64,000 bases of DNA from assembly GCF_003790525.1 (NCBI RefSeq), contig NZ_CP033635.1. One strand, written 5' to 3'. Of the stretch, positions 1-64,000 are shown piece after piece (within the stretch, counting starts at the first letter, position 1; every line of letters begins with the position of its first letter). The notes beneath the pieces were generated by a model. The model was not told the DNA's origin. It worked only from the letters and a program-made list of their open reading frames with translations, and made no database searches. Source of the stretch: Escherichia coli. Its GTDB lineage: Bacteria > Pseudomonadota > Gammaproteobacteria > Enterobacterales > Enterobacteriaceae. The position numbers and the translations under genes were made by a program.

Positions 1-814
1 CTGAGAAAGCGCCATGCGTAAATTTGCCTGTCTCGTAATCAAACTGTCCATGTAGCCAGGCGCAGGGATAGGTATTCAGATAGCGCTCATGTTCGCGCGC
101 CATTCCCTGGGGGCAGCAGAGGAGAATGTATTCACCATCAAGGGCGAAAAGATCAGGACATTCCCACATGTATCCTGCGTTATCAATTTCATTCAGACCA
201 TTACCAGCAATTTCTCCATGAAAAGACCAGGTATAGAGATCGACAGAGGAATACAGCAGCACTTTCCCCCGTTTCTCTTTATCTTGCGCGCCAAGCACCA
301 TGTACCATCGGCTGTTGTGCTTCCAGACTTTTGGATCACGAACATGTCCGGTGTAACCATCAGGTAACGGTATGACAGGGCCTAATTTATCAAACCCGCC
401 CTGGTTATTTTCGGTGGCCAGACATTGCCATGCCGTTCTGCTGCCATCATCAAACTTAACATTACCGGTATAGCAAAGTGTGAGAACGCCCTGATTATTA
501 ACCGCGCTTCCTGAGTAACAACCATTACGGTCATACTCTTTATCGGGCATTAGCGCTAATGGTTCATGCTGCCAGTGCAATAAATCCGTCGAACTCCAGT
601 GCCCCCAACATTTGTACTTATGATTACAATCCAATGGATTCCACTGATAAAACAGATGATAGCGGCCTCCTGACCAGCAAAAGCCATTTGGATCGTTCAT
701 TAGTCCGGTGACGGGAGCGAGATGCCAACAAGGATAGTGGGCATCTGCCTGTGCTTTGGACTGACCTTTCATCACTGCCTGTAAAATCGCGGGCATTTGT
801 GAAGGCATCGACAT
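1..814 (-). CDS. scrB: sucrose-6-phosphate hydrolase (GH32 invertase); N-terminal part only, gene runs off the window start
   Basis: Minus-strand frame open from 814 down to position 1; translation begins MSMPSQMPAILQAVMKGQSKAQADAHYPCWH; ATG overlaps the scrA stop (TAATG). Absent from the ORF track because no stop lies in the window. Confidence 0.75.
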   Translation of the reverse strand, partial: MSMPSQMPAILQAVMKGQSKAQADAHYPCWHLAPVTGLMNDPNGFCWSGGRYHLFYQWNPLDCNHKYKCWGHWSSTDLLHWQHEPLALMPDKEYDRNGCYSGSAVNNQGVLTLCYTGNVKFDDGSRTAWQCLATENNQGGFDKLGPVIPLPDGYTGHVRDPKVWKHNSRWYMVLGAQDKEKRGKVLLYSSVDLYTWSFHGEIAGNGLNEIDNAGYMWECPDLFALDGEYILLCCPQGMAREHERYLNTYPCAWLHGQFDYETGKFTHGAFS

Positions 815-2184
815 TACTCCTCGTCTGTTTTGTATTTGAGCAATAAAGAGAGACTAAAAGCGACAGCGAAAGCAATCACCATTCCAATAATATAATTAAC
901 CAACGATGTTGGCTGAACGATTGCCATGCCGGGTATTGCGGTCAGACCAACGGCAGTCATATAAACGTGAACAGAGACAACCCAGGCACCGCCGGCAGCG
1001 CCACCAATTAAGGCCGCAATAAAAGGTTTAACAAAACGAAGGTTGATACCAAAAATAGCGGCTTCAGTAATCCCTAACATTGCGGAAAAAGCCGAGGGTA
1101 GGGTGATTGCTTTAATTTTTGTATCTTTGGTTTTAAACCATACCGCCAGACATGCACCGCCTTGCGCAACGTTTGCCATTGCCCAAATAGGCAGCAGGAA
1201 ATTAACACCGATTGCAGGGTTACCTAAAAGTCCTGCTTCAATTGCGTGGAAGCTATGATGAATACCCGTAATAACAATCGCTGAATATAGCCCGCCGAAT
1301 AACAACCCCGCTAACCAGCCAGCGTGTGCAATCAGCGTGCTGAGAACGAAAGAGATACCATCACCTAACGCTCGCCCTGCCGGACCAATAATTAAAAGAG
1401 CGATAAAGCCAGAAATGACGACAGTCAGAAATGGCGTCAGAATGAGATCCAGAGCATCAGGGATAAACCTGCGTAACTGTTTTTCCACTATGCTCATAAA
1501 CCATACTGCCAGAAGCACGGGGAAAACCGTTCCCTGATAGCCAATCATGGCGATTTCAAAACCGAAGAAGTTCATTGTCTGAAATCCCGCAGCAACGCCC
1601 CAGGCATTTGTGAGTGCCGGGTGAGTCAGAATCCCTCCTAATGTCGCGCCAAGATAAGGATTTCCACCAAATTCACGAGCAGCAGTAAAGCCAATCAGGA
1701 TGGGGAGAATAATAAATGCGGCTGAACTGCACATATCCAGCAGGATATAAATCGCATTATCGGCATTCACCCAGCCATATGTTTTCACCATTCCCAGAAG
1801 CCCCATTAATAAACCAGAAGCAACAATGGCAGGAATGATGGGGACAAAAATATTAGAAAGCAGCCGTGCTATTCGCTGAAAAGGATTGAGTTTTTGAGCG
1901 GCGAGTCGAGCGGTATCTGCTTTACTGGATTCGCTAATACCCGCAACCTGAATAAAGGCAGCATAGACTTTATTAACCACGCCGGTGCCAAAGATGATCT
2001 GCATTTGCCCTGAATTACGAAAACAACCTTTCACTCCATCAATCTGGCCAATGGCATGTTGATCGGCAAGTGTGTCGTCAACCAGTACCAGCCGTAGGCG
2101 AGTGGCGCAATGTGCTGCACTGGCGATGTTCTCCTTACCACCTAATAAAGGAAGCAACGATTGGGCGATTTTATCGAAATCCAT
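814..2184 (-). CDS. scrA: PTS sucrose-specific EIIBC component
   Basis: 456 aa ORF; N-terminal EIIB-like motif (MDFDKIAQSLLPLLGGKENI...CATRLR) followed by a polytopic membrane domain. Confidence 0.85.
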   Translation of the reverse strand: MDFDKIAQSLLPLLGGKENIASAAHCATRLRLVLVDDTLADQHAIGQIDGVKGCFRNSGQMQIIFGTGVVNKVYAAFIQVAGISESSKADTARLAAQKLNPFQRIARLLSNIFVPIIPAIVASGLLMGLLGMVKTYGWVNADNAIYILLDMCSSAAFIILPILIGFTAAREFGGNPYLGATLGGILTHPALTNAWGVAAGFQTMNFFGFEIAMIGYQGTVFPVLLAVWFMSIVEKQLRRFIPDALDLILTPFLTVVISGFIALLIIGPAGRALGDGISFVLSTLIAHAGWLAGLLFGGLYSAIVITGIHHSFHAIEAGLLGNPAIGVNFLLPIWAMANVAQGGACLAVWFKTKDTKIKAITLPSAFSAMLGITEAAIFGINLRFVKPFIAALIGGAAGGAWVVSVHVYMTAVGLTAIPGMAIVQPTSLVNYIIGMVIAFAVAFSLSLLLKYKTDEE

Positions 2185-2244
2185 ATAACCCTCTAATTCA
2201 TTGTTATTTCAGTAAAAGCCTCACATTCGTGAGGCTGTCTGGTA

Positions 2245-3786
<1,542 letters not shown>

Positions 3787-3806
3787 TTATAAAAATTGCT
3801 AAAATG

Positions 3807-3820
3807 CTAAACCGGTTTAG
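3807..3820. promoter_or_regulatory. perfect 14-bp palindrome CTAAACCGGTTTAG, candidate ScrR (LacI-family) operator upstream of scrY
   Basis: Perfect inverted repeat read directly from the sequence in the scrK-scrY intergenic region. Confidence 0.5.
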
Positions 3821-3865
3821 GTGTTGATAATAAAGCTGACTTTTTAGCCAGAGCAATTATTTTCG

Positions 3866-3879
3866 CTAAACCGATTTAG
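3866..3879. promoter_or_regulatory. second operator-like near-palindrome CTAAACCGATTTAG
   Basis: One-mismatch copy of the 3807-3820 palindrome, 59 bp away in the same intergenic region. Confidence 0.45.
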
Positions 3880-3929
3880 TAAATGTGACAGGCACGACAA
3901 ATCGGGTTACAGATACAACAGCAGGATCA

Positions 3930-4850
3930 CTATTGTGAAGGGAGATCGTGTTGTCGGGGTAAGGCGGTTATCGCGCCTTTAGCCGTGGTCGCCAGAGCAC
4001 CACAAATCTGAGCTTGTGCAATGATTCGTTCAAGCTGTCTGGTATTTGTTGGTATTCCAGAATCAGCCAGACCTGCAAGTAATCCAGCGACAAAAGCATC
4101 TCCTGCCCCGGTCGTATCGACGACAGAAACAGGTTTGGCGGGATAGTGGATAAACTGCCCCTGAAAATACACAAGTACGCCATTTTTTCCTTGTGTAATA
4201 AGCAATAAAGTCAACGAATAACGTTGTACTAATGAATATGCGCCTTGCTGAACCTGGCTTTCGCCACTGATGAATAGCAACTCTTCTTCGGACAATTTAG
4301 CGATATTCGCCAGCGAAAGTGCGCGATCAAGGTATTTCCTTAATAGCGCTTCACTCTGCCAGAGATCGCTGCGGATATTGGGATCAAAACTGATGTTTCC
4401 GCCAGCCTGACGTATTTTCTCCATAGCCAGAAATGCGGTACTTCGGGAAGGTTCTGCACTGAGCGCAATGGAACAAAGATGGAGCCATTCACCCGGCCCA
4501 AATGCAGGAAGGTCACCAGGTTGTAAAAAAAGATCGGCACTTGGGCGTACCATAAAGGTAAAGTTTCTTTCTCCTTGCTCATCAAGTCCTACAGCCACAA
4601 TTGAGGTGCGTTGTTGAGGATCAAGAGACATATAATGTGTATCAACATTTTCTGTACTCAGTGTCTGATACATAAAGCGACCGAAAGGATCATCGCCAAC
4701 TTTGCCAATAAAGGCACTTTTCCCCCCCAGCCTTGCGATACCGACTGCAACATTAGCAGGCGCCCCGCCAGGACACTGTAGTAGTCTCCCCTGGCTTTCG
4801 GGTAATAAATCAACAACCGCATCACCGAGTACCCATACTCTTGCGCTCAT
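3930..4850 (-). CDS. scrK: fructokinase (PfkB/ribokinase family)
   Basis: 306 aa ORF with N-terminal GDAVVD and C-terminal DTTGAGDAF motifs. Confidence 0.85.
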   Translation of the reverse strand: MSARVWVLGDAVVDLLPESQGRLLQCPGGAPANVAVGIARLGGKSAFIGKVGDDPFGRFMYQTLSTENVDTHYMSLDPQQRTSIVAVGLDEQGERNFTFMVRPSADLFLQPGDLPAFGPGEWLHLCSIALSAEPSRSTAFLAMEKIRQAGGNISFDPNIRSDLWQSEALLRKYLDRALSLANIAKLSEEELLFISGESQVQQGAYSLVQRYSLTLLLITQGKNGVLVYFQGQFIHYPAKPVSVVDTTGAGDAFVAGLLAGLADSGIPTNTRQLERIIAQAQICGALATTAKGAITALPRQHDLPSQ

Positions 4851-4867
4851 AAAGGCTCCAATATACT

Positions 4868-4900
4868 AATTGCTAAACTAATTAAATCGGTTTAGCAATT
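4868..4900. promoter_or_regulatory. 33-bp inverted repeat AATTGCTAAAC-N11-GTTTAGCAATT containing a third operator-like copy (TTAAATCGGTTTAG), upstream of scrK
   Basis: Inverted repeat read from the sequence 18 bp upstream of the scrK start codon; shares the GCTAAAC/GTTTAGC half-sites with the two scrY-proximal palindromes. Confidence 0.4.
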
Positions 4901-5014
4901 AAAGCATAAACGCTGCTCAGGAGAGAACAATATTCAGCAGTGGTTACCCGGTATTTTGTGGTGGAAACGTGAATATGCCGGGATTAATCATCTACCCGGC
5001 ACTGTTTATCTCAC

Positions 5015-6493
5015 TTACGCATTCGACCAGCTCTGGATCGAATCTTCATTCCCCAGCTCACCATGCATCACTTCATACGATTTTTTCAGGATCACATCAG
5101 TGTGCTTGGTTAGGTCTTTGAAAATGCCTTTATTCATCGCGTCGTAGCGTTTGGCGTTGCTCTCAACAGGCATAAAGATATCTTTCACGCGAACCATTTT
5201 GTCGACAGCCGTTGCGTAATCCGGGTATAGCCCCAGACCTGCCGCCGTATTGATCGCAGCCCCCAGACTTGCACAACCATTAATGGCGTTTCGGCGTGCC
5301 GGAAGGTTGAACACGTCGGCAAAAATCTGCATAAACAGATCGCTGTTCGAACCGCCGCCAGTAATGATCACATGCTTTGCAAAGTGATTCATTTCATTAC
5401 ACATATTGTCGTAATTGTTCTTCAGCGTCAGCGCCACGCTTTCCAGTATCGAACGATATATCCATGCGTAATCCATGCTGGAATCAAAGCCGATCATAAT
5501 CCCGCGTTTGTATGGTTCCCACGGATTGGTCAGCCAGTCCAGCACCGTCATCAGACCATTACAGCCAGGCGGCACACAAGACGCTTTTTTGTTGAGCAAA
5601 TCTTCCGGTGAAAGATCCTGTGCTTTGGCATCCTGAATTAACGACTCGCCTAGCATGTCGCGTAGCCAGCTCACCGTCCACATGCCTTTGCGAATACCGT
5701 AACCTTCATACAGCAAGGTTTGCGGAATAGAAGACATAATCGGCCAGTACGCTACCGGATCTTTCGGCAGTGCTTTGCCGTTCATCATCAACGCGATGTA
5801 AGTGCCAAGAGAAATTACCGCCGTTTCATCATCCAGTAACCCTGCTCCCAGTGCTTCTACCGGTTTATCACTGGTGGTACAAACAACGGGCAGTCCAACC
5901 GGGAAATGTGTCGCCAGCGCGGCTTGTGGTGTGATATGCCCAAGAACAGTGCCCGGCATTTGCACATCAAAAAGCATCTGTCGGGGAATATTAAACTTCT
6001 CCATTACCGCGGTATCTTCGCTCCATGCCCAGGTCTTATAATCCACCGGCCACTGACCAAAATAGTTGGCGATATTGTCTTTAAACTCGCCGGTTAAACG
6101 GTGTGTCAGATAACCTGAAAAAGAGGTGACATATGCCACATCAGGATTGGTGTGCTCGTAGGGACGTGTAACGCGTGCATCCTGCCAGCTAATCAACGGC
6201 GCAGCTGGCGTGCCATCGGCTTTCAATAACGCACGGCAGCAACGGATGGATCCCAGACCAATACCGACAATATCTTCTTTATTTCCGGCAAACTGACTCA
6301 TCAAATCGTGACCGGCAAAACATAATGATGCCCATAAATCGTCGTCAGGATGTTCTGCGGTATCGGCATCTGGCGTGTGCATCGGCTGCAATAAGCCTTT
6401 GCCTTCGCAAACCACATTACCTTCCAGATCATACATCACCACTTTTGTGCTCTGACTTCCGCCATCAATCCCTATGATGTATTTTTTCGACAT
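5015..6493 (-). CDS. ygcE: FGGY-family sugar (pentulose/hexulose) kinase
   Basis: 492 aa ORF, N-terminal IGIDGGSQSTK actin-fold kinase motif. Confidence 0.85.
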   Translation of the reverse strand: MSKKYIIGIDGGSQSTKVVMYDLEGNVVCEGKGLLQPMHTPDADTAEHPDDDLWASLCFAGHDLMSQFAGNKEDIVGIGLGSIRCCRALLKADGTPAAPLISWQDARVTRPYEHTNPDVAYVTSFSGYLTHRLTGEFKDNIANYFGQWPVDYKTWAWSEDTAVMEKFNIPRQMLFDVQMPGTVLGHITPQAALATHFPVGLPVVCTTSDKPVEALGAGLLDDETAVISLGTYIALMMNGKALPKDPVAYWPIMSSIPQTLLYEGYGIRKGMWTVSWLRDMLGESLIQDAKAQDLSPEDLLNKKASCVPPGCNGLMTVLDWLTNPWEPYKRGIMIGFDSSMDYAWIYRSILESVALTLKNNYDNMCNEMNHFAKHVIITGGGSNSDLFMQIFADVFNLPARRNAINGCASLGAAINTAAGLGLYPDYATAVDKMVRVKDIFMPVESNAKRYDAMNKGIFKDLTKHTDVILKKSYEVMHGELGNEDSIQSWSNA

Positions 6494-6519
6494 GATTTTT
6501 CTCCTGTAATTTTCTGGAC

Positions 6520-7797
6520 TTACTTGCTGCTAGCCATAGCAGGGGCGCTATCAGCAGTACGAATTTTTTGGAACAGCAAAAAGGTAAAGATGATCACCAT
6601 GGCAAGCGCCGCCATGCCCATTAGCCACATGTTGCGGTAGGCTTCTGCAGCGGGCAGGGTGTCTTGCCAGTGGCCGATAATCGGGTAAACGAAGACATCC
6701 GGCAGGAATCCAATCACCGAACAAATACCTACCGTGGTGCCCATAATGTAAGACGGTGTTCTCGCTTCGCCGGGGCAGGCCCAGTACAGTCCACGTGAGG
6801 CGTAGCAGGTGAATCCCAGTAGTAAAATCAGGCCAATCCCCATAGCGACCGATTGCGGGTTAGAGTTGGTAACAAGCAGGGCAGTCAGTGCCAGCAGGCC
6901 GATGATGGAAAGGATTTGAATTACGCGGGTAGGGGATTTCACTTTACTGTAGGTGGTGATAATGCCGCCAAGTGGACCACACAGCGCGCGGAAGATTTTG
7001 TTGATCACAATCCCCATGTAGCTCGCCGCCACCAGCGACATGCCGTACATTTCGGTGAGATAGTTGGTGGAGTAACTCAGAATGGCGTAGATGGTGAAGA
7101 CGCCAAAAATCACCATGCTGCAATACCAGGTGGTGCTGATGCGCAAAACAGCCAGGATGTCGCTAAGCTGGAATGATTGTTTTTCTTCGTTATTGGCACT
7201 GCGCAGGTTGTTGTTATCGCTAACAAAAAACCAGCACAGAATCCCCAACAAGATGTAAACCACACTATAGATGATAATGACCGTTTTCAGGCTGGCGCTG
7301 TCATCCGGTGCAAAGCGAGAAAAGACCCACATGGTAAACACCGCCAGCGACATTACACCGACGCCGCGCAGCCCTTCCATCCAGCCCATAATTTTCCCTT
7401 GCTCGCTATGATCGCCCAGCAACGATGCGGCTTTAATCGACACCGACCACAGCATTAAAATCGTCGTTATCGCAAAGGCAACCTGAATACAGAGCATTAC
7501 CCACAGCGGTGGATAAGTTGCCATTAACAGACCCAGTAATCCGGTAATGATCATCGCGGAAGTAATCATTTTGCGATGTGAGAATTTATCGGCAATAACG
7601 CCACTGGGCGCATAAAGAATAATAGCTGCAATACCAAAGGTACTCATTATTAAACCTATCTCGGTATTGCTGAATCCCATAAATTTCGCCATGGGAATTT
7701 GATAAATATAACGTAAATAAGCCAGGTCGAAACTAACGCCGCCGCTAAAACTAATTATCGCGAGGGTTATCCAACGGCGATATGAGTTGTGTTGCAT
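6520..7797 (-). CDS. yqcE: MFS transporter
   Basis: 425 aa ORF, 12-TM-like hydrophobic profile; 27 bp upstream of ygcE on the same strand. Confidence 0.8.
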   Translation of the reverse strand: MQHNSYRRWITLAIISFSGGVSFDLAYLRYIYQIPMAKFMGFSNTEIGLIMSTFGIAAIILYAPSGVIADKFSHRKMITSAMIITGLLGLLMATYPPLWVMLCIQVAFAITTILMLWSVSIKAASLLGDHSEQGKIMGWMEGLRGVGVMSLAVFTMWVFSRFAPDDSASLKTVIIIYSVVYILLGILCWFFVSDNNNLRSANNEEKQSFQLSDILAVLRISTTWYCSMVIFGVFTIYAILSYSTNYLTEMYGMSLVAASYMGIVINKIFRALCGPLGGIITTYSKVKSPTRVIQILSIIGLLALTALLVTNSNPQSVAMGIGLILLLGFTCYASRGLYWACPGEARTPSYIMGTTVGICSVIGFLPDVFVYPIIGHWQDTLPAAEAYRNMWLMGMAALAMVIIFTFLLFQKIRTADSAPAMASSK

Positions 7798-7821
7798 ATC
7801 GTATTCCCATTTGTAATAGAC

Positions 7822-7869
7822 AAAAAAAAGAGAAAAGTAAGCCGCCCTTTCAGGTGGATTACTTTTCTC
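7822..7869 (-). terminator. leader hairpin plus U8 tract 24 nt upstream of the yqcE start (candidate attenuator/terminator)
   Basis: 11-bp stem GAGAAAAGTAA / TTACTTTTCTC (7830-7840 / 7859-7869) followed on the minus strand by eight U (7822-7829). Confidence 0.5.
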
Positions 7870-7972
7870 AGGTCTCTAGTAATTGCAATAAGAAATAACA
7901 TGGAAAGCAGTGGTGTTGTGTGAGAGTAGTCACGCTTCTGCTTTTTAAAATTATTTGACAATACGAATATCA

Positions 7973-7994
7973 CACTGTGATTACGATCACATTA
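7973..7994. promoter_or_regulatory. CRP-type binding site (TGTGA-N6-TCACA) in the divergent yqcE/ygcW control region
   Basis: TGTGA at 7976-7980, 6-bp spacer, TCACA at 7987-7991: a perfect CRP core consensus. Confidence 0.55.
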
Positions 7995-8043
7995 GCGCTT
8001 ATGCCCTTATGCTAAAAATTATCTCCAGTTACCAGAGATAATG

Positions 8044-8090
8044 AGAAAGGTAACTTCCCTCTCGCGGGGGAAGTTACCTTTCTTTTTTTT
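8044..8090 (+). terminator. leader hairpin plus T8 tract 24 nt upstream of the ygcW start (candidate attenuator/terminator)
   Basis: 15-16 bp stem GAGAAAGGTAACTTCCC / GGGAAGTTACCTTTC (8043-8059 / 8068-8082), 8-nt loop, then TTTTTTTT (8083-8090). Confidence 0.55.
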
Positions 8091-8114
8091 GCTTTACGGA
8101 AATTGGAGTTAACT

Positions 8115-8900
8115 ATGTCAATCGAATCTCTCAATGCGTTCTCAATGGATTTTTTCTCCCTGAAAGGTAAAACAGCAATTGTTACCGGCGGGAATAGCGG
8201 TTTAGGCCAGGCATTTGCCATGGCGTTGGCCAAAGCTGGCGCAAATGTCTTTATCCCTAGCTTCGTCAAAGATAACGGCGAAACAAAGGAAATGATTGAA
8301 AAACAGGGTGTCGAAGTTGATTTTATGCAGGTGGATATCACCGCAGAAGGCGCGCCGCAGAAGATTATCGCTGCCTGCTGTGAGCGCTTCGGTACCGTAG
8401 ATATTCTGGTTAACAATGCCGGTATTTGTAAGCTGAATAAGGTGCTGGACTTTGGTCGTGCCGACTGGGACCCGATGATTGACGTGAACCTGACCGCCGC
8501 ATTCGAGTTAAGCTATGAAGCTGCAAAAATTATGATCCCGCAGAAAAGCGGTAAAATCATTAATATCTGTTCATTATTCTCTTACTTAGGTGGACAATGG
8601 TCACCTGCATATTCTGCCACTAAACATGCTCTTGCCGGATTCACCAAAGCTTATTGTGATGAACTAGGTCAATATAATATTCAGGTAAATGGTATTGCCC
8701 CTGGATATTACGCTACCGATATCACCCTGGCGACACGCAGTAATCCAGAAACCAATCAGCGCGTTCTTGATCATATTCCAGCAAACCGTTGGGGCGATAC
8801 TCAGGATTTAATGGGCACAGCCATATTTCTCGCAAGTCCGGCATCGAATTATGTCAACGGACATTTATTAGTGGTTGATGGCGGTTATTTAGTGCGCTAA
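8115..8900 (+). CDS. ygcW: short-chain dehydrogenase/reductase (KduD/gluconate 5-dehydrogenase-like)
   Basis: Start moved from the ORF-track TTG (8103) to ATG 8115 (MSIESLNAF..., GGAG Shine-Dalgarno at 8105-8108); TGGNSGLG Rossmann motif. Confidence 0.85.
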   Translation: MSIESLNAFSMDFFSLKGKTAIVTGGNSGLGQAFAMALAKAGANVFIPSFVKDNGETKEMIEKQGVEVDFMQVDITAEGAPQKIIAACCERFGTVDILVNNAGICKLNKVLDFGRADWDPMIDVNLTAAFELSYEAAKIMIPQKSGKIINICSLFSYLGGQWSPAYSATKHALAGFTKAYCDELGQYNIQVNGIAPGYYATDITLATRSNPETNQRVLDHIPANRWGDTQDLMGTAIFLASPASNYVNGHLLVVDGGYLVR

Positions 8901-8969
8901 TCCATAACGGTGGTTTCTGTTTTCTCTTATTAATGATTATTCCATTTTTATTATCAGGAAGGAATTACT

Positions 8970-10424
8970 ATGTCTTTATCTCGCGCAGCGATTGTCGACC
9001 AGCTAAAGGAAATTGTTGGTGCAGATCGCGTAATTACCGATGAAACAGTATTAAAGAAAAACAGTATTGACCGTTTTCGCAAATTTCCGGATATTCATGG
9101 CATTTATACTTTGCCTATTCCGGCAGCGGTCGTAAAACTCGGTTCCACAGAGCAAGTGTCCCGTGTGCTGAATTTTATGAATGCGCACAAAATTAACGGT
9201 GTGCCGCGTACCGGTGCTTCCGCCACTGAAGGCGGGCTGGAAACCGTTGTGGAAAACTCGGTGGTGCTCGACGGCTCTGCCATGAATCAAATCATTAATG
9301 TTGATATTGAGAATATGCAGGCCACGGCGCAATGTGGCGTTCCGCTGGAGGTGCTGGAAAACGCGTTGCGTGAAAAAGGTTACACCACGGGGCATTCACC
9401 GCAATCAAAACCGCTGGCGCAGATGGGCGGCCTGGTAGCAACCCGCAGTATCGGGCAGTTCTCCACACTCTACGGCGCAATCGAAGATATGGTCGTTGGT
9501 CTGGAAGCAGTATTGGCTGATGGCACCGTCACACGTATTAAAAACGTACCACGCCGCGCGGCAGGCCCGGACATTCGTCACATTATCATCGGCAACGAAG
9601 GTGCATTGTGCTATATCACTGAAGTAACAGTGAAAATCTTTAAGTTCACCCCGGAAAACAACCTCTTCTACGGCTATATCCTGGAAGACATGAAAACCGG
9701 CTTCAACATCCTGCGTGAAATCATGGTGGAAGGGTATCGTCCGTCGATCGCTCGTTTGTATGACGTTGAAGATGGCACCCAACACTTCACCCATTTTGCC
9801 GACGGTAAATGTGTGCTGATCTTTATGGCTGAAGGTAACCCTCGCATTGCGAAGGCGACGGGTGAAGGGATTGCTGAAATCGTGGCGCGCTACCCGCAGT
9901 GCCAGCGCGTGGACAGCAAGCTGATCGAAACCTGGTTTAACAACCTGAACTGGGGACCGGATAAAGTGGCTGCCGAACGTGTGCAGATCCTCAAAACCGG
10001 CAACATGGGCTTTACCACCGAAGTGTCCGGCTGCTGGAGCTGCATCCACGAAATCTACGAAAGCGTTATTAACCGTATTCGCACCGAGTTCCCGCACGCC
10101 GACGACATCACCATGCTGGGCGGTCACTCCTCTCATAGCTATCAGAACGGCACCAACATGTACTTCGTCTACGACTACAACGTCGTTGACTGTAAGCCGG
10201 AAGAGGAAATCGACAAGTACCACAATCCGCTCAACAAAATCATTTGCGAAGAAACCATTCGCCTCGGCGGTTCGATGGTGCACCACCACGGTATTGGTAA
10301 ACATCGCGTTCACTGGAGCAAACTGGAACACGGCAGCGCGTGGACGTTGCTGGAAGGGCTGAAAAAACAGTTCGATCCTAACGGCATTATGAATACGGGT
10401 ACTATCTATCCGATTGAAAAATAA
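8970..10424 (+). CDS. ygcU: FAD-linked oxidase (GlcD / alkyl-DHAP synthase-like)
   Basis: 484 aa ORF with FAD-binding PCMH-type domain signature. Confidence 0.85.
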   Translation: MSLSRAAIVDQLKEIVGADRVITDETVLKKNSIDRFRKFPDIHGIYTLPIPAAVVKLGSTEQVSRVLNFMNAHKINGVPRTGASATEGGLETVVENSVVLDGSAMNQIINVDIENMQATAQCGVPLEVLENALREKGYTTGHSPQSKPLAQMGGLVATRSIGQFSTLYGAIEDMVVGLEAVLADGTVTRIKNVPRRAAGPDIRHIIIGNEGALCYITEVTVKIFKFTPENNLFYGYILEDMKTGFNILREIMVEGYRPSIARLYDVEDGTQHFTHFADGKCVLIFMAEGNPRIAKATGEGIAEIVARYPQCQRVDSKLIETWFNNLNWGPDKVAAERVQILKTGNMGFTTEVSGCWSCIHEIYESVINRIRTEFPHADDITMLGGHSSHSYQNGTNMYFVYDYNVVDCKPEEEIDKYHNPLNKIICEETIRLGGSMVHHHGIGKHRVHWSKLEHGSAWTLLEGLKKQFDPNGIMNTGTIYPIEK

Positions 10425-10465
10425 TGTGTGAGGCAGCGTTCCGCGATGACGGGGCGTTGCCTTTT

Positions 10466-10496
10466 CGGCTTCTCAGGCGAGAAGCCGTTCTTATTA
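10466..10496 (+). terminator. intercistronic terminator-like hairpin between ygcU and ygcS
   Basis: 9-bp stem CGGCTTCTC / GAGAAGCCG with loop AGGC, followed by TTCTTATTA. Confidence 0.4.
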
Positions 10497-10517
10497 CCGG
10501 ACAATGAAGGGGTAAAG

Positions 10518-11855
10518 ATGAACACTTCACCGGTGCGAATGGATGATTTACCACTTAACCGTTTTCACTGCCGCATTGCTGCGCTCACTTTCGGTGCGCA
10601 CCTGACCGACGGTTATGTCCTCGGCGTCATTGGTTACGCCATTATTCAGCTTACGCCCGCCATGCAACTGACGCCGTTTATGGCGGGAATGATTGGCGGC
10701 TCAGCACTCCTTGGTTTGTTTCTTGGCAGCCTGGTTCTTGGATGGATCTCCGACCATATTGGTCGGCAAAAAATCTTCACCTTCAGCTTTTTGCTGATTA
10801 CGCTCGCTTCGTTCTTGCAATTTTTTGCCACCACGCCAGAGCATCTTATTGGGCTGCGCATTTTGATCGGCATTGGTCTGGGAGGCGATTACTCAGTCGG
10901 TCACACCTTGCTGGCTGAATTTTCCCCGCGCCGCCATCGCGGTATTTTACTGGGCGCATTCAGCGTGGTGTGGACCGTAGGCTATGTGTTGGCAAGTATT
11001 GCCGGACATCACTTTATTTCCGAAAACCCGGAGGCCTGGCGCTGGCTGCTGGCATCAGCGGCGTTACCAGCCTTGCTGATTACGCTGCTACGTTGGGGCA
11101 CGCCGGAATCGCCACGCTGGCTACTGCGCCAGGGACGTTTTGCTGAAGCTCACGCTATTGTGCATCGCTATTTGGGGCCACATGTTTTACTGGGCGATGA
11201 AGTGGCAGCGGCGACCCATAAACACATCAAAACCTTGTTTTCTTCGCGCTACTGGCGACGCACGGCGTTTAACAGCGTCTTCTTTGTCTGCCTCGTAATC
11301 CCATGGTTTGTGATTTATACCTGGCTGCCGACCATCGCCCAGACTATTGGTCTGGAGGATGCGCTGACCGCCAGCCTGATGCTTAATGCGTTGTTAATTG
11401 TGGGCGCGCTGCTGGGATTAGTTCTGACGCACCTGCTGGCACATCGCAAGTTTTTGCTGGGAAGTTTTTTGCTGCTGGCGGCAACGCTGGTAGTGATGGC
11501 CTGTTTGCCTTCCGGCAGTTCATTAACGCTGCTGCTTTTTGTTCTCTTCAGCACCACCATTTCGGCAGTCAGTAATCTGGTGGGCATTTTGCCTGCGGAA
11601 AGTTTTCCTACTGACATTCGCTCGCTGGGCGTCGGTTTTGCCACCGCCATGAGTCGGTTGGGGGCGGCGGTAAGTACTGGCCTGCTGCCGTGGGTGCTGG
11701 CGCAGTGGGGAATGCAAGCCACCTTATTGCTCCTGGCGGCAGTGTTGTTGGTTGGTTTTGTTGTGACCTGGCTATGGGCACCAGAAACCAAAGCACTCCC
11801 GCTGGTGGCGGCGGGAAATGTAGGAGGTGCGAATGAACATTCTGTTAGCGTTTAA
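10518..11855 (+). CDS. ygcS: MFS sugar/metabolite transporter
   Basis: Start taken at ATG 10518 (MNTSPVRMDD...), 445 aa; the ORF-track start at 10428 is an upstream in-frame extension. Confidence 0.8.
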   Translation: MNTSPVRMDDLPLNRFHCRIAALTFGAHLTDGYVLGVIGYAIIQLTPAMQLTPFMAGMIGGSALLGLFLGSLVLGWISDHIGRQKIFTFSFLLITLASFLQFFATTPEHLIGLRILIGIGLGGDYSVGHTLLAEFSPRRHRGILLGAFSVVWTVGYVLASIAGHHFISENPEAWRWLLASAALPALLITLLRWGTPESPRWLLRQGRFAEAHAIVHRYLGPHVLLGDEVAAATHKHIKTLFSSRYWRRTAFNSVFFVCLVIPWFVIYTWLPTIAQTIGLEDALTASLMLNALLIVGALLGLVLTHLLAHRKFLLGSFLLLAATLVVMACLPSGSSLTLLLFVLFSTTISAVSNLVGILPAESFPTDIRSLGVGFATAMSRLGAAVSTGLLPWVLAQWGMQATLLLLAAVLLVGFVVTWLWAPETKALPLVAAGNVGGANEHSVSV

Positions 11856-12612
11856 AGCCGAACCGGATGCCGGAATGCTGGCGGAAAAAGAGTGGCAGGC
11901 GGCGGCTCAGGGTAATATTGGACCAGATGTTTCGCTACTGCGAAGTTTACTCGGTGCTGATGAACAGGCTGCCGCCGCGCTGCTGTTGGCGCAGAGAAAA
12001 AATGGTACTCCGATGTCTTTAACCGCGTTGAGCATGGGGGATGAACGGGCGTTGCACTGGCTGCGCTATCTCATGGCTCTTGGGTTTGAGGAAGCTGTAT
12101 TGCTGGAGACGGCGGCAGATCTGCGCTTTGCGCCGGAATTTGTCGCTCGCCATATTGCCGAGTGGCAGCATCAGAATCCGCTGGATCTGATCATTACCGG
12201 CTGCCAAAGCAGCGAAGGACAGAATGGGCAAACGCCATTTTTGCTGGCGGAAATGCTGGGCTGGCCCTGTTTCACCCAGGTGGAGCGTTTCACACTCGAC
12301 GCGCCGTTTATCACCCTCGAACAGCGTACTGAAAATGGGGTGCGCTGTTGCCGGGTTCGCTTGCCTGCGGTGATTGCCGTGCGTCAGTGCGGTGAAGTGG
12401 CCTTGCCAGTACCGGGAATGCGCCAGCGAATGGCTGCGGGGAAAGCAGAAATTATCCGTAAAACTGTTGCTGTCGAATTGCCAGCGATGCAGTGTCTGCA
12501 ACTGGCAAGAGCAGAGCAACGACGCGGAGCGACGCTGATTGATGGGCAAACGGTAGCAGAAAAAGCGCAAAAGCTATGGCAGGACTATTTACGCCAAAGG
12601 ATGCAGCCATGA
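11833..12612 (+). CDS. ygcR: electron transfer flavoprotein beta-like subunit (FixA-like)
   Basis: ATG 11833 (MNILLAFK...) preceded by AGGAGG at 11822-11827. Confidence 0.8.
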   Translation: MNILLAFKAEPDAGMLAEKEWQAAAQGNIGPDVSLLRSLLGADEQAAAALLLAQRKNGTPMSLTALSMGDERALHWLRYLMALGFEEAVLLETAADLRFAPEFVARHIAEWQHQNPLDLIITGCQSSEGQNGQTPFLLAEMLGWPCFTQVERFTLDAPFITLEQRTENGVRCCRVRLPAVIAVRQCGEVALPVPGMRQRMAAGKAEIIRKTVAVELPAMQCLQLARAEQRRGATLIDGQTVAEKAQKLWQDYLRQRMQP

Positions 12613-13469
12613 ATATCGCCATTGTGACAATAAATCAGGAGAATGCCGCAATAGCGAGCTGGCTGGCAGAACAGGATTTCAGCGGTTGTACCCTGGCGCA
12701 CTGGCAGATTGAACCTCAGCCCGTAGTGGCGGAACAGGTGCTGGATGCGTTGGTGGAACAGTGGCAGCGAACGCCTGCGGACGTTGTTCTCTTTCCGCCG
12801 GGAACGTTTGGCGATGAACTGTCGACCCGGCTGGCCTGGCGTTTACATGGTGCAAGCATCTGCCAGGTGACTTCGTTAGATATTCCAACCGTAAGCGTGC
12901 GCAAATCCCACTGGGGAAATGCGTTGACGGCGACGCTGCAAACAGACAAACGCCCGCTATGCCTTTCGCTGGCACGTCAGGCGGGAGCAGATAAAAACGC
13001 CACGTTGTCCTCTGGGATGCAGCAACTGAACATTGTCCCCGGCGCGCTTCCCGACTGGCTGGTTAGCCTAGAAAACCTGAAAAATGTTACCCGCGACCCA
13101 TTAGCTGAAGCCAGACGGGTGCTGGTGGTGGGGCAGGGCGGAGAGGCAGATAACCAGGAAATCGCTATGCTGGCAGAAAAGCTGGGAGCCGAAGTGGGCT
13201 ACAGTCGGGCACGAGTGATGAACGGTGGCGTTGATGCCGAAAAAGTCATTGGTATTTCCGGACATCTGCTGGCACCTGAGGTGTGTATTGTTGTTGGTGC
13301 TTCCGGCGCAGCAGCGTTAATGGCGGGCGTACGCAATAGCAAGTTTGTGGTGGCGATTAATCATGACGCCAGCGCAGCGGTATTTTCACAGGCAGATGTT
13401 GGCGTGGTTGATGACTGGAAAGTGGTGCTGGAGGCACTGGTGACAAACATTCACGCAGATTGCCAATAA
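12609..13469 (+). CDS. ygcQ: electron transfer flavoprotein alpha-like subunit (FixB-like)
   Basis: ATG 12609 (MNIAIVT...) overlapping the ygcR stop (ATGA). Confidence 0.8.
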   Translation: MNIAIVTINQENAAIASWLAEQDFSGCTLAHWQIEPQPVVAEQVLDALVEQWQRTPADVVLFPPGTFGDELSTRLAWRLHGASICQVTSLDIPTVSVRKSHWGNALTATLQTDKRPLCLSLARQAGADKNATLSSGMQQLNIVPGALPDWLVSLENLKNVTRDPLAEARRVLVVGQGGEADNQEIAMLAEKLGAEVGYSRARVMNGGVDAEKVIGISGHLLAPEVCIVVGASGAAALMAGVRNSKFVVAINHDASAAVFSQADVGVVDDWKVVLEALVTNIHADCQ

Positions 13470-13475
13470 CGTGTT

Positions 13476-13585
13476 GCCGGATGATCCTGCCTACGGTTCT
13501 GGCCTGGGGACTTGTAGGCCTGATAAGACGCGTCAAGCGTCGCATCAGGCGCTGAATGTCGGATGTGGCGTGCAGCCTACAAATC
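13476..13585. repeat. REP/BIME palindromic units in the convergent ygcQ/ygcP gap
   Basis: GCCTGATAAGACGCGTCAAGCGTCGCATCAGGC and flanking GCCGGATG.../...GCAGCCTACA REP-like units. Confidence 0.6.
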
Positions 13586-13615
13586 ACACAAATTCAATTC
13601 GTTACGATTATCCCG

Positions 13616-14191
13616 TTAAAGCAATTTTTTCGCCAACGTCCAGACCCCGGTATTCGTGGTGGAAAGCGCCACGACACCCGCGTTAATCGCATTACGCGCA
13701 TCTTCTTCATCGCACACCAGCCCGCCGGCAATCAGCGGTTGGCGGATTTTCTCCGTCACCCAGCCCAGCACTTTGGGCATACAGCCAGGCAGGATCTCAA
13801 TACAATCCGGATTCGATTGCGCAACTTGCTTATCAATGTTGTGAAACGAAATCGAATCAACAATAAACAGTCGATGAATACAGAAAAAACCTTCCGCTCT
13901 TGCTGCTTTCAGCATTGAGGCTTTGGTACTGATAATTCCGTCCGCCTCGGTCACCAGTTTCAAAAACTGAATCACCACTTCTTTATTTGACGCGCCTTCC
14001 AGCAAATCAACATGAATAAAAGCATATTTCCCGGCGTTCTTAATCTTTTTAACGATATTACTAATGGTGCAGATATTGCCGTACAACACGGAAATAAACT
14101 GGCATTCAGAGTCGATTGCCAGTTGCAGGCTGGCATTATCTTTAACGGCAGCAATCACCGGATTCTGGCGGAGCAGGTGTAAGAGGGGCAT
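13616..14191 (-). CDS. ygcP: GlpP-family (glycerol-3-phosphate-responsive type) transcription antiterminator
   Basis: 191 aa ORF; sequence and size match the GlpP/YgcP family. Confidence 0.8.
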   Translation of the reverse strand: MPLLHLLRQNPVIAAVKDNASLQLAIDSECQFISVLYGNICTISNIVKKIKNAGKYAFIHVDLLEGASNKEVVIQFLKLVTEADGIISTKASMLKAARAEGFFCIHRLFIVDSISFHNIDKQVAQSNPDCIEILPGCMPKVLGWVTEKIRQPLIAGGLVCDEEDARNAINAGVVALSTTNTGVWTLAKKLL

Positions 14192-14207
14192 AAATTATCC
14201 TTATTAT

Positions 14208-14468
14208 TTATCCAAAACGGTAGGTGATGCCGAATCCGGAAGGTGGATAGCGCCACTGTTGTAGTGTTTTTTCGTCGCACAGCAAACGGCAGGTGCCACA
14301 CTCCAGGCAACTGCGATAGTCAATACGTAAGTCACCTTCTGGTGTGAGCGAAAAAAGACCAGCCGGACAAGCGTTAATCAACCATTGTACCGTCTGACGC
14401 TCAACGGAGTCAGCCGGAACAATGTGCGGCGCATCGGCAACGCGCCAGAGATTACGGGCTACAGACAT
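14208..14468 (-). CDS. ygcO: ferredoxin-like protein (FixX-like)
   Basis: Start taken at MSVARNLW (86 aa); cysteine cluster CLECGTCRLLC; overlaps the ygcN stop. Confidence 0.7.
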   Translation of the reverse strand: MSVARNLWRVADAPHIVPADSVERQTVQWLINACPAGLFSLTPEGDLRIDYRSCLECGTCRLLCDEKTLQQWRYPPSGFGITYRFG

Positions 14469-15730
14469 CGCAGACTCCTGATAACATCGCCCGCCAGATG
14501 CCACAGGCCGTGACGACGTAAATGACGCCAGAATAACTGGTGCAGCGGTGGAACAGGTTTATCACCCTGATCCCATAAATCGCGGGAAATATCCTGCATT
14601 AACGCAGGCCACGCCCGATACCAGCCAGGGCGTTGCAAAAGCGCCGGAACATGCTGATAACGTTGTAGAACATCCCACAGCAGGCTGCGCTCTACGTTGT
14701 GATGATAAAGCGCAAACAGATTTTGCGGCTCGCGGTGCTGGCAGGCGCTTATCAGCGTTTGTGCCGCCGCCTGCGCGCCAGTTAGCGCCATATCCATGCC
14801 GCGCACGGAAATTCCGGTATTGACGCAACTGCGCAACGTATCGCCCACCAGCAGCCAGCCGTTACCGGCGTATTGCACCTGCATACTGTGCAAGCCACCT
14901 TCTGGCACCAGATGCGCACCATACTCCAGTGATTCCGTGTTTTTGATAAGCGGGCGCACTGCCGGATGCGTTTTAAAGCGAGCCAGCAGCTCGCTTGCCG
15001 GAACACGACTTTGCGTAAGTGAAGAGAGCGGGCAAACAATCCCTAACGAGAGCGTTTGTTGATTAGTATAAAGAAATGCGCCGCCGGGTAAGTCATCACA
15101 GATCCCGCCGCTGAACAGCAACGCTGCGCCTTCGTTATTCTCCAGATGAAAACGTTCTTCAATAGCGGATGTTTCCAGCGACAGCACTTCTTTGATCCCC
15201 AACGCCATCGCTTCGCCAGCAGGACGAGTCACTAACCCGTGACGTTCAGCCAGGACGCTGTTGGCACCTTCTGCCAGCACCACATAACGGGCGCGGAGAA
15301 TATCGTCACCACAAATGACACCACACACCCTGCCGTTTTCTTCATACAGCGCATCCACCGTCGCACCGGGGATGCATTCGACACCTTCTTTTTCGGCTTC
15401 GGCAACCAGCCACGGATCGAACCGTGCACGTAATACACTCCAGGATTCACCGCCGGGCTGTAAGCTGGAAAACGTCGTTGCGCCATCCGGCGTTAACAGG
15501 GAAAGGCTTTCGTGAGTGATGCGTCGTTCAAGAGGCGCGGTCAGATGAAATTGTGGGAGGAGTTCCGCGAGCGCCTGGGTATATAAACGCCCGCCGGAAA
15601 GATTTTTGCTGCCGGGGATTTCAGCGCGTTCCAGTAACAAAACGGATAAACCCGCTCGCGCGCAGCGTAACGCGCAAGCGGTGCCTGCAATACCGGCACC
15701 AATAATAATAATGTCGCAGTCGTCTTCCAT
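14459..15730 (-). CDS. ygcN: FAD-dependent oxidoreductase (FixC / ETF-quinone oxidoreductase-like)
   Basis: Start taken at MEDDCDIIIIGAGIAG (423 aa); GxGxxG FAD motif. Confidence 0.8.
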   Translation of the reverse strand: MEDDCDIIIIGAGIAGTACALRCARAGLSVLLLERAEIPGSKNLSGGRLYTQALAELLPQFHLTAPLERRITHESLSLLTPDGATTFSSLQPGGESWSVLRARFDPWLVAEAEKEGVECIPGATVDALYEENGRVCGVICGDDILRARYVVLAEGANSVLAERHGLVTRPAGEAMALGIKEVLSLETSAIEERFHLENNEGAALLFSGGICDDLPGGAFLYTNQQTLSLGIVCPLSSLTQSRVPASELLARFKTHPAVRPLIKNTESLEYGAHLVPEGGLHSMQVQYAGNGWLLVGDTLRSCVNTGISVRGMDMALTGAQAAAQTLISACQHREPQNLFALYHHNVERSLLWDVLQRYQHVPALLQRPGWYRAWPALMQDISRDLWDQGDKPVPPLHQLFWRHLRRHGLWHLAGDVIRSLRCL

Positions 15731-15807
15731 GTCATGCCCCAGATATCCAGAACACAACACCCTAACATAGCGTTACTTAAGGGAAATTGACCGCCGACAC
15801 ACTCTTA

Positions 15808-16173
15808 TCATTCGCCGCGATAGATACAACCTGCGGTGCAGGTTTCTTTTACCATCACCGCACTTAACAGCGGCACAACGGGTTTAACCTGATCCCAAAT
15901 CCATTTTGCTAAAACTTCGCTGGTTGGGTTTTCCAGACCTGGAATATCATTGAGATAATGGTGATCGAGGCGCTCGTAGGTTGGCTTAAACGCCGCTTTC
16001 AGTTCAGCGAAATCGATAATCCAGCCCGTATGCGGATCGACTTCCCCGGTAATTTCCAGTCGCACCATAAAGGAATGCCCGTGCAGGCGACCACATTTAT
16101 GTCCTTCCGGGACGTGTGGTAAGCGGTGAGCGGCTTCGAAGGTGAAATCTTTAAATAACGTGGTGGACATCAT
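15808..16173 (-). CDS. queD: 6-carboxy-5,6,7,8-tetrahydropterin synthase
   Basis: Start taken at [19 protein letters not shown] (121 aa); conserved CGRLHGHS motif. Confidence 0.85.
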
Positions 16174-16488
16174 AATTTCTCTACAGGACGATAAAACCGC
16201 CGTAGAGTACCGGAAAGGCTGTTTTTTCGCATTATCTAAAACGACTTTGTTGCGCAAAATCGCTGATTTATCTTAATGATTGGCTAAATTCATTTGTTTT
16301 TCATTGGGTTGAGTAATCTATTTTGTTGTTAAAGACTATTGCTAAAACAGGTTAGTCGATTTGGTTATTAGTTATCGCTATCCCGTCTTTAATCCACACC
16401 GTTCACCCCGTTAACCTTACCTTCTCTTCTGTTTTATGGGCGCTGACAGGGCGCAGAAACAGCTTTGCTTACTGGAACATAACGACGC

Positions 16489-18288
16489 ATGACGACACAG
16501 GTCTCACCTTCCGCGTTGCTTCCGTTGAACCCGGAGCAACTGGCACGCCTTCAGGCGGCCACGACCGATTTAACTCCCACCCAGCTTGCCTGGGTTTCTG
16601 GCTATTTCTGGGGCGTGCTCAACCAGCAGCCTGCTGCGCTTGCAGCGACGCCAGCGCCCGCCGCAGAAATGCCGGGTATAACTATTATCTCCGCCTCGCA
16701 AACCGGCAATGCGCGCCGGGTTGCTGAAGCGTTACGCGATGACTTATTAGCGGCAAAACTAAACGTTAAGCTGGTGAACGCGGGCGACTATAAATTCAAA
16801 CAAATCGCCAGCGAAAAACTGCTTATCGTGGTGACGTCAACGCAAGGGGAAGGGGAACCGCCGGAAGAAGCCGTCGCGCTGCATAAGTTCCTGTTCTCCA
16901 AAAAAGCGCCGAAGCTGGAAAACACCGCATTTGCCGTGTTTAGCCTCGGCGATAGCTCTTATGAATTTTTCTGCCAGTCCGGGAAAGATTTTGACAGCAA
17001 GCTGGCGGAACTGGGCGGTGAACGCCTGCTCGACCGTGTCGATGCCGATGTTGAATATCAGGCCGCTGCCAGCGAGTGGCGCGCCCGCGTGGTTGATGCG
17101 CTTAAATCGCGTGCGCCTGTCGCGGCACCTTCGCAATCCGTCGCTACTGGCACGGTAAATGAAATCCACACCAGCCCGTATAGCAAAGACGCGCCGCTGG
17201 TGGCGAGCCTCTCTGTTAACCAGAAAATTACCGGGCGTAACTCTGAAAAAGACGTTCGCCATATCGAAATTGACTTAGGTGACTCGGGCCTGCGTTACCA
17301 GCCGGGTGACGCGCTGGGCGTCTGGTATCAGAACGATCCGGCACTGGTGAAAGAACTTGTCGAACTGCTGTGGCTGAAAGGCGATGAACCTGTCACCGTT
17401 GAGGGCAAAACCCTGCCGCTGAATGAGGCGCTACAGTGGCATTTTGAACTGACCGTCAACACCGCCAACATTGTTGAGAACTATGCCACGCTTACCCGCA
17501 GCGAAACGCTGCTGCCGCTGGTGGGCGATAAAGCGAAGTTGCAGCATTACGCCGCGACGACGCCGATTGTTGACATGGTGCGTTTCTCTCCGGCGCAACT
17601 GGATGCCGAAGCGCTGATTAATCTGCTGCGCCCGCTGACGCCGCGCCTGTATTCCATCGCCTCTTCGCAGGCGGAAGTCGAGAACGAAGTACACGTCACC
17701 GTTGGTGTGGTGCGTTACGACGTGGAAGGCCGCGCCCGTGCCGGTGGTGCCTCCAGCTTCCTCGCGGATCGTGTGGAAGAAGAGGGTGAAGTCCGCGTCT
17801 TTATCGAACATAACGATAACTTCCGCCTGCCAGCCAATCCGGAAACGCCGGTGATTATGATTGGCCCAGGCACCGGCATTGCGCCGTTCCGCGCCTTTAT
17901 GCAGCAACGCGCCGCCGACGAAGCGCCGGGGAAAAACTGGCTGTTCTTTGGCAACCCGCACTTTACGGAAGATTTCCTCTACCAGGTGGAATGGCAGCGC
18001 TACGTCAAAGAGGGCGTGCTGACGCGTATCGATCTTGCCTGGTCGCGCGATCAAAAAGAAAAAATTTACGTACAAGACAAACTGCGCGAACAGGGCGCGG
18101 AGCTGTGGCGCTGGATCAATGACGGTGCCCACATTTATGTCTGCGGCGACGCTAATCGCATGGCGAAAGACGTTGAACAGGCACTTCTGGAAGTGATTGC
18201 CGAATTTGGTGGCATGGACACCGAAGCGGCGGATGAATTTTTAAGTGAGCTGCGCGTAGAGCGCCGTTATCAGCGAGATGTCTACTAA
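16489..18288 (+). CDS. cysJ: sulfite reductase [NADPH] flavoprotein alpha subunit
   Basis: 599 aa; flavodoxin plus FAD/NADPH domains. Confidence 0.95.
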
Positions 18289-20000
18289 TGAGCGAAAAAC
18301 ATCCAGGGCCTTTAGTGGTCGAAGGAAAACTGACAGACGCCGAGCGCATGAAGCTTGAAAGCAACTACCTGCGCGGCACCATTGCGGAAGATTTAAACGA
18401 CGGTCTGACCGGCGGCTTTAAGGGCGACAACTTCCTGCTGATCCGCTTCCACGGCATGTATCAGCAGGATGACCGCGACATCCGCGCCGAACGTGCTGAA
18501 CAGAAGCTGGAGCCGCGCCACGCGATGCTGTTGCGCTGCCGTCTGCCGGGTGGCGTGATCACCACCAAACAGTGGCAGGCGATCGATAAATTTGCCGGTG
18601 AAAACACCATCTATGGCAGCATTCGCCTGACCAACCGCCAGACGTTTCAGTTCCACGGCATTCTGAAAAAGAACGTCAAACCGGTGCACCAGATGCTGCA
18701 CTCGGTCGGTCTTGATGCGCTGGCGACTGCTAACGACATGAACCGTAACGTACTCTGCACCTCGAACCCTTACGAGTCGCAGCTACACGCGGAAGCGTAT
18801 GAATGGGCGAAGAAAATCTCTGAACATCTGCTGCCGCGTACCCGCGCGTATGCGGAGATCTGGCTCGATCAGGAAAAAGTCGCCACCACCGATGAAGAAC
18901 CGATCCTCGGTCAGACTTATTTGCCGCGTAAATTCAAAACCACGGTAGTGATCCCGCCGCAGAACGATATCGATCTGCATGCCAACGACATGAACTTCGT
19001 GGCAATCGCCGAAAACGGCAAGCTGGTGGGCTTTAACCTGCTGGTGGGGGGTGGGCTTTCTATCGAACACGGCAACAAGAAAACCTACGCCCGCACGGCG
19101 AGTGAGTTTGGCTATCTGCCGCTGGAGCATACGCTAGCGGTGGCGGAAGCCGTCGTGACAACTCAGCGTGACTGGGGTAACCGAACCGATCGTAAAAATG
19201 CCAAAACCAAATACACGCTGGAGCGCGTGGGGGTCGAGACGTTTAAAGCAGAAGTGGAACGTCGCGCGGGGATCAAGTTCGAACCGATCCGTCCGTATGA
19301 ATTTACCGGGCGCGGCGATCGTATCGGCTGGGTTAAGGGCATTGATGATAACTGGCACCTGACGCTGTTTATCGAAAATGGTCGCATCCTTGATTATCCG
19401 GGGCGTCCGCTGAAAACCGGCTTGTTGGAGATCGCGAAGATCCACAAAGGTGATTTCCGCATTACGGCGAACCAGAATCTGATCATCGCCGGCGTGCCGG
19501 AAAGCGAGAAAGCGAAGATCGAGAAGATCGCCAAAGAAAGCGGGTTAATGAATGCCGTCACGCCGCAGCGTGAAAACTCAATGGCCTGCGTGTCATTCCC
19601 GACTTGCCCGCTGGCGATGGCGGAAGCGGAGCGTTTCCTGCCGTCTTTTATCGACAAAATCGATAATTTAATGGCGAAACATGGTGTCAGCGATGAGCAT
19701 ATCGTGATGCGTGTAACAGGCTGCCCGAACGGTTGTGGTCGCGCGATGCTGGCGGAAGTGGGTCTGGTGGGGAAAGCGCCGGGTCGCTACAACCTGCATC
19801 TTGGCGGCAACCGCATTGGGACACGTATCCCACGGATGTATAAAGAAAACATCACCGAACCGGAAATCCTGGCGTCGCTTGATGAACTGATAGGGCGCTG
19901 GGCGAAAGAGCGCGAAGCGGGTGAAGGCTTCGGCGACTTTACGGTGCGTGCGGGCATCATTCGCCCGGTGCTCGATCCGGCGCGCGATTTGTGGGATTAA
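18288..20000 (+). CDS. cysI: sulfite reductase [NADPH] hemoprotein beta subunit
   Basis: 570 aa; start overlaps the cysJ stop (TAATG). Confidence 0.95.
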
Positions 20001-20019
20001 CCATCAGCCCGGTCTTGAA

Positions 20020-20051
20020 GGCCTGATAAGACGCGTGAGCGTCGCATCAGG
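20020..20051. repeat. REP element between cysI and cysH
   Basis: GCCTGATAAGACGCGTGAGCGTCGCATCAGGC palindromic unit. Confidence 0.6.
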
Positions 20052-20073
20052 CAAGGCAAACAGTGAGGAATCT

Positions 20074-20808
20074 ATGTCCAAACTCGATCTAAACGCCCTG
20101 AACGAACTGCCGAAGGTAGATCGCATTCTGGCGCTGGCGGAAACTAACGCCGAACTGGAAAAACTGGACGCTGAAGGCCGCGTTGCCTGGGCGCTGGATA
20201 ATCTGCCCGGTGAATATGTACTTTCTTCCAGCTTTGGCATTCAGGCGGCGGTGAGCCTGCATCTGGTGAATCAGATTCACCCGGATATTCCAGTGATCCT
20301 CACCGATACCGGTTATCTGTTCCCGGAAACCTACCGCTTTATTGACGAGTTAACGGACAAACTCAAACTCAACCTGAAAGTGTACCGTGCTACCGAAAGC
20401 GCTGCCTGGCAGGAAGCGCGCTACGGCAAACTGTGGGAACAGGGCGTTGAAGGTATTGAAAAGTACAACGATATCAACAAAGTCGAACCGATGAACCGGG
20501 CGCTAAAAGAACTGAACGCGCAAACCTGGTTTGCCGGCCTGCGCCGTGAACAATCCGGCAGTCGTGCCAATTTACCGGTGCTGGCAATTCAGCGTGGCGT
20601 ATTTAAAGTGCTGCCGATTATCGACTGGGATAACCGAACTATTTATCAGTACCTGCAAAAACATGGCCTGAAATATCACCCATTATGGGATGAAGGATAT
20701 TTATCGGTCGGTGATACCCATACAACCCGTAAATGGGAACCCGGCATGGCGGAAGAAGAAACGCGTTTCTTTGGCTTAAAAAGAGAATGTGGGTTACACG
20801 AAGGGTAA
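20074..20808 (+). CDS. cysH: phosphoadenosine phosphosulfate (PAPS) reductase
   Basis: Start taken at [14 protein letters not shown] (244 aa); the ORF-track start at 19921 is an upstream extension across the REP. Confidence 0.9.
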
Positions 20809-21072
20809 ATATTGCCGGATAAATTAAACGCCTCTGTCAGAAATGATGGGGGCGTTTTTATTTTGCGAGCAGCATTCCTGATTTTAAACGTGAACGTCGT
20901 TGGAAGAATTAACAGGTATAGAATGGCGTTGGGTGCTTGAGGCTGTCTGGCGTTAAGCATTCGCGAGGTTCCAGATGGACAAAAGCCCCAGGCGATATTT
21001 CTATCAACCTGAGGCCAGCGTTCGAACCCAAACAATTCGAATGTTAGTCTCTTCTTTGCAGGGAGGCAAGAC

Positions 21073-21225
21073 ATGCTGACAAAATATGCCCTTGTGGCAA
21101 TCATAGTGCTGTGTTTTACAGTACTGGGATTCACGCTGATGGTAGGCGACTCGTTGTGTGAGTTGAGTATCAGAGAACGTGGTATGGAGTTTAAGGCGGT
21201 TCTCGCTTACGAATCGAAGAAGTAG
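21073..21225 (+). CDS. Hok/Gef-family type I toxin (50 aa)
   Basis: Below the ORF-track length cutoff; ATG at 21073 preceded by GGGAGG (21061-21066); [50 protein letters not shown] has the Hok family TM helix plus LCE...AYES signature. Confidence 0.7.
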
Positions 21226-21246
21226 CCACCACGCGGGGGTAAAACC

Positions 21247-22585
21247 CATAAGCGCTAACTTAAGGGTTGTGGTATTACGCCTGATATGATTTAACGTGCC
21301 GATGAATTACTCTCACGATAACTGGTCAGCAATTCTGGCCCATATTGGTAAGCCCGAAGAACTGGATACTTCGGCACGTAATGCCGGGGCTCTAACCCGC
21401 CGCCGCGAAATTCGTGATGCTGCAACTCTGCTACGTCTGGGGCTGGCTTACGGCCCCGGGGGGATGTCATTACGTGAAGTCACTGCATGGGCTCAGCTCC
21501 ATGACGTTGCAACATTATCTGACGTGGCTCTCCTGAAGCGGCTGCGGAATGCCGCCGACTGGTTTGGCATACTTGCCGCACAAACACTTGCTGTACGCGC
21601 CGCAGTTACGGGTTGTACAAGCGGAAAGAGATTGCGTCTTGTCGATGGAACAGCAATCAGTGCGCCCGGGGGCGGCAGCGCTGAATGGCGACTACATATG
21701 GGATATGATCCTCATACCTGTCAGTTCACTGATTTTGAGCTAACCGACAGCAGAGACGCTGAACGGCTGGACCGATTTGCGCAAACGGCAGACGAGATAC
21801 GCATTGCTGACCGGGGATTCGGTTCGCGTCCCGAATGTATCCGCTCACTTGCTTTTGGAGAAGCTGATTATATCGTCCGGGTTCACTGGCGAGGATTGCG
21901 CTGGTTAACTGCAGAAGGAATGCGCTTTGACATGATGGGTTTTCTGCGCGGGCTGGATTGCGGTAAGAACGGTGAAACCACTGTAATGATAGGCAATTCA
22001 GGTAATAAAAAAGCCGGAGCTCCCTTTCCGGCACGTCTCATTGCCGTATCACTTCCTCCCGAAAAAGCATTAATCAGTAAAACCCGACTGCTCAGCGAGA
22101 ATCGTCGAAAAGGACGAGTAGTTCAGGCGGAAACGCTGGAAGCAGCGGGCCATGTGCTATTGCTAACATCATTACCGGAAGATGAATATTCAGCAGAGCA
22201 AGTGGCTGATTGTTACCGTCTGCGATGGCAAATTGAACTGGCTTTTAAGCGGCTCAAAAGTTTGCTGCACCTGGATGCTTTGCGTGCAAAGGAACCTGAA
22301 CTCGCGAAAGCGTGGATATTTGCTAATCTACTCGCCGCATTTTTAATTGACGACATAATCCAGCCATCGCTGGATTTCCCCCCCAGAAGTGCCGGATCCG
22401 AAAAGAAGAACTAACTCGTTGTGGAGAATAACAAAAATGGTCATCTGGAGCTTACAGGTGGCCATTCGTGGGACAGTATCCCTGACAGCCTACAAAACGC
22501 AATTGAAGAACGCGAGGCATCGTCTTAACGAGGCACCGAGGCGTCGCATTCTTCAGATGGTTCAACCCTTAAGTTAGCGCTTATG
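21247..22585 (+). mobile_element. IS186 insertion sequence (about 1339 bp)
   Basis: 23-bp terminal inverted repeats CATAAGCGCTAACTTAAGGGTTG (21247-21269) and its reverse complement (22563-22585); encodes IS186-type transposase; flanked by a duplicated GGGTAAAACC-type target. Confidence 0.9.
21302..22414 (+). CDS. insL: IS186 transposase (IS4 family)
   Basis: 370 aa from ATG 21302 (MNYSHDNWSAILAHIGKPEEL...); the ORF track starts two codons earlier at a GTG. Confidence 0.9.
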   Translation: MNYSHDNWSAILAHIGKPEELDTSARNAGALTRRREIRDAATLLRLGLAYGPGGMSLREVTAWAQLHDVATLSDVALLKRLRNAADWFGILAAQTLAVRAAVTGCTSGKRLRLVDGTAISAPGGGSAEWRLHMGYDPHTCQFTDFELTDSRDAERLDRFAQTADEIRIADRGFGSRPECIRSLAFGEADYIVRVHWRGLRWLTAEGMRFDMMGFLRGLDCGKNGETTVMIGNSGNKKAGAPFPARLIAVSLPPEKALISKTRLLSENRRKGRVVQAETLEAAGHVLLLTSLPEDEYSAEQVADCYRLRWQIELAFKRLKSLLHLDALRAKEPELAKAWIFANLLAAFLIDDIIQPSLDFPPRSAGSEKKN

Positions 22586-22768
22586 GGGTAAAACCCCGCG
22601 TACTGAATTGTGATGGTTTGGTCTCCTGCACCCTTTTTTAATTTATATTGTTTATGTGAATATTATGCCTATGTTTATTATTCATATATATTACGGATGA
22701 AAATTATTTGATTATTCATAATGTAAATATTTTATTGAACGATATATATCACAGATAATTTTTAATAT

Positions 22769-25468
22769 ATGCGTAAATATCCTTTAAGTTTACTGAAGGA
22801 TAAAAATATTGTGACTTTTTTTGATTTCTGGGGAAAAACCCGACGCGGCGAGAAAGACGGGGGCGACGACTATCACCTTCTTTGCTGGCATTCGCTGGAT
22901 GTAGCCGCGATGGGCTATTTAATGGTTAAAAGCAATTGCTTCGGACTGGCTGACTATTTTCGTCAATTAGGTTTCGCTGACACGGAGCAGGCAGCACAAT
23001 TTTTCGCCTGGCTGCTGTGCTGGCACGATATTGGAAAATTTGCCCGCTCTTTTCAGCAACTTTACCTGCACCCACAACTCAAGGTCCCGGAAGGCGCAAG
23101 AAAGAATTACGAAAAGATCTCTCATTCAACGCTGGGCTACTGGTTGTGGAACCATTATTTAAGTGAATGTCAGGAGTTGCTTCCTTCATCTTCACTCTCT
23201 CCGCGCAAACTTAAACGGGTGATGGAGATGTGGATGCCCATGACTACCGGGCATCATGGTCGACCCCCTGAGCGTATGGATGAACTGGATAATTTTCTGC
23301 CTGAAGACAAAGGTGCCGCACGAGATTTTCTCCTTGCAATCAAGGTACTGTTTCCGCTCATAGAGATCCCCACATTCTGGGATGATGACGAGGGCGTTGA
23401 ACTTATAAAACAACTTTCCTGGTATATCTCTGCAACCGTCGTACTTGCAGACTGGACGGGATCGTCAACGCGATATTTTCCACGCGTCGCACAGACAATG
23501 GATATTGAAGATTACTGGCAGAAAACTTTAGTTCAGGCTCAAAACGCCTTAACCGTCTTTCCTCCAAAAGCAGAAAGCGCGCCTTTCACCGGAATTAATA
23601 CGCTGTTTCCTTTTATTGAGAATCCGACACCGCTACAGCAAAAGGTGCTGGATCTGGATATCAGCCAGCCGGGACCACAGTTATTTATTCTGGAGGATGT
23701 AACCGGCGCAGGTAAAACAGAAGCGGCGCTTATCCTGGCGCACAGGTTGATGGCTGCGGGGAAAGCGCAGGGTTTGTTTTTTGGCCTGCCAACAATGGCA
23801 ACGGCCAATGCCATGTACGATCGACTGGTCAAAACCTGGCTTGCTTTCTATTCGCCAGAGTCCCGCCCCAGCCTGGTGCTGGCACACAGTGCCCGAACAT
23901 TAATGGACCGCTTTAATGAATCACTCTGGTCCGGTGATTTAGTCGGGTCAGAAGAACCGGATGAACAAACGTTCAGTCAGGGATGTGCGGCCTGGTTTGC
24001 CGACAGTAACAAGAAGGCGCTACTGGCTGAAATTGGCGTCGGCACGCTGGATCAGGCGATGATGGCTGTGATGCCGTTCAAACATAATAATCTGCGGCTT
24101 CTGGGACTGAGTAACAAAATCCTGCTGGCTGATGAGATCCATGCCTGTGACGCTTACATGTCATGCATTCTTGAAGGGCTGATCGAGCGGCAGGCGCGTG
24201 GCGGAAACAGCGTCATTTTGCTTTCTGCCACGTTATCTCAACAGCAGCGCGACAAACTCGTTGCTGCCTTTGCGCGTGGTATAGAGGGCCAGCAAGAAGC
24301 TCCGTTCCTGGAAAAGGATGATTACCCCTGGCTGACGCACGTTACGAAATCCGATGTGCATTCACACCGGGTAGCGACGCGCAAAGACGTTGAGCGCAGC
24401 GTGAGTGTGGGTTGGCTTCATAGCGAACAAGAGTGTATTGCGCGTATCGCATCGGCGGTAAGTCAGGGGAAATGTATCGCCTGGATCCGAAATTCTGTCG
24501 ATGACGCCATCCAGGTTCATCGTCAGTTACTTGCCCGCGGCGTCATTCCTGCTTCCAGCCTTTCACTTTTTCATAGCCGCTTTGCTTTTAGCGATCGCCA
24601 GCGAATTGAAACGGAGACGCTGGCACGCTTTGGTAAAGAAGACTGTTCACAGCGTGCCGGAAAAGTCCTCATTTGTACTCAAGTCCTGGAGCAGAGCGTT
24701 GACTGCGACCTGGACGAAATGATTTCCGACCTTGCCCCTGTTGATTTACTGATCCAGCGAGCAGGGCGATTACAGCGACATATCCGCGATATGAATGGCC
24801 AGTTAAAGCGTGACGGTAAAGACGAGCGTCACCCTCCTGAATTGCTGATTCTGGCCCCCGTCTGGGACGACTCTCCGGGTGACGAATGGTTTGGCAGTGC
24901 CATGCGTAACAGTGCATTTGTCTATCCCGATCATGGGCGAATCTGGCTGACGCAGCGTGTGCTGCGTGAGCAAGGTGCTATTCAGATGCCACACTCAGCC
25001 CGGCTTCTGATTGAATCAGTCTACGGTGAGGACGTAGTAATGCCGGAAGGGTTTGCCCGCAGCGAGCAGGAGCAAGTGGGCAAATATTACTGCGATCGCG
25101 CAATGGCTAAAAAGTTTGTACTGAACTTCAGGCCCGGCTATGCCGCCAATATCAACGATTACCTCCCGGAAAAACTGTCGACACGTCTGGCTGAAGAGTC
25201 TGTTTCCCTGTGGCTGGCTACCTGTATTGACGGTGTGGTGAAGCCTTATGCCACAGGTGCACACGCATGGGAAATGAGCGTTGTCAGAGTGCGCCGAAGC
25301 TGGTGGAAAAAACATCGGGATGAGTTTTCTTTACTGGAAGGGGATGCGTTCAGGCAGTGGTGCGTTGAACAGCGGCATGATCCGGAGATGGCAAACGTGA
25401 TTTTAGTCACCGATGACGAAAGTTGTGGGTATTCGGCTACGGAGGGATTGATTGGCAAGGTTGGTTGA
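22769..25468 (+). CDS. cas3: Cas3 helicase-nuclease (type I-E)
   Basis: 899 aa; N-terminal HD region and superfamily-2 helicase motifs (GAGKTEAA, DEIH); first gene of the cas cluster. Confidence 0.9.
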   Translation: MRKYPLSLLKDKNIVTFFDFWGKTRRGEKDGGDDYHLLCWHSLDVAAMGYLMVKSNCFGLADYFRQLGFADTEQAAQFFAWLLCWHDIGKFARSFQQLYLHPQLKVPEGARKNYEKISHSTLGYWLWNHYLSECQELLPSSSLSPRKLKRVMEMWMPMTTGHHGRPPERMDELDNFLPEDKGAARDFLLAIKVLFPLIEIPTFWDDDEGVELIKQLSWYISATVVLADWTGSSTRYFPRVAQTMDIEDYWQKTLVQAQNALTVFPPKAESAPFTGINTLFPFIENPTPLQQKVLDLDISQPGPQLFILEDVTGAGKTEAALILAHRLMAAGKAQGLFFGLPTMATANAMYDRLVKTWLAFYSPESRPSLVLAHSARTLMDRFNESLWSGDLVGSEEPDEQTFSQGCAAWFADSNKKALLAEIGVGTLDQAMMAVMPFKHNNLRLLGLSNKILLADEIHACDAYMSCILEGLIERQARGGNSVILLSATLSQQQRDKLVAAFARGIEGQQEAPFLEKDDYPWLTHVTKSDVHSHRVATRKDVERSVSVGWLHSEQECIARIASAVSQGKCIAWIRNSVDDAIQVHRQLLARGVIPASSLSLFHSRFAFSDRQRIETETLARFGKEDCSQRAGKVLICTQVLEQSVDCDLDEMISDLAPVDLLIQRAGRLQRHIRDMNGQLKRDGKDERHPPELLILAPVWDDSPGDEWFGSAMRNSAFVYPDHGRIWLTQRVLREQGAIQMPHSARLLIESVYGEDVVMPEGFARSEQEQVGKYYCDRAMAKKFVLNFRPGYAANINDYLPEKLSTRLAEESVSLWLATCIDGVVKPYATGAHAWEMSVVRVRRSWWKKHRDEFSLLEGDAFRQWCVEQRHDPEMANVILVTDDESCGYSATEGLIGKVG

Positions 25469-25565
25469 GATGTCTGCGACAGGATTCTCTGAATAGTTGA
25501 TACACAAAAAAGGATGGAAGGATGGACAACCGACCAGGGATGGTCTTTTTTACGAGAGGATGCGT

Positions 25566-27128
25566 ATGAACTCGTTTTCACTTCTGACAACCCCGTGGTT
25601 GCCTGTTCGTTTCAAAGACGGAACGACAGGCAAGCTGGCACCAGTCGATCTGGCTGATGAAAATGTTGTCGATATCGCCGCACCGCGAGCAGATTTACAA
25701 GGTGCGGCCTGGCAGTTTTTGCTGGGACTACTACAAACCAGCTTCGCGCCAAAAGATCATCGTCGTTGGGATGATATCTGGGAAGACGGACTGGAAGCTG
25801 AAAAGCTACGAGAAGCATTGCTGTCTTTAGAACATGCTTTCCAGTTTGGGCCTGATTCATCTTCATTTATGCAGGATTTTGAGGCGCTCACGGGAGATAA
25901 AGTTCCGGTCGCTTCGCTACTGCCTGAGATTCCCGGCTCTCAAACGACGAAGTTTAATAAAGACCATTTTATCAAGCGGGGTGTAACGGAATATCTGTGC
26001 CCCCATTGCTTAGCATTGGCCTTGTTCTCTTTACAGTTGAATGCACCCGCGGGCGGCAAAGGCTATCGCACCGGTTTACGAGGCGGTGGGCCGATGACGA
26101 CTCTCATTGAATTACAGGAATATCAGGGCAATCAACAAACACCCTTGTGGCGCAAACTGTGGCTCAACGTGATGCCGCAGGATGAAGCCGACTTACCGCT
26201 ACCCAAAAAATTTGACGATCTGATTTTCCCCTGGCTAGGCCCGACGCGTACCAGCGAACTGGTCGGTGCGGTGGTAACCCATGATCAGGTCAATAAACTC
26301 CAGGCGTACTGGGGAATGCCGCGGCGTATACGTATTGATTTTAATACCACGACAGTCGGCAACTGCGATATTTGCGACGAGCAGAACGACGCGCTCCTGA
26401 GCCTGATGACGACCAAAAATTATGGTGCCAATTATGCCATGTGGCAGCATCCCTTAACGCCTTACCGTGTACCACTTAAAGAGGGTGGCGAGTTTTACTC
26501 CGTTAAACCACAACCGGGCGGTTTAATCTGGCGCGACTGGTTAGGCCTTATCGAAACGGGTAAATCAGAAAACAATACGGAACTTCCCGCGTTGGTGGTG
26601 AAACTCTTTAATGCCAGCAGTCTGAAACAGGCAAAAGTGGGCCTATGGGGATTTGGTTATGATTTTGACAACATGAAAGCGCGCTGTTGGTACGAACACC
26701 ATTTCCCGCTACTGCTCAATAAAAAAGAAGGCCAGATACCGAAGCTGCGGCTGGCTGCGCAAACGGCTTCACGGATTCTGAGTCTGTTACGGAGTGCATT
26801 GAAAGAAGCATGGTTCTCCGATCCAAAAGGTGCAAGGGGTGATTTCAGTTTTGTGGATATCGACTTCTGGAACAAAACTCAGCATCGCTTCCTGAGGTTA
26901 GTGCGCCAAATTGAAGAAGGTCAGGATGCGGATGAATTACTCGGCAAATGGCAAAAGGAAATGTGGTTATTCGCGCGTCAGGATTTTGACGAGCGTGTAT
27001 TCACTAATCCTTATGAGCCCGTTGATTTGAAACGCGTCATGACCGCGCGCAAGAAATATTTTACAACATCGGCGGAGAAGCAAAGTGCTAAAGCCGCCAG
27101 GGAGAAAAAGCAGGAGGCTGCTGAATGA
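25566..27128 (+). CDS. casA: Cascade large subunit Cse1 (CasA)
   Basis: Start taken at ATG 25566 (MNSFSLLTTPWLPVR) with GAGAGG upstream; the ORF track begins at a TTG at 25497; position right after cas3. Confidence 0.8.
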   Translation: MNSFSLLTTPWLPVRFKDGTTGKLAPVDLADENVVDIAAPRADLQGAAWQFLLGLLQTSFAPKDHRRWDDIWEDGLEAEKLREALLSLEHAFQFGPDSSSFMQDFEALTGDKVPVASLLPEIPGSQTTKFNKDHFIKRGVTEYLCPHCLALALFSLQLNAPAGGKGYRTGLRGGGPMTTLIELQEYQGNQQTPLWRKLWLNVMPQDEADLPLPKKFDDLIFPWLGPTRTSELVGAVVTHDQVNKLQAYWGMPRRIRIDFNTTTVGNCDICDEQNDALLSLMTTKNYGANYAMWQHPLTPYRVPLKEGGEFYSVKPQPGGLIWRDWLGLIETGKSENNTELPALVVKLFNASSLKQAKVGLWGFGYDFDNMKARCWYEHHFPLLLNKKEGQIPKLRLAAQTASRILSLLRSALKEAWFSDPKGARGDFSFVDIDFWNKTQHRFLRLVRQIEEGQDADELLGKWQKEMWLFARQDFDERVFTNPYEPVDLKRVMTARKKYFTTSAEKQSAKAAREKKQEAAE

Positions 27129-27661
27129 GTATTGTAAAAGAGGAGCACAAAGCCACGCTGCGTAAATGGCACGAAGAGTTGCAGGAAAAACGCGGCAATC
27201 GTGCCAGTCTGCGGCGTAGCACAACGGTTAATGATGTTTGTCTGTCAGAAGGTTTTCGTTCTCTGCTGATGCAGACCCACACGTTGTGGAAAATTGAATC
27301 ACAGGAGTGGCGTTTTACCGCACTGGCGCTGGTTGCCGCCGTTGCCGCCAATGTAAAAGCCATTGATGAACGGCAGCCTTTTGCCGCGCAGTTGGCGGCG
27401 GTAATGTCTGAGGGGCGTTTTACTCGCCTGTCGGCAATCAAAACGCCGGATGATTTACTGCGCCAGTTACGTCGCGCGGTCAAATTATTAAACGGTTCCG
27501 TCAATCTTATCTCTTTGGCAGACGATATTTTCCGCTGGTGCCAGGAGAGTGACGACCTGCTCAACCATCACCGCCGTCAGCAGCGGCCAACAGAATTTAT
27601 CCGTATCCGCTGGGCGCTGGAATATTACCAGGCTGGCGACGCCGATAACGAACAAAATTAA
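27125..27661 (+). CDS. casB: Cascade small subunit Cse2 (CasB)
   Basis: 178 aa; ATG overlaps the cse1 stop (ATGA); position in the operon. Confidence 0.8.
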   Translation: MSIVKEEHKATLRKWHEELQEKRGNRASLRRSTTVNDVCLSEGFRSLLMQTHTLWKIESQEWRFTALALVAAVAANVKAIDERQPFAAQLAAVMSEGRFTRLSAIKTPDDLLRQLRRAVKLLNGSVNLISLADDIFRWCQESDDLLNHHRRQQRPTEFIRIRWALEYYQAGDADNEQN

Positions 27662-27675
27662 TAAAGGACTATCTC

Positions 27676-28731
27676 ATGACGACATTTATTCAGCTTCATT
27701 TGTTAACCGCTTACCCTGCAGCCAACCTTAACCGTGATGACACCGGTGCGCCGAAAACCGTGGTGCTGGGTGGAGCAACGCGTCTGCGCGTTTCCTCGCA
27801 AAGTCTGAAACGTGCGTGGCGCACTTCTGCACTTTTTGAACAGGCGCTGGCGGGCCATATTGGTATTCGTAGTGGGCGTATCGCGCGCGAGGCAGCAACT
27901 ATCATGATAGAGAAAGGAATCGAAGAAAAAAAAGCCATCGAATGGGCGGCAGATATTGCCGATTATCTTGGTAAAGCCAAAAAAGACAAAAAACCAAAAG
28001 ATCCGCTCACTAACGCTGAAACTGAACAGCTCGTCCATATCAGCCCGGCAGAATTTGACGCCGTAAAAGCGCTGGCCCATCAACTGGCAGAAGAAAAGCG
28101 CGCGCCAAAAGAGGACGATCTCGCTTTGTTACGTAAAGATCGTATGGCGGTAGATATCGCCATGTTTGGTCGTATGCTGGCGAATAAACCCGAGTTTAAT
28201 GTTGAAGCCGCCTGTCAGGTCGCGCACGCGTTTGGTGTCAGTGAAACGATTGTCGAAGATGATTTTTTCACCGCCGTTGATGATTTGCGCCAGGCCTCTG
28301 AAGATGCTGGTGCAGGGCATCTTGGTGAAACTGGATTTGGTTCTGCGCTGTTCTACACCTATATCTGCATTGATAAAGATCTGCTGGTCGAAAACCTCGG
28401 CGGTGACGAAGCATTAGCTAATCAGACCCTGCGCGCCTTTACGGAAGCAGCGTTTAAAGTTTCCCCAACCGGTAAACAAAACAGCTTTGCCAGCCGTGCC
28501 TACGCCTCCTGGGCGCTGGCAGAAAAAGGCACCGAACAACCGCGTTCTCTGGCGGCGGCTTTCTATGAACCCATTAATGGCACACGTCAGTTAGATGTGG
28601 CGGTGCAGCGTATTACAACGCTTCGCGAAAACATGAATACGGTTTACGAACAGAAGACCGAATGCGCAAGTTTTGACGTGATGAACAAACAGGGAAGCAT
28701 GAAGGACGTGCTGGACTTTATCTGCGCGTAA
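27676..28731 (+). CDS. casC: Cascade backbone subunit Cas7e (CasC)
   Basis: 351 aa; position and size in the I-E operon. Confidence 0.85.
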   Translation: MTTFIQLHLLTAYPAANLNRDDTGAPKTVVLGGATRLRVSSQSLKRAWRTSALFEQALAGHIGIRSGRIAREAATIMIEKGIEEKKAIEWAADIADYLGKAKKDKKPKDPLTNAETEQLVHISPAEFDAVKALAHQLAEEKRAPKEDDLALLRKDRMAVDIAMFGRMLANKPEFNVEAACQVAHAFGVSETIVEDDFFTAVDDLRQASEDAGAGHLGETGFGSALFYTYICIDKDLLVENLGGDEALANQTLRAFTEAAFKVSPTGKQNSFASRAYASWALAEKGTEQPRSLAAAFYEPINGTRQLDVAVQRITTLRENMNTVYEQKTECASFDVMNKQGSMKDVLDFICA

Positions 28732-28741
28732 GGGGCGGCTT

Positions 28742-29488
28742 ATGAGCCAATATCTGATTTTTCAGCTTCATGGGCCAATGGCATCCTGGGGCGTTGATGC
28801 ACCCGGTGAGGTGCGTCATAGCCATGAACTGCCTTCGCGTTCAGCATTGCTGGGGCTGCTGGCTGCCGGGGTAGGGATACGGCGTGATGACACCGAATGC
28901 TTAAACGCGTTTAATCGCCACTATTCACTGGTGGTTTGCGCCAGCCGTAACCCGCGCTGGGCACGGGATTATCACACGGTCCAGATGCCAAAAGAGGTGC
29001 GTAAAGCGCGTTATTTCAGCCGTCGCGAAGAGTTGAGCGACCCTGATCTTCTAAGCGCGATTATCTCCCGGCGCGACTACTACACCGATGCCTGGTGGAT
29101 GGTGGCCGTGGCAACAACAGCTGATGCGCCTTACAGCCTCGAACAGTTGCAGGAAGGTTTACGCCATCCGGTTTTTCCGCTTTATCTGGGGCGAAAAAGC
29201 CATCCGCTGGCATTACCCCTTGCGCCGTTACTGCTCGAAGGCAACGCGTCTGATGCCTTACGTAACGCATACCAACAGTATCAGGATCGTTTCCACGAAC
29301 TAAAAGTCTCACTCCCGAAACTTCAGGATGAATGCTGGTGGGAAGGGGAGCACGATGGCCTGGTCTCGAGCAAAATATTACGCCGCCGGGATGTTCCTTT
29401 AAATCGTCAGCAGTGGCTGTTTGGGGAACGCACCGTCAATCAGGGGCCGTGGCTCAGCAAGGAGGAACCATGTACCTCTCAAGAATAA
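28742..29488 (+). CDS. casD: Cascade subunit Cas5e (CasD)
   Basis: 248 aa; position in the operon. Confidence 0.85.
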   Translation: MSQYLIFQLHGPMASWGVDAPGEVRHSHELPSRSALLGLLAAGVGIRRDDTECLNAFNRHYSLVVCASRNPRWARDYHTVQMPKEVRKARYFSRREELSDPDLLSAIISRRDYYTDAWWMVAVATTADAPYSLEQLQEGLRHPVFPLYLGRKSHPLALPLAPLLLEGNASDALRNAYQQYQDRFHELKVSLPKLQDECWWEGEHDGLVSSKILRRRDVPLNRQQWLFGERTVNQGPWLSKEEPCTSQE

Positions 29489-30116
29489 CCTTACATACCG
29501 GCCAGCTTTCGCCTGCGCAGTTGCTGCATCTGGTGGATCGCGGGGAATATGTGATGCATCAGTGGCTGTGGGATCTTTTTCCTGGCGGCAAAGAAAGGCA
29601 ATTTCTTTATCGTCGGGAAGAACTCCAGGGCGCGTTTCGCTTTTTTGTCCTGTCGCAGGAACGCCCGGCGGAAAGTGAAACGTTCACCATCGAATGCCGG
29701 TCATTTGCGCCTGAACTGCATACCGGACAATCCCTTTGTTTCAACCTGCGGGCGAATCCAACAGTCTGTAAAGCGGGTAAGCGCCACGATCTGCTGATGG
29801 AGGCGAAACGGCAGGTGAGGGGGCAGGCGGAAGGAAGAAATGTCTGGTTGCATCAACAACAGGCGGCGCTGGACTGGCTGGCAGCGCAGGGGGAGAGAAG
29901 CGGTTTTACACTGCTGGATACCTCGGTCGATGCCTACCGACAACAGCAACTGCGGCGGGAAAACTCCCGGCAACTGATCCAGTTCAGTAGCGTGGATTAT
30001 ACAGGGATGCTTACAGTCACCGATCCAGGGTTATTTCTGCAACGTCTCTGCCTGGGGTATGGCAAAAGCCGGGCGTTCGGCTGTGGTCTGATGTTAATCA
30101 AACCCGGAGCAGAGGC

Positions 30117-30120
<4 letters not shown>
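29470..30120 (+). CDS. casE: crRNA endoribonuclease Cas6e (CasE)
   Basis: Start taken at MYLSRITLHTG with GGAGGA at 29461-29466; overlaps the casD 3' end by 19 bp. Confidence 0.85.
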
Positions 30121-31330
<1,210 letters not shown>

Positions 31331-31426
31331 GTTACCCGTTCTTTAAAAATAAGGAAAAGTTTGAATTTAGTTGGTAGATTGTTGTTGTGGAATAAAATTG
31401 TTTAAAAACAGATACGTATGCTTAGT
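31331..31426 (+). promoter_or_regulatory. CRISPR leader (AT-rich) between cas2 and the first repeat
   Basis: 96-bp AT-rich segment immediately 5' of repeat 1, on the same side as cas1-cas2. Confidence 0.6.
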
Positions 31427-32797
31427 GTGTTCCCTGCGCCAGCGGGGATAAACCGGTGACCATAAGGGCATTTCATACTGCCTTGCTGTGTTCCCTGCGC
31501 CAGCGGGGATAAACCGGTGAACGTGACAACGCCCGCGACAGAAACGTCGTGTTCCCTGCGCCAGCGGGGATAAACCGGGAAGAAGCGGTAAAGCGGGTTC
31601 CAGTTCAGCGTGTTCCCTGCGCCAGCGGGGATAAACCGAAATTAATTTCGAAACGGGCGTTGATGGTGAAGTGTTCCCTGCGCCAGCGGGGATAAACCGG
31701 CTGGCGCACCTTACGCAAAAATAGACGTAAAGTGTTCCCTGCGCCAGCGGGGATAAACCGCCAGGGAGCGAAGCTGTGGCCATGCTGAAAGGGTGTTCCC
31801 TGCGCCAGCGGGGATAAACCGGGGTTCTATTTCCTCGGGATTTGCCGACACGCGTGTTCCCTGCGCCAGCGGGGATAAACCGGTCAACGCTGGTCAGGCG
31901 TGGTACTTCCTCCGGTGTTCCCTGCGCCAGCGGGGATAAACCGGCTGCCGCGCTTTCGGTGTGGGAGCAGTATGAGTGTTCCCTGCGCCAGCGGGGATAA
32001 ACCGAAACTCCGTGGTGTAGTGCGTTTGTTGGTGCGGTGTTCCCTGCGCCAGCGGGGATAAACCGTTGGTATTAACGGGAATGTAGTCACTCCAGGAGTG
32101 TTCCCTGCGCCAGCGGGGATAAACCGGCGATCGTATTTTCCGCTACGTCGCTCAAATGGTGTTCCCTGCGCCAGCGGGGATAAACCGTCGTTGATGGTGT
32201 GATGAGTGTACAAAAAAAAGTGTTCCCTGCGCCAGCGGGGATAAACCGACGACTGAATCCGGCGAGGCTATCAACTGGCCGTGTTCCCTGCGCCAGCGGG
32301 GATAAACCGCCGCACACGTCGAGCTGGTGGGGATTAATGCTGTGTTCCCTGCGCCAGCGGGGATAAACCGCAGTAAACGTTCGCGCGTTCTCGCGCTCAC
32401 GAGTGTTCCCTGCGCCAGCGGGGATAAACCCTCTGTGTATTCGCTACCAGCCAGCACCGGTACGTGTTCCCTGCGCCAGCGGGGATAAACCGCAGGGTAA
32501 CTGGCTGCTCCTCAACCATTCCGCGTGTTCCCCGCGCCAGCGGGGATAAACCGGGGTTTTAGCGACCGGACCAGAGTACGCAACAGTGTTCCCCGCGCCA
32601 GCGGGGATAAACCGTTGCGCCTTAAGTTCCTTAACTTCCTCTGTATGTGTTCCCCGCGCCAGCGGGGATAAACCGGGAGTGATGAATTGGAAGTAACGGA
32701 TAACCGCGTGTTCCCTGCGCCAGCGGGGATAAACCGGACGCACTGGATGCGATGATGGATATCACTTAGAGTTCCCCCCGCCCCTGCGGTAGAACTC
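31427..32797 (+). CRISPR. type I-E CRISPR array: 23 repeats of 29 bp (last one degenerate), 22 spacers of 32 bp, period 61 bp
   Basis: Repeat GTGTTCCCTGCGCCAGCGGGGATAAACCG starting at 31427, 31488, 31549 ... 32708 (every 61 bp); degenerate terminal repeat GAGTTCCCCCCGCCCCTGCGGTAGAACTC at 32769-32797. Confidence 0.95.
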
Positions 32798-32819
32798 CCA
32801 GCTCCCATTTTCAAACCCA

Positions 32820-33857
32820 TCAAGACGCCTTCGCCAGCTCTTTCACCAGAGGTAGCATTATCCGCATAACGTCACGGCAGCGACGTTCTATTCTTCCAGG
32901 AAGTGCCTTATCAATATGTTGTTGATTATCCAGTCTTACGTCATGCCAGCTATTTCCCGCAGGGAATGCAGCTGTTTTTGCGCGTTGCTGATAACCATCC
33001 TTATTTCCAAGATTCCAGTTGGTCGCCTCCACCGAAAGTACCGCAATACCGGCTTTGTCGAAAACTTCGGCGTCATTACAACAGCCAGTACCCTTCGGAT
33101 AATTTTTATTCAAACCCGGATTGGTCGTTGCGGCAATTCCATGACTACGCGCAATTGCCAGCGCCCTGTCGCGCGTTAATTTCCTTACTGCTTCAGGGGT
33201 TTTTACACCGCTGTTGAAATACAATTTATCGCCAACAATTAAGTTATCGAGATTAATCACCAGCAGTGTATTTTTCTTTTCGGAGTCACTCATCCGCTTG
33301 AGTAAATTCTCAGCGCCTAATTTCCCTTCCTCTTCGCCGCTGGTCGCCACAAATCGAATACCATACTCGGTAGGCGTATTTTTCAGGCGTTCTGCCAATT
33401 CCAGCATGACACCTAAACCTGCGGCGTTATCATCCATTCCTTGTAACGTCAGCCCGCCGAGATTGGCATCGGCGTCAGCATCGCTCAGCGGGGCGTAAGT
33501 ATCCAGATGCGCCATAATGATGATCTGCTGCGGCGCTTTGCCTTCATGAGCGGCAATCACCGTACTTCCCGTCACGTTATGCCAGCTCTTGCGATTATCG
33601 CGGGCGGTATAAATATACCGACTATTAAATGTCCGAATATCACTGCGATAACCCATTTGCTGAAACTGTTGGCGAATATAATCGGCAGATAACATTTCTG
33701 CTGGAGTTCCGGTCATGCGTCCCGGAAAGAAAGTAGCAATATGTCGTGCCTGGGTATTAGCAAAATCGCCAGGTTTAGGTGACGAGGCGTGTACGGGGAG
33801 AATAAAGCATACGCCGAGCGCCAGGGCAGCGGTACGGTGGCGCAATGCGGAAAACAT
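32820..33857 (-). CDS. iap: alkaline phosphatase isozyme conversion aminopeptidase
   Basis: 345 aa with signal peptide; M28-peptidase-like; convergent with the CRISPR array. Confidence 0.85.
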   Translation of the reverse strand: MFSALRHRTAALALGVCFILPVHASSPKPGDFANTQARHIATFFPGRMTGTPAEMLSADYIRQQFQQMGYRSDIRTFNSRYIYTARDNRKSWHNVTGSTVIAAHEGKAPQQIIIMAHLDTYAPLSDADADANLGGLTLQGMDDNAAGLGVMLELAERLKNTPTEYGIRFVATSGEEEGKLGAENLLKRMSDSEKKNTLLVINLDNLIVGDKLYFNSGVKTPEAVRKLTRDRALAIARSHGIAATTNPGLNKNYPKGTGCCNDAEVFDKAGIAVLSVEATNWNLGNKDGYQQRAKTAAFPAGNSWHDVRLDNQQHIDKALPGRIERRCRDVMRIMLPLVKELAKAS

Positions 33858-34108
33858 AGTGAGTCCTTAAATACCATGCAAATTTTTTTACCGCCATAGT
33901 ATGAAACTGCCGCTGCGCTAAAACAATTTCAAATCTTCCTAAACGCCCGAAATCCGGTGCCTTAAGCACTTTTTGATATTAGCTTTGCCAAATCGTTATT
34001 CCGTTAAGGAACTACTCATTCTAATTGGTAATTTCATTCGTTCTCTTACGCTCCCTATAGTCGAAACATCTGATGGCAAGAAAATAGCGGTATTGCAAAG
34101 GAACGGTT

Positions 34109-35017
34109 ATGGATCAAATACGACTTACTCACCTGCGGCAACTGGAGGCGGAAAGCATCCACATTATTCGCGAGGTGGCGGCAGAATTCTCAAATCCGGT
34201 GATGCTCTACTCTATCGGTAAAGATTCCAGCGTCATGCTGCATCTGGCGCGCAAGGCGTTTTATCCAGGTACGCTGCCTTTCCCGTTGCTGCATGTCGAT
34301 ACCGGCTGGAAATTCCGCGAGATGTATGAGTTCCGCGATCGTACGGCGAAAGCCTACGGCTGCGAGCTGCTGGTGCATAAAAACCCGGAAGGCGTGGCGA
34401 TGGGGATTAATCCATTCGTACACGGCAGCGCGAAACATACCGATATTATGAAAACTGAAGGCCTGAAACAGGCGCTGAACAAATACGGTTTTGATGCCGC
34501 CTTCGGTGGTGCGCGCCGTGACGAAGAGAAATCCCGCGCTAAAGAGCGAATCTACTCTTTCCGTGACCGCTTCCATCGCTGGGATCCGAAAAATCAGCGC
34601 CCGGAGCTGTGGCACAACTACAACGGGCAAATTAACAAAGGCGAAAGCATCCGCGTCTTCCCGCTCTCTAACTGGACCGAGCAGGATATCTGGCAATACA
34701 TCTGGCTGGAAAATATCGACATTGTGCCGCTGTATCTCGCTGCGGAACGTCCGGTTCTGGAACGCGACGGTATGTTGATGATGATTGATGACAACCGTAT
34801 CGACCTGCAACCGGGCGAAGTGATTAAAAAACGGATGGTGCGTTTCCGTACGCTGGGCTGCTGGCCGCTGACCGGTGCGGTGGAGTCAAATGCACAAACA
34901 CTGCCGGAGATCATCGAAGAGATGCTGGTTTCCACCACCAGTGAACGTCAGGGCCGCGTGATTGACCGCGACCAGGCGGGGTCTATGGAGCTGAAAAAAC
35001 GTCAGGGGTATTTTTAA
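34109..35017 (+). CDS. cysD: sulfate adenylyltransferase subunit 2
   Basis: 302 aa; PAPS-reductase-like fold signature. Confidence 0.95.
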
Positions 35018-35018
35018 G

Positions 35019-36446
35019 ATGAACACCGCACTTGCACAACAAATCGCCAATGAAGGCGGCGTCGAAGCCTGGATGATTGCGCAACAACATAAAAGCCTGC
35101 TGCGTTTTCTGACCTGTGGTAGCGTCGATGACGGCAAAAGTACCCTGATTGGTCGCCTGCTACACGATACCCGCCAAATCTACGAAGATCAGCTCTCATC
35201 GCTGCATAACGACAGTAAGCGTCACGGCACCCAGGGCGAAAAGCTGGATCTGGCACTGCTGGTGGACGGCCTGCAAGCTGAGCGCGAACAGGGCATCACT
35301 ATTGATGTGGCCTACCGCTATTTCTCTACCGAGAAGCGTAAATTTATTATCGCCGACACCCCAGGGCACGAGCAGTACACCCGCAATATGGCGACTGGCG
35401 CATCGACATGTGAACTGGCGATCTTACTGATCGATGCCCGTAAAGGCGTGCTCGATCAAACCCGTCGTCACAGTTTTATCTCCACACTGTTGGGGATCAA
35501 ACATCTGGTCGTGGCGATCAACAAAATGGATCTGGTGGATTACAGTGAAGAGACGTTCACCCGTATTCGTGAAGATTATCTGACTTTTGCCGGGCAGCTG
35601 CCGGGTAATCTGGATATCCGCTTTGTGCCGCTCTCCGCACTGGAAGGCGACAACGTGGCTTCGCAAAGTGAAAGTATGCCGTGGTACAGCGGTCCGACAC
35701 TGCTCGAAGTGCTGGAAACCGTGGAGATCCAGCGAGTGGTGGATGCACAGCCTATGCGCTTCCCGGTGCAGTACGTTAACCGCCCGAATCTCGATTTTCG
35801 TGGCTACGCCGGAACGCTGGCATCCGGTCGCGTGGAAGTCGGGCAACGTGTAAAAGTGTTGCCCTCTGGTGTGGAATCAAACGTCGCGCGGATCGTGACT
35901 TTTGATGGCGATCGCGAAGAAGCCTTTGCCGGAGAAGCGATCACCCTGGTGCTGACGGATGAGATCGACATCAGCCGTGGCGATCTGCTGCTGGCGGCAG
36001 ACGAAGCGTTACCGGCTGTGCAGAGCGCGTCGGTGGATGTGGTATGGATGGCGGAACAGCCGCTTTCCCCAGGCCAGAGTTACGACATCAAAATTGCCGG
36101 TAAGAAGACGCGTGCTCGTGTTGATGGCATTCGTTATCAGGTTGATATCAATAACCTTACCCAACGCGAAGTTGAAAACCTGCCGCTGAACGGCATCGGC
36201 CTGGTAGATCTCACCTTTGACGAGCCGCTGGTGTTAGATCGTTATCAGCAAAACCCGGTTACCGGTGGGCTGATTTTTATCGATCGCCTGAGTAATGTGA
36301 CCGTAGGTGCCGGTATGGTGCACGAACCAGTTAGCCAGGCAACTGCTGCGCCATCTGAATTCAGTGCATTCGAACTGGAATTGAATGCCCTGGTTCGCCG
36401 CCATTTCCCGCATTGGGGTGCGCGCGATTTACTGGGAGATAAATAA
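35019..36446 (+). CDS. cysN: sulfate adenylyltransferase subunit 1 (GTPase)
   Basis: 475 aa; GTP-binding motifs GSVDDGKST and DTPGH. Confidence 0.95.
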
Positions 36447-37051
36447 TGGCTCTGCATGACGAAAACGTCGTCTGGCATAGCCACCCAGTCACTGTGCAAC
36501 AACGCGAGCTACACCACGGTCATCGTGGTGTAGTGCTGTGGTTTACCGGCCTCTCCGGGTCCGGTAAATCAACGGTCGCCGGGGCGCTGGAGGAGGCGTT
36601 ACATAAACTTGGCGTCAGTACGTATCTGCTGGATGGCGACAACGTTCGCCACGGATTATGCAGCGATCTCGGTTTTAGCGATGCCGACCGTAAAGAGAAT
36701 ATCCGTCGCGTCGGTGAAGTGGCGAATTTGATGGTTGAAGCCGGACTGGTGGTGCTGACCGCATTTATCTCGCCACACCGCGCCGAACGCCAGATGGTTC
36801 GCGAACGCGTAGGAGAAGGGCGCTTTATCGAAGTGTTTGTCGATACGCCGCTGGCGATTTGCGAAGCCCGCGATCCAAAAGGCTTATATAAGAAAGCGCG
36901 TGCCGGTGAACTGCGTAACTTTACGGGAATAGATTCTGTTTACGAAGCGCCTGAATCGGCAGAAATTCATCTCAATGGTGAACAATTAGTAACAAATTTG
37001 GTACAGCAATTATTAGATCTGTTGAGACAGAACGATATTATCAGATCCTGA
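36446..37051 (+). CDS. cysC: adenylylsulfate (APS) kinase
   Basis: 201 aa; P-loop GLSGSGKST; start overlaps the cysN stop. Confidence 0.95.
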
Positions 37052-37100
37052 GACACCACCGGGTTTCCATGCCCGGTTCGTCAAAGTAACAGGATCAAAT

Positions 37101-37424
37101 ATGCGTAATAGCCATAACATTACACTAACAAATAACGACAGCCTTACTGAGGATGAAGAAACCACATGGTCACTGCCTGGTGCCGTGGTCGGTTTTATCT
37201 CATGGTTATTTGCGCTGGCGATGCCGATGTTGATTTATGGCTCTAACACGCTGTTCTTCTTTATCTACACCTGGCCTTTCTTTCTGGCACTGATGCCTGT
37301 CGCGGTAGTGGTGGGGATTGCGCTGCATTCATTGATGGACGGAAAGCTACGCTACAGTATTGTTTTCACCCTGGTGACAGTAGGCATTATGTTTGGCGCA
37401 CTGTTTATGTGGCTACTGGGCTAA
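37101..37424 (+). CDS. ygbE: small inner-membrane protein (DUF3561-type)
   Basis: 107 aa, predicted transmembrane helices. Confidence 0.75.
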   Translation: MRNSHNITLTNNDSLTEDEETTWSLPGAVVGFISWLFALAMPMLIYGSNTLFFFIYTWPFFLALMPVAVVVGIALHSLMDGKLRYSIVFTLVTVGIMFGALFMWLLG

Positions 37425-37617
37425 TTTGTACTTTCTTGTCTCCTCTGTTCATAATTCAAACCGTAACTAATAATGAGATTATGTTCTGCACGCCCTGGGT
37501 ATACGTAACAATGGACAAATGTGGTACATTTGCCCGCGTTGTCGCGGTATCCCCAACAGAGGATGTAGAGTCGTCTTCGGATGCATGGGATGATGATGCC
37601 GTTTTTCAGGGGGCAGG

Positions 37618-37929
37618 ATGGGTAAACTAACGCTGCTGTTGCTGGCTATTCTGGTCTGGCTACAGTATTCGCTGTGGTTCGGTAAGAACGGTATACATGA
37701 CTATACCCGCGTCAATGATGATGTGGCGGCACAGCAAGCTACAAACGCTAAACTTAAAGCGCGAAACGATCAACTTTTTGCCGAAATTGACGATCTCAAT
37801 GGCGGCCAGGAGGCGCTCGAAGAGCGTGCGCGTAATGAACTCAGCATGACCAGGCCGGGCGAAACTTTTTATCGTCTGGTGCCTGACGCGTCGAAGCGCG
37901 CACAGTCTGCGGGGCAAAACAATCGATAA
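37618..37929 (+). CDS. ftsB: cell division protein FtsB
   Basis: 103 aa; N-terminal TM segment then coiled coil. Confidence 0.9.
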
Positions 37930-37947
37930 ATCAGCCCAGGAATTAAC

Positions 37948-38658
37948 ATGGCAACCACTCATTTGGATGTTTGCGCCGTGGTTCCGGCGGCCGGATTTGG
38001 CCGTCGAATGCAAACGGAATGTCCTAAGCAATATCTCTCAATCGGTAATCAAACCATTCTTGAACACTCGGTGCATGCGCTGCTGGCGCATCCCCGGGTG
38101 ACACGTGTCGTCATTGCCATAAGTCCTGGCGATAGCCGTTTTGCAAAACTTCCTCTGGCGAATCATCCGCAAATCACCGTTGTAGATGGCGGTGATGAGC
38201 GTGCCGATTCCGTGCTGGCAGGTTTGAAAGCCGCTGGCGACGCGCAGTGGGTATTGGTGCATGATGCCGCTCGTCCTTGTCTGCATCAGGATGACCTCGC
38301 GCGATTGTTGGCGTTGAGCGAAACCAGCCGCACGGGAGGGATCCTCGCCGCACCAGTGCGCGATACGATGAAACGTGCCGAACCGGGCAAAAATGCCATT
38401 GCTCATACCGTTGATCGCAACGGCTTATGGCACGCGCTGACGCCGCAATTTTTCCCTCGTGAGCTGTTACATGACTGTCTGACGCGTGCTCTAAATGAAG
38501 GCGCGACTATTACTGACGAAGCCTCGGCGCTGGAATATTGCGGATTTCATCCGCAGTTGGTCGAAGGCCGCGCGGATAACATTAAAGTCACGCGCCCGGA
38601 GGATTTGGCGCTGGCCGAATTTTACCTCACCCGAACCATCCATCAGGAGAATACATAA
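37948..38658 (+). CDS. ispD: 2-C-methyl-D-erythritol 4-phosphate cytidylyltransferase
   Basis: 236 aa; N-terminal [12 protein letters not shown] motif. Confidence 0.9.
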
Positions 38659-39137
38659 TGCGAATTGGACACGGTTTTGACGTACACGCCTTTGGCGGTG
38701 AAGGCCCAATTATCATTGGTGGCGTGCGCATTCCTTACGAAAAAGGGCTGCTGGCGCATTCTGATGGCGACGTGGCGCTCCATGCGTTGACCGATGCATT
38801 GCTTGGCGCGGCGGCGCTGGGGGATATCGGCAAACTGTTCCCGGATACCGATCCGGCATTTAAAGGTGCCGACAGCCGCGAGCTGTTGCGCGAAGCCTGG
38901 CGTCGTATTCAGGCGAAAGGTTATGCCCTCGGCAACGTCGATGTCACTATCATCGCTCAGGCACCGAAGATGTTGCCGCACATTCCACAAATGCGCGTGT
39001 TTATTGCCGAAGATCTCGGCTGCCATATGGATGATGTTAACGTGAAAGCCACTACTACGGAAAAACTGGGATTTACCGGACGTGGGGAAGGGATTGCCTG
39101 TGAAGCGGTGGCGCTACTCATTAAGGCAACGAAATGA
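38658..39137 (+). CDS. ispF: 2-C-methyl-D-erythritol 2,4-cyclodiphosphate synthase
   Basis: 159 aa; [12 protein letters not shown] motif; start overlaps the ispD stop. Confidence 0.9.
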
Positions 39138-40163
39138 TTGAGTTCGATAATCTCACTTACCTCCACGGCAAACCGCAAGGCACCGGGCTGCTGAAAGCGA
39201 ATCCGGAAGACTTTGTGGTGGTGGAAGATTTGGGCTTTGAGCCTGATGGTGAAGGTGAGCATATTCTGGTTAGAATCCTCAAAAACGGCTGCAATACCCG
39301 TTTTGTGGCGGATGCACTGGCGAAATTCCTGAAAATTCATGCCCGTGAAGTCAGCTTCGCTGGGCAAAAAGATAAACATGCTGTTACGGAACAGTGGTTA
39401 TGCGCTCGCGTGCCGGGCAAAGAGATGCCCGATCTGAGCGCCTTTCAACTGGAAGGCTGCCAGGTGCTGGAGTATGCGCGGCACAAGCGCAAGCTGCGTT
39501 TAGGGGCGCTGAAAGGTAACGCCTTTACCCTGGTACTACGCGAAGTGAGCAATCGCGATGACGTTGAACAACGTCTGATCGATATTTGCGTAAAAGGTGT
39601 ACCGAACTACTTCGGTGCCCAACGTTTTGGGATTGGCGGTAGCAACTTGCAGGGCGCGCTGCGCTGGGCGCAAACCAATACTCCGGTGCGCGATCGCAAT
39701 AAACGGAGTTTTTGGTTGTCGGCAGCCCGCAGTGCGTTGTTTAATCAGATTGTTGCTGAGCGCCTCAAAAAAGCAGACGTTAATCAAGTTGTTGACGGCG
39801 ATGCGCTACAATTAGCCGGACGTGGTAGCTGGTTTGTTGCAACCACCGAAGAAGTGGCGGAATTACAGCGTCGCGTCAACGATAAAGAGCTAATGATAAC
39901 CGCCGCATTGCCGGGCAGTGGCGAATGGGGAACTCAGCGTGAAGCGCTGGCATTCGAACAAGCAGCTGTCGCCGCAGAAACTGAATTACAAGCTTTACTG
40001 GTGCGCGAAAAAGTTGAAGCCGCGCGCAGAGCGATGCTGCTGTATCCGCAACAATTAAGCTGGAACTGGTGGGATGACGTCACCGTAGAAATCCGTTTCT
40101 GGCTTCCGGCGGGTAGTTTTGCAACCAGCGTTGTCAGGGAACTTATCAACACAACAGGTGATT

Positions 40164-40183
<20 letters not shown>
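39134..40183 (+). CDS. truD: tRNA pseudouridine(13) synthase
   Basis: 349 aa; overlaps the ispF stop. Confidence 0.9.
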
Positions 40184-41545
<1,362 letters not shown>

Positions 41546-41684
41546 AACGTGAGGAAATACCTGGATTTTTCCTGGTTATTTTGCCGCAGGTCAGCGTATC
41601 GTGAACATCTTTTCCAGTGTTCAGTATGGTGCCTTGCACGGTAATTATGTCACTGGTTATTAACCAATTTTTCCTGGGGGATAA

Positions 41685-42824
41685 ATGAGCGCGGGAAGCC
41701 CAAAATTCACCGTTCGCCGCATTGCGGCTTTGTCACTGGTTTCGCTATGGCTGGCAGGCTGTTCTGACACTTCAAATCCACCGGCCCCGGTCAGCTCCGT
41801 TAATGGCAATGCGCCTGCAAATACCAATTCTGGTATGTTGATTACGCCGCCGCCGAAAATGGGGACGACGTCTACAGCGCAGCAACCGCAAATTCAGCCG
41901 GTACAGCAGCCACAAATTCAGGCCACTCAACAACCGCAAATCCAGCCGGTGCAGCCAGTAGCTCAGCAGCCGGTACAGATGGAAAACGGACGCATCGTCT
42001 ATAACCGTCAGTATGGGAACATTCCGAAAGGCAGTTATAGCGGCAGTACCTATACAGTGAAAAAAGGCGACACACTTTTCTATATCGCCTGGATTACTGG
42101 CAACGATTTCCGTGACCTTGCTCAGCGCAACAATATTCAGGCACCATATGCGCTGAACGTCGGTCAGACCTTACAGGTGGGGAATGCTTCCGGTACGCCA
42201 ATCACTGGCGGAAATGCCATTACCCAGGCCGACGCAGCAGAGCAAGGAGTTGTGATCAAGCCTGCACAAAATTCCACCGTTGCTGTTGCTTCGCAACCGA
42301 CAATTACGTATTCTGAGTCTTCGGGTGAACAGAGTGCTAACAAAATGTTGCCGAACAACAAGCCAACTGCGACCACGGTCACAGCGCCTGTAACGGTACC
42401 AACAGCAAGCACAACCGAGCCGACTGTCAGCAGTACATCAACCAGTACGCCTATCTCCACCTGGCGCTGGCCGACTGAGGGCAAAGTGATCGAAACCTTT
42501 GGCGCTTCTGAGGGGGGCAACAAGGGGATTGATATCGCAGGCAGCAAAGGACAGGCAATTATCGCGACTGCAGATGGCCGCGTTGTTTATGCCGGTAACG
42601 CGCTGCGCGGCTACGGTAATCTGATTATCATCAAACATAATGATGATTACCTGAGTGCCTACGCCCATAACGACACAATGCTGGTCCGGGAACAACAAGA
42701 AGTGAAGGCGGGGCAAAAAATAGCAACCATGGGTAGCACCGGAACCAGTTCAACACGCTTGCATTTTGAAATTCGTTACAAGGGGAAATCCGTAAACCCG
42801 CTGCGTTATTTGCCGCAGCGATAA
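41685..42824 (+). CDS. nlpD: murein hydrolase activator lipoprotein NlpD (LysM plus M23 domains)
   Basis: 379 aa; lipobox LAGCS; Q/P-rich repeats; C-terminal M23 domain. Confidence 0.9.
42286..42314 (+). promoter_or_regulatory. candidate major rpoS promoter inside nlpD (-35 TTGCTT, 17-bp spacer, -10 TATTCT)
   Basis: Hexamers at 42286-42291 and 42309-42314 put the transcription start about 566 nt upstream of the rpoS ATG, consistent with the long rpoS 5' UTR described in the literature. Confidence 0.5.
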
Positions 42825-42886
42825 ATCGGCGGAACCAGGCTTTTGCTTGAATGTTCCGTCAAGGGATCACGGGTAGGAGCCACCTT

Positions 42887-43879
42887 ATGAGTCAGAATAC
42901 GCTGAAAGTTCATGATTTAAATGAAGATGCGGAATTTGATGAGAACGGAGTTGAGGTTTTTGACGAAAAGGCCTTAGTAGAAGAGGAACCCAGTGATAAC
43001 GATTTGGCCGAAGAGGAACTGTTATCGCAGGGAGCCACACAGCGTGTGCTGGACGCGACTCAGCTTTACCTTGGTGAGATTGGTTATTCACCACTGTTAA
43101 CGGCCGAAGAAGAAGTTTATTTTGCGCGTCGCGCACTGCGTGGAGATGTTGCCTCTCGCCGCCGGATGATCGAGAGTAACTTGCGTCTGGTGGTAAAAAT
43201 TGCCCGCCGTTATGGCAATCGTGGTCTGGCGTTGCTGGACCTGATCGAAGAGGGCAACCTGGGGCTGATCCGCGCGGTAGAGAAGTTTGACCCGGAACGT
43301 GGTTTCCGCTTCTCAACATACGCAACCTGGTGGATTCGCCAGACGATCGAACGGGCGATTATGAACCAAACCCGTACTATTCGTTTGCCGATTCACATCG
43401 TAAAGGAGCTGAACGTTTACCTGCGAACCGCACGCGAGTTGTCCCATAAACTGGACCATGAACCAAGTGCGGAAGAGATCGCAGAGCAACTGGATAAGCC
43501 AGTTGATGACGTCAGCCGTATGCTTCGTCTTAACGAGCGCATTACCTCGGTAGACACCCCGCTGGGTGGTGATTCCGAAAAAGCGTTGCTGGACATCCTG
43601 GCCGATGAAAAAGAGAACGGTCCGGAAGATACCACGCAAGATGACGATATGAAGCAGAGCATCGTCAAATGGCTGTTCGAGCTGAACGCCAAACAGCGTG
43701 AAGTGCTGGCACGTCGATTCGGTTTGCTGGGGTACGAAGCGGCAACACTGGAAGATGTAGGTCGTGAAATTGGCCTCACCCGTGAACGTGTTCGCCAGAT
43801 TCAGGTTGAAGGCCTGCGCCGTTTGCGCGAAATCCTGCAAACGCAGGGGCTGAATATCGAAGCGCTGTTCCGCGAATAA
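42887..43879 (+). CDS. rpoS: RNA polymerase sigma factor RpoS (sigma-38)
   Basis: Start taken at [21 protein letters not shown] (330 aa); sigma-70 family regions 2-4. Confidence 0.95.
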
Positions 43880-43894
43880 GTAAGCATCTGTCAG

Positions 43895-43931
43895 AAAGGC
43901 CAGTCTCAAGCGAGGCTGGCCTTTTTCTTTT
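43895..43931 (+). terminator. rho-independent terminator downstream of rpoS
   Basis: 13-bp stem AAAGGCCAGTCTC / GAGGCTGGCCTTT (one mismatch) with a 4-nt loop, followed by TTTCTTTTATTT. Confidence 0.6.
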
Positions 43932-43998
43932 ATTTGGGAGTCGGTGTGTTTTGTCGCCTGGATAAGACACGTCAGCGTCCCACCCGGCAATCAACATC

Positions 43999-44439
43999 CT
44001 ATTTGCTCATCATCTTGCGCACCAGCTGCATAAACAGCTCCTGCTCTTCTGCACTCAAACGCCCCAAAAATTCCTCATCCACACTGTCACCAATCGGTAT
44101 CGCCGCAGCAAGTACCTTTTCTCCTTCGGCAGTCAGCCAGACAAAGCGTCGCCGCTTATCAGCAGAGTCATGTTCTCGTCTGACTAAGCCACGATTTTCC
44201 ATTCGTGCCAACATTTCTGCCAGCGTTGCTTTGGTGCTGACGGCTGCTTCTATCAGTGCCACCTGTTCGATACCAGGTTTATCAGCAATGGCGCGCATCA
44301 CCGCGTACTGTGGTTTGGTCAGATCAGGTAACTCGTGCTGCCAGCGAGCCGTGTGCTGCTGAAAAAGCTGTCGTAACTGATGGAACGCTTTATTTCGTAA
44401 CGCCATGTAAACTCCGGGCAAACTATCTGCCGCTATCAT
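43999..44439 (-). CDS. MarR/SlyA-family transcriptional regulator
   Basis: 146 aa; winged-helix MarR-type sequence; divergent from the decarboxylase cluster. Confidence 0.8.
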   Translation of the reverse strand: MIAADSLPGVYMALRNKAFHQLRQLFQQHTARWQHELPDLTKPQYAVMRAIADKPGIEQVALIEAAVSTKATLAEMLARMENRGLVRREHDSADKRRRFVWLTAEGEKVLAAAIPIGDSVDEEFLGRLSAEEQELFMQLVRKMMSK

Positions 44440-44521
44440 AGCGGTTTTTCAGTGACGAAGAAGATGTTGTTACTTTTCAGCGCTTGCCGCGATGAAAACA
44501 GAGGCGTATTTTAATAATAAC

Positions 44522-44535
44522 GTTCGTATACGAAC
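44522..44535. promoter_or_regulatory. perfect 14-bp palindrome GTTCGTATACGAAC between the MarR-family gene and the decarboxylase operon (candidate operator)
   Basis: Perfect inverted repeat 18 bp upstream of the ATG at 44553. Confidence 0.35.
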
Positions 44536-44552
44536 AATTTAGAGAGTAAGCA

Positions 44553-45146
44553 ATGAAACTGATCGTCGGGATGACAGGGGCTACCGGTGCGCCTCTTGGG
44601 GTGGCATTACTGCAAGCGCTGCGGGAGATGCCGAATGTCGAGACTCATCTGGTGATGTCGAAGTGGGCGAGAACCACCATTGAACTGGAAACGCCTTACA
44701 GCGCTCGCGATGTTGCTGCCCTCGCAGACTTCAGCCATAACCCGGCGGATCAGGCGGCGACCATCTCCTCAGGTTCCTTTCGTACCGACGGCATGATCGT
44801 TATTCCGTGCAGTATGAAAACGCTCGCCGGTATCCGTGCCGGTTACGCCGATGGCCTGGTGGGGCGCGCGGCGGACGTCGTGCTCAAAGAAGGCCGCAAA
44901 CTGGTGCTGGTGCCGCGTGAAATGCCGCTTAGCACAATCCATCTCGAAAATATGCTCGCACTTTCGCGCATGGGCGTGGCGATGGTGCCGCCGATGCCTG
45001 CCTTTTATAACCATCCCGAAACGGTAGATGACATTGTCCACCACGTGGTAGCCCGCGTGCTGGATCAATTTGGCCTCGAACATCCTCACGCCAGGCGCTG
45101 GCAAGGATTGCCGCAGGCCCGGAATTTTTCTCAGGAGAATGAATAA
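44553..45146 (+). CDS. ecdB: UbiX-family flavin prenyltransferase (aromatic acid decarboxylase B subunit)
   Basis: 197 aa; UbiX/Pad1-type N-terminus MKLIVGMTGATGA. Confidence 0.8.
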   Translation: MKLIVGMTGATGAPLGVALLQALREMPNVETHLVMSKWARTTIELETPYSARDVAALADFSHNPADQAATISSGSFRTDGMIVIPCSMKTLAGIRAGYADGLVGRAADVVLKEGRKLVLVPREMPLSTIHLENMLALSRMGVAMVPPMPAFYNHPETVDDIVHHVVARVLDQFGLEHPHARRWQGLPQARNFSQENE

Positions 45147-46573
45147 TGGCATTTGATGATTTACGCAGCTTTTTACAGGCGCTCGACGACCATGGGCAAT
45201 TGCTGAAAATCAGCGAAGAGGTGAACGCAGAACCGGATCTGGCAGCCGCAGCCAACGCCACCGGGCGTATCGGCGACGGCGCGCCCGCGCTGTGGTTTGA
45301 CAATATTCGCGGCTTTACCGATGCCCGCGTGGCGATGAACACCATCGGTTCCTGGCAGAACCACGCGATTTCCCTCGGCCTGCCGCCAAATACCCCGGTT
45401 AAAAAACAGATCGATGAGTTTATCCGCCGCTGGGACAACTTCCCGATAGCCCCGGAACGCCGAGCCAATCCAGCCTGGGCGCAGAACACCGTCGATGGCG
45501 AAAAGATTAACCTGTTCGATATCCTGCCGCTGTTTCGTTTAAACGACGGTGATGGCGGTTTCTATCTCGACAAAGCGTGCGTGGTTTCCCGCGATCCGCT
45601 CGACCCGGATAACTTCGGCAAGCAGAACGTCGGTATCTACCGCATGGAAGTGAAGGGCAAACGTAAGCTCGGCCTGCAACCGGTGCCGATGCACGATATC
45701 GCGCTGCATCTGCATAAAGCGGAAGAGCGCGGTGAAGATCTGCCGATTGCCATCACCCTCGGTAACGATCCGATCATCACCCTGATGGGGGCCACGCCGC
45801 TGAAATATGATCAGTCCGAGTACGAAATGGCGGGCGCGCTGCGCGAAAGTCCGTACCCGATTGCCACCGCCCCACTGACCGGTTTTGATGTACCCTGGGG
45901 CTCGGAAGTGATCCTCGAAGGGGTTATCGAAAGTCGTAAACGTGAAATCGAAGGGCCGTTCGGTGAGTTTACCGGGCACTACTCCGGCGGGCGCAACATG
46001 ACCGTGGTGCGCATCGATAACGTCTCTTATCGCAGCAAACCCATTTTTGAATCGCTCTATCTCGGGATGCCGTGGACGGAAATCGACTACCTGATGGGGC
46101 CAGCCACCTGCGTGCCGCTGTATCAGCAACTGAAAGCCGAGTTCCCGGAAGTGCAGGCGGTAAACGCCATGTACACCCACGGCCTGCTGGCGATTATCTC
46201 CACCAAAAAACGCTACGGTGGCTTTGCCCGCGCGGTGGGCCTCCGTGCGATGACCACGCCACACGGTCTGGGCTATGTGAAGATGGTGATTATGGTCGAT
46301 GAAGACGTTGATCCGTTCAACCTGCCGCAGGTGATGTGGGCGCTCTCTTCGAAAGTGAACCCGGCAGGGGATTTGGTGCAGTTGCCGAATATGTCCGTGC
46401 TGGAACTCGACCCTGGCTCAAGTCCGGCGGGGATCACCGACAAGCTGATTATCGACGCCACCACGCCTGTCGCCCCGGACAACCGTGGTCACTACAGTCA
46501 GCCGGTGGTGGATTTACCGGAAACCAAAGCCTGGGCTGAAAAACTGACCGCTATGCTGGCCGCACGTCAATAA
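45146..46573 (+). CDS. ecdC: UbiD-family aromatic acid decarboxylase (C subunit)
   Basis: 475 aa; UbiD-family size and sequence; start overlaps the upstream stop. Confidence 0.8.
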   Translation: MAFDDLRSFLQALDDHGQLLKISEEVNAEPDLAAAANATGRIGDGAPALWFDNIRGFTDARVAMNTIGSWQNHAISLGLPPNTPVKKQIDEFIRRWDNFPIAPERRANPAWAQNTVDGEKINLFDILPLFRLNDGDGGFYLDKACVVSRDPLDPDNFGKQNVGIYRMEVKGKRKLGLQPVPMHDIALHLHKAEERGEDLPIAITLGNDPIITLMGATPLKYDQSEYEMAGALRESPYPIATAPLTGFDVPWGSEVILEGVIESRKREIEGPFGEFTGHYSGGRNMTVVRIDNVSYRSKPIFESLYLGMPWTEIDYLMGPATCVPLYQQLKAEFPEVQAVNAMYTHGLLAIISTKKRYGGFARAVGLRAMTTPHGLGYVKMVIMVDEDVDPFNLPQVMWALSSKVNPAGDLVQLPNMSVLELDPGSSPAGITDKLIIDATTPVAPDNRGHYSQPVVDLPETKAWAEKLTAMLAARQ

Positions 46574-46583
46574 GGAGAACAAG

Positions 46584-46820
46584 ATGATTTGTCCACGTTG
46601 TGCTGATGAACAGATTGAAGTGATGGCGAAATCGCCGGTAAAAGATGTCTGGACGGTCTACCAGTGCCAGCATTGCCTCTATACCTGGCGCGATACCGAA
46701 CCGCTGCGCCGCACCAGCCGCGAACATTATCCCGAAGCGTTCCGCATGACGCAGAAAGATATTGATGACGCGCCGATGGTGCCGAGCATCCCGCCGCTGC
46801 TGGCGGAAGGTAAGTGTTAA
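46584..46820 (+). CDS. ecdD: decarboxylase small subunit (D subunit, zinc-ribbon-like)
   Basis: 78 aa; CPRC...CQHC motif; 10 bp after the UbiD-like gene. Confidence 0.75.
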   Translation: MICPRCADEQIEVMAKSPVKDVWTVYQCQHCLYTWRDTEPLRRTSREHYPEAFRMTQKDIDDAPMVPSIPPLLAEGKC

Positions 46821-46861
46821 TAAAAAAGTGCCGGGTAGAGGCTTTGCTTTACCCGGCCACG

Positions 46862-47518
46862 TTATTTAATTTTATAAAACGATAACCGTCTGCTTTCCGG
46901 CGAGCCGGTATCAATATAAACCTGATTGGCAAATGTCTGGATGTTATCAAACATCATATGTCCAAAGATAAAACAGTCGGCACCGTTTATTTCTTTTAAC
47001 TCTCCCTTGAATGATTTCTGCACGCGATCAACAGGCCAGAGTAATTCGCTTTCTGCTATTTCTTTACCAAACTGATATTCATCACCCGGATAATCCGCAT
47101 GTGCGATGACATATTTTATTCTGTCGTTAGTGATTTCAATAATATGTGGAAGATTATGAAAACGTAGCAACAGGTCTATTGCTTCTTTTTGTTCCGTATC
47201 ACTTAACTCAAAGAACCAGTCGCCACCGCTGGCAAGCCACATATTGCCATCGCCGGTCGCGAACGCATCCAACGCCATCGCTTCATGGTTGCCTTTAACC
47301 GATGTAAACCAGGGCTGGTTTAACAGGCGCAGCACGTTAAGACTCTCCGGCCCACGATCGATGTTATCGCCTACCGAAATAAGTAAGTCGGTTTCAGGGC
47401 AAAAAGAGAGTTGATGTAAGCGGGATTGTAATAATTGATAGTCACCATGAATATCACCAACGGCCCATATATGGCGATAGTGATGGACATTGATTTTTTG
47501 ATAGCGTGTAGATGGCAT
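46862..47518 (-). CDS. pphB: serine/threonine protein phosphatase 2
   Basis: 218 aa; metallophosphatase motifs GDIHG and GNHE. Confidence 0.85.
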   Translation of the reverse strand: MPSTRYQKINVHHYRHIWAVGDIHGDYQLLQSRLHQLSFCPETDLLISVGDNIDRGPESLNVLRLLNQPWFTSVKGNHEAMALDAFATGDGNMWLASGGDWFFELSDTEQKEAIDLLLRFHNLPHIIEITNDRIKYVIAHADYPGDEYQFGKEIAESELLWPVDRVQKSFKGELKEINGADCFIFGHMMFDNIQTFANQVYIDTGSPESRRLSFYKIK

Positions 47519-47590
47519 GGTTTTACCCTGTAAAATAAGATTTCCTATTATACAGGGTATTTTTATTTGATTCGTCAGTTGTCGTTAATA

Positions 47591-47617
47591 TTCCCGATAG
47601 CAAAAGACTATCGGGAA
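47591..47617 (-). terminator. hairpin downstream of mutS (candidate terminator)
   Basis: 10-bp stem TTCCCGATAG / CTATCGGGAA with 7-nt loop, 6 bp after the mutS stop; only a weak U tract follows. Confidence 0.35.
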
Positions 47618-47623
47618 TTGTTA

Positions 47624-50185
47624 TTACACCAGACTCTTCAAGCGATAAATCCACTCCAGCGCCTGACGCGGAGTGAGTGAATCTGGGTCCAGGTTTTCCA
47701 GTGCCTCGACCGCAGGCGAAGTTTCTTCCGGTACGGATAGCAAAGACATTTGTGTACCATCCACTTGCGTAGCAGCGGCGTTCGGCGAAATGCTTTCCAG
47801 CTCACGCAGTTTTTGCCGTGCGCGCTTAATAACCTCTTTTGGCACGCCTGCCAGCGCTGCAACCGCCAGGCCGTAGCTTTTGCTTGCCGCGCCATCCTGC
47901 ACGCTATGCATAAAGGCAATGGTGTCGCCGTGCTCCAGCGCATCGAGATGCACGTTGGCGACGCCTTCCATTTTCTCCGGCAGTTGGGTCAGCTCGAAAT
48001 AGTGGGTAGCAAACAGCGTCAACGCTTTGATCTTATTTGCCAGATTTTCCGCGCATGCCCACGCCAGCGACAGACCATCGTAAGTGGACGTTCCACGCCC
48101 AATCTCGTCCATCAACACCAGACTGTATTCGGTGGCGTTATGTAAAATATTGGCGGTTTCGGTCATCTCCACCATAAAGGTTGAACGTCCGGAAGCCAGA
48201 TCATCCGCGGCACCTACGCGGGTAAAGATGCGATCGATCGGGCCAATCTCGACTTTTTGCGCCGGTACGTAGCTGCCGATATAGGCCATCAGCGCAATCA
48301 ACGCGGTCTGGCGCATATAGGTACTTTTACCGCCCATGTTCGGACCGGTGATGATCAACATGCGGCGCTGCGGCGACAGGTTCAGCGGGTTGGCGATAAA
48401 CGGCTCATTCAGTACCTGTTCAACCACCGGATGGCGGCCTTCGGTAATGCGAATGCCAGGTTTATCAATAAAGGTCGGGCAGGTGTAGTTCAGGGTATAG
48501 GCCCGTTCCGCCAGGTTCACCAGCACGTCGAGTTCCGCCAGCGCGCTCGCGCTCTGTTGCAACGCTTCCAGATGCGGCAACAGCAAGTCGAACAGCTCTT
48601 CATAAAGTTGTTTTTCCAGAGCCAGTGCTTTGCCTTTTGAGGTGAGAACTTTATCTTCGTACTCTTTCAGCTCCGGAATAATGTAACGCTCGGCGTTTTT
48701 CAGCGTCTGGCGGCGCATGTAGTTAATCGGTGCCAGATGGCTTTGCCCACGGCTGATCTGAATGTAGTAGCCGTGCACTGCATTAAAGCCAACTTTCAGC
48801 GTGTCCAGGCCGGTACGTTCACGCTCGCGGACCTCCAGACGCTCCAGATAATCGGTCGCGCCGTCAGCCAGCGCGCGCCACTCATCCAGCTCTTCGTTAT
48901 AGCCCGGTGCGATAACACCACCGTCGCGTACCAGCACTGGCGGTGTGTCGATGATTGCTCGCTCCAGCAGATCGCGCAGCTCGGCAAACTCGCCCATTTT
49001 TTCACGCAGCGCCTGTACCGGAGCGCTATCGACATTTTCTAATAGTGCACGCAGCTCCGGCAGTTGCTGGAAAGCGTGACGCATACGGGCCAGATCGCGT
49101 GGGCGAGCAGTTCGTAAAGCCAGACGTGCCAGAATACGTTCCAGGTCGCCGACCTGACGCAGTACCGGCTGCAGCTCGGCGGTGAAATCCTGCAATGCGC
49201 CAATAGTTTGCTGGCGCTCAAGCAACACGCGGGTATCGCGCACTGGCATATGCAGCCAGCGTTTCAGCATACGGCTGCCCATCGGCGTGACGGTGCAGTC
49301 GAGCACAGAAGCCAGCGTATTTTCCGCACCACCCGCCAGATTCTGGGTGATTTCCAGATTACGACGCGTCGCGGCATCCATAATGATGCTGTCCTGCTCA
49401 CGTTCCATGGTGATAGAACGAATATGCGGCAGGGTCGTGCGTTGGGTATCTTTCGCATACTGCAACAGACAACCGGCAGCACAAAGTCCGCGCGGCGCGT
49501 TCTCGACGCCAAAACCGACCAGATCGCGAGTGCCAAATTGCAGATTCAACTGCTGGCGCGCGGTGTCGATTTCAAACTCCCACAGCGGGCGACGGCGCAG
49601 TCCGCGACGACCTTCAATCAGCGACATCTCGGCGAAATCTTCTGCATACAACAGCTCTGCCGGATTAGTGCGTTGCAGCTCTGCCGCCATCGTTTCGCGG
49701 TCAGCCGGTTCGCTCAGGCGAAAACGCCCGGAACTGATATCCAGCGTCGCGTAGCCGAAACCTTTGCTGTCCTGCCAGATAGCCGCCAGCAGGTTATCCT
49801 GACGCTCCTGCAACAGCGCTTCATCGCTGATGGTGCCCGGCGTAACGATACGCACAACTTTGCGCTCAACCGGACCTTTGCTGGTCGCCGGATCGCCAAT
49901 TTGTTCGCAGATGGCAACGGACTCGCCCTGATTCACCAGTTTGGCGAGGTAGTTTTCCACCGCATGGTAGGGGATCCCCGCCATCGGGATCGGCTCTCCC
50001 GCTGAAGCACCGCGTTTGGTCAGTGAAATATCCAGCAGTTGCGAGGCGCGTTTTGCATCGTCATAAAATAGTTCATAAAAATCACCCATCCGGTAAAACA
50101 GCAGGATCTCGGGATGCTGGGCTTTCAGCTTGAGATATTGCTGCATCATGGGCGTATGGGCATCGAAATTTTCTATTGCACTCAT
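47624..50185 (-). CDS. mutS: DNA mismatch repair protein MutS
   Basis: 853 aa; [22 protein letters not shown]-terminus; Walker [10 protein letters not shown]. Confidence 0.95.
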
Positions 50186-50431
50186 GGGGTTATGTCCGGT
50201 TCCCTGATATTAAATGGGGTGTGATGGTTTTTATTTTCGTTGTAATCACATAAGGCGCACATGATACCGGAGTTAATCATTTCAGGGGAAGAAGCGAACG
50301 GCGAGTTCTTGATGGTGATTCCGGGAAAGATGCTGTTTTGCAGCTTTTGCGTGATGCTTATGAAGCAAGTACGCAAAATTGCGTCGGTTGAATAAACCTC
50401 CTCCTTCAGAGCCATAGTCCCCTTTCAAATT

Positions 50432-50454
50432 AAGTTGTAATATAAATACACCTT
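50432..50454. promoter_or_regulatory. NsrR-like operator candidate upstream of ygbA
   Basis: AAGTTGTAATATAAATACACCTT: 11-1-11 imperfect inverted repeat whose right half resembles the NsrR half-site AAATACATCTT; 18 bp before the ygbA ATG. Confidence 0.35.
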
Positions 50455-50471
50455 AAGAGTATGGAGGCAGC

Positions 50472-50816
50472 ATGTCCGGCAAGCGTATCTCTCGTGAAAA
50501 ACTGACGATTAAAAAAATGATCGATCTTTATCAAGCGAAATGCCCGCAGGCGTCAGCGGAGCCGGAGCATTACGACGCGCTGTTTGCCTACGCGCAAAAG
50601 CGGCTGGATAAATGTGTGTTCGGCGAAGAGAAACCAGCCTGTAAGCAGTGTCCGGTGCACTGTTACCAGCCAGCAAAGCGTGAAGAGATGAAACAGATTA
50701 TGCGTTGGGCCGGGCCGCGAATGCTGTGGCGTCATCCGATCTTAACCGTGCGTCATCTCATCGATGACAAGCGTCCGGTGCCGGAGTTGCCAGAAAAATA
50801 TCGTCCAAAGAAATAA
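50472..50816 (+). CDS. ygbA: conserved protein YgbA
   Basis: 114 aa; cysteine-rich (CPQ...CKQCPVHC). Confidence 0.8.
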   Translation: MSGKRISREKLTIKKMIDLYQAKCPQASAEPEHYDALFAYAQKRLDKCVFGEEKPACKQCPVHCYQPAKREEMKQIMRWAGPRMLWRHPILTVRHLIDDKRPVPELPEKYRPKK

Positions 50817-50820
50817 ATCT

Positions 50821-50843
50821 GCCGGAGAGCCATACTCTCCGGC
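50821..50843 (-). terminator. hairpin between convergent ygbA and the Mop-like gene
   Basis: 9-bp stem GCCGGAGAG / CTCTCCGGC with 5-nt loop; a U-rich tract follows only on the minus-strand transcript. Confidence 0.45.
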
Positions 50844-50854
50844 AAATAAGGCGT

Positions 50855-51283
50855 TTACGCTTTGGTGGCAATCAGGATGGCTGATGCTTTGATCAATGCA
50901 ATAACGCGCGAGCCAGTGGTGAGTTTCATTTCATCCTGACTTTCATTTGTTACCACTGCCACAATTTCAAAACCCGCATCCGTTTTGATATGGACAGTGG
51001 CGTTCACTGCGCCTTCGGTGATTGTCGACACGCTGCCAGCAAACTGGTTGCGAGCAGAGAATTTCAGTCCACAGTCTTCCGTTGCCAGTGTTACCCACGG
51101 GGCTTTAATCAGGGCAATCGCTTCTTTCCCTTTTGCCAGACCAAGAGCCTGCTGGCTGCTGTGTGTAACAATTGCCACCAGCTTTGCACCACCTGCCAGC
51201 GTCAGTTCTACTTCATCATTCACAGCGCCCATTGCTACTGCGCTAACTGTTCCGGTTAATTGATTTCTTGCTGAAACTGCCAT
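50855..51283 (-). CDS. tandem Mop/TOBE-domain molybdate-binding protein
   Basis: Start taken at MAVSARNQLTG with AAAGGAGG just upstream; two about 70-aa repeats each with an SARN-type opening and ALIKA motif; 45 bp downstream of fhlA on the same strand. Confidence 0.65.
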   Translation of the reverse strand: MAVSARNQLTGTVSAVAMGAVNDEVELTLAGGAKLVAIVTHSSQQALGLAKGKEAIALIKAPWVTLATEDCGLKFSARNQFAGSVSTITEGAVNATVHIKTDAGFEIVAVVTNESQDEMKLTTGSRVIALIKASAILIATKA

Positions 51284-51327
51284 ACTGCCTCCTTTCATTG
51301 AATGTTGATCGAGTATAACCACATCTG

Positions 51328-53406
51328 TTAAATCAATGCCGATTTATCAATTCCCAGTCGCTTCATCCGTGACAGCAGAGTCGTGCGTTTCAGCCCCAGA
51401 CGTTGCGCAGCGCCTTTAGGCCCGGCAACCACGCCGTTTGTTTCTTTCAGCACGCGAACAATCAACTGATATTCATCTTCGCCCTCCTGGGCGACAACCG
51501 TTGCGGCAGGCGGCGTTTCAGGTTCTGGTAAAGCAATATCTGGCAATGACAGCTGCAGCACGTTGCCGCGTGTTAGCAATACCGCGCGCTCGATGACGTT
51601 TTCCAGCTCACGCACGTTGCCCGGCCATTCCATGTTGCTCAGGATGCGCAGCGTCTCGGCAGGAATGCTGTCGATATTGCGCCCCAGACGACGGGCAATT
51701 TTGAAGGTAAAGGCTTTCGCCAGCAGCGGAATATCTTCCGGACGCTCGCGTAGTGGCGGCAGGTGGATCGGGAATACGTTCAGGCGGTAATAGAGATCAC
51801 TACGGAACTCTCGGTCGGCGACCATTTTTTTCAGATCGCGGTTAGTCGCGGCAATTAAACGTACGTCCGTCTGAATGATTTTGTTGCTGCCGAGGCGTTC
51901 AAACTCCTGTTCCTGTAATACACGCAGCAACTTCGGCTGTAACTCCAGCGGCATATCGCCCACTTCGTCGAGGAACAGGGAGCTTTTATCCGCCAGTTCA
52001 AAACGACCAATGCGCTGGGCGCTGGCACCGGTAAAAGCCCCACGCTCATGACCAAACAGATCGCTCTCCAGCAATCCGGCAGGCATCGCCGCGCAGTTCA
52101 TTTTTACCATGCGGCGATTATTACGCCCACTGAGATTATGGATAGCACGGGCAATCAGCTCTTTACCCGTGCCAGTTTCACCGAGGATCAGCACGGTACT
52201 GTCACTTTGCGCCACCATTTCAACTTGTTTAAGCACGCTGTACATGGCTTCGCTGCGGCCAATAATCTCGCCAAATTCACTATCAACATTGTTGAGCTGC
52301 TCGGTCAGGGCGAGGTTTTCATCAACCAGCCGTTCTTTCAGACGATGGATTTCCTGATAGGCGAGGGCGTTATCGACAGCGATTGCCACACGTTCGGCAA
52401 TCTGGCGCAGTAAATTCAGATTGGTAGTGGTAAACACTTTCTCTTCGCATTGCGCCAGTTTCAGCACGCCCAGCATGGTGTCGCCAGACATCAGCGGTAA
52501 CAGGCACAAGGTTTGAATCTGGTTGCCCCAGGTGTCGAACAACATGCGTTCATAGGGGGCTAAATCGTCCCGCTCGTGGAGATTAATCAACAGCATCTCT
52601 TTACTTTTGAAGACGCGTTCGGTGAGGGTTCCGGCTTCATCGACTTCGCTCTGTTCGTGGGCGGGATGCTGTTTATCAAGATAGTGAGTGGAGTAGATGT
52701 TGAGTTTGTTTTTACGGTGGCTGCGTAAGACGATGCTGATATCGTCAATGTCGAAGTAGTAATGGATTTCTTTGGCGACTTCGCTGACCAGTTCGTCCAT
52801 ATCCAGGCGGGAAAGCACCGCGTTGGTAATGGCAACCAGGATGCGGAAGTTATCGCGCTCCCGGCATAACAACTCATAGTCGACATTGTTAACGACGCGG
52901 CTCTGGATTTGTTCGGTGACGACCGAAACGATCTGCGTAAATGTTTGCAGACGATTGAACTCTTTTTCGCTCCAGGGGCGATCGTCATAACGAATAAATT
53001 CACAGCCACCAAAAATATGCCCTTCCGCCGCCAGTGGCATCAGGCAATAGTGACCAAATTTGGGGTATAGTCCACCTGCGGCCAGCTGCGGCCAGGTTTC
53101 ACAAAATTCTTCGTAACTGCAATGCAGCGTATCAGGGCGCGACAAAATGCTGCGTACCGGACCGTGTGCCAGAACAGTTTCGTCTTCATATTTAATGGGG
53201 GTGTCTTTTTCACGCGACGCGTAATAAGACGCACGTTGAGTCTGCGCTTGCCACAACACAATAGCCGCGTTGTCGGCGAGCGCAGAACGCTTTACCAGTT
53301 GCGAAAGAGCCTCACACAGCGAGGCCAGATCGGGCTGCTGCAATAGTGTCCGAGTGATGTCGAACAACCCTTGTTGTCCGAGATCACTCATCGGTGTATA
53401 TGACAT
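51328..53406 (-). CDS. fhlA: formate hydrogenlyase transcriptional activator (sigma-54 enhancer-binding protein)
   Basis: Start taken at MSYTPMSDLGQQ (692 aa); AAA+ sigma-54 activator motifs GETGTGKE and GAFTGA; C-terminal HTH. Confidence 0.9.
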   Translation of the reverse strand: MSYTPMSDLGQQGLFDITRTLLQQPDLASLCEALSQLVKRSALADNAAIVLWQAQTQRASYYASREKDTPIKYEDETVLAHGPVRSILSRPDTLHCSYEEFCETWPQLAAGGLYPKFGHYCLMPLAAEGHIFGGCEFIRYDDRPWSEKEFNRLQTFTQIVSVVTEQIQSRVVNNVDYELLCRERDNFRILVAITNAVLSRLDMDELVSEVAKEIHYYFDIDDISIVLRSHRKNKLNIYSTHYLDKQHPAHEQSEVDEAGTLTERVFKSKEMLLINLHERDDLAPYERMLFDTWGNQIQTLCLLPLMSGDTMLGVLKLAQCEEKVFTTTNLNLLRQIAERVAIAVDNALAYQEIHRLKERLVDENLALTEQLNNVDSEFGEIIGRSEAMYSVLKQVEMVAQSDSTVLILGETGTGKELIARAIHNLSGRNNRRMVKMNCAAMPAGLLESDLFGHERGAFTGASAQRIGRFELADKSSLFLDEVGDMPLELQPKLLRVLQEQEFERLGSNKIIQTDVRLIAATNRDLKKMVADREFRSDLYYRLNVFPIHLPPLRERPEDIPLLAKAFTFKIARRLGRNIDSIPAETLRILSNMEWPGNVRELENVIERAVLLTRGNVLQLSLPDIALPEPETPPAATVVAQEGEDEYQLIVRVLKETNGVVAGPKGAAQRLGLKRTTLLSRMKRLGIDKSALI

Positions 53407-53479
53407 TTTGTTCTTCCAGGAAAGCACCGCAAAGCGGTGCAAAAGGTCATTGACTAACTATAGGAGATTTAGAATTTTA

Positions 53480-54490
53480 TTAGCATATACGCGGAAGCGG
53501 TTCGGCGTGTGGTAAATCGAGGGTTCGTTTCACGCCATACAGACCGGCAAGACGAACACCTTTACGTTCCACCACTTCACCAATCAGCGCCGCGTCTTTC
53601 CCCAGTGGATGGGAATGTAACGCTGCCAGCACTTGCTCTGCCGCGTTGCGTTCAACGGCGATCACCAGTTTGCCTTCGTTGGCAAAGTTAAGGGCGTCCA
53701 GTCCCAGCAGCTCGCAAACGCCACGCACAGCAGGTTTAACCGGCAGTGCCGCTTCTGAAAGTTCAATACCACAACCGCAGGCTGCCGCGAACTCATGTAC
53801 CACCGCGTTTACACCACCACGGGTGGCATCACGCAGCGCTTTCACGCCGGGAATGTCACGCAGCGTCTGAATAAGCGGCGTTAGTACCGCACAGTCGCTG
53901 ACCAGTTCGCCATCCAGCCCCAGCTGCTCACGCAGGTTAAGGATAGTCGCCCCGTGGTCGCCGAGAGTTCCACTCACCAGCAGAACATCGCCTGCGGTTA
54001 GCGTTTGTGCGCCCCAGTGAATATTCGCCGGAATTGCGCCCATGCCAGCGGTGTTGATAAACAGTTTATCTGCCGCGCCGCGCTGCACCACTTTAGTGTC
54101 GCCAGTAACGATGGCAATGCCTGCCGCGCGGGCGGTTTCTGCCATGCTGGTCACTACGGCTTTCAGTGTCTCCATCGGCAATCCTTCTTCGAGGATAAAG
54201 CCACAGGAGAGATAGCGCGGAATAGCGCCACTGACCGCAACGTCATTCGCGGTGCCGCAAATCGCCAGCTTGCCGATATTACCGCCAGGGAAGAACAGCG
54301 GGTCAATAACGTAACTGTCGGTGGAGAACGCCAGACGGTCGCCTTCCGCTACCAGCTGCGCCAGATCAAGACGTGCCTGATCTTCCTGCTCTGCCAGCCA
54401 CGGGTTGGCAAAGGCTTCCATAAACAGGCTGTTGATTAATTGCTGCATCGCCTGGCCGCCGCTACCGTGGGCGAGTTGGATATTATTCAC
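53480..54490 (-). CDS. hypE: hydrogenase maturation protein HypE
   Basis: 336 aa; PurM-like fold; position in the hyp operon. Confidence 0.9.
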   Translation of the reverse strand: MNNIQLAHGSGGQAMQQLINSLFMEAFANPWLAEQEDQARLDLAQLVAEGDRLAFSTDSYVIDPLFFPGGNIGKLAICGTANDVAVSGAIPRYLSCGFILEEGLPMETLKAVVTSMAETARAAGIAIVTGDTKVVQRGAADKLFINTAGMGAIPANIHWGAQTLTAGDVLLVSGTLGDHGATILNLREQLGLDGELVSDCAVLTPLIQTLRDIPGVKALRDATRGGVNAVVHEFAAACGCGIELSEAALPVKPAVRGVCELLGLDALNFANEGKLVIAVERNAAEQVLAALHSHPLGKDAALIGEVVERKGVRLAGLYGVKRTLDLPHAEPLPRIC

Positions 54491-55608
54491 GCTTCACTCT
54501 CCTGCTGACGATACTGATACCACGCGGCGCACGCTCCTTCGGAGGAAACCATCAGCGCACCAAACGCGGTTTGAGGATTACAGGTGTTACCAAACAGCGG
54601 GCATTGATGCGGCTTACATTTGCCCGTTAATACTTCGCCACAACGTGCGCGCGGGTCATCGCAGACCTGCTGCGGTGCCGGGCGGAAATGCGCTTCGGCA
54701 TCGAATCGTTGATAATCCGGCGTCAGGTGTACACCAGAAGATTCAATCACGCCTAAGCCGCGCCATTCGCTGTCGCCGTTGACACAGAACACATCGGCAA
54801 TCGCCTGTTGCGCCAGCAGGTTACCGGCATCCGGCACCACCCGACGATACTGATTCTCTACCTTGCTGTGGGCCGCTATTTTCTGCTCCACCAGCATGAC
54901 CACGCCTTGCAGTAGATCAAGCGGTTCGAAACCAGCCACCACCAGCGGACGATGAAAATCGCTGGCGATAAAATTATAGGCATCAGTGCCGATCACCATA
55001 CTGACGTGGCCGGGCGCGAGGAACGCGTCGATACCGTTATCCGGCTGTTCCAGCAAACTGCGCAGTGTTGGGATGAGCGTAATGTGCTGGCAGAAGAAGT
55101 AAAAATTCTGCACATCGCGGGCTTTTGCCTGTTGCAGAGTGATGGCGGTGGTCGGCATGGTGGTTTCAAAACCCAAGCCGAAGAACACCACTTTGCGGGT
55201 TGGATTCTCCTGCGCCAGTTTCAACGCATCCATCGGCGAGTAAACGATGCGCACATCGGCACCGCGTGCCTTTGCCTGTAACAGCGAACCCTGTTTCCCT
55301 GGTACGCGCATGGCGTCGCCAAAGGTACAGAAGATGACTTCCGGATGGCTGGCAATCTCCACGCAGGTGTCGATTCTACCCATCGGCAGTACACACACCG
55401 GGCAACCGGGACCGTGGATAAACTCAACGTTTTCCGGCAGCAACTGGTCGAGGCCGAATTTAAAAATGGCGTGGGTATGACCGCCACACACTTCCATAAT
55501 CCGCAGAGGGCGTTCGGCGGTGTAAGAGAGATGTGAAGCACGTTCGCGCAGATGCTCAATTAACTGCATCACCTGTTCCGGCGCGCGATATTCATCAACA
55601 AAACGCAT
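54487..55608 (-). CDS. hypD: hydrogenase maturation protein HypD
   Basis: 373 aa; conserved cysteine motifs. Confidence 0.9.
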   Translation of the reverse strand: MRFVDEYRAPEQVMQLIEHLRERASHLSYTAERPLRIMEVCGGHTHAIFKFGLDQLLPENVEFIHGPGCPVCVLPMGRIDTCVEIASHPEVIFCTFGDAMRVPGKQGSLLQAKARGADVRIVYSPMDALKLAQENPTRKVVFFGLGFETTMPTTAITLQQAKARDVQNFYFFCQHITLIPTLRSLLEQPDNGIDAFLAPGHVSMVIGTDAYNFIASDFHRPLVVAGFEPLDLLQGVVMLVEQKIAAHSKVENQYRRVVPDAGNLLAQQAIADVFCVNGDSEWRGLGVIESSGVHLTPDYQRFDAEAHFRPAPQQVCDDPRARCGEVLTGKCKPHQCPLFGNTCNPQTAFGALMVSSEGACAAWYQYRQQESEA

Positions 55609-55880
55609 TATTTTTCCTCGCCATACAACAGCGCACCGACATCCGGCTCAACGTCAAACATGTTTTGTAAGGCGTCGAGAGTGTCGCGCGCTTCGGCTTC
55701 ATTAATTACGCTCATGGCAAAGCCAACGTGAACCAGTACCCACTGGCCTACGCGTGGCTGACCGTTTTCATCGCAGCTGCCGACTAACGTTAAATCGACA
55801 TCGCGCTGAATGCCGCAGACGTCGACTTTCGCCTGGTTGCCGTCAATGGTGCGGATCTGGCCGGGAACGCCTATGCACAT
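55608..55880 (-). CDS. hypC: hydrogenase maturation chaperone HypC
   Basis: Start taken at MCIGVPGQI (90 aa). Confidence 0.9.
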
Positions 55881-56743
55881 CGCTGTGTCTCCAGCCAGTT
55901 CAGCCACTGGTCCATCCCTTCGCCGCTGGTGGCGGAAATAAGGATGATTTCAATTTCTGGATTGACTTCGCGGGCGCAGGCGATGCACTTCTCAACGTCA
56001 AAGTTGAGATACGGCAGCAGGTCAACTTTGTTGAGCAGCATCAGTGAGGCGGCGGCAAACATATGTGGATATTTCAGCGGTTTGTCTTCACCTTCGGTAA
56101 CGGAAAGCACCGCCACTTTGTGTTTTTCACCGAGATCGAAGCTCGCCGGACATACGAGGTTGCCAACGTTTTCGATAAACAGAATACCGTTATCGTCCAG
56201 TGGCAGGCGCGGCGCGGCGTCGGCGATCATCTGTGCGTCAAGATGGCAACCTTTACCGGTATTCACCTGAATCGCTGGTGTGCCGGTAGCACGAATGCGT
56301 GCGGCATCGTTCACGGTTTGCTGATCGCCTTCAATAACCGCGCACGGAACGCTGTCTTTCAGGCGCATTAAGGTTTCCGTCAGCAGGGTGGTTTTACCGG
56401 AACCAGGGCTGGAAACCAGGTTGAGCACCAGTTGCTTGCGGGCAGCAAAGCGCGCGCGGTTGCGTTCAGCCAGACGGTTGTTTTTGTCCAGCACGTCAAT
56501 TTCGACTTCCAGCATCCGACGCTGGCTCATGCCCGGCGCGTGAGTGCCCGCTTCGCCATGACCGTAATGCAGGTCGCCTTCTTCAGTCTGGCTGGGGGTA
56601 AATTCAGGCGCTTTAATGCCGGTGATTTTCATCTTCGGGCGTGCCGCCGGGGCAAATGGCGCGCTACGAAACGCGGAATGAGGGTTATGTTCATCACCCT
56701 CAATATAGAGGTTGCCTTCACCGCAACCGCATGTTGTACACAT
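55871..56743 (-). CDS. hypB: hydrogenase nickel-incorporation GTPase HypB
   Basis: 290 aa; [11 protein letters not shown]-terminus; P-loop GSPGSGKT. Confidence 0.9.
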
Positions 56744-56746
56744 CGC

Positions 56747-57097
56747 TCACTCCTGGTCTATTTCTATCCGCCGAATCTGTAAACCGTCGTCTGCCACAAT
56801 CTGTAGCATGTCACCATGACACTGTGGACAGCGGCGGACGCGCTGGGTCAGTAGCGTCACATACTGTTGGCATGTTTCACACCAGCATTCGGCCTCTTGT
56901 TCTTCGAGGTGCAGTTTACAACCTTCCGCCATGCTGCCGCGGCAAACCAGATCAAAACAAAAGGCAAGAGAGCTGGTTTCGACACAAGAAAATGCGCCAA
57001 TTTTGAGCCAGACCCCAGTTACGCGTTTTGCGCCGTGTTTTGCGGCCTGCTGTTCGATCAATTCCAGTGCCCGTTGGCAGAGGGTTATTTCGTGCAT
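56747..57097 (-). CDS. hypA: hydrogenase maturation factor HypA
   Basis: Start taken at MHEITLCQRAL (116 aa); zinc-finger CxxC pairs. Confidence 0.9.
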   Translation of the reverse strand: MHEITLCQRALELIEQQAAKHGAKRVTGVWLKIGAFSCVETSSLAFCFDLVCRGSMAEGCKLHLEEQEAECWCETCQQYVTLLTQRVRRCPQCHGDMLQIVADDGLQIRRIEIDQE

Positions 57098-57126
57098 ATC
57101 GCCTCCCATTAACTATTGCCAGCTAC

Positions 57127-57143
57127 AAGCAATAATTGTGCCA
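57127..57143 (-). promoter_or_regulatory. sigma-54 (-24/-12) promoter for the hyp operon
   Basis: Reverse complement reads TGGCAC-AATTA-TTGCTT, a full match to the TGGCAC-N5-TTGCW consensus, about 30 bp upstream of hypA. Confidence 0.6.
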
Positions 57144-57169
57144 GTGTTGATTATCCCTGCGGTGAATAA

Positions 57170-57191
57170 TGTCGATGATGTCGAAATGACA
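57170..57191. promoter_or_regulatory. candidate FhlA upstream activating sequence in the hypA-hycA intergenic region
   Basis: TGTCGATGATGTCGAAATGACA, followed by CGTCGACACGGCGACG; closely resembles a second copy at 57821-57846. Confidence 0.45.
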
Positions 57192-57256
57192 CGTCGACAC
57201 GGCGACGAAATTCATCTTTAGCTTAAAAATCTCTTTAATAACAATAAATTAAAAGT

Positions 57257-57273
57257 TGGCACAGAAAATGCTT
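57257..57273 (+). promoter_or_regulatory. sigma-54 (-24/-12) promoter for the hyc operon
   Basis: TGGCAC-AGAAA-ATGCTT about 36 bp upstream of the hycA ATG. Confidence 0.65.
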
Positions 57274-57308
57274 AAAGCTGGCATCTCTGTTAAACGGGTA
57301 ACCTGACA

Positions 57309-57770
57309 ATGACTATTTGGGAAATAAGCGAGAAAGCCGATTACATCGCACAGCGGCATCGTCGCCTACAGGACCAGTGGCACATCTACTGTAATTCGCT
57401 GGTTCAGGGGATCACGTTATCGAAAGCGCGCCTGCATCACGCCATGAGCTGCGCGCCGGACAAAGAACTCTGTTTCGTCCTTTTTGAACATTTTCGTATT
57501 TATGTCACCCTGGCGGATGGCTTTAACAGCCACACCATCGAGTATTACGTCGAAACAAAAGAGGGTGAAGACAAACAGTGGATTGCGCAGGCGCAACTGA
57601 GCATTGACGGCATGATTGATGGCAAGGTCAACATCCGCGATCGGGAACAGGTTCTGGAACACTATCTCGAAAAAATCGCTGGCGTTTACGACAGCTTATA
57701 TACCGCCATTGAAAACAATGTGCCGGTGAATTTAAGCCAACTGGTAAAGGGACAAAGCCCGGCAGCATGA
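57309..57770 (+). CDS. hycA: formate hydrogenlyase regulatory protein HycA
   Basis: 153 aa; first gene of the hyc operon. Confidence 0.9.
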   Translation: MTIWEISEKADYIAQRHRRLQDQWHIYCNSLVQGITLSKARLHHAMSCAPDKELCFVLFEHFRIYVTLADGFNSHTIEYYVETKEGEDKQWIAQAQLSIDGMIDGKVNIRDREQVLEHYLEKIAGVYDSLYTAIENNVPVNLSQLVKGQSPAA

Positions 57771-57820
57771 GCTGAGGCTTTGCCCGTTTTGCAGGCGTTA
57801 CGCCTGTTTGGGGATGGGCG

Positions 57821-57846
57821 TGTCGATGAGTGTCGAAAATGACATT
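57821..57846. promoter_or_regulatory. second FhlA-UAS-like motif in the hycA-hycB intergenic region
   Basis: TGTCGATGAGTGTCGAAAATGACATT, near-identical in pattern to 57170-57191. Confidence 0.4.
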
Positions 57847-57894
57847 TCATCGGCATGTTTTCGTCAAAAATGACAATCACCTGAGGAATGCCTG

Positions 57895-58506
57895 GTGAAT
57901 CGTTTTGTAATTGCTGACTCCACGCTCTGTATCGGCTGCCACACTTGTGAGGCTGCCTGTTCAGAGACGCATCGCCAGCACGGCCTGCAATCAATGCCGC
58001 GCCTGCGAGTGATGCTCAATGAAAAAGAATCTGCGCCGCAGCTCTGTCACCACTGTGAAGATGCGCCCTGTGCGGTGGTTTGCCCGGTTAACGCCATCAC
58101 CCGCGTTGATGGGGCCGTGCAGTTGAATGAAAGTCTGTGCGTAAGCTGCAAACTGTGCGGCATCGCCTGCCCGTTTGGCGCAATTGAATTTTCCGGCAGC
58201 CGTCCGCTGGATATTCCGGCAAACGCCAATACCCCGAAAGCGCCACCGGCACCGCCTGCTCCGGCGCGTGTCAGCACATTGCTTGACTGGGTGCCAGGTA
58301 TTCGCGCGATCGCCGTCAAATGTGACCTTTGTAGTTTTGATGAACAAGGTCCGGCCTGCGTGCGGATGTGCCCGACTAAAGCCCTGCATCTGGTGGATAA
58401 CACCGATATCGCCCGCGTCAGCAAACGTAAGCGTGAGCTGACTTTTAACACGGACTTTGGCGATCTCACCTTGTTTCAGCAGGCTCAAAGTGGAGAGGCT
58501 AAATGA
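57895..58506 (+). CDS. hycB: formate hydrogenlyase subunit 2 (4Fe-4S ferredoxin-type)
   Basis: 203 aa, GTG start; multiple CxxCxxCxxxCP motifs. Confidence 0.9.
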   Translation: MNRFVIADSTLCIGCHTCEAACSETHRQHGLQSMPRLRVMLNEKESAPQLCHHCEDAPCAVVCPVNAITRVDGAVQLNESLCVSCKLCGIACPFGAIEFSGSRPLDIPANANTPKAPPAPPAPARVSTLLDWVPGIRAIAVKCDLCSFDEQGPACVRMCPTKALHLVDNTDIARVSKRKRELTFNTDFGDLTLFQQAQSGEAK

Positions 58507-60329
58507 GCGCAATTTCCCTGATCAATAGCGGCGTGGCGTGGTTTGTCGCCGCCGCTGTTCTGGCATTTCTCTTTTCTTTTCAAAAGGCGCTAAGCGGCTG
58601 GATAGCCGGAATTGGCGGCGCGGTTGGTAGCCTGTATACGGCAGCCGCGGGCTTTACTGTGCTGACTGGCGCGGTTGGCGTGAGCGGTGCGCTGTCGCTG
58701 GTAAGCTACGATGTGCAAATCTCTCCGCTTAACGCGATTTGGCTGATTACGCTCGGTCTGTGCGGTCTGTTTGTCAGCCTCTACAACATTGACTGGCATC
58801 GCCACGCGCAGGTGAAGTGCAACGGCTTGCAGATCAATATGTTGATGGCTGCCGCCGTCTGCGCCGTCATTGCCAGCAACCTCGGCATGTTCGTGGTAAT
58901 GGCCGAAGTCATGGCCTTGTGTGCGGTGTTCCTCACCAGCAACAGCAAAGAGGGCAAACTGTGGTTTGCGCTGGGGCGTCTTGGCACTCTGCTGCTGGCG
59001 ATTGCTTGCTGGCTGCTGTGGCAGCGTTACGGCACGCTGGATCTGCGCCTGCTGGATATGCGTATGCAACAGTTGCCGCTCGGTTCCGATATCTGGCTGC
59101 TCGGTGTGATTGGCTTTGGCCTGCTGGCCGGGATTATTCCGCTGCACGGCTGGGTGCCGCAGGCACATGCTAACGCCTCTGCGCCAGCTGCCGCGTTGTT
59201 TTCCACGGTAGTCATGAAAATTGGCCTGCTGGGCATTTTAACCCTGTCACTGCTGGGCGGTAATGCACCGCTGTGGTGGGGGATCGCACTGCTGGTACTC
59301 GGCATGATCACCGCATTCGTCGGCGGTCTGTATGCGTTGATGGAACATAATATCCAACGTCTGCTGGCTTACCACACCCTGGAGAATATCGGCATTATCC
59401 TGCTGGGGCTGGGCGCTGGCGTAACGGGTATCGCGCTCGAACAACCGGCGCTGATTGCCCTTGGTCTGGTCGGTGGTCTGTACCATCTGCTTAACCATAG
59501 CCTGTTCAAAAGCGTGCTTTTCCTCGGGGCGGGGAGCGTCTGGTTCCGTACCGGTCATCGCGATATCGAAAAACTCGGTGGTATTGGCAAGAAAATGCCG
59601 GTTATCTCCATCGCCATGTTAGTCGGGCTGATGGCAATGGCTGCGCTGCCGCCACTGAACGGGTTTGCCGGGGAATGGGTTATCTATCAATCCTTCTTCA
59701 AACTGAGCAATAGTGGCGCGTTTGTTGCCCGTCTTCTCGGGCCGCTGCTTGCCGTGGGGCTGGCAATTACCGGTGCGCTGGCGGTGATGTGTATGGCGAA
59801 AGTTTATGGCGTTACTTTCCTCGGCGCGCCGCGTACCAAAGAGGCCGAAAACGCCACCTGTGCGCCGCTCCTGATGAGCGTAAGCGTAGTGGCACTGGCG
59901 ATTTGCTGCGTAATTGGCGGTGTTGCTGCGCCGTGGCTACTGCCGATGCTCTCTGCTGCTGTACCTCTGCCGCTGGAGCCTGCTAACACCACCGTTTCTC
60001 AACCCATGATCACGTTGCTGCTGATTGCCTGCCCGCTGCTGCCATTCATCATTATGGCGATTTGCAAAGGCGATCGTTTGCCGTCGCGTTCCCGCGGCGC
60101 GGCCTGGGTGTGCGGCTACGATCATGAAAAATCAATGGTGATTACCGCTCACGGTTTTGCCATGCCGGTGAAACAGGCGTTTGCGCCGGTGCTGAAACTA
60201 CGCAAATGGCTGAATCCGGTGTCGCTGGTGCCGGGCTGGCAGTGCGAGGGGAGTGCGTTGCTGTTCCGCCGGATGGCGCTGGTTGAACTGGCGGTGCTGG
60301 TGGTGATTATTGTTTCACGAGGAGCCTGA
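58503..60329 (+). CDS. hycC: formate hydrogenlyase subunit 3 (membrane antiporter-like)
   Basis: 608 aa polytopic membrane protein. Confidence 0.9.
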   Translation: MSAISLINSGVAWFVAAAVLAFLFSFQKALSGWIAGIGGAVGSLYTAAAGFTVLTGAVGVSGALSLVSYDVQISPLNAIWLITLGLCGLFVSLYNIDWHRHAQVKCNGLQINMLMAAAVCAVIASNLGMFVVMAEVMALCAVFLTSNSKEGKLWFALGRLGTLLLAIACWLLWQRYGTLDLRLLDMRMQQLPLGSDIWLLGVIGFGLLAGIIPLHGWVPQAHANASAPAAALFSTVVMKIGLLGILTLSLLGGNAPLWWGIALLVLGMITAFVGGLYALMEHNIQRLLAYHTLENIGIILLGLGAGVTGIALEQPALIALGLVGGLYHLLNHSLFKSVLFLGAGSVWFRTGHRDIEKLGGIGKKMPVISIAMLVGLMAMAALPPLNGFAGEWVIYQSFFKLSNSGAFVARLLGPLLAVGLAITGALAVMCMAKVYGVTFLGAPRTKEAENATCAPLLMSVSVVALAICCVIGGVAAPWLLPMLSAAVPLPLEPANTTVSQPMITLLLIACPLLPFIIMAICKGDRLPSRSRGAAWVCGYDHEKSMVITAHGFAMPVKQAFAPVLKLRKWLNPVSLVPGWQCEGSALLFRRMALVELAVLVVIIVSRGA

Positions 60330-60331
60330 GA

Positions 60332-61255
60332 ATGAGTGTTTTATATCCGTTAATTCAGGCGCTGGTGTTATTTGCCGTTGCGCCGCTGCTCTCCGGTATA
60401 ACCCGCGTGGCGCGCGCCCGCTTGCATAACCGTCGCGGGCCGGGCGTGTTGCAGGAGTATCGCGACATTATCAAACTGCTGGGTCGCCAGAGCGTTGGCC
60501 CGGATGCCTCCGGCTGGGTGTTCCGCCTGACGCCGTATGTGATGGTGGGCGTCATGCTGACTATCGCCACTGCGCTGCCGGTGGTGACCGTCGGTTCTCC
60601 GCTGCCGCAACTGGGCGATTTGATCACCTTACTGTATCTCTTCGCCATCGCGCGTTTCTTCTTTGCCATTTCTGGTCTGGATACCGGTAGCCCGTTTACC
60701 GCTATCGGCGCGAGCCGTGAAGCGATGCTTGGCGTGTTGGTTGAACCGATGCTGCTGCTTGGTCTGTGGGTCGCCGCACAGGTTGCCGGTTCCACCAACA
60801 TCAGCAACATCACCGACACCGTTTATCACTGGCCACTGAGCCAGAGCATCCCGCTGGTGCTGGCGCTTTGTGCCTGTGCGTTCGCCACTTTTATCGAAAT
60901 GGGCAAACTGCCGTTCGACCTGGCGGAAGCCGAGCAGGAGTTGCAGGAAGGTCCGCTCTCTGAGTACAGCGGCAGCGGTTTTGGCGTCATGAAATGGGGC
61001 ATCAGCCTGAAACAGCTGGTGGTGTTGCAGATGTTCGTCGGGGTGTTTATTCCGTGGGGACAAATGGAAACCTTCACCGTCGGTGGGCTGCTGCTGGCAC
61101 TGGTGATTGCCATCGTCAAACTGGTGGTCGGCGTACTGGTTATCGCGCTGTTCGAAAACAGCATGGCCCGTCTGCGTCTTGATATTACTCCGCGCATTAC
61201 CTGGGCTGGGTTTGGCTTTGCATTTTTAGCGTTCGTCTCCTTGCTGGCGGCGTGA
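60332..61255 (+). CDS. hycD: formate hydrogenlyase subunit 4 (membrane)
   Basis: 307 aa membrane protein. Confidence 0.9.
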   Translation: MSVLYPLIQALVLFAVAPLLSGITRVARARLHNRRGPGVLQEYRDIIKLLGRQSVGPDASGWVFRLTPYVMVGVMLTIATALPVVTVGSPLPQLGDLITLLYLFAIARFFFAISGLDTGSPFTAIGASREAMLGVLVEPMLLLGLWVAAQVAGSTNISNITDTVYHWPLSQSIPLVLALCACAFATFIEMGKLPFDLAEAEQELQEGPLSEYSGSGFGVMKWGISLKQLVVLQMFVGVFIPWGQMETFTVGGLLLALVIAIVKLVVGVLVIALFENSMARLRLDITPRITWAGFGFAFLAFVSLLAA

Positions 61256-61272
61256 TTAAAGAGAGTTTGAGC

Positions 61273-62982
61273 ATGTCTGAAGAAAAATTAGGTCAACATT
61301 ATCTCGCCGCGCTGAATGAGGCATTTCCGGGCGTCGTGCTGGACCACGCCTGGCAGACCAAAGATCAGCTAACCGTCACCGTGAAGGTGAACTACCTGCC
61401 GGAAGTGGTGGAGTTTCTCTACTACAAACAAGGGGGCTGGCTGTCGGTGCTGTTTGGTAACGACGAACGCAAACTGAATGGTCATTACGCCGTTTACTAC
61501 GTGCTGTCGATGGAGAAGGGCACCAAATGCTGGATAACCGTGCGCGTCGAAGTTGACGCCAACAAACCGGAATATCCGTCCGTGACACCGCGCGTTCCGG
61601 CGGCGGTGTGGGGCGAGCGCGAAGTGCGCGATATGTACGGTTTGATTCCGGTAGGGCTTCCGGATGAACGTCGTCTGGTGCTGCCGGATGACTGGCCGGA
61701 TGAACTTTATCCGCTGCGTAAAGACAGCATGGATTATCGTCAGCGTCCGGCACCGACTACCGATGCTGAAACCTACGAGTTCATCAACGAACTGGGCGAC
61801 AAGAAAAACAATGTCGTGCCGATTGGTCCGCTGCACGTCACTTCTGACGAACCGGGTCACTTCCGTCTGTTCGTCGATGGCGAAAACATTATCGACGCCG
61901 ACTACCGCCTGTTCTATGTCCATCGCGGCATGGAAAAACTGGCGGAAACCCGCATGGGTTACAACGAAGTGACCTTCCTCTCTGACCGTGTGTGCGGGAT
62001 CTGCGGCTTTGCTCACAGCACCGCCTACACCACGTCGGTGGAAAACGCGATGGGTATTCAGGTGCCAGAACGTGCGCAGATGATCCGCGCCATTCTGCTG
62101 GAGGTGGAACGCCTGCACTCGCATCTGCTCAACCTCGGCCTGGCCTGTCACTTTACCGGCTTCGACTCCGGCTTTATGCAGTTCTTCCGCGTGCGTGAAA
62201 CCTCCATGAAAATGGCAGAGATCCTTACCGGTGCACGTAAAACCTACGGCCTGAACCTGATCGGCGGGATTCGTCGCGATCTGCTGAAAGACGACATGAT
62301 CCAGACCCGCCAGCTGGCACAACAGATGCGTCGTGAAGTGCAGGAGCTGGTGGATGTGCTGCTGAGCACACCGAACATGGAACAACGCACCGTCGGCATT
62401 GGTCGTCTGGACCCGGAAATCGCTCGCGACTTCAGTAACGTTGGCCCGATGGTCCGTGCCAGCGGTCATGCCCGTGATACCCGTGCCGATCACCCGTTTG
62501 TTGGTTATGGCCTGCTGCCAATGGAAGTCCACAGCGAGCAGGGCTGCGACGTTATTTCCCGTCTGAAAGTGCGTATCAACGAAGTCTATACCGCGCTGAA
62601 TATGATCGATTACGGTCTGGATAACCTGCCGGGCGGCCCGCTGATGGTGGAAGGCTTTACCTACATTCCGCACCGTTTCGCGCTGGGCTTTGCCGAAGCG
62701 CCGCGCGGCGACGATATCCACTGGAGCATGACCGGCGACAACCAGAAGCTGTACCGCTGGCGCTGCCGTGCGGCGACCTACGCAAACTGGCCGACCCTGC
62801 GCTACATGCTGCGCGGCAACACCGTTTCCGATGCGCCGTTGATTATCGGTAGCCTGGACCCTTGCTACTCCTGTACCGACCGCATGACCGTGGTCGATGT
62901 ACGTAAGAAGAAGAGCAAAGTGGTGCCGTACAAAGAACTCGAGCGCTACAGCATTGAGCGTAAAAACTCGCCGCTGAAATAA
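61273..62982 (+). CDS. hycE: hydrogenase 3 large subunit
   Basis: Start taken at MSEEKLGQHYL (569 aa); NiFe-site motif RVCGICGFAH. Confidence 0.9.
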   Translation: MSEEKLGQHYLAALNEAFPGVVLDHAWQTKDQLTVTVKVNYLPEVVEFLYYKQGGWLSVLFGNDERKLNGHYAVYYVLSMEKGTKCWITVRVEVDANKPEYPSVTPRVPAAVWGEREVRDMYGLIPVGLPDERRLVLPDDWPDELYPLRKDSMDYRQRPAPTTDAETYEFINELGDKKNNVVPIGPLHVTSDEPGHFRLFVDGENIIDADYRLFYVHRGMEKLAETRMGYNEVTFLSDRVCGICGFAHSTAYTTSVENAMGIQVPERAQMIRAILLEVERLHSHLLNLGLACHFTGFDSGFMQFFRVRETSMKMAEILTGARKTYGLNLIGGIRRDLLKDDMIQTRQLAQQMRREVQELVDVLLSTPNMEQRTVGIGRLDPEIARDFSNVGPMVRASGHARDTRADHPFVGYGLLPMEVHSEQGCDVISRLKVRINEVYTALNMIDYGLDNLPGGPLMVEGFTYIPHRFALGFAEAPRGDDIHWSMTGDNQKLYRWRCRAATYANWPTLRYMLRGNTVSDAPLIIGSLDPCYSCTDRMTVVDVRKKKSKVVPYKELERYSIERKNSPLK

Positions 62983-62991
62983 GGAATCGCC

Positions 62992-63534
62992 ATGTTTACC
63001 TTTATCAAAAAAGTCATCAAAACCGGCACGGCGACCTCGTCTTATCCGCTGGAGCCGATTGCGGTTGATAAAAACTTCCGTGGTAAGCCAGAGCAGAACC
63101 CGCAGCAGTGCATCGGCTGCTCGGCCTGCGTCAATGCCTGCCCGTCAAACGCCTTAACGGTTGAAACTGACCTCGCCACAGGAGAGCTTGCCTGGGAGTT
63201 TAATCTCGGGCGCTGCATCTTCTGTGGACGCTGCGAAGAAGTTTGCCCGACGGCGGCGATCAAACTGTCGCAAGAGTACGAACTGGCGGTGTGGAAGAAA
63301 GAAGACTTCCTGCAACAGTCCCGCTTCGCGCTGTGCAACTGTCGCGTCTGCAATCGTCCTTTCGCCGTCCAGAAAGAGATCGACTACGCCATTGCGCTGC
63401 TTAAGCACAACGGCGACAGCCGCGCGGAAAACCACCGCGAAAGCTTTGAGACTTGCCCGGAATGTAAGCGCCAGAAATGCCTGGTGCCGTCCGACCGTAT
63501 TGAACTGACTCGCCATATGAAAGAGGCCATCTGA
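62992..63534 (+). CDS. hycF: formate hydrogenlyase subunit 6 (4Fe-4S)
   Basis: 180 aa; two CxxCxxCxxxCP motifs. Confidence 0.9.
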
Positions 63535-64000
63535 TGAGCAATTTATTAGGCCCCCGTGACGCTAACGGCATTCCGGTCCCGATGACGGTGGATGAATCCA
63601 TCGCCAGCATGAAGGCGTCGTTACTGAAAAAAATCAAACGTTCTGCCTACGTTTACCGCGTGGACTGCGGCGGCTGCAACGGCTGTGAAATCGAAATTTT
63701 CGCCACGCTTTCGCCGCTGTTCGATGCAGAACGCTTCGGCATTAAAGTCGTCCCGTCACCGCGTCATGCGGATATTTTACTGTTTACCGGCGCGGTCACC
63801 CGTGCAATGCGATCCCCTGCGCTGCGTGCGTGGCAGTCCGCGCCGGACCCGAAAATCTGTATCTCCTACGGTGCCTGCGGTAACAGCGGCGGGATCTTCC
63901 ACGATCTCTACTGCGTGTGGGGCGGTACGGATAAAATCGTCCCGGTAGATGTCTACATCCCTGGCTGCCCGCCAACGCCAGCCGCTACGCTATACGGCTT
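63534..64000 (+). CDS. hycG: hydrogenase 3 small subunit; N-terminal part only, runs off the window end
   Basis: ATG at 63534 overlapping the hycF stop (TGATG); [31 protein letters not shown]...; frame open to position 64000. Confidence 0.85.

Follow-up and report, generated by a model that had tools for sequence, protein, structure and literature searches.

In the type I-E CRISPR-Cas systems of E. coli, the array is transcribed from its leader, Cas6e releases 61-nt crRNAs by cutting at the repeat hairpins, Cascade carrying a 32-nt spacer finds DNA bearing a 5'-AWG PAM, and Cas3 then degrades that DNA. The K-12 system (CRISPR-I with Cascade-Cas3, called cas-EK) shares its gene order, repeat hairpin, 61-nt unit, and mechanism with the locus described here. 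The O157:H7-type variant (cas-EO, with leader-A and type-A repeats) has the same location, namely, cysH-hok-cas3...cas2-leader-array-iap (Diez-Villasenor et al. 2013, PMC3737337), and also goes by the name cas-E1 (Almendros et al. 2014, PMC3903273). The protospacer motif of type-A/cas-EO arrays is CWT, equivalent to AWG, with CAT predominating (PMC3737337). Where spacers of E. coli I-E arrays have protospacers on chromosomes, these lie in prophages; a single array can direct 1 to 8 spacers at one element, and the arrays change slowly (Touchon and Rocha 2010, PMC2886076). Prophages of the Ph1-E24377A/Ph1-SE11 class are targeted by different strains (PMC2886076).

We analyzed a stretch of E. coli DNA of 64,000 nt, referred to below as the window, that carries a type I-E array at positions 31427 to 32797 (+ strand), annotated as CRISPR in RefSeq. 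It comprises 23 repeats and 22 spacers and keeps an exact 61-nt period over its whole length, 29-nt repeats alternating with unique spacers that are all exactly 32 nt long, from S01, which starts at 31456, to S22 (32737 to 32768). The preliminary description had counted 22 spacers and quoted three of them as examples. We recovered all 22, and the quoted sequences were right, as were the starts given as 31456 and 32737, but the spacer placed at 31762 (S06) begins at 31761. Twenty-two repeats are well preserved and take the form GTGTTCCC(T/C)GCGCCAGCGGGGATAAACCG, whereas the 23rd, at 32769, is a degenerate terminal repeat; the 22 repeat matches in the real window compare with none in shuffled windows. 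The change C9 to T is found in repeats 1 to 18 and 22 and preserves the hairpin via a G.U pair, and repeat 17, which precedes S17, is the only one to end in C and not G. Both repeat variants are predicted to form a 7-bp stem with a GCCA-type loop (-13.0 and -15.2 kcal/mol), a fold that would provide the stem-loop for recognition by Cas6e. The leader lies at the S01 side, and the degenerate repeat and S22, a species-wide spacer, lie at the opposite end. The array sequence is 100% identical in SMS-3-5 and in 11 further complete genomes (12 in total). It is the chromosomal cas2-iap type I-E array of E. coli (CRISPR-I/CRISPR2.1) in its non-K-12, GTGTTC-repeat variant, and it is a real, ordinary array of an already known kind.

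The eight-gene I-E cas operon is complete. On the + strand it consists of cas3 (22769 to 25468; cas3_core and cas3_HD models, intact according to RefSeq), casA/cse1 (25566 to 27128; TIGR02547, 605 bits), casB/cse2 (27125 to 27661; TIGR02548), cas7e/casC (27676 to 28731; TIGR01869), cas5e/casD (28742 to 29488; TIGR01868), cas6e/casE (29470 to 30120; TIGR01907), cas1e (30117 to 31040; TIGR03638), and cas2e (31037 to 31330; TIGR01873), all of them also annotated in RefSeq. All eight proteins scored above the NCBIfam I-E cut-offs, and RefSeq flags no pseudogene in the identical sequence. Two K-12-derived NCBIfam models, PRK09694 (Cas3) and PRK09693 (CasA), stayed far below their cut-offs, whereas the general I-E models passed. 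An AT-rich leader of 96 nt (31331 to 31426, + strand) separates cas2 from the first repeat and contains a candidate promoter, TTGGTA-16-TAAAAT at 31371 to 31398, which a consensus scan identified as a match to the consensus only. On the trailer side, the boundary gene is iap (32820 to 33857, - strand; RefSeq). Between cysH and cas3 lies hok, a Hok/Gef family toxin gene (21073 to 21225, + strand), at which the window is 100% identical to the annotated SMS-3-5 sequence. A copy of IS186 (IS4-like; 21248 to 22584, + strand), delimited by comparison of the window with SMS-3-5, which lacks it, encodes an IS421-family transposase (ORF at 21296 to 22414) and sits 184 nt upstream of the cas3 start codon. 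It is flanked by a 12-nt target duplication, GGGGTAAAACCC (21236 to 21247, repeated at 22585 to 22596), and strain CM2 (NZ_CP158308.1) shows the same junction at 100% identity.

Protospacer homologues were found for 11 of the 22 spacers, whose coordinates are all given on the + strand. Eight of these spacers (S04, S05, S07, S08, S09, S11, S12, and S14) match one mosaic temperate prophage family of E. coli, represented by prophages of RM10042, JNE151685, and SK1144 and by vB_EcoM-569R10, and all eight match it on the same strand. S04 (31639 to 31670; 28/32, PAM AAG) falls in the gene for tail protein I in myovirus-type prophages, among them vB_EcoM-569R10 and many E. coli prophages, and S05 (31700 to 31731; 29/32, PAM ATA in the sampled relatives) falls in this gene as well, 9 nt further downstream. 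In these prophages, S07 (31822 to 31853; 25/32, PAM GTG) matches a 1,641-nt tail gene in the tape-measure position, with five of its seven mismatches at third codon positions, and S11 (32066 to 32097; 29/32, PAM ATC or ATT in relatives) matches the tail sheath gene of the family. These four late-gene spacers hit diverged relatives only (3 to 8 mismatches), and their exact donor phage is absent from the databases.

Two spacers of the family match perfectly. The S08 protospacer (31883 to 31914; 32/32, PAM ATG) lies in an unannotated, conserved non-coding region on the left side of the prophage gene for a cI-like repressor, where Rfam and ARAGORN searches returned nothing above threshold. That of S09 (31944 to 31975; 32/32, PAM ATG) lies in a 225-nt ORF following a ydaT-like gene (strains RM10042, E62, and JNE151685). 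The prophages of these three strains match S08 perfectly as well, and those of SK1144-type strains match S08 perfectly. A site at least 99% identical to S08 or S09 was present in about 450 of 5,426 E. coli genomes and, among the matches listed, nearly all were to S08. Stenotrophomonas phage BUCT708 (29/32 for S08) and Pectobacterium phage ZF40 (28/32 for S09) were rejected as donors, as the E. coli prophages give 32/32 with an ATG PAM; both phages simply share homologous segments. S12 (32127 to 32158; 30/32, PAM GCG) matches a tail-region gene in a siphovirus-type member of the family, the JNE151685 prophage, at a site that is also overlapped by an I-F spacer of strain MS1170 and by a Salmonella I-E spacer. 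S14 (32249 to 32280; 29/32, PAM ATG) falls in the gene for the HK97-type major capsid protein of that prophage, with mismatches only at positions 6, 12, and 24. Cascade leaves spacer positions 6, 12, and 24 unpaired; S14 would pair effectively perfectly with the JNE151685 prophage.

Two further spacers, S10 and S15, match the lysis cassette of related phages. S10 (32005 to 32036) corresponds to a TIGR02594-family lysin gene in P1-like Citrobacter phage-plasmids (28/32, PAM ATG), with a second match (24/32, PAM ATG) in the prophage that bears the S15 site. S15 (32310 to 32341) is identical over 32/32 positions to the start of a holin-like gene of an uncultured prophage, whose start codon is itself the ATG PAM; the site is carried by IMG/VR UViG_2529293142_000021, GCA_014326635.1, and others, and we found no cultured phage close to this prophage. 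We also considered whether S15 is directed against I-F cas genes, like the "anti-CRISPR" spacers of orphan I-F arrays, and rejected this idea, since the I-F operon of MS1170 contained no match with up to 9 mismatches and S15 in truth matches where the phage holin gene begins. In E. coli 536, the first spacer of the orphan I-F array covers the S15 site too, shifted by 2 nt. As a separate observation, spacer 2 of that orphan array matches cas3f. The eleventh matched spacer, S20 (32615 to 32646; 28/32, PAM ATG), hits a kfrA-like DNA-binding gene of the IncP-like conjugative plasmid pMB3565_2 (CP134900.1), at two sites that lie within an internal repeat of the gene.

The other 11 spacers, the three newest among them, had no protospacer match. 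S01, the newest (31456 to 31487), had no match among phages or plasmids or, outside arrays, in 5,426 E. coli genomes, and IMG/VR, the GTDB representative genomes, and the JGI metagenomes were likewise negative. No match was found in phages, plasmids, E. coli genomes, and IMG/VR for S02 (31517 to 31548), S03 (31578 to 31609), S06 (31761 to 31792), S16 (32371 to 32402), S17 (32432 to 32463), and S18 (32493 to 32524), or in phages, plasmids, and E. coli genomes for S13 (32188 to 32219), S19 (32554 to 32585), and S21 (32676 to 32707). For S01, S02, S03, S06, S16, S17, and S18, IMG/VR was scanned for exact matches with any base allowed at every sixth position; scans of the same kind returned nothing for S01 and S15 in GTDB representative genomes and nothing for S01 in JGI metagenomes. 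S22, the trailer-end "anchor" spacer (32737 to 32768), occurs inside CRISPR arrays only and is present in most E. coli genomes: queries containing S22 matched 4,775 genomes, versus 473, 215, and 25 for queries without it. It is also found in a cas-CRISPR-iap segment on the IncHI2 plasmid pIOMTU792. The matches of S22 and S12 in plasmid databases were rejected as protospacers, as all of them are CRISPR arrays, located on chromosomes misfiled as plasmids, in the pIOMTU792 segment, or in a Salmonella Senftenberg array.

The preliminary description had called for a search with inspection of AAG and ATG PAMs, which proved informative, with 11 of the 22 spacers traced to temperate phages, prophages, or a plasmid. 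At the best match, the PAM is ATG for S08, S09, S10, S14, S15, and S20 and AAG for S04 (6:1), so that 7 of the 11 matched spacers, including all three perfect ones (S08, S09, and S15), have an AWG PAM. The PAMs of S05, S07, S11, and S12 are non-canonical in the sampled relatives, which are diverged. The ATG-dominated set fits the known non-K-12 I-E variant. The GTGTTC start of the repeats and the 6:1 ratio of ATG to AAG are what would be expected of cas-EO, and the repeat type, the PAM bias, and the subthreshold scores of the K-12-specific models PRK09693 and PRK09694 together suggest a cas-EO/type-A assignment.

Taken as a whole, the locus is very probably an ordinary non-K-12 I-E array that recorded past phage and plasmid encounters and has no self-target. 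As such a record, it holds at least 10 spacers from temperate phages, 8 of them derived from one mosaic prophage family common in E. coli, and one spacer (S20) from an IncP-like plasmid; S08, S09, and S15 are still perfect against extant prophages with an ATG PAM. The run from S04 to S14 most likely came from repeated, primed acquisition from related phages, because all family matches are on the same strand. The array has gained no spacer since its carriers diverged and would probably be transcriptionally silenced most of the time under H-NS. In the arrays of five relatives, we found deletion variants only and no new spacers. As deletions account for all the differences among the relatives' arrays, the array is a record of long standing that changes slowly.

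The primed origin of the S04-to-S14 run is the part of this account that meets the most serious competitor. All eight family matches lie on one strand of the prophage map (two-sided binomial P = 0.008, with S04 and S05 adjacent and, hence, fewer than eight independent events), a consensus PAM accompanies four of the eight, and the donors are at least two mosaic relatives. The spacers might instead have been acquired independently, by naive adaptation in separate infections or inductions, with the shared strand reflecting another bias or chance. Two late-gene modules, one of myovirus type and one of HK97/siphovirus type, do point to at least two phages. Array-specific coding-strand biases have been described without invoking priming (Touchon and Rocha 2010, PMC2886076), and ATG-dominated PAMs are also typical of natural type-A arrays generally (PMC3737337). 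However, the single strand shared by all eight matches includes S08, whose neighbouring genes run in the opposite direction, and the bias therefore tracks the DNA strand and not coding sense. S04 and S05 are, moreover, adjacent in the array and 9 nt apart in the phage. Finally, I-E systems are known to enter primed adaptation when a spacer partially matches a related phage. We regard independent acquisition as possible but doubtful and retain primed acquisition as the preferred origin of the run.

Could the array be a currently active immune system that keeps the prophage family out of the lineage? Four spacers (S08, S09, S14, and S15) show effectively perfect pairing with extant prophages beside an ATG PAM, the cas genes are intact, and the S08/S09 site, found in about 8% of E. 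coli genomes, occurs in none of 24 array carriers. Against this, 0/24 compared with a background of 8.3% gives P of about 0.12, and the carriers are close relatives, so that the difference is not significant. No spacer has been gained in any relative, and E. coli I-E systems are silenced by H-NS in laboratory conditions. Slow turnover (Touchon and Rocha 2010, PMC2886076) likewise speaks against ongoing immunity, which we consider unlikely. Less likely again is a compound scenario in which the array testifies to effective natural I-E immunity in E. coli: the lineage would have primed itself step by step against a single widespread family of temperate phages and would keep that family out to this day, and the protospacers that S12 and S15 share across I-E, I-F, and Salmonella I-E arrays, over 30 to 31 nt, would mark acquisition hot spots in these phages or cross-system coupling and not dense sampling. 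Taken alone, the spacers do not speak directly to whether the locus is active today.

The preliminary description had left open whether any spacer targets the chromosome or a mobile element. The second part of the question is answered positively, since 11 of the 22 spacers match temperate phages, prophages, or one plasmid; as to the first, no chromosomal self-target was found. A self-targeting array, with spacers matching the host chromosome, a resident prophage, or a plasmid and the locus inactive or regulating a resident element, is not without precedent, as cases are known in E24377A, UTI89, APEC O1, and S88 (Touchon and Rocha 2010, PMC2886076), and the IS186 just upstream of cas3 could in principle lower cas3 expression. 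Nevertheless, this reading is very improbable here. The spacers had been reported as unmatched in the window, IS186 included, and this holds on both strands of the 64 kb with up to 9 mismatches. The 24 complete genomes that bear the array (12 with the identical array and 12 with deletion variants) each matched at the array itself only, in a search with a sensitivity of about 4 mismatches or fewer whose BLAST place counts refer to public genomes sharing the array and not to the source genome. E. coli plasmid records gave no protospacer match (E ≤ 10, roughly at least 28/32). Every cas gene is intact, and SMS-3-5 carries the same array without the IS186. The consequences for viability or locus activity implied earlier find no support either, as the prophage matches are all in other E. 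coli strains. Judged from these searches, self-targeting appears largely refuted; as no spacer seems to match the host chromosome or plasmids, the array would pose no autoimmunity problem.

That the partial matches (3 to 8 mismatches) are due to chance and only the three perfect ones are meaningful is hardly credible: although the 28/32 matches have BLAST E values of 0.9 to 3 in large databases, the partial matches share prophages and strand with the perfect matches, their mismatches lie mostly at third codon positions, ATG or AAG stands directly upstream in four of them versus 1/32 expected by chance, and shuffled spacers gave no site of at least 24/32 in the same 569 kb of sequence, compared with 22 real sites.

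The array is thus without autoimmune liability, and its spacer content gives no argument that the locus must be dead. Half of its spacers are now covered by a target map. On paper, three or four of them would be interference competent against prophages that about 8% of the sequenced E. coli genomes carry, and this opens the way to testing natural I-E activity directly.

Compared with known systems, the locus is nothing new in kind, prophage-directed, slowly evolving E. coli I-E arrays having been described in 2010. It resembles the arrays that converge on the Ph1-E24377A and Ph1-SE11 prophages (PMC2886076) in having several spacers per prophage, in having all its chromosomal protospacers in prophages, and in being slow to change or static. 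The same phage families are also targets of the I-F arrays that E. coli carries at the clpA-infA locus, the short orphan array of B2 strains among them. Of the 52 I-F spacers in MS1170, at least 14 match the phage loci examined here; one I-F spacer overlaps S12 by 31 nt, and another overlaps S15 by 30 nt. The I-F arrays differ in their repeat (GTTCACTGCCGTACAGGCAGCTTAGAAA), their CC PAM, their Cas proteins, and their chromosomal locus, which is outside this window. From K-12 cas-EK, with its GAGTTC repeats, other leader, and almost exclusive AAG (CTT) acquisition motif (PMC3737337), the locus also differs in Cas protein lengths and sequences and in its spacers, except at the trailer end. The closest likeness is to cas-EO, with which it shares 29-nt GTGTTC...ATAAACCG repeats, 32-nt spacers, and an AWG motif with ATG predominant; IS186 and hok/sok in the cysH-cas3 intergenic region are among the arrangements described there (PMC3737337). 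Nothing essential appears to set the two apart, most repeats here simply carrying the C9-to-T change with its G.U pair in the stem.

The CRISPR array, labelled as such in RefSeq between cas2e and iap, occupied positions 31427-32797 and was fully regular, with 22 repeats of 29 nt, a degenerate repeat 23 at 32769, and 22 distinct spacers of exactly 32 nt each, numbered from S01 (leader side, newest) to S22 (trailer end). The repeat, GTGTTCCC[T/C]GCGCCAGCGGGGATAAACCG, occurred 22 times in the window versus 0 in shuffled sequences and was absent from the rest of the 64 kb. The C9-to-T change found in 19 repeats is predicted to keep the Cas6e hairpin via a G.U pair, and the 96-nt leader contained one promoter-like site, called from its match to the consensus only. 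In I-E systems, the final base of a repeat is a copy of the PAM-proximal base of the protospacer. Since repeat 17 (32403-32431) was the sole repeat with a terminal C in place of G, S17 was probably taken beside a motif not ending in G; S17 had no database match. The coordinates and spacer sequences in the preliminary description were correct, except that S06 starts at 31761 instead of 31762. As it had also stated, no spacer matched elsewhere in the window, IS186 (21248-22584) included; even with up to 9 mismatches allowed, neither strand held a second site.

In order to evaluate self-targeting, a question raised in the same description, we joined the spacers by N-linkers and searched the chromosomes and plasmids of 5,426 complete E. 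coli genomes, accepting E values of ≤10; in this database, that limit corresponds to a match of about ≥28/32. In 24/24 complete genomes that have the array, whole or as a deletion variant, it was the sole place matched by the spacers, and no E. coli plasmid record of the set was matched. Thus, no self-target was found at a sensitivity of about ≥28/32. S22 matched arrays only: 4,775 genomes were matched with S22 in the query, mostly by S22, versus 473, 215, and 25 without it.

The spacers were then run against phage (50,697 records) and plasmid (72,556 records) databases, and the fetched loci were scanned locally. Together with the E. coli genomes, these searches gave phage or prophage and plasmid matches for 11 spacers, 7 of which were directly preceded by ATG or AAG. 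Eight of them pointed to one mosaic family of temperate E. coli prophages. S08 (32/32, ATG) matched unannotated DNA to the left of the gene for the cI-like repressor, and S09 (32/32, ATG) matched a 225-nt ORF in the same prophages (RM10042, E62, and JNE151685). In about 450 E. coli genomes, a site matched S08 or S09 at ≥99% identity; among the non-array matches listed, 34/36 were full-length S08 sites. The myovirus-type late module of the family held the sites of S04 (28/32, AAG) and S05 (29/32), both in the gene for tail protein I and separated by 9 nt, of S07 (25/32) in a 1,641-nt tail gene, and of S11 (29/32) in the sheath gene. The siphovirus-type late module, attached in JNE151685 to the same early region as in the rest of the family, held those of S12 (30/32) and S14 (29/32, ATG), the latter in an HK97-type capsid gene.

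Comparison of the JNE151685 prophage (locus L017) with the SK1144 prophage (L010) and loci L011 and L013 showed one conserved early region (cI-like, ydaT-like, helicase, Q, holins, and TIGR02594 lysin) combined with either of two late modules, a lambda-like head with a P2-like contractile tail or an HK97-type siphovirus module. Integration sites differed within the family, beside tRNA-Ser/mtfA or beside yecA.

Several observations indicate that the partial matches are real. In the same 569 kb, shuffled spacers gave 0 sites of ≥24/32 versus 22 for the real spacers. Mismatches fell mostly at third codon positions (5/7 for S07), and several matches were found in loci fetched on account of another spacer.

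S04, S05, S07, S08, S09, S11, S12, and S14 form a near-contiguous block in the array, and in the prophage map 8/8 fall on a single DNA strand (two-sided binomial P of ∼0.008), including S08, although its neighboring genes are on the opposite strand. Primed adaptation set off by partial matches is established for I-E systems. We infer that the same-strand block and its at least two mosaic donor relatives fit primed adaptation from partial matches; that each spacer was instead acquired naively and independently is a serious rival explanation. The mismatches of S14 are at positions 6, 12, and 24, which are unpaired in Cascade, so this spacer joins S08, S09, and S15 as interference competent, on paper, against extant prophages. 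The S08/S09 site was present in 0/24 carriers of the array versus ∼8% of other genomes; with a P of ∼0.12 and carriers that are close relatives, we therefore draw no conclusion on exclusion. The arrays of M172-1, KFu014, E22, CUVET17-1418, and 2D were only deletion derivatives of the 22-spacer set, with no new spacers, in agreement with the slow CRISPR turnover reported in E. coli (PMC2886076).

E. coli prophages and Stenotrophomonas phage BUCT708 shared 72% identity in the ∼0.9-kb unannotated region around the S08 protospacer (L010:5285-6172 in the SK1144 prophage; L004:1218-2030 in BUCT708). This region was clearly noncoding: indels were a multiple of 3 in only 3/20 cases, and mismatches were even across the three codon phases. 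It folded better than shuffled sequences on both strands (z of about -3.2 and -3.3) and contained the repeated motifs GTCTTTCC/GGAAAGAC. Rfam 15 gave no family at threshold, with weak minus-strand RprA-like matches only (37 to 50 bits; gathering score, 70). A ∼170-nt module of the region (L010:5887-6058) recurred in unannotated gaps of Uetakevirus (SPN1S, Tyrion, and PAT1), Lastavirus SopranoGao, and P1-like D6 (fetched loci L032:1201-1372, L033:1201-1372, L034:1201-1350, L035:774-916, and L036:1201-1285). It adjoined a tRNA gene in 2 of the 5 loci checked (SPN1S and D6) and showed covarying hairpins with compensatory changes in 6 to 8 pairs. The region may represent one undescribed phage noncoding RNA or several in a cluster.

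Outside this family, S15 (32/32) matched an uncultured prophage present in IMG/VR and several NCBI assemblies, where the ATG of its PAM starts a holin-like gene. S10 matched a TIGR02594-family lysin gene in P1-like Citrobacter phage-plasmids (28/32, ATG) and, at 24/32 with ATG, the S15-matched prophage 515 nt downstream of the S15 site. S20 (28/32, ATG) matched a kfrA-like gene carried by an IncP-like conjugative plasmid. S01 to S03, S06, S13, S16 to S19, and S21 were unmatched outside arrays; exact IMG/VR scans for seven of these gave nothing, as did exact scans of representative genomes and metagenomes for S01. A chromosomal-type cas5e-cas6e-cas1e-cas2e-array-iap segment, with nine different spacers and an S22 variant, was found on the 293-kb conjugative IncHI2 plasmid record pIOMTU792 (NZ_LC542972.1, 243937-249967) and represents either a mobilized I-E locus or an assembly artifact.

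I-F arrays of other E. coli strains aim at the same phages, at least 14/52 spacers of MS1170 matching fetched loci. E. coli 536 has an orphan I-F array (clpA-infA) of two spacers, and spacer 1 (L014:6001-6032) overlaps S15 by 30 nt with a 2-nt shift; the target reads ATG-CC-GCAC..., the I-E PAM ATG abutting the I-F PAM CC. S12 is overlapped by an MS1170 I-F spacer (L016:1283-1314; 31 nt, 1-nt shift, opposite strand) and a Salmonella Senftenberg I-E spacer (L008:2998-3029; 1-nt shift, 28/30 identity). Such shared protospacers may reflect either dense sampling of the same phages or acquisition hot spots. Spacer 2 of strain 536 (L014:6061-6092) matches cas3f (31/32, CC PAM; MS1170, L016:6474-6505), reproducing the concept of "anti-CRISPR" spacers put forward by Touchon and Rocha (2010; PMC2886076), in which such arrays match cas genes only; the phage-derived spacer 1, at a holin start, does not fit.

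Twelve complete genomes, E. coli SMS-3-5 (NC_010498.1) among them, matched the array and its flanks (31300-32900) at 100% identity. Over 10287-43636, SMS-3-5 was 100% identical to the window apart from one 1,337-nt IS186 (21248-22584), which it lacks. This element lies at a GGGGTAAAACCCC site just 3' of the hok gene, 184 nt upstream of the cas3 start codon, between 12-nt target duplications (GGGGTAAAACCC; 21236-21247 and 22585-22596). Strain CM2 had a 100% identical IS186 junction and an identical array, and at least 1,728 genomes had a place, not necessarily at the cas locus, covering ≥80% of the 301-nt hok-IS186 junction query. IS186 and hok/sok between cysH and cas3 are arrangements already described for the locus (PMC3903273).

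All 8 I-E cas genes were present at full length, each above its NCBIfam I-E model cutoff, and the K-12-specific Cas3 and CasA models scored below theirs. The repeat starts with GTGTTC, i.e., it is of type A, which Diez-Villasenor et al. tied to a non-K-12 cas variant with a CWT (= AWG) motif (PMC3737337). All features here agree with this known variant of the I-E system in E. coli. The finding is real, ordinary, and already known in kind, its novelty being confined to the target map of this one array. According to Touchon and Rocha (2010), the protospacers that E. coli I-E arrays have on chromosomes sit in prophages, one element can be matched by 1 to 8 spacers of a single array, and one prophage class is targeted convergently by many strains (PMC2886076).

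Follow-up and report, generated by a model that had tools for sequence, protein, structure and literature searches.

In enterobacteria, the level of RpoS, the general stress sigma factor, is set by the rpoS promoter and its leader, which together serve as a classic model system for sRNA-activated translation. The major rpoS promoter lies inside nlpD and starts transcription 567 nt before the ATG codon, a distance given as secondary citations in PMC10948607, PMC8545128, and PMC6537650. The promoter of Escherichia coli K-12, PrpoS (also called rpoSp), was defined by Lange, Fischer and Hengge-Aronis in 1995, as cited in PMC10948607. Further starts have been reported near the rpoS ATG codon and upstream of nlpD, together with a low-level nlpD-rpoS transcript (PMC10948607). 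According to the literature, the rpoS promoter is controlled by ArcA, CRP, and ppGpp, and ArcA and CRP sites are found in and around it. In Yersinia pestis, the rpoS promoter inside nlpD (Txn4) is positioned 547 bp upstream of rpoS, where the start was determined by primer extension, and deletion of the Txn4 promoter region lowers RpoS (PMC2736372). Conservation of the promoter in several species was shown in the same work (PMC2736372, Fig. S1). As for the leader, its (AAN)4 and A6 motifs have been described for binding to the distal face of Hfq (PMC3753642; PMC3783183), and the action of sRNAs and Hfq is reported not only to activate translation but also to stabilise the mRNA and to counter premature Rho termination in the leader.

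Here, we describe the corresponding region in a 64-kb stretch of E. coli DNA, which is referred to as the window and whose numbering is used throughout. An earlier note on this DNA had placed an rpoS promoter within the nlpD coding region, followed by a long leader regulated by sRNAs.

Results

Organization of the nlpD-rpoS region

Over 41500-44000, the sequence is the same as in E. coli SMS-3-5 and other strains (100% identity), and 5421 of the 5426 complete E. coli genomes contain this stretch. In the ORF list, pcm (40919-41545, + strand) is followed by nlpD (41685-42824, +), which contains the promoter along with the greater part of the leader and whose coordinates are also supported by the RefSeq annotation of identical genomes. 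The rpoS gene (42887-43879, +) is intact and encodes 330 amino acids, 329 of which are the same as in K-12 RpoS. The one difference is at residue 33 (42983-42985), which is Glu33 here and Gln33 in K-12 MG1655, all the remaining residues being identical. The rpoS start codon is the ATG at 42887-42889, in agreement with the annotated start at 42887. Since the stop codon of nlpD ends at 42824, the gap between the two genes is 62 bp (42825-42886), exactly as given in the earlier note.

An in-frame ATG at 42851 makes the mechanically derived rpoS ORF 12 codons longer than the annotated gene. Many Enterobacteriaceae conserve the peptide-like stretch of these 12 codons (42851-42886), owing to its overlap with the part of the leader around the ribosome site, which is itself conserved.

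The surroundings of the two genes should also be noted. Just past the rpoS stop codon, at 43893-43926 (+), is a strong hairpin with a T run that resembles an intrinsic terminator. A sub-threshold match to ctRNA_p42d on this hairpin (23.8 bits against a gathering score of 50), the sole Rfam hit around nlpD and rpoS, was rejected as a chance resemblance between hairpins. Downstream of rpoS, a MarR-family regulator is encoded on the − strand (43999-44439), beyond which lie ORFs of 197 amino acids (44553-45146) and 475 amino acids (45146-46573). Judging from the sequences alone, we take these two ORFs to be UbiX-like and UbiD-like decarboxylase genes. In K-12, ygbN directly follows rpoS; it is absent from that position here, indicating that the region 3' of rpoS is strain-variable. 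On the other side, the sok antitoxin RNA family (RF01794) matches 20931-21088 (+) with 111 bits against a gathering score of 59, suggestive of a hok/sok-type toxin-antitoxin locus in the chromosome some 21 kb upstream of rpoS.

Promoter hexamers and the K-12 promoter

An exact string search for TTGCTT-17 bp-TATTCT gives a single occurrence in the window, inside nlpD. The −35 hexamer TTGCTT occupies 42286-42291, the 17-bp spacer 42292-42308, and the −10 hexamer TATTCT 42309-42314, all on the + strand, and the −10 hexamer coincides with Tyr-Ser codons of NlpD. The position within nlpD (42286-42314) proposed in the earlier note is thus exact, and the string is unique. However, the match to the consensus is only 7/12, with 3/6 for TTGCTT against TTGACA and 4/6 for TATTCT against TATAAT. 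The window has 6.7 equally good pairs per kb per strand, and the coding strand of nlpD contains five of them. Though the exact string is unique, its promoter-likeness judged by the hexamers is therefore not above chance. A consensus promoter scan of 41500-44000 with a threshold of 9/12 reported no promoter; a scan with this threshold can neither confirm nor reject a promoter of 7/12. The promoter of K-12 matches the sigma-70 consensus equally weakly, so that a weak match speaks neither for nor against an rpoS promoter. Given such weak hexamers, the earlier call leaned on the known architecture of the locus and needed independent evidence. The promoter status of the site is based on orthology, conservation, and the literature, and not on the hexamers.

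Alignment of the region with MG1655 is free of gaps and indicates that the promoter and the leader are orthologous to those of K-12, with few synonymous differences. The segment 42184-42568 is identical except at position 42290, which is T here (TTGCTT) and G in K-12 (TTGCGT). This substitution is synonymous for NlpD, changing an Ala codon between GCT and GCG. An exact copy of the 71-mer around the promoter is carried by 325 of the 5426 complete E. coli genomes, while 3447 genomes are approximately one base off somewhere in the 71-mer, as is K-12 BW25113. From these counts, the −35 hexamer TTGCTT is most likely a minority allele in E. coli and is not the K-12 sequence. TTGCTT is the commonest form of the −35 hexamer among the sampled Enterobacteriaceae. 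Different species have T, G, or A at the base equivalent to 42290, and the substitution is therefore not expected to alter function.

Conservation across Enterobacterales

To sample species, one genome per species was searched with a fully degenerate back-translation of a 13-residue C-terminal peptide of NlpD, which gave 120 loci; a degenerate peptide pattern of this kind introduces no bias on synonymous sites or on the promoter region. A codon-level alignment was built from the 72 sequences, including the window, that have a complete nlpD and a recognisable rpoS start. The alignment spans Escherichia, Salmonella, Klebsiella, Yersinia, Serratia, Erwinia, Pantoea, Photorhabdus, Providencia, Morganella, and other genera.

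The TTG of the −35 hexamer is invariant in all the 72 species, and the spacer is 17 bp in every one of them, even though it lies within an otherwise variable, indel-rich linker of NlpD. The −10 hexamer is TATTCT in 61 species, TATCCT in eight, and TATGCT in three, so that TATNCT is retained in 72/72. The codons should be noted here, since they separate the constraint on the DNA from that on the protein. The Val codon that supplies the TT of the −35 hexamer is GTT in 70 of 70 cases, and the two exceptions, which encode Ile, are ATT, retaining TT. Likewise, changes of Ser to Pro or Ala in the −10 hexamer are encoded by CCT or GCT, retaining CT.

Normalised synonymous-codon entropy was calculated over 220 columns with a conserved, degenerate amino acid, and its mean for the gene is 0.68. 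At GTT (the Val codon of the −35 hexamer) and at ACG-TAT-TCT (the −10 hexamer and the preceding base), the entropy is exactly 0, a value not matched by any of 200000 sets of four columns drawn at random, with no correction for phylogeny. The four further pairs in nlpD that score 7/12 served as a control: only 18-43 of the 71 species keep any one of them at its position, compared with 71/71 for the rpoS pair, again with no correction for phylogeny. These observations indicate that the promoter bases are under order-wide purifying selection at synonymous sites, independently of the protein sequence of NlpD, as judged from the aligned sequences.

Could the hexamer pair nevertheless be a chance match, with rpoS transcribed from the promoters upstream of nlpD as a bicistronic mRNA or from starts proximal to the ATG codon? 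The match of only 7/12, the density of such sites, and the silence of the scanner at its threshold would fit this explanation, as would the low-level nlpD-rpoS transcript and the ATG-proximal starts in the literature. We consider it very improbable, however, because the promoter bases and the spacer are kept at synonymous sites in 72/72 species, unlike the four control pairs, and because the site is orthologous to the mapped promoter of K-12 and the primer-extension start of Y. pestis lies at a near-equal distance. Moreover, the other transcripts coexist with the promoter and do not replace it. That the conservation of 42285-42314 instead reflects another overlapping function, such as a protein-binding site, a structure of the nlpD mRNA, or a codon requirement of NlpD, is scarcely credible, since, although conservation alone names no function and ArcA and CRP sites are reported at the promoter, the conserved bases follow the sigma-70 pattern (TTG, then a spacer fixed in length but not in sequence, then TA..CT with the fourth base of the −10 hexamer unconstrained), which a structural or codon-usage constraint would not predict, and start sites map at the element in two genera.

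The site is best regarded as the rpoS promoter, and this reading may have a consequence for NlpD. We lean toward the view that the downstream promoter, and not NlpD function, fixes part of the NlpD sequence, namely the Val residue, the Tyr-Ser pair, and the indel-free stretch of 29 bp, all of which are held throughout Enterobacterales in a linker that otherwise evolves fast. If so, this would be a clean natural case of a host gene whose coding sequence has been dictated by a regulatory element throughout a very long evolutionary history.

Other features in the alignment are described here as separate observations. At the beginning of nlpD, codons 2-5 (41688-41699; AGC .. GGA AGC) are also constrained, AGC, GGA, and AGC having an entropy of 0-0.05 across the 72 species. 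This constraint may arise from translation initiation of nlpD or from a nearby promoter or leader element of nlpD. A TGTGA sequence at 42251-42255, at about −62 from the start, may be a CRP half-site; in the alignment, it is retained only in Escherichia and Citrobacter.

Transcription start site and extent of the leader

When the published distance of 567 nt, known from secondary citations, is transferred to the window, the transcription start would be at 42320 (+), within ±1 nt. This position is 6 nt past the −10 hexamer. With a start 6-7 nt past the −10 hexamer, the leader would be 567-566 nt long and have 504-505 nt within nlpD. The earlier note had predicted a leader of about 566 nt consisting of approximately the last 500 bp of nlpD and the intergenic gap, which agrees with the published distance within one base. 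The base at the predicted start is T, which is not a preferred initiating base. Considering the other reported starts, the start at about 42320 is the major but not the sole start of rpoS.

The leader (42320-42886, +) accordingly comprises 567 nt, with 505 nt in nlpD and the 62-nt spacer, as placed by coordinates and by alignment with K-12. Its last base, 42886, is also where the interval given in the earlier note ends. It differs from K-12 at four synonymous positions only (42569, 42593, 42704, and 42725). From 42726 to 42960, through the first 74 nt of rpoS, the sequence is identical to that of K-12, and experiments in K-12 on the sRNA pairing hub, the spacer, and the ribosome site therefore apply directly. 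Across the species, the predicted leader length is 516-661 nt, with a median of 558 nt.

Part of this variation lies between the hub and the ribosome site, where a GC-rich insertion of 45-95 nt is found in ten Enterobacteriaceae species, including Klebsiella oxytoca, Kosakonia, Phytobacter, Siccibacter, and Pseudocitrobacter (loci L009, L018, L022, L027, L030, L032, L035, L059, L096, and L119; columns 98-191 of alignment A2). The insertion, which appears partly palindromic by eye and might be a REP-like element, brings the leader to a length of 607-661 nt.

Hfq motifs and predicted sRNA pairing in the leader

A motif search locates the (AAN)4 motif, AACAACAAGAAG, at 42691-42702 (+) and the A6 motif, AAAAAA, at 42715-42720 (+), both upstream of the hub. 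The former belongs to the class of Hfq distal-face sites and the latter is the second A-rich Hfq site (PMC3753642; PMC3783183).

The sRNA pairing hub, which forms the 5' arm of the predicted inhibitory hairpin, is assigned to 42758-42794 (+), about −129 to −93, on the basis of duplex energies and low synonymous entropy. The synonymous entropy is 0.73 in the 5' part of the leader and falls to 0.28 over 42759-42821. Pairing was evaluated by a pairing-score local alignment of the leader and by hub-restricted duplexes, with the sRNA sequences taken from the MG1655 annotation. DsrA forms a duplex of −31.8 kcal/mol with the hub (42760-42791), and none of 1000 random segments was as good. It is also the top match in the unrestricted search of the whole leader, with a local alignment score of 42 against a background maximum of 35. 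The duplex between RprA and the hub has an energy of −28.1 kcal/mol (42758-42794), a value equaled by 4 of 1000 random segments, and RprA does not rank first in the unrestricted search of the whole leader. The 3' part of ArcZ gives a best hub duplex of only −16.8 kcal/mol (42759-42789), and 804 of 1000 random segments were as good, though a core of approximately 8-9 bp (GGGAAAUC) can be aligned by hand. The probable pairing of ArcZ with the hub rests on published experiments and on the 100% identity of the hub to that of K-12, and not on the duplex energy. The description of the leader as an Hfq-dependent target of DsrA and RprA in the earlier note is supported by the above-background complementarity of the hub and by the presence of both A-rich motifs.

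RNAduplex calculations with the full-length sRNAs and the whole leader gave unphysical duplexes with long loops that were no better than the background, and these were discarded. Rfam contains no family for the rpoS leader, and neither dsrA, rprA, and arcZ (for which Rfam reported no sRNA gene) nor hfq is located within the window. Among the 5426 complete E. coli genomes, dsrA is found in 5338, rprA in 5423, and arcZ in 5416. The three genes are near-universal in the species, and their presence in this strain is very likely on that account.

Predicted inhibitory hairpin

In the minimum-energy folds (−135 to +20; 42747-42911), 42761-42793 pairs with 42869-42902 (+). The latter segment is the 3' arm of the hairpin and includes both the Shine-Dalgarno sequence AGGAG (42875-42879) and the AUG codon (42887-42889). 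An internal stem is predicted in the nlpD-rpoS spacer at 42828-42860 (+), in which GGCGGAAC (42828-42835) pairs with GTTCCGTC (42853-42860).

The E. coli fold was examined across 71 species. It is 85% paired, compared with 39-45% after a shift of the partners by 1-3 columns, and it should be considered that the tested fold is the minimum-energy structure of E. coli, itself one of the aligned sequences, which favours that structure. Helices 2-4 of the 3' arm are paired at 84-95% against the same 39-45% for slid partners. The internal stem (helix 7) exhibits compensatory changes at seven of eight pairs across the 71 species. The hub and its partner are almost invariant; they thus provide evidence by conservation and little covariation of their own. 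The long-range hairpin is missing from the RNAalifold structure of the 71-species alignment, since the insertions in the ten species disrupt the alignment of the spacer.

Discussion

The positions of the elements, the orthology to K-12, the selection on the promoter bases, the complementarity to DsrA and RprA, the Hfq motifs, and the conserved fold were all observed here, and they point to the major sigma-70-type rpoS promoter in nlpD with a 567-nt leader controlled by sRNAs, to which we assign a probability of about 97%. The exact start base, the use of sigma-70, the control by ArcA, CRP, and ppGpp, and the action of the sRNAs would be as in K-12, Salmonella, and Yersinia, by analogy with the experiments in those organisms.

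On this basis, the following mechanism can be proposed. RNA polymerase would start at about 42320 inside nlpD to give a monocistronic rpoS mRNA with the 567-nt leader. In the leader alone, the segment from about −129 to −93 would pair with the region of the Shine-Dalgarno sequence and the AUG codon, keeping translation low. Hfq bound to the (AAN)4 and A6 motifs would accelerate the annealing of DsrA, RprA, and processed ArcZ to the hub, and this pairing would free the ribosome binding site.

The rpoS promoter and leader are textbook material, and no new biology is claimed for them. Because the promoter and its conservation in several species were already known, only the scale and the quantification at synonymous sites would be new. 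What appears mildly new is this order-wide quantification, together with the indication that an intragenic promoter of weak consensus seems to dictate residues of the NlpD linker. The cross-species numbers also suggest that such promoters can be recognised by conservation at synonymous sites where hexamer scoring fails. For the strain itself, the result means a normal rpoS control region, with an intact rpoS (E33), a K-12-like leader, and a common variant of the −35 hexamer.

The Y. pestis promoter, one of the closest described systems, has the same architecture. The two other Yersinia species in the alignment have TTGATT-17 bp-TATTCT at the homologous codons and a predicted leader of 543-544 nt. 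The Y. pestis promoter is probably the same element, as judged from its location at essentially the same distance and from the conserved element in these two species. The differences are the −35 hexamer TTGATT, in which an Asp codon replaces the Ala codon, and a leader shorter by about 20 nt; the arrangement of the nlpD promoters upstream also differs in Y. pestis.

PrpoS of K-12 is another of the closest systems. The promoter in the window shares its position in nlpD, the −10 hexamer TATTCT, the 17-bp spacer, and the distance of 567 nt to the ATG codon, and the flanks are identical for at least 100 bp on each side except for one base. That base is the difference in the −35 hexamer, TTGCGT in K-12 and TTGCTT in the window. 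The leader resembles those of E. coli K-12 and Salmonella, in which DsrA, RprA, and ArcZ activate translation with Hfq through an anti-antisense mechanism, in having the same hub, spacer, Shine-Dalgarno sequence, start codon, (AAN)4 and A6 motifs, and predicted hairpin. The four synonymous substitutions that distinguish it from the K-12 leader are situated in its 5' and middle parts, and none of them falls in a named element.

Follow-up and report, generated by a model that had tools for sequence, protein, structure and literature searches.

A probable HosA-regulated hydroxyarylic acid decarboxylase locus between rpoS and pphB in Escherichia coli

Introduction

Genes between rpoS and mutS differ among strains of Escherichia coli, and the mutS-rpoS region is a known recombination hotspot. 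Which genes fill the interval between rpoS and pphB in the present genome, what would they do, and did they arrive there or were they lost from K-12? We addressed these questions in a window of 64,000 nucleotides, the whole stretch of DNA that was analysed.

Results

Gene content of the rpoS-pphB interval

The segment lies between rpoS and pphB, where the preliminary description had put it; both flanking genes exceeded their NCBIfam equivalog cut-offs (Table 1). The window rpoS is 100% identical to the SMS-3-5 copy and 99% identical to those of K-12 and O157. Nucleotide identity between the pphB allele and those of other E. coli is only 87-90%, and the gene has a GC content of about 43%. NCBIfam, Pfam and PDB matches agree with the gene identities first proposed (a MarR-family regulator and UbiX, UbiD and small-subunit proteins), with profile scores far above the chance level. 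The regulator is indeed divergent from the enzyme genes. We conclude with high confidence that the segment is a HosA-regulated, non-oxidative hydroxyarylic acid decarboxylase locus (hosA and ecdBCD) in the O157-type mutS-rpoS arrangement. The ecdBCD operon is also called pad1-yclC-yclD, kpdBCD or vdcBCD.

Table 1. Features of the rpoS-pphB interval and its flanks (positions in the window).
Feature	Position	Strand	Remarks
rpoS (flank)	42887..43879	+	330-aa RefSeq-type start; NCBIfam RpoS 604 bits, cut-off 394
Segment	43880..46861		between rpoS and pphB; MarR-family gene (-), divergent UbiX-like B, UbiD-like C and small zinc-ribbon D (+)
rpoS intrinsic terminator	43893..43926	+	15-bp stem, then T-run; -24.5 kcal/mol, z=-5.9
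Probable degenerate full-length REP	43956..43988	-	between rpoS terminator and hosA stop codon
hosA, MarR-family repressor predicted to respond to 4-hydroxybenzoate	43999..44406	-	PDB 8AGA match, Pfam MarR
Conserved element upstream of hosA, CTATSATAGCSG	44429..44445	-	phylogenetic footprint, 55 aligned intergenic regions
Candidate ecdB promoter	44484..44512	+	-35 TTGCCG (44484-44489), 17-nt spacer, -10 TATTTT (44507-44512)
HosA operator, GTTCGTATACGAAC	44522..44535	.	14-bp perfect palindrome; ends 17 nt before ecdB ATG
ecdB (pad1/kpdB/vdcB type), UbiX-family flavin prenyltransferase, predicted to make prFMN	44553..45146	+	VdcB, PDB 1SBZ
ecdC (yclC/kpdC/vdcC type), UbiD-family prFMN-dependent decarboxylase	45146..46573	+	VdcC, PDB 7AE4
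ecdD (vdcD type), zinc-ribbon activator subunit	46584..46820	+	78 aa; NCBIfam VdcD 121 bits, cut-off 30
Hairpin terminator common to convergent ecdD and pphB	46830..46857	.	11-bp stem
pphB (flank)	46862..47518	-	NCBIfam PRK09968 459 bits, cut-off 332

The regulator is HosA

The open reading frame of the regulator spans 43999-44439 on the minus strand. The RefSeq-type start at 44406 gives a protein of 135 amino acids; a GGAG Shine-Dalgarno sequence lies 5 nt upstream of this ATG, and the O157 and SMS-3-5 annotations in RefSeq have the same 408-nt gene. The protein matched the Pfam MarR family (E=6e-12) and is identical at 132 of 134 residues to PDB 8AGA, 'Transcriptional regulator HosA' (E=1.6e-83). 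Asp110, named as a ligand contact in published HosA work, is present in the alignment with 8AGA. A SlyA identity was rejected, with only 28.9 bits to the NCBIfam SlyA model (cut-off 120). The preliminary description had missed the HosA identity, although the ligand and operator of HosA were previously characterised.

In the HosA and HAD operon system of E. coli UMN026 and EPEC (Roy & Ranjan 2016; bioRxiv 10.1101/2024.04.24.590444), HosA is reported to repress the decarboxylase operon and its own gene, to occupy a palindromic site downstream of where transcription starts, and to be freed from DNA by 4-hydroxybenzoate. By analogy with the UMN026 and EPEC proteins, the window HosA would be released by the same ligand.

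Decarboxylase genes

The ecdB product passed the NCBIfam VdcB model (312 bits, cut-off 290) and UbiX subfamily models, and matched PDB 1SBZ, the Pad1 protein of E. coli O157:H7, over residues 1-197 (E=3.8e-129). The top-scoring model for this subunit, BagM/FevK, reached 344 bits, under its cut-off of 420, and a bagremycin-type identity was set aside. EcdC scored 788.5 bits against NCBIfam VdcC (cut-off 650), carries the Pfam domains UbiD_N, UbiD and UbiD_C, and aligned with ShVdcC (PDB 7AE4) over residues 3-471 (E=3.6e-159; 534 bits). Its motifs NVGIYR (161-166) and EGPFGEF (269-275) correspond in the alignment to NVGTYR and EGPFGEF in ShVdcC. By analogy with Fdc1 and UbiD, we take them to hold the Glu-Arg-Glu triad and the metal ligands. 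EcdD matched chain a of 7AE4, ShdD (E=3.5e-11). Its Cys3, Cys6, Cys28 and Cys31 form two CXXC knuckles at positions identical to the cysteines that bind zinc in ShVdcD (PMC8379154).

Published work on homologues has demonstrated reversible decarboxylation of 4-hydroxybenzoate and vanillate, for which VdcC strictly needs VdcD (PMC8379154); the same activity is reported from Lupa 2005 and 2008. These homologues (ShVdcC, BsVdcC) are 55-60% identical to the window protein and, together with the HosA ligand, suggest that EcdBCD would act on 4-hydroxybenzoate and vanillate. The ecdB stop and ecdC start codons overlap by 1 nt (TAATG), the 10-nt gap between ecdC and ecdD contains GGAG, and one terminator follows ecdD. 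This layout is consistent with co-transcription of the three genes in B-C-D order.

Operator and candidate promoters between hosA and ecdB

The operator GTTCGTATACGAAC occurs once in the window and is kept with 0-2 mismatches in 63/63 hosA-ecdB intergenic regions of other species, from Escherichia to Vibrio. Sequence on either side of this conserved palindrome varies from species to species. The published HosA DNA probe, CAGAGGCGTATTTTAATAATAAC-GTT(T)CGTATACGAAC-AATTAAG... (PMC6261655 supplement), agrees with the window around 44522-44535 in the 14-bp operator and in most of the promoter sequence around it; as printed, the probe has one more T in its bolded site, and it carries a few downstream substitutions.

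The operator starts 9 nt past a conserved -10-like TATTTT. This hexamer and TTGCCG form a candidate ecdB promoter, whose pattern (TTGYC, a 17-nt spacer and TAnnTT) is conserved in 55/55 aligned intergenic regions. A generic sigma-70 scan reported no promoter in the hosA-ecdB intergenic region, so it is conservation that supports the hexamers. Their position fits a HosA site downstream of the transcription start, as reported in published work. Upstream of hosA, the conserved element carries TATGAT on the minus strand (44435-44440), a candidate -10 hexamer for hosA. In the 55 aligned regions, the columns beside this element are unconserved and have no 3-nt periodicity.

A second, distal HosA-like site, GATCGTRYACGAAC, adjoins the -35 and is retained in 31 of the 64 intergenic regions examined. 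It is present in many Klebsiella/Enterobacter-type loci and degenerate in Escherichia, whose hosA-ecdB intergenic region may have lost about 25 nt that included it. HosA control in E. coli could therefore be simpler or leakier than in Klebsiella, Enterobacter and Kluyvera.

Comparison with K-12 and other E. coli

We aligned the segment with K-12 and O157. K-12 shares only the first 46 nt, the rpoS terminator, with homology ending at 43925 and restarting at the pphB stop codon (46862). Between rpoS and pphB, K-12 instead carries a 6.1-kb block of ygbN, ygbM, ygbL, otnK, ltnD and ygbI, so the preliminary description was right that its gene set there (ygbI to ygbN) is a different one. The claim that the region is polymorphic also holds up (PMC4209514): with a carrier defined by at least 80% of the segment, 2,379 of 5,426 complete E. 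coli genomes carry the cluster, and 56%, K-12 included, are without it. Across these genomes we counted 781 cluster-pphB, 1,593 cluster-ygbN and 1,944 rpoS-ygbN junctions.

The window has 'pattern I' (EDL933 type), a class of the mutS-rpoS / o454-nlpD typing scheme (Ewers 2014, PMC4209514), in which ygbN is absent and the cluster directly adjoins pphB and mutS. The segment is 95.3% identical to that of O157:H7 and 100% identical to that of the SMS-3-5 lineage. Within E. coli, cluster alleles diverge by 3-6%, compared with about 1% for rpoS. The GC content of ecdBCD is 56-58%, against about 51% in its neighbours.

The hairpin at 46830-46857 folds at -21.9 kcal/mol on the plus strand (z=-4.6) and at -16.6 kcal/mol, followed by U6, on the minus strand. 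Pattern IV and K-12 genomes lack it in their ecdD-ygbN and ygbI-pphB spacers, and it is specific to the arrangement in which the cluster is next to pphB.

A probable decayed REP inside the segment

A REP-like sequence past the rpoS terminator, noticed earlier and called truncated, proved real. It matches the REP consensus at 27/33 positions with one 1-nt indel and covers the whole REP core, and is thus degenerate and not truncated. Its alignment score was 40, against 15.4 +/- 3.8 for 66-mers from the window (z about 6), and only 0.3% of random window 66-mers scored as high. The minus-strand hairpin folds at -23.8 kcal/mol (z=-4.3). A strict REP pattern search allowing up to 3 mismatches did not match 43956-43988, which lacks the CTAC tail. 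In Escherichia sp. E1V33 this site holds a REP in a better state, and several Citrobacter species have REPs there; the E1V33 orthologue supports a REP origin for the window sequence.

The element had also been called consistent with a recombination junction. This reading is weak, as the K-12 breakpoint (43925/43926) falls about 30 nt before it. With the REP-like element inside the segment, REPs in E1V33 and Citrobacter and a family-wide rpoS-hosA adjacency, the rpoS side looks ancestral.

Conservation of gene order in the family

We compared the locus across species. At 56 of 80 species loci, rpoS and/or mutS lies within 7 kb of the cluster (both at 43/80), and where rpoS is present the orientation is that of the window in 46/51. 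The order rpoS-hosA-ecdBCD-(pphB)-mutS was found in Escherichia sp. E1V33, Citrobacter, Pseudocitrobacter, Enterobacter, Klebsiella, Kluyvera, Leclercia, Kosakonia, Atlantibacter, Franconibacter, Mangrovibacter and others. The cluster proteins diverge in parallel with MutS (Spearman rho 0.56-0.80). Because this order is conserved across genera, we infer that it is ancestral to Enterobacteriaceae and that K-12-type genomes lost the cluster.

Discussion

Could the segment be a horizontally acquired, pathogen-associated island beside rpoS, with the REP-like element as its junction and the K-12 arrangement as the original one? The segment is absent in K-12, the literature speaks of an 'insertion', a 'chimeric sequence' and 'horizontally acquired' DNA, and the allele divergence and raised GC content given above would fit such an origin, as would close homologues on megaplasmids of Pantoea, Rahnella and Chimaeribacter. 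However, neither the gene order shared by many genera nor the parallel divergence from MutS is expected of an island, the REP-like element sits 30 nt inside the segment with an orthologue in cryptic-clade Escherichia, and no integrase, transposase or tRNA was found at the segment borders. There were no genuine E. coli plasmid matches; three E. coli 'plasmid' records are probably mislabelled chromosomes, as their 4.8-4.9 Mb is whole-chromosome size. We consider the island unlikely. Vertical descent at the family level still leaves room for allele exchange within the species, given the 3-6% allele divergence and the recombination hotspot.

The enzymes raise two further alternatives, both of which we regard as improbable. 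The UbiX- and UbiD-like genes might be spare ubiquinone-pathway copies acting on 3-octaprenyl-4-hydroxybenzoate and not on free phenolic acids, and they do belong to these families, with E. coli UbiD structures 2IDB and 5M1C matched at E about 1e-46. But EcdC reaches only 172 bits on the UbiD equivalog PRK10922 (cut-off 788) while passing VdcC, housekeeping UbiD is without the VdcD subunit found in this cluster, the neighbouring repressor would sense free 4-hydroxybenzoate, and most complete E. coli genomes dispense with the cluster; this makes it the most improbable of the alternatives weighed here. A little less remote is a different phenolic acid as the true substrate, such as protocatechuate (AroY type) or gallate (LpdBCD type). 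Substrate ranges overlap in the UbiD family, and co-expressed B and D homologues from Klebsiella and Enterobacter boost the AroY protocatechuate decarboxylase (PMC5779730). Against this, the AroY-type structures 5O3M and 5NY5 gave only 90-99 bits compared with 534 bits for ShVdcC, LpdD has no sequence similarity to VdcD (PMC8379154), and the effector of HosA is 4-hydroxybenzoate.

For a 4-hydroxybenzoate and vanillate decarboxylase under HosA, the following scheme can be proposed. EcdB would make prenylated FMN (prFMN), with which EcdC would reversibly decarboxylate 4-hydroxybenzoate, yielding phenol, and vanillate, yielding guaiacol. The four-cysteine zinc ribbon of EcdD, seated on EcdC, may keep the catalytic Glu-Arg-Glu loops in their active form. 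A HosA dimer on GTTCGTATACGAAC, immediately past the candidate ecdB promoter, would block transcription, and published work has HosA repressing hosA as well. Binding of 4-hydroxybenzoate would take HosA off the DNA and switch the operon on.

The closest known system is the 2.9-kb mutS-rpoS segment of E. coli O157:H7, also pattern I. Its four genes match those of the window in identity, order and orientation, pphB adjoins directly without ygb genes, and the breakpoints against K-12 are the same; its allele differs, and its pphB is only 88.6% identical. This segment and its polymorphism were reportedly described by LeClerc in 1999 and Herbelin in 2000. In UMN026/EPEC-type genomes the gene after the cluster is usually ygbN (pattern IV), whereas in the window it is pphB. 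KpdBCD of Klebsiella pneumoniae and EcdBCD of Enterobacter cloacae are orthologues, and C subunits of other Klebsiella and Enterobacter species have 96-97% protein identity and the same rpoS-mutS location. In these genera pphB is missing, and in some an additional stretch of about 2.6 kb lies between rpoS and the regulator gene.

Further afield, VdcCD/ShdCD of Sedimentibacter hydroxybenzoicus and BsdBCD/YclBCD of Bacillus subtilis share the B-C-D operon logic, and the ERE motif region and D-subunit cysteine positions of VdcCD/ShdCD match the window proteins (PMC8379154). The C subunit of VdcCD/ShdCD is only moderately similar over its full length. The B. subtilis operon is regulated by the LysR-type BsdA, unlike the MarR-type HosA of the window. 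UbiX and UbiD of ubiquinone biosynthesis are of the same two enzyme families and use the same prFMN chemistry; the window cluster differs from them in its D subunit and in its dedicated repressor, predicted to sense 4-hydroxybenzoate, and it is dispensable, as over half of the E. coli genomes show.

All components of the hosA-ecdBCD locus have been described before, and the published work fits the window; the feature is an ordinary one that has its explanation already, and it carries little weight as a discovery. A broader proposal joins two parts: that the order is ancestral, with K-12 and B2 types derived by loss or replacement and 'pathogen-specific, horizontally acquired' a mislabel, and that HosA control in E. 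coli is simpler or leakier. We would give this combination an even chance. Its first part largely restates, with many more genomes, an older view of 'conservation and loss' reportedly put forward by Herbelin in 2000 and Kotewicz in 2003; its second, the loss of the distal site, is a small new regulatory hypothesis.

The locus is useful for annotation and strain typing, as it marks the pattern I mutS-rpoS class and an SMS-3-5-like lineage. The synteny across genera is a mild corrective to papers that call hosA horizontally acquired by pathogens. 4-Hydroxybenzoate arises when parabens and plant phenolics are broken down, and by analogy with the characterised homologues this strain would sense it and convert it to phenol.

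The rpoS-pphB segment carries the hosA-ecdBCD locus

The segment at 43880-46861 fills exactly the interval between the stop codons of rpoS and pphB and contains four genes. NCBIfam labels the three plus-strand proteins as non-oxidative hydroxyarylic acid decarboxylase (HAD) subunits B, C, and D, and Pfam detected MarR, Flavoprotein, and three UbiD domains in the proteins of the segment. These matches, and the flanking rpoS and pphB (with mutS beyond pphB), bear out the preliminary description of a MarR-family regulator beside a UbiX/UbiD/small-subunit cluster. The regulator is also divergent from the decarboxylase genes, as described, and is the only one of the four genes on the minus strand. 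The segment is the hosA-ecdBCD (HAD) locus, arranged in the way already known from O157-type E. coli. The locus is already known, with solved structures and a known ligand and operator, and nothing further is needed for its identity.

The MarR-family protein is HosA, with 132 of 134 residues identical to PDB 8AGA. Orthology to SlyA was rejected (28.9 bits with the SlyA equivalog model, cut-off 120), though the gene is called 'slyA' in early papers. Bagremycin-type BagL and BagM, which headed the NCBIfam matches of the regulator and of the B protein, were also rejected, as each fell under its cut-off, and model scores ruled out a ubiquinone UbiD paralogue.

The B protein is a UbiX-family flavin prenyltransferase and in essence the Pad1 of E. 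coli O157:H7 that has been crystallised (PDB 1SBZ, E=4e-129). Over its whole length, the C protein aligns with the VdcC subunit of the solved VdcCD complex of Sedimentibacter hydroxybenzoicus (ShVdcC, PDB 7AE4, E=4e-159); both the NVGIYR and the EGPFGEF motif are kept. For the D protein the match is ShVdcD, and the D cysteines 3, 6, 28, and 31 fall exactly at the four zinc ligands reported for ShVdcD (PMC8379154). In the work of Marshall et al. (PMC8379154), VdcC without VdcD was inactive; VdcD, a zinc ribbon, forms an integral subunit and steadies the catalytic ERE loops. The VdcCD complex with prFMN decarboxylates 4-hydroxybenzoate and vanillate and is oxygen-sensitive (PMC8379154). The ecdB stop and ecdC start overlap by one base and one strong hairpin follows ecdD, so the three genes would fit a single operon.

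Features of the segment and of the surrounding window
Feature	Position	Strand	Details
hosA	43999-44439 (ORF)	-	RefSeq start in other strains 44406, 135 aa; GGAG 5 nt upstream
ecdB (B subunit)	44553-45146	+	NCBIfam 312 bits, cut-off 290
ecdC (C subunit)	45146-46573	+	NCBIfam 788.5 bits, cut-off 650
ecdD (D subunit)	46584-46820	+	NCBIfam 121 bits, cut-off 30
HosA operator	44522-44535		perfect 14-bp palindrome GTTCGTATACGAAC; 17 nt between its end and ecdB ATG
Candidate ecdB promoter	44484-44512		TTGYC, 17-nt spacer, TAnnTT
Inverted repeat	44429-44445		candidate hosA -10 region (unproven)
Remnant of second HosA-like site	44447-44483		degenerate
REP-like element	43956-43988	-	27/33 REP consensus positions, one extra base
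Breakpoints with K-12	43925/43926; 46862		directly after rpoS terminator; at pphB stop codon
pphB	46862-47518		GC falls to ~43%
Canonical REP	20017-20052	-	1 mismatch to consensus; between cysI and cysH
hok/sok locus	20931-21088; ~21070-21225	+ (20931-21088)	sok RNA: Rfam 111 bits, gathering score 59
IS421 (IS4-like) transposase gene	~21300-22420		frameshifted; between hok and cas3
cas3 start	near 22770		
CRISPR array remnant	32281-32430		2.5 copies, 61-nt period; downstream of cas3
Tandem repeat in nlpD	41880-41955		24 nt, 3.2 copies

HosA operator and candidate promoters

According to bioRxiv 10.1101/2024.04.24.590444, PMC6261655, and PMC6694116, HosA is a repressor of the decarboxylase operon and of its own gene (Roy & Ranjan, Biochemistry 2016, as cited there), which attaches to a palindrome lying downstream of where transcription begins and is freed from DNA by 4-hydroxybenzoate. 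The 14-bp palindrome at 44522-44535 was recognised from the window sequence alone. It occurs once in the window and, with 0-2 mismatches, in all 63 hosA-ecdB intergenic regions examined from other species, where the flanking sequence is variable. The HosA probe in the oligonucleotide tables of PMC6261655, CAGAGGCGTATTTTAATAATAAC-GTT(T)CGTATACGAAC-AATTAAG..., is the window sequence, except that its bolded site is printed with one T more and that a few bases differ further downstream.

The intergenic alignment also revealed a conserved candidate ecdB promoter, the position of which would place the operator ~9 nt after the -10 hexamer. Upstream of hosA, the conserved block CTATSATAGCSG contains a minus-strand TATGAT that is a candidate hosA -10. 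The conserved inverted repeat at 44429-44445 had been flagged as terminator-like on the plus strand. Its arms lack compensatory changes and no gene there requires a terminator; we read it as a candidate hosA -10 region instead.

Of 64 intergenic regions, 31 have two HosA-like sites. The second, GATCGTRYACGAAC, adjoins the ecdB -35, ~73-77 nt before the ATG, in many species of Enterobacter, Klebsiella, Kluyvera, Leclercia, and Pseudocitrobacter (comparison loci L009-L052); further-upstream second sites occur in Pantoea, Mixta, Leminorella, and Vibrio. The Escherichia region has a ~25-nt gap and only a degenerate remnant of this site.

Arrangements of the region in E. coli

In K-12, the rpoS-pphB interval is taken up by a 6.1-kb block of ygbN, ygbM, ygbL, otnK, ltnD, and ygbI, O157:H7 carries the same four genes as the window directly beside pphB, and a third arrangement has the cluster and the ygb block together. 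Ewers et al. (PMC4209514) distinguish patterns I (EDL933), II (MG1655), III (CFT073, B2), and IV (E2348/69), and trace the mutS-rpoS polymorphism to LeClerc 1999, Herbelin 2000, and Culham & Wood 2000. The window belongs to pattern I. In a survey of 5,426 complete E. coli genomes, 2,379 contained 80% or more of the segment. The cluster-pphB junction of pattern I, as in the window, was detected in 781, the cluster-ygbN junction of pattern IV in 1,593, and the K-12-type rpoS-ygbN junction (pattern II) in 1,944. The K-12 alignment and these counts thus uphold the preliminary view that K-12 has a different gene set and that the region is polymorphic.

In pattern I, the 41-nt spacer between ecdD and pphB contains a hairpin of its own that neither pattern IV spacer has. 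We therefore rejected the idea that pattern I arose from pattern IV simply by loss of the ygb genes; the two are not linked by one clean deletion.

The preliminary description had also called a truncated REP-like sequence consistent with a recombination junction. The REP-like element itself is present: it scores ~6 SD above random 66-mers from the window and forms a strong hairpin (-23.8 kcal/mol, z=-4.3). A strict consensus search of the window did not return it, the sole match being the canonical REP between cysI and cysH, the only one in the 64 kb. The element spans the full REP core, and thus appears decayed, not truncated. Measured from the K-12 breakpoint, it sits 30 nt into the segment. 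A better-preserved REP occupies the corresponding site in Escherichia sp. E1V33, where several Citrobacter species have one or two. A role as a recombination junction in this genome is unsupported.

Further variants were observed. At the K-12 breakpoint (L001, 12047-12055), a 9-nt filler, CTGTGCACA, lies between the rpoS and ygbN terminators and matches neither the cluster-bearing arrangement nor the pattern IV ecdD-ygbN spacer. In E. coli SJ3 (L003, 7174-9255), an IS91-family element removed pcm, nlpD, rpoS, hosA, ecdB, and most of ecdC and truncated surE, leaving the last 255 nt of ecdC and ecdD adjoining ygbN; this strain would lack rpoS. Some pattern I genomes have an extra gene between pphB and mutS, including Escherichia sp. 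E1V33 (L008) and the river isolate LP26-E1-261 (L004, 12665-13528), where it is annotated as a tetratricopeptide-repeat protein, a further variant of the mutS-rpoS region.

The window and E. coli SMS-3-5 share 100% identity from pcm to mutS. Divergence from other E. coli lineages increases across the region, with nucleotide identities of 97.4-99.5% for rpoS (~99% to K-12, O157, and pattern IV), 94.6-98.3% for the cluster genes, 87-90% for pphB (K-12, O157, and pattern IV alleles), and 94.8-95.5% for mutS. This divergence fits the known recombination hotspot. Among 80 species loci, pphB was found only in Escherichia, Pseudocitrobacter, and one Klebsiella (at 61%), and the window copy appears to be either a foreign allele or an old one that has diverged deeply.

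Other features of the window

The first 25 kb of the window perfectly match strain CM2, which has an annotated Hok/Gef family gene at the chromosomal hok/sok toxin-antitoxin locus and shares the frameshifted IS421 gene. SMS-3-5 appears to lack the IS421 gene, as it covers only 95% of these 25 kb, in two pieces. The short CRISPR remnant has a type I-E-like repeat, GTGTTCCCTGCGCCAGCGGGGATAAACCG, and the tandem repeat encodes QQPQIQPV-type linker repeats of NlpD.

Cross-genus synteny and origin of the cluster

We scanned one genome per species and found 80 loci with close EcdC relatives (88-99% protein identity). In 56 of these, rpoS and/or mutS lay within 7 kb of the cluster (both in 43), and 46 of the 51 loci with rpoS had the order nlpD-rpoS-hosA-ecdBCD-...-mutS, as in the window. 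The cluster is inverted in Salmonella arizonae, Salmonella diarizonae, and Phytobacter, and is found at other sites in Pantoea, Erwinia, Rahnella, Vibrio, and others, sometimes on megaplasmids. Across species, the identities of HosA, EcdB, EcdC, and EcdD to the window proteins correlate with that of MutS (rho 0.56-0.80).

EcdC is unusually conserved (L007-L086): its median identity to the window protein is 96.5%, whereas MutS and NlpD of these genomes have medians of 93.4% and 79%. The Vibrio salinus protein is still 88% identical, and 91% was reached in a record labelled as the alphaproteobacterium Martelella alba, a record that could stem from transfer or contamination. The hosA-like gene lies directly against ecdC in about a dozen species (L043, L054, L056, L065, L066, L072, L075-L077, L079, L085, L086), leaving no space for an intervening ecdB; these clusters presumably depend on a UbiX encoded elsewhere.

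We rejected a mobile element: no tRNA genes were detected in the 64-kb window, none of the segment's ORFs encodes a transposase or integrase, and there were no mobility genes at its borders, no Rfam match in the segment, and no genuine plasmid copy of the cluster in E. coli. An ancestral arrangement contradicts descriptions of hosA as horizontally acquired (bioRxiv 10.1101/2024.04.24.590444) and agrees with Herbelin 2000, as far as its title, "Gene conservation and loss", indicates. The simplest reading is that rpoS-hosA-ecdBCD-mutS is ancestral in Enterobacteriaceae and that the cluster was lost or replaced in those E. coli lineages that lack it.

Follow-up and report, generated by a model that had tools for sequence, protein, structure and literature searches.

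The 14-bp palindrome GTTCGTATACGAAC at positions 44522 to 44535 of the window (the whole 64-kb stretch of Escherichia coli DNA that was analyzed) is very probably the operator bound by HosA. This MarR-family repressor is the product of the divergent gene and would be released upon exposure to 4-hydroxybenzoate. The box in the window is the experimentally bound 14-bp HosA site of published probes, with an identical left flank, and the identity of the site, the identity of its regulator, and the conservation of the site were established in the present analysis. It is a HosA operator that is already known, being neither a new member nor a variant. The result carries little weight as a discovery: the regulator, the 14-bp site, the ligand, and the way repression works have been in the literature since 2016. 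An in vitro 4-hydroxybenzoate biosensor was later built on the HosA/site pair, and crystal structures of HosA are available in the PDB. The original prediction, which had proposed from the letters of the window a MarR-type operator with substrate-responsive derepression, was correct and is supported by publications on the exact 14-mer, with HosA as the regulator. Two of its details are corrected below, namely where hosA starts and what subunit B does, and it did not recognize the system as one already characterized.

A perfect palindrome in the hosA-operon spacer

A letter search and a script both found GTTCGTATACGAAC to be a perfect 7+7 inverted repeat of 14 bp, as had been claimed. It is built from the half-sites GTTCG and CGAAC around a YRYR core, with the half-site centers 9 bp apart, and its local context is ...TAATAATAAC GTTCGTATACGAAC AATTTAGAGAGTAAGCA ATG..., with the ATG of the operon at 44553. 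The earlier placement 18 bp upstream of the operon holds as well, in the sense that 17 nt lie between the palindrome and the operon and the A of the ATG is 18 nt past the last base of the palindrome. The distance of 83 bp to the MarR-family gene, on the other hand, had been counted from the start of the longest open reading frame (ORF) at ATG 44439, which would encode 146 amino acids. RefSeq places the hosA start at ATG 44406. We rejected the 11-codon extension to 44439 because of this annotation, because the homologs are mostly 134 to 139 amino acids long, and because the crystallized protein begins MALRNK. The upstream ATG falls within a conserved CTATSATAG motif and is missing from many other genera, since the central base of the motif is variable. 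With hosA starting at 44406, the intergenic region spans 44407 to 44552 (146 bp), and the palindrome begins 116 bp from the hosA start codon.

The genes in this region are ordered rpoS, hosA (minus strand), box, B, C, D, pphB (minus strand), and mutS (minus strand), which places the box in the spacer between hosA and the B-C-D operon within the rpoS-mutS region (Table 1). The first gene of the operon had been taken to encode a decarboxylase. It instead encodes the UbiX-type prenyltransferase subunit B, and the UbiD-type decarboxylase is subunit C.

The mutS-rpoS region is polymorphic, and PMC4209514 describes the slyA/kpdR-kpdBCD genes located in it as a pattern specific to particular strains. 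Over 700 bp around the palindrome, the sequence is 100% identical to E. coli SMS-3-5. The locus, which is always chromosomal, is present in 2,404 of 5,426 complete E. coli genomes. One E. coli strain, Z1323PEC0008 (L086, 2620-3879), has kept hosA and has lost the -10 element, the palindrome, and the B-C-D operon, leaving an orphan hosA. The breakpoint in this strain corresponds to approximately position 44499 of the window and is followed by a K-12-type ygbN (SLC13 permease) pseudogene, ygbM, and ygbL.

Table 1. Features of the hosA locus. Coordinates are those of the window unless another locus is named.
Feature	Coordinates	Strand	Basis or remark
pcm, nlpD, rpoS	upstream of hosA	+	housekeeping genes
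hosA, MarR-family repressor, 135 aa	43999-44406	-	RefSeq CDS, PDB 8aga match
Candidate hosA -10, TATGAT	44435-44440	-	within conserved CTATSATAG (44433-44441)
Putative operon -35, TTGCCG	44484-44489	+	TTG (44484-44486) invariant, 2.0 bits per column, 72 sequences
Putative operon -10, TATTTT	44507-44512	+	T44507, A44508, and T44512 invariant (TAnnnT)
Proposed second hosA promoter, -10, TAAAAT	44513-44508	-	18-bp spacer to its -35
Proposed second hosA promoter, -35, TTGTTC	44537-44532	-	
Ribosome-binding site of subunit B, GAGAG	44542-44546	+	conserved tGAGG block 6-10 nt before ATG
Subunit B (EcdB/VdcB/KpdB), UbiX-family flavin prenyltransferase	44553-45146	+	RefSeq; NCBIfam VdcB, 312 bits (cut-off 290), and UbiX models
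Subunit C, UbiD-family decarboxylase, catalytic subunit	45146-46573	+	RefSeq; NCBIfam VdcC, 788 bits (cut-off 650)
Subunit D, small subunit, 78 aa	46584-46820	+	RefSeq; NCBIfam VdcD, 121 bits (cut-off 30)
pphB, mutS	downstream of subunit D	-	housekeeping genes
Main box (O1) in L043	2847-2860		likewise in L028 and L007
Second box (O2) in L043	2903-2916		likewise in L028 and L007

By itself, a perfect palindrome of 14 bp occurs at chance frequency in 64 kb and is unremarkable. Seven perfect palindromes of at least 14 bp were observed in the window, whereas 100 first-order Markov simulations gave 4.85 ± 2.05; the longest, AAGAAACGCGTTTCTT at 20756-20771, is 16 bp, and the other six are 14 bp. For the given 146-bp spacer, simple arithmetic yields approximately 0.011 expected chance palindromes of such length. 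No further copy of GTTCGTATACGAAC with two or fewer mismatches was found in the 64-kb window, and no further box with four or fewer mismatches was found in the hosA-B spacer. The sole other match in the window with three or fewer mismatches, at 61779, is at chance level (1.83 expected). It is the conservation of the palindrome that raises it above chance.

The regulator and its site match the published HosA system

A PDB search matched the regulator to entry 8aga, “Transcriptional regulator HosA,” with 132 of 134 residues identical (E = 1.6e-83), and seven PDB entries of this name, 8aga and six others, matched with the same E value. MarR winged helix-turn-helix domains (Pfam PF01047 and PF12802) were found in the homologs of the regulator, and the regulator itself gave multiple MarR-type NCBIfam and PDB matches. 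On this sequence identity, the cognate regulator of the palindrome is HosA. The regulator differs from the protein in 8aga at two positions (S81A and S134N) and at 3 of 135 residues from the HosA allele found alongside the published flank. Residue 81 is Ser in the present allele and Ala in the two characterized-type alleles that we compared. From the general MarR fold, we take this residue to lie in the DNA-binding wing.

The original description of the HosA site is known to us through papers that cite it. As cited in bioRxiv 10.1101/2024.04.24.590444, Roy & Ranjan (2016) reported for E. coli UMN026 that HosA recognizes a palindrome located downstream of the point where transcription of the divergent operon begins. 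Citing papers further credit that study with showing that HosA represses the divergent nonoxidative hydroxyarylic acid decarboxylase operon, that hosA is subject to autorepression, that the position of the site suggests a steric block to RNA polymerase, and that 4-hydroxybenzoate binds HosA, disrupts its binding to DNA, and induces the operon. For EPEC, HosA has also been reported to bind directly at the fliC promoter.

The sequence of the site can be read from the probes of Cao et al. (2018; PMC6261655), who also call it a 14-bp palindrome. The HosA probe in their Table S1 has the form CAGAGGCGTATTTTAATAATAAC-site-AATTAAGAG..., and its 23-nt left flank, CAGAGGCGTATTTTAATAATAAC, is identical to positions 44499 to 44521 of the window. 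The oligonucleotide T_H of the same study includes GTTCGTATACGAAC verbatim. As machine-read, the table gives the bold site as GTTTCGTATACGAAC, which is 15 nt long and contains an extra T, and another T-run is lengthened too. We rejected this 15-nt version because the probe length of 43 bp fits only the 14-mer and the natural sequence has 14 nt. Moreover, GTTTCGTATACGAAC is printed unchanged on both complementary oligonucleotides, which is impossible for a nonpalindromic 15-mer and points to a reading error. The reconstructed 59-mer probe is 100% identical to sequence at the start of the subunit B gene in E. coli genomes, and 490 E. coli genomes contain it at an identity of at least 99%.

In the gel shifts of PMC6261655, HosA retarded a 43-bp probe in which ATAAC and the 14-mer make up the only native sequence, and the box is thus close to sufficient for HosA binding. 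The same study reports that 4-hydroxybenzoate dissociates the HosA-DNA complex and that the KD for this ligand is 4.74 µM. HosA binding and ligand specificity were reproduced by a second group in the CaT-SMelor system (PMC6694116), and HosA is also mentioned, without a site sequence, in PMC10992608. Binding to the 14-mer, release by 4-hydroxybenzoate, and repression were described in the literature for other E. coli alleles.

Conservation of the box across genera

We compared one genome per species, using 80 loci that encode relatives of HosA with 60 to 99% identity. These loci span more than 20 named genera, from Escherichia to Rahnella, and include Klebsiella, Citrobacter, Salmonella, Enterobacter, Kluyvera, Kosakonia, Leclercia, Lelliottia, Phytobacter, Atlantibacter, and others. 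The B or C genes are divergent neighbors of hosA in 79 of the 80 loci. The box is present with one or no mismatch in 78 of the species loci; in L051, the proximal box has two mismatches. Rahnella perminowiae (L081), the sole locus without adjacent B-C-D genes, is also without the box and represents a natural control. Where a B gene is adjacent, the distance from the box to the B start is mostly 15 to 21 nt. No box with one or no mismatch was found elsewhere in the 493 kb of the 80 loci. The UbiX-type B gene is absent in five species (L053, L062, L068, L072, and L078), and in these the C gene comes next after the box, 24 to 62 nt downstream.

In an alignment of 72 intergenic sequences, the palindrome is the top-scoring block of 14 columns, with 1.82 bits per column versus 0.81 elsewhere. 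Ten of the 14 columns are invariant or nearly so, and the outer GTTCG and CGAAC are almost without change. The four central bases vary by transitions only, such that the Y-R-Y-R pattern is kept throughout. Among E. coli alleles, the flanks diverge and the box is kept, with one allele carrying the central variant GTTCGTGTACGAAC.

Putative promoter elements and a model of repression

From the same alignment we inferred -35 and -10 elements for the operon, separated by 17 bp (Table 1), which in turn would indicate where the site lies with respect to the transcription start. A sigma-70 consensus promoter scan of 44300 to 44700 made no call, and these elements are therefore named from their conservation only. 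They would place the operon transcription start at approximately 44518 to 44521 and the beginning of the operator at approximately +2 to +5, with the box covering approximately +3 to +16. This predicted position agrees with the published location of the site downstream of the transcription start. An inverted repeat at 44474-44498 around the putative -35, formed by TTTTCAGCGC and GCGATGAAAA (10 nt, 90% complementary), lacks conservation in E. albertii and in other genera; we set it aside as probably due to chance.

On the hosA side, a candidate -10 lies approximately 30 nt upstream of the hosA ATG, which is preceded by a GGAG ribosome-binding site at 44412-44415. Columns 44435, 44436, and 44438 to 44440 of the intergenic alignment score 1.6 to 1.9 bits. 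This candidate is probably contained in the element CCGCTATCATAGCGG at 44430-44444, a 7-1-7 palindrome followed by T5 that receives a terminator-like call on the plus strand. A second protein-binding site within the element is possible.

The arrangement suggests how the switch would operate. A HosA dimer would bind the half-sites GTTCG and CGAAC. Since the site would lie a few bases past the B-C-D transcription start, bound HosA would sterically block RNA polymerase, at either initiation or escape. The B-C-D operon encodes a nonoxidative 4-hydroxybenzoate (hydroxyarylic acid) decarboxylase, and 4-hydroxybenzoate, the substrate of this enzyme, would bind HosA and release it from the DNA, allowing B-C-D to be expressed.

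A second box in other genera

A second HosA-box-like site, GAtCGTRTACGAAC, is found 56 to 57 bp upstream of the main box in 36 of the 80 species, always ending 4 nt before the TTG of the -35. It occurs in Klebsiella, Enterobacter, Kluyvera, Leclercia, Lelliottia, Pseudocitrobacter, Pluralibacter, and one Phytobacter. It is missing from Escherichia, Citrobacter, Salmonella, Kosakonia, and Rahnella, and it is absent from positions 44407 to 44521 of the window. The Escherichia spacer is also shorter, by approximately 25 bp. We tentatively suggest, without giving it better than even chances, that the Escherichia spacer represents a single-operator form of a switch that in many other Enterobacteriaceae uses two. 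If HosA dimers on the two boxes cooperate, for example by bracketing the promoter or by also controlling hosA, then the tightness of repression, the sensitivity to inducer, and autoregulation would differ by lineage. Of the whole locus, only this lineage-specific second box may represent a novel finding.

Other explanations for the palindrome

A palindrome at the 5′ end of the operon mRNA could act mainly as RNA, with a 5-bp stem and a 4-nt loop that affect mRNA stability or translation. The hairpin would occupy +3 to +16 of the mRNA, provided that the predicted transcription start is right. It is the only structure in the centroid fold of 44515 to 44575 (-4.9 kcal/mol), and a terminator scan flags it on the minus strand. 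However, no gene ends at this terminator-like call, and the fold is unexceptional relative to shuffled sequences (z = +0.67), 145 of 200 of which fold equally well or better. The stem columns are invariant and so offer no covariation; the “loop” changes only by transitions that keep the YRYR pattern, unlike an unconstrained loop. Furthermore, the near-copy of the box that is present upstream of the -35 in 36 species lies outside the transcript of the operon promoter, an Rfam search of the palindrome region gave no match, and double-stranded DNA containing the box binds HosA in vitro (PMC6261655). A function mainly in RNA is thus very improbable, and we rejected an intrinsic terminator or structured leader RNA on the fold energy, the z score, the lack of covariation, and the lack of an Rfam match. 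Nor is the palindrome at all likely to be a chance inverted repeat that is functionless in this strain. The number of perfect palindromes in the window (7 observed versus 4.85 ± 2.05 expected) would be compatible with such an origin, but the box is nearly invariant in 78 of 80 species loci despite diverging flanks, it is confined to the hosA-B spacer, and HosA binding to it has been published.

A further proposal complements the identification of the palindrome as the HosA operator and is not exclusive of it. If a second, leftward hosA promoter overlaps the box, the box might also act in hosA autoregulation; a single dimer would then shut both divergent promoters, which would account for the reported autorepression by way of one site. 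The hexamers of this proposed promoter can be read directly in the minus-strand sequence (Table 1). Autorepression of hosA is reported in papers citing the 2016 study, yet the window contains a single box, and the conserved candidate hosA -10 at 44435-44440 is approximately 80 bp away from it. Against this, the hexamers agree with the consensus at only 8 of 12 positions, the promoter scan made no call for them, and their conservation is inseparable from that of the box and the plus-strand -10. Autorepression might instead be indirect or act via an unseen weak site. We consider this additional role of the operator unlikely.

Comparison with known systems

The closest other systems operate in a similar way but do not represent the same family member. 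MarR and its operator marO are the prototype of the family, in which a winged-helix dimer binds a palindromic promoter site of a divergently or self-regulated operon and is released by phenolic acids. marO has two sites, which overlap the -35/-10 and the ribosome-binding site. In contrast, the HosA window contains a single site just after the putative transcription start. The perfect palindrome of the HosA box fits a symmetric dimer and adjoins the putative -10, as for a generic MarR-family operator, whereas HosA itself scores only 28.4 bits against the equivalog model of E. coli MarR (cut-off 240). PcaV of Streptomyces coelicolor is a MarR repressor that responds to protocatechuate. It governs an operon for the catabolism of aromatic acids and lets go of its site when a hydroxybenzoate-type ligand binds; it controls pca ring cleavage, not decarboxylation, and its operator sequence is different. 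PcaV is the next-best solved relative of HosA (PDB 4fht and 4g9y; E = 2e-16), distant in sequence.

The best NCBIfam match of HosA is BagL/FevM, a MarR regulator of the Streptomyces bagremycin and ferroverdin clusters (E = 3.9e-25), but with 88.6 bits versus a cut-off of 230, HosA is not a member of that family. Similarly, the best NCBIfam match of subunit B is BagM/FevK, below the cut-off. BagL/FevM adjoins the UbiX/UbiD-type BagM/BagN, and those clusters are biosynthetic. MarR genes therefore seem to be paired with UbiX and UbiD genes well beyond the Enterobacteriaceae as well. In Bacillus subtilis, the same B-C-D enzyme genes form bsdBCD, which is induced by a phenolic-acid substrate. Their regulator BsdA is a LysR-type activator, not a MarR repressor.

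The closest counterpart is the HosA operator of E. coli UMN026 (PMID 26818787), which was reused in PMC6261655 and PMC6694116. It has the same 14-mer as the window, shares the 23-nt left flank, and is placed identically ahead of subunit B. The right flank differs by few substitutions, being AATTTAGAGAGTAAGCA in the window and AATTAAGAGAATAAACA in the published HosA oligonucleotide, and HosA has S81 in this strain versus A81 in the UMN026-type system.

Follow-up and report, generated by a model that had tools for sequence, protein, structure and literature searches.

The 23-bp element at positions 50432-50454 of the window (the whole stretch of 64,000 nucleotides of Escherichia coli DNA analysed in this work) is most probably the operator by which NsrR controls ygbA. 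NsrR bound at this element would occlude the ygbA promoter, and the occlusion would be relieved by nitric oxide (NO); the probability of this reading is estimated at about 0.9.

Sequence of the element and its match to the NsrR motif

The initial annotation had described an 11-1-11 imperfect inverted repeat at 50432-50454, and the sequence was found to be exactly as given there: AAGTTGTAATA occupies 50432-50442, a single T lies at 50443 and AAATACACCTT occupies 50444-50454. The start of ygbA is at 50472, so that 17 nt separate the end of the operator from the start codon. The operator and its two halves are listed below.

50432..50454, no strand: NsrR operator, the 11-1-11 imperfect inverted repeat AAGTTGTAATA-T-AAATACACCTT (sequence, top matrix match, published site and conservation)
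50444..50454, minus strand: strong NsrR half-site, reading AAGGTGTATTT on that strand, consensus AAGATGCATTT (13.3 bits, half-site matrix)
50432..50442, plus strand: weak NsrR half-site AAGTTGTAATA, which has bases in common with the predicted -10 hexamer (7.0 bits, half-site matrix)

The two arms are complementary at 8 of 11 positions. The 64-kb window contains 84 repeats of the 11-1-11 form with at least 8/11 complementarity, compared to about 76 expected from a binomial estimate. The bare inverted repeat is not above chance, whereas the match to the NsrR motif is far above chance; the significance of the element lies in what its arms spell and not in the 8/11 repeat itself.

The motif match was scored with a symmetric 23-bp NsrR matrix derived from the 11-1-11 sites in Table 4 of Mehta et al. 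2015 (PMC5320621), which come from strain CFT073. The ygbA and hycB entries were left out of the training set because both loci lie in the window, and one duplicate was also omitted. The matrix scan, which had been proposed as a check of the initial annotation, was strongly positive. The operator was the top match in the window, ranking first of about 64,000 positions, with a score of 21.5 bits when the window served as background and 20.5 bits when the background was uniform. The exact score distribution gave P = 3.3e-8 per position, equivalent to 0.002 expected matches per window and 0.16 per 4.9-Mb genome, and none of 200 shuffled windows reached the score of the operator (best 19.5). The score of the operator also falls within the range of the listed sites (12-32 bits), among which hmp scores 21.4, ytfE 32.0 and hcp 26.9. 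When the halves were scored separately with an 11-bp half-site matrix, the right half obtained 13.3 bits, compared to 7.0 bits for the left half (the training halves had a median of 9.95 and a maximum of 15.5), in agreement with the earlier claim that the right half closely matches the NsrR half-site.

Published evidence for NsrR control of ygbA

The assignment of ygbA to the NsrR regulon, also made in the initial annotation, is borne out by the literature. According to the citations in PMC5320621, ygbA is known as an NsrR-regulated gene (Bodenmiller and Spiro, 2006) and the K-12 ygbA promoter was bound by NsrR in a ChIP-chip experiment (Partridge et al., 2009). In Salmonella Typhimurium, the ygbA mRNA level was 31.8-fold up in an nsrR mutant (PMC2884951). 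Rodionov et al. 2005 (PMC1274295) mention a communication in which hmp, ytfE and ygbA are described as repressed by YjeB/NsrR by way of an inverted repeat that they have in common, and E. coli NsrR is described in PMC5320621 as an [Fe-S] NO-sensitive repressor. The CFT073 ChIP-seq data showed no NsrR peak at ygbA, which the authors considered a probable false negative (PMC5320621). The text of the same paper counts ygbA among the most highly nitrate-induced genes (Table 1), yet the gene is absent from the printed top-50 table. Of 5426 complete E. coli genomes, 5425 carry nsrR.

The ygbA sites published for E. coli K-12 and CFT073 lie at the same locus and in the same position relative to ygbA as the site in the window. 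Table 4 of PMC5320621 gives the CFT073 site as AAGGTGCATTTATATTACAACTT; its reverse complement, AAGTTGTAATATAAATGCACCTT, is identical to the window site at 22 of 23 positions, the sole difference being at 50448, where CFT073 has G and the window has A. K-12 MG1655 carries AAGATGTAATATAAATACATCTT at the same place, which is identical at 21 of 23 positions, with A4/T20 where the window has T4/C20. Identification of 50432-50454 with the already known NsrR operator of ygbA is supported by these comparisons, and the designation 'candidate' understates the case.

Conservation of the operator across Enterobacterales

A single YgbA protein scan of species-representative genomes yielded 80 loci in other genomes, covering Escherichia, Citrobacter, Salmonella, Enterobacter, Klebsiella, Raoultella, Kluyvera, Lelliottia, Leclercia, Pluralibacter, Rahnella, Hafnia and others. 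Within the 300 nt upstream of ygbA, the best matrix match reached at least 11 bits in 79 of the 80 loci (median 20.3), while the best match elsewhere in the same loci of about 3 kb had a median of only 5.5 bits. In 79 of the 80 loci the best match ended 12-22 nt before the ATG, most often 18 nt; in Hafnia the distance was 41 nt.

Because the sites in these loci had themselves been selected with the NsrR matrix, a matrix-independent MAFFT alignment was added, comprising 130 nt of upstream sequence and 30 nt of coding sequence from 81 Enterobacterales sequences. The result showed that 50432-50454 is the sole conserved block in the 130 nt upstream, with many columns 95-100% identical and flanks that are essentially random. 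Beyond the block, upstream conservation was confined to a G at 50417 (91%) and the ribosome-binding site. The conserved footprint coincides to the base with the 23-mer at 50432-50454.

The logo of the orthologous sites showed that the canonical NsrR bases are retained in the right half, namely A15, T16, R17, C18, A19, C21, T22 and T23, with ATGCA and the terminal TT nearly invariant, and that the outer AA at site positions 1-2 mirrors the TT at 22-23. The deviations of the left half from AAGATGCATTT-N follow a constant pattern: position 7 is always T, position 8 is always A and the centre, position 12, is always T, and position 11 is A in 66 of the 67 distinct orthologous sites.

Two of the loci stood apart. 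The sole degraded operator among the 80, AAGAGGTAACATTCAAGCCTCTT (4.2 bits), was found in L073, a metagenome-assembled genome (Enterobacteriaceae bacterium UBA5654); it still has the dyad ends AAGAGG...CCTCTT as well as TAnnAT, and may represent either diverged specificity or a decaying site. The other, L077 (CACSKA010000005.1), is titled 'Chryseobacterium sp. 18061' but has an Enterobacteriaceae-type ygbA locus with 83% protein identity, together with a typical NsrR operator. In its upstream sequence, this contig closely resembles L047 (CACSJR010000014.1), 'Citrobacter sp. 18056', from the same project, and the L077 assembly is probably mislabelled or contaminated.

A predicted promoter embedded in the operator

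A strict sigma-70 consensus scan of 50100-50900 returned no promoter because the -35 element is weak, and the ygbA promoter was instead deduced from cross-species conservation. On this basis we infer the following elements.

50415..50420, plus strand: weak -35-like hexamer TAGTCC, with a 17-bp spacer to the -10 hexamer (from conservation)
50438..50443, plus strand: predicted sigma-70 -10 hexamer TAATAT, inside the operator (from conservation)
50450 (A), plus strand: predicted start of transcription, some 7 nt past the -10 hexamer, plus or minus 1-2 nt
50463..50467, plus strand: Shine-Dalgarno sequence GGAGG, 4 nt before the ATG; G50463 is 81% conserved
50472..50816, plus strand: ygbA coding sequence, the regulated gene (114 aa plus stop; open reading frame, with the annotation ygbA in record NZ_CP042896.1, which is 100% identical)

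The sigma-70 -10 hexamer has a critical A at -11 and a critical T at -7. At site positions 7-12, 79 of the 80 loci have TAnnAT, in the form TATTAT in 53 of them; the window has TAATAT. In the MAFFT footprint T50438, A50439 and T50443 show no variation, and the conservation of A50442 is 99%. The third position of the -35 hexamer (50417) is G in 91% of the aligned sequences, and in 73 of the 80 loci it lies at the 17-bp spacing. The -35 region of other genera reads CTGAAA or TTG.., and TAGTCC in the window matches TTGACA at 3 of 6 positions. The predicted ygbA leader would be about 22 nt long. The overlap with the likely ygbA promoter put forward in the initial annotation thus takes the form of a predicted, conserved TAnnAT -10 hexamer inside the 23-mer.

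Two other promoter arrangements were considered and rejected. The alternative -10 hexamer TATAAA (50441-50446) has A as its last position in 61 of the 67 distinct orthologous sites, where a -10 element needs T, and would leave a 20-bp spacer to the conserved -35 G. An extended -10 element is not present in the window, as the TG at 50436-50437 abuts the hexamer and is not placed one base upstream of it.

Conservation in the loci leads us to infer that operator and -10 hexamer share one piece of DNA in practically all Enterobacterales covered here. That the left half-site matches NsrR less well than the right would be due to its double duty as -10 element. Fusion of operator and -10 hexamer across the family would make ygbA a clear natural case of one operator under constraint from two readers.

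Proposed mechanism of regulation

In the mechanism proposed, a dimer of holo-NsrR, an [Fe-S] protein of the Rrf2 family, would bind both 11-bp half-sites. The operator would then cover about -18 to +5 of the ygbA promoter, including the predicted -10 hexamer (TAATAT, 50438-50443), and bound NsrR would presumably keep RNA polymerase off the promoter by occlusion. NO would nitrosylate the cluster, upon which NsrR would leave the DNA and ygbA would be transcribed. The biochemical background is given in PMC4861436, PMC11500311 and PMC5411485, according to which holo [4Fe-4S] NsrR is a tight DNA binder that loses its binding on reaction with NO.

The gene regulated in this way is conserved; through the operator, ygbA would be linked to the nitrosative-stress (NsrR) regulon in the strain from which the window derives. 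The overlap of operator and -10 hexamer, together with the three alleles described below, is a small addition that could aid the design of NO-responsive reporters from the ygbA promoter. These additions leave the current understanding unchanged, the tie between NsrR and ygbA being already established for K-12 and Salmonella.

Alternative explanations of the conserved element

It is very improbable that the conserved block is the core promoter of ygbA only, that is, the -10 hexamer and start region, with a fortuitous dyad and no repressor. Such an explanation would account for the invariance of TAnnAT inside the block, for an 8/11 inverted repeat that occurs at chance frequency (84 in the window) and for the CFT073 ChIP-seq data, which lack an NsrR peak at ygbA (PMC5320621). 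However, AA at site positions 1-2, ATGCA at 15-19 and TT at 22-23 are the most conserved bases outside the hexamer and have no role in sigma-70 recognition. Besides being mirror-symmetric, these bases spell out the NsrR half-site (13.3 bits), and a core promoter would leave the full-site NsrR match (P 3.3e-8 per position) to accident. It would also be at odds with the derepression of ygbA in nsrR mutants (PMC2884951) and with the ChIP-chip binding of the K-12 promoter reported in PMC5320621. An even smaller chance is given to the element being the operator of another regulator whose site resembles that of NsrR, be it a further member of the Rrf2 family (IscR, for example) or one of FNR, NarL/NarP and Fur. 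The response of ygbA to growth with nitrate or nitrite speaks for such a regulator, as these conditions also engage FNR and NarL/NarP, and so does the fact that Rrf2 proteins bind related A/T-rich dyads. Nevertheless, consensus scans of the mutS-ygbA spacer for FNR, NarL/NarP, Fur, IscR and CRP gave weak, chance-level matches and none at 50432-50454. The best spacer matches had 9/25 mismatches for IscR type 1, 7/19 for Fur, 3/14 for NarL 7-2-7 and 3/10 for CRP. The best FNR-like site (50351-50364, 2/10 mismatches; about 0.1 expected per spacer by a binomial estimate) lies about 80 bp from the element, whereas the element itself matches a matrix derived from NsrR ChIP-seq sites.

The position of the inverted repeat near the ribosome-binding site could also suggest that it acts in RNA, as a hairpin, an attenuator or a small-RNA element in the ygbA leader. 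This explanation is scarcely credible, as a 1-nt spacer cannot form a loop and the fold of 50425-50475 is unremarkable (-4.9 kcal/mol, z = +0.29; the fold was equally good or better in 112 of 200 shuffles). With the predicted start located within the repeat, the left arm would not be transcribed, which also counts against a role in RNA. A search of Rfam found no family match in 50100-50900 at E values up to 1.

Alleles of the operator in E. coli

The alleles of the operator were counted by exact 30-mer searches over the operator in 5426 complete E. coli genomes, with the following results.

Window allele: 1299 genomes
K-12 allele: 2111 genomes
CFT073 allele: 1090 genomes

Together, these three common alleles account for 83% of the 5426 genomes. 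They vary only at site positions 4, 17 (A/G) and 20; positions 4 and 20 are of low information in the NsrR matrix as well as in the logo of the orthologues, and only purines occur at position 17. The spacer just upstream of the operator shows many differences between K-12 and the window. Such a pattern would be expected from purifying selection on the contact bases.

The window and CFT073 alleles are both T4/C20, whereas the allele of K-12, the ChIP-chip-positive strain, is the symmetric A4/T20. The matrix scores of the alleles (K-12 22.0, CFT073 21.4, window 20.5) have a spread of only about 1.5 bits, and it is unlikely, though worth stating, that the T4/C20 allele (the window and CFT073 type) binds NsrR measurably more weakly than the K-12 allele. 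If it did, the missing CFT073 ChIP-seq peak would be real and not a false negative, and about 44% of E. coli genomes (1299 + 1090 of 5426) would have a higher basal level of ygbA expression or a lower NO threshold.

Comparison with other NsrR operators

The ytfE, hcp and hmp operators (consensus AAGATGCATTT-N-AAATGCATCTT) have the same 11-1-11 architecture as the ygbA operator and share with it the bases AA..TG.A / T.CA..TT; like the ygbA operator, each is located in the promoter of a nitrosative-stress gene. The score of the ygbA operator (20.5-21.5 bits) is similar to that of hmp (21.4) and lower than those of ytfE (32.0) and hcp (26.9). The ygbA operator differs from all three in being markedly asymmetric, with a left half of 7.0 bits in which T7 and A11 are fixed and with T12 fixed at the centre. 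Relative to the canonical operators, the left half would be degraded because it doubles as the -10 hexamer.

The Streptomyces coelicolor [4Fe-4S] NsrR, with its operators at hmpA, belongs to the same regulator family; its structures and biochemistry are the subject of PMC5411485, PMC9338935 and PMC4861436. The presumed logic is the same as that of the ygbA system, a holo dimer on a dyad operator with binding abolished by NO, but the organism and the operator consensus are different. According to a statement in PMC10783083, the structure of an enterobacterial NsrR-DNA complex has not been solved.

Other NsrR matrix matches in the window

The second-best match to the NsrR matrix, AAGAGACATATAATGTGTATCAA at 4623-4645 (16.2 bits), is located inside an open reading frame of 306 aa (3930-4850, minus strand). 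It was rejected as an NsrR site and is probably due to chance, given this location and the approximately 0.05 such matches expected per window. The third-best match (14.3 bits) is AAATGACATTTCATCGGCATGTT at 57837-57859, in the hycA-hycB spacer, 35 nt before the GTG of hycB at 57895. The NsrR site given for hycB in Table 4 of PMC5320621 has exactly this sequence and was found under a CFT073 ChIP-seq peak with 16-fold enrichment; hycB was strongly down-regulated with nitrate (PMC5320621). As both the ygbA and the hycB sites are published, the window carries two published NsrR sites.

Genomic setting of ygbA

The window comes from Escherichia coli, and its segment 50150-50900 is 100% identical to strain CFSAN061771; this stretch was found in 5419 of 5426 complete E. 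coli genomes. The YgbA protein matches the Pfam family YgbA_NO (PF11756, E 4.2e-41). The surroundings of ygbA are as follows.

47624-50185, minus strand: mutS
Between mutS and ygbA: spacer of 286 bp
50855-51322, minus strand: open reading frame with two TOBE domains (Pfam PF03459, E 1e-34)
51328-53442, minus strand: fhlA

The mutS-ygbA spacer shows little conservation outside Escherichia. It contains, at 50261-50395 on the plus strand, a 44-aa 'hypothetical protein' annotated by PGAP (WP_000611937.1), and at 50351-50364 the FNR-like sequence GTGATGCTTATGAA, which agrees with the consensus at 8 of 10 positions and whose centre precedes the predicted ygbA start by about 92 bp.

A G+C-rich hairpin with a 14-bp stem (50817-50847) follows directly after the ygbA stop codon, between the convergent ygbA and TOBE-domain genes, and is likely to be a bidirectional intrinsic terminator. 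The TOBE-domain open reading frame at 50855-51322, which lies between ygbA and fhlA and is shorter in the PGAP version (142 aa), presumably encodes a Mop-like molybdate-binding fold. Genomes of the K-12 type are without this open reading frame, and their similarity to the window ends at about 50813; K-12 YgbA consequently has 117 aa and a different C-terminal end.

Follow-up and report, generated by a model that had tools for sequence, protein, structure and literature searches.

Among described proteins, the closest to the gene product considered here is ModG of A. vinelandii, whose structures (PDB 1H9J, 1H9K and 1H9M) were reportedly determined by Delarbre et al. in 2001. ModG has a role in molybdenum homeostasis and takes up eight molybdates per trimer, and Mop proteins accept either molybdate or tungstate (PMC11980592). 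In the Tub, Mop and ModE proteins, the oxyanion is contacted by Ser4, Arg6, the backbone of Ala20-Val21-Asn22, Ser40, Lys60 and Ala61 (PMC11980592). We analyzed a window of 64,000 nucleotides from Escherichia coli (contig NZ_CP033635.1), in which a di-Mop (ModG-type) molbindin gene, here called mop, stands behind fhlA. The gene belongs to a well-known family; it is already annotated, and its presence/absence polymorphism is already published. It is on record as c3292 (PMC4209514), and it is labelled “modE” in PMC7232297.

The mop gene and its predicted protein

A first, sequence-only reading had described a 142-aa open reading frame behind fhlA on the same strand, and we found this coding sequence on the minus strand at positions 50855–51283 (142 amino acids plus the stop codon, from the open reading frame and its translation). 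The RefSeq entry is WP_000301062.1, a “TOBE domain-containing protein” of 142 aa, and the same gene is c3292 in CFT073. The interval originally assigned to it, 50855–51327 with no strand stated, is filled by the coding sequence up to 51283; the remainder, 51284–51327, is the spacer to fhlA. The fhlA gene, encoding the formate hydrogenlyase transcriptional activator, lies directly upstream on the minus strand (51328–53406, with its stop codon at 51330–51328). Adjacency and shared strand were as first described, but the spacer is 44 nt long, not 45.

Read directly from the sequence, the mop ATG is at 51283–51281 (minus strand). The strong Shine-Dalgarno sequence claimed earlier, AAAGGAGG, is present 4 nt ahead of it (51288–51295, minus strand), and the orthologous loci compared retain GGAGG or GGAG there. 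The list of open reading frames also offered a 155-aa form starting from a GTG at 51322, which we rejected because the upstream extension is not conserved and because RefSeq and all orthologues use the ATG. The length and sequence of the spacer differ among genera, yet the beginning of the protein is kept as MAVSARNQ or MSVSARNQ; thus, the start of mop is the ATG. Pairwise comparison of mop with its orthologues gave dN/dS values of 0.02–0.09, with a median of 0.056. Judged by these substitution rates, mop is a real gene under strong purifying selection.

The tandem Mop/TOBE organization proposed for the protein was confirmed by domain models. Pfam family PF03459 (TOBE) matched twice, at residues 4–66 (E = 1.6e-17) and 76–137 (E = 6.2e-16), and the NCBIfam Mop model TIGR00638 aligned with two segments, scoring 142 bits where the cut-off is 55. 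The two halves of the protein are identical to each other at 30 of 70 positions. ModG aligned over the full length (PDB 1H9J; E = 5e-33), mop residues 1–140 pairing with residues 4–143, and 68 of these 140 positions (48.6%) were identical. An AlphaFold (AF2) model built on a 17-sequence alignment was predicted with a pLDDT of 95.5 and a pTM of 0.86. Its top Foldseek matches were the three ModG structures 1H9J, 1H9K and 1H9M (TM 0.94–0.95, rmsd 1.3 Å), and the di-Mop domain of ModE ranked next (TM 0.88–0.90).

Equivalents of the oxyanion contacts are found in both repeats: S4, R6, A20-V21-N22, T40, K60 and A61 in repeat 1, and S76, R78, A92-V93-N94, T112, K132 and A133 in repeat 2, with threonine occupying the position equivalent to Ser40. 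These positions are kept in both repeats of nearly all 45 enterobacterial orthologues; the isolated exceptions are A21 in locus L020 and I93 in locus L046. The protein does not qualify as a ModE: NF007957 aligned over positions 124–261 only, with a score of 88 bits where the cut-off is 369. The mop protein is without the N-terminal winged-helix domain, and it has 142 aa compared with the ∼262 aa of ModE. It does not qualify as a ModC/WtpC ATPase either; those matches covered the C-terminal TOBE part only and scored 47–49 bits against cut-offs of 285–440. By its domain content, the mop protein is of the ModG type, made of two Mop/TOBE type 1 domains alone, and is neither a ModE regulator nor a transporter subunit. 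The labels “modE” (PMC7232297) and “molybdate transport system regulatory protein” (some sources) are misnomers, and our assignment sets right the database entries in which the protein is named as a transporter or as a ModE regulator. We also considered a reading of mop as a defence-system component and rejected it, as PADLOC gave no match.

The domain content bears on the idea that the mop protein is a molybdate-sensing partner which modulates FhlA, or modulates ModE by competing for molybdate, and so ties formate hydrogenlyase (FHL) expression to the molybdenum supply. The gene stands directly behind a regulator gene, ModE does its sensing through a di-Mop module, and transcription of hyc and fdhF in E. 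coli is said, from work of the Shanmugam laboratory, to depend on molybdate. However, the protein has no DNA-binding or other interaction domain, its two repeats have both retained complete binding sites, a feature of the storage protein ModG and not of ModE, and K-12 reportedly shows molybdate-dependent hyc regulation although it has no mop. We consider a sensing partner of this kind extremely improbable.

Distribution and origin of mop

We scanned synteny at 46 enterobacterial loci, using one genome per species. In 35 of the 46 species loci, fhlA lies directly upstream of mop and is itself preceded by hypE. This hypE-fhlA-mop order occurs in Citrobacter, Pseudocitrobacter, Klebsiella, Raoultella, Enterobacter, Kluyvera, Pluralibacter, Yokenella, Lelliottia and Kosakonia, as well as in the E. 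coli outgroups E. albertii and another Escherichia species. The fhlA-mop spacer measures 36–101 nt in the 36 fhlA-linked loci, and 36–56 nt in most species. Protein identity to the E. coli product is 99% in E. albertii, 91–95% in Citrobacter, 88–92% in Klebsiella and Raoultella, and 73% in Serratia; within Escherichia, the dS of mop is 0.24–0.34. Identity thus drops with taxonomic distance, which fits vertical descent. Because the hypE-fhlA-mop order is conserved in 35 species, the comparison indicates that mop is ancestral at this site in the Enterobacteriaceae and that the K-12 state is a loss, the gene having been deleted in E. coli lineages including K-12. A recent horizontal acquisition in E. 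coli was considered and rejected, since the conserved synteny and the vertical-looking divergence speak against it.

Several orthologues stand in other surroundings. In Phytobacter and one Kosakonia, mop follows hypE without fhlA, and a few Enterobacter and Raoultella loci are also without fhlA adjacent to mop. The three loci of the first kind (L034, L039 and L046, at about 5890–5960; Phytobacter and Kosakonia sp. S29), in which fhlA is missing and mop is behind hypE, contain in their spacers an inverted repeat of ∼8–10 bp; in L046 it is CTATACCCAT-N9-ATGGGTATAG, about 75 nt before the ATG. This repeat may be an operator. Orthologues from Serratia, Cedecea and Edwardsiella (69–73% identity) lie among transporter, aldehyde dehydrogenase and nucleotidase genes. 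In Enterobacter sp. EA-1 (locus L044, 6001–6340), the orthologue carries a frameshift that cuts it to 113 codons, an independent inactivation.

A copy in Salmonella enterica (loci L052/L053, 6001–6429; protein P0058, serovar Java-type) is 87% identical and is not beside fhlA. It adjoins a fimbrial usher/chaperone pair and an IS66 TnpB gene, and this context suggests relocation or horizontal transfer. We also considered whether a gene next to fhlA in Salmonella LT2, STM2860, might be this Mop protein. The idea gained no support: the literature searched yielded no Mop protein under that name, and the Salmonella copy that we located is the one in the fimbrial/IS66 island. No mop-like gene is listed at the Salmonella fhlA boundary in PMC7232297. 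Free-standing di-Mop paralogues are found on Burkholderia replicons and on large plasmids of Klebsiella, Enterobacter and Pantoea, at 58–85% identity overall and at 58–79% on the Klebsiella and Enterobacter plasmids. They are carried by pCAV1344-250 of K. pneumoniae (locus L055, 7001–7429) and by 37 other true plasmids, a count from which we set apart two 4.9 Mb “plasmid” records labelled E. coli that are evidently chromosomes. On pCAV1344-250, the di-Mop gene adjoins an IS3 transposase gene and a DeoR-regulated ABC transporter.

The far side of mop is variable. In Klebsiella, Raoultella, Enterobacter and Kosakonia, mop and ygbA are separated by an additional 1–6 kb of DNA (loci L010, L013, L015, L017, L020, L023, L024, L031, L036 and L037). 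The same insertion place holds sitABCD and, in Salmonella, SPI-1 (PMC7232297). The mop gene is the fhlA-side border of this insertion hotspot.

These surroundings bring in the main rival to the reading that we favor, namely that mop encodes a general-purpose molybdate/tungstate buffer with its own constitutive promoter, and that its place behind fhlA is an accident of a recombination-prone locus with no tie to FHL. Orthologues and paralogues are free-standing in unrelated contexts, and the interval between fhlA and mutS is a documented hotspot of island gain and loss (PMC7232297). On the other hand, the fhlA-mop order persists in at least 35 species while the far side of mop varies. Together with the promoter evidence considered below, we regard an unconnected general buffer as possible, if rather doubtful.

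Within E. coli, mop is carried by 1889 of 5426 complete genomes (35%), where a carrier is a genome that covers at least 80% of a 621-bp query across mop. Intact TOBE or “molybdopterin-binding” proteins are annotated in all 11 of the 11 carrier genomes sampled. In non-carrier genomes the fhlA end alone matches or, in one sampled genome, the ygbA end alone. The distance between ygbA and fhlA in a K-12-like genome is 36 nt, and alignment with that locus reveals one clean gap of ∼475 bp, with no gene remnant, which reaches from just past the hairpin described below to just before the fhlA stop. The sequence-only reading had suspected that K-12 has no such gene between fhlA and ygbA, and this genome comparison bears it out. 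Its further suggestion that mop is accessory is right insofar as presence and absence are polymorphic in E. coli, but the gene is ancestral, with its synteny kept in 35 of the 46 species loci. PMC7232297 states that K-12-type genomes lack the gene, and the amplicon sizes in PMC4209514 show the same; ygbA is the sole gene between fhlA and mutS in K-12 (Lerminiaux et al., PMC7232297), and E. albertii, E. fergusonii and IAI39 are listed as carriers (PMC7232297).

The two alleles also differ beside the deletion. The convergent neighbor, ygbA, spans 50472–50816 on the plus strand (345 nt, 114 aa), whereas the K-12-like coding sequence has 354 nt (∼117 aa); the difference in length arises because the 3′ end differs beside the indel. 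The stem of the terminator that the two genes share reads GCCGGAGAGCCATACTCTCCGGC in the carrier allele (50808–50850) versus GCCGGACAGGCAGATCTGTCCGGC in the K-12-type allele (locus L001, 1455–1500), with compensatory changes. Since both the 3′ end of ygbA and the hairpin differ between the alleles, the haplotypes are either old or have been exchanged by recombination. Between ygbA and mutS, a 44-codon open reading frame at 50261–50395 (plus strand) is listed in RefSeq as a hypothetical protein, both here and in K-12-like genomes.

A long fhlA-mutS amplicon, with c3292 present, was found “exclusively” in pattern III (CFT073-like) strains (Ewers et al., PMC4209514). The mutS-rpoS spacer of the present window (∼43800–47520, rpoS to pphB) is of the short type, without ygbI-ygbN, and contains genes for a MarR-family regulator, hydroxyarylic acid decarboxylase subunits B, C and D, and pphB. 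Here c3292 is combined with a pattern I-like (EDL933-like) spacer, and thus the two polymorphisms are not strictly linked. Elsewhere in the window there is a complete type I-E CRISPR-Cas locus (cas3 to cas2; ∼5240–6613, 23400–32060 and 32160–32740) with arrays of 1374 and 579 bp, which is ordinary for E. coli.

Transcription of mop

A terminator scan found no terminator-like site in the 44-nt spacer between fhlA and mop, and folding of the spacer RNA gave no stable structure (z-score +0.35). Behind mop, a bidirectional hairpin terminator common to the convergent mop and ygbA genes spans 50817–50847, between the two stop codons; it consists of a 14-pair stem followed by the T-run TTATTTCTTT and has a folding energy of −28.5 kcal/mol (z = −4.68). 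A variant of this hairpin stands directly behind fhlA in K-12-type genomes. With no terminator or stable fold before mop and a strong hairpin after it, read-through from fhlA is likely. The sequence-only reading had called co-transcription probable, and on these features we concur that mop is likely co-transcribed with fhlA in Escherichia, which may not be its sole route of expression. The gene has the marks of a member of the hyp-fhlA unit: the same strand, a short spacer, a terminator after it only and a conserved order.

As to a second route, a candidate −10 element is the hexamer TATACT at 51312–51317 (minus strand), which stands 10 nt behind the fhlA stop and 34 nt ahead of the ATG. In 34 of 47 loci, a hexamer of the form TATA[ACT]N occurs 28–50 nt ahead of the mop ATG, compared with 4.7 expected from shuffled sequences; these loci are related to one another, so the excess over the shuffles does not amount to a probability. 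In loci with long spacers, the hexamer keeps a constant distance from the ATG and not from the fhlA stop. In a Lelliottia sp. (locus L032, 5914–5935), a terminator-like hairpin of 9 pairs with the tail TTCCTTTCAA lies between fhlA and mop, with TGTTATAAAT after it, and mop is probably transcribed on its own in this genus. The conserved TATA-like motif and the Lelliottia terminator suggest that mop may also have a promoter of its own, at least in some species.

The same observations speak for the general-purpose buffer with a constitutive promoter, in that the hexamer is fixed relative to the ATG rather than to the fhlA stop and in that Lelliottia places a terminator-like hairpin and then TGTTATAAAT ahead of mop. 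Against it, a consensus scan of 50400–51900 gave no sigma-70 promoter, owing to the lack of a usable −35 element, and the spacer is only 36–56 nt in most species and is without a terminator.

Candidate regulatory elements were examined as well. The E. coli ModE operator consensus is ATCGNTATATA-N6-TATATANCGAT (PMC545781). When 150 nt upstream of mop were scored against this E. coli consensus in 47 loci, the best sites had 9–14 of the 20 specified bases, the same as shuffled sequences, and we rejected a ModE operator. There is thus no sign, in these upstream regions, of molybdate-responsive control. For the spacer and its flanks, Rfam gave no match at E ≤ 1, and we likewise rejected a riboswitch or another known RNA there.

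Function of the mop protein and comparison with described systems

We think it fairly probable that mop encodes a ModG-type oxyanion store and is the last gene of the hyp-fhlA unit, expressed by read-through, ancestral to the family and lost in K-12 types; of this reading, trimer formation, oxyanion binding, co-transcription and the benefit to FHL are the parts we infer. By homology to A. vinelandii ModG, the protein would be a cytoplasmic molbindin that forms a trimer, a pseudo-hexamer of Mop domains, and each trimer would have room for as many as eight oxyanions, either molybdate or tungstate. Of the predicted sites, two would lie on the three-fold axis, with the G-A-V-N loops (A20-V21-N22 and A92-V93-N94) providing their backbone contacts. 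The six others would be interface sites, formed by S4, R6, K60 and A61 with T40 and by S76, R78, K132 and A133 with T112. Because the protein has no DNA-binding or ATPase domain, it would act as an oxyanion buffer or store and not as a regulator or transporter. We found no experimental study of the mop protein in the searchable literature.

As the last gene of the hyp-fhlA unit, mop would be expressed mostly by read-through from fhlA, possibly with a weak promoter of its own in addition, and its transcription would stop at the hairpin common to ygbA. Its position in the unit may raise the level of the protein under anaerobic, formate-rich conditions. Extra molybdate could then be held while formate hydrogenlyase, with its molybdenum cofactor-dependent FdhH, is made. 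Such a link to FHL, argued from gene position, is plausible. The mop neighbors in the window are hypE-fhlA and ygbA-mutS, with no link to genes of molybdate transport or regulation, and modABC and moa/moe genes were absent beside mop in the loci whose flanks were examined.

The store would be a dispensable one, as indicated by the ∼475 bp deletion in the lineages that contain K-12; 65% of E. coli genomes do without mop. K-12 makes a working FHL without the gene, and orthologues elsewhere are unlinked to FHL genes, which is why a general housekeeping role is the main rival to a store that serves FHL. If ModG-like storage is the true function, many Enterobacteriaceae and about one-third of E. 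coli, among them the B2 carriers CFT073 and NC101, hold a molybdenum buffer that is missing from K-12. When molybdate is limiting, as it may be in the gut or urinary tract, such a buffer could affect the activity of FHL and other molybdoenzymes. The scope of the finding is modest, as the family is well understood.

A stronger version of the link to FHL would be a feed-forward effect. With a high-capacity store as the last gene of the hyp-fhlA operon, which FhlA autoregulates, induction by formate would raise the pool of bound molybdate as FdhH is made, the free molybdate seen by ModE would fall, and mod and hyc expression would shift. We consider this unlikely. If it were true, the deletion in A/B1/E-type E. 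coli, including K-12, would have changed the response of FHL to the molybdenum supply, and the textbook behavior of K-12 would differ from that of B2/F strains and of most other Enterobacteriaceae.

Since Mop proteins bind both oxyanions, the physiological ligand of the mop protein is not fixed. It might sequester tungstate in the manner of a “TudG”-like protein, keeping it out of the molybdenum cofactor pathway or storing it. The known E. coli enzymes of the pathway reportedly use molybdenum, there is no tupABC and there are no tungstoenzyme genes nearby in the loci examined, and the closest characterized relative is a molybdate-homeostasis protein, all of which weigh against tungstate as the ligand. 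In its favor, Mop/TOBE proteins bind the two oxyanions with similar affinity, the same binding residues serve both ligands, and the ModG/TudG architecture is found in more gut species predicted to use tungsten than molybdenum (PMC11980592). On balance, we judge a dedicated tungstate protein very unlikely.

Among the described relatives of the mop protein, ModG of A. vinelandii has the same architecture of two Mop domains only (∼145 aa versus 142 aa here) and, like the mop protein, carries the SARN, GAVN, T-x-x-S and KA(P/S) motifs in both repeats. It differs in setting; ModG belongs to a diazotroph, where it is linked to genes of molybdate transport and supports nitrogenase as well as molybdenum homeostasis (PMC11980592), whereas mop follows hyp-fhlA in enteric bacteria and has no mod or nif genes nearby. 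The C-terminal di-Mop region of ModE (1H9R, 1H9S, 1O7L and 1B9M) has the same tandem-Mop fold and is 34–36% identical to the mop protein. Its repeat 1 has equivalent molybdate ligands. In its repeat 2, however, the binding motifs are lost (NADN and FNAD in place of SARN and IKAS), while the mop protein keeps them and lacks the DNA-binding winged-helix domain found at the N terminus of ModE. The hexameric Mop and Tub proteins (C. pasteurianum MopII, 1GUG; Sporomusa, 1FR3; Eubacterium limosum Tub, 9BEB) consist of the same domain, with oxyanion sites of the same two kinds. The two halves of the mop protein are each 30–40% identical to these ∼70-aa proteins, and the residue numbering of repeat 1 of the mop protein is that of Tub. 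In the Mop and Tub proteins, single domains assemble into a hexamer; the mop protein instead carries two domains in one chain, an arrangement that in ModG forms a trimer.
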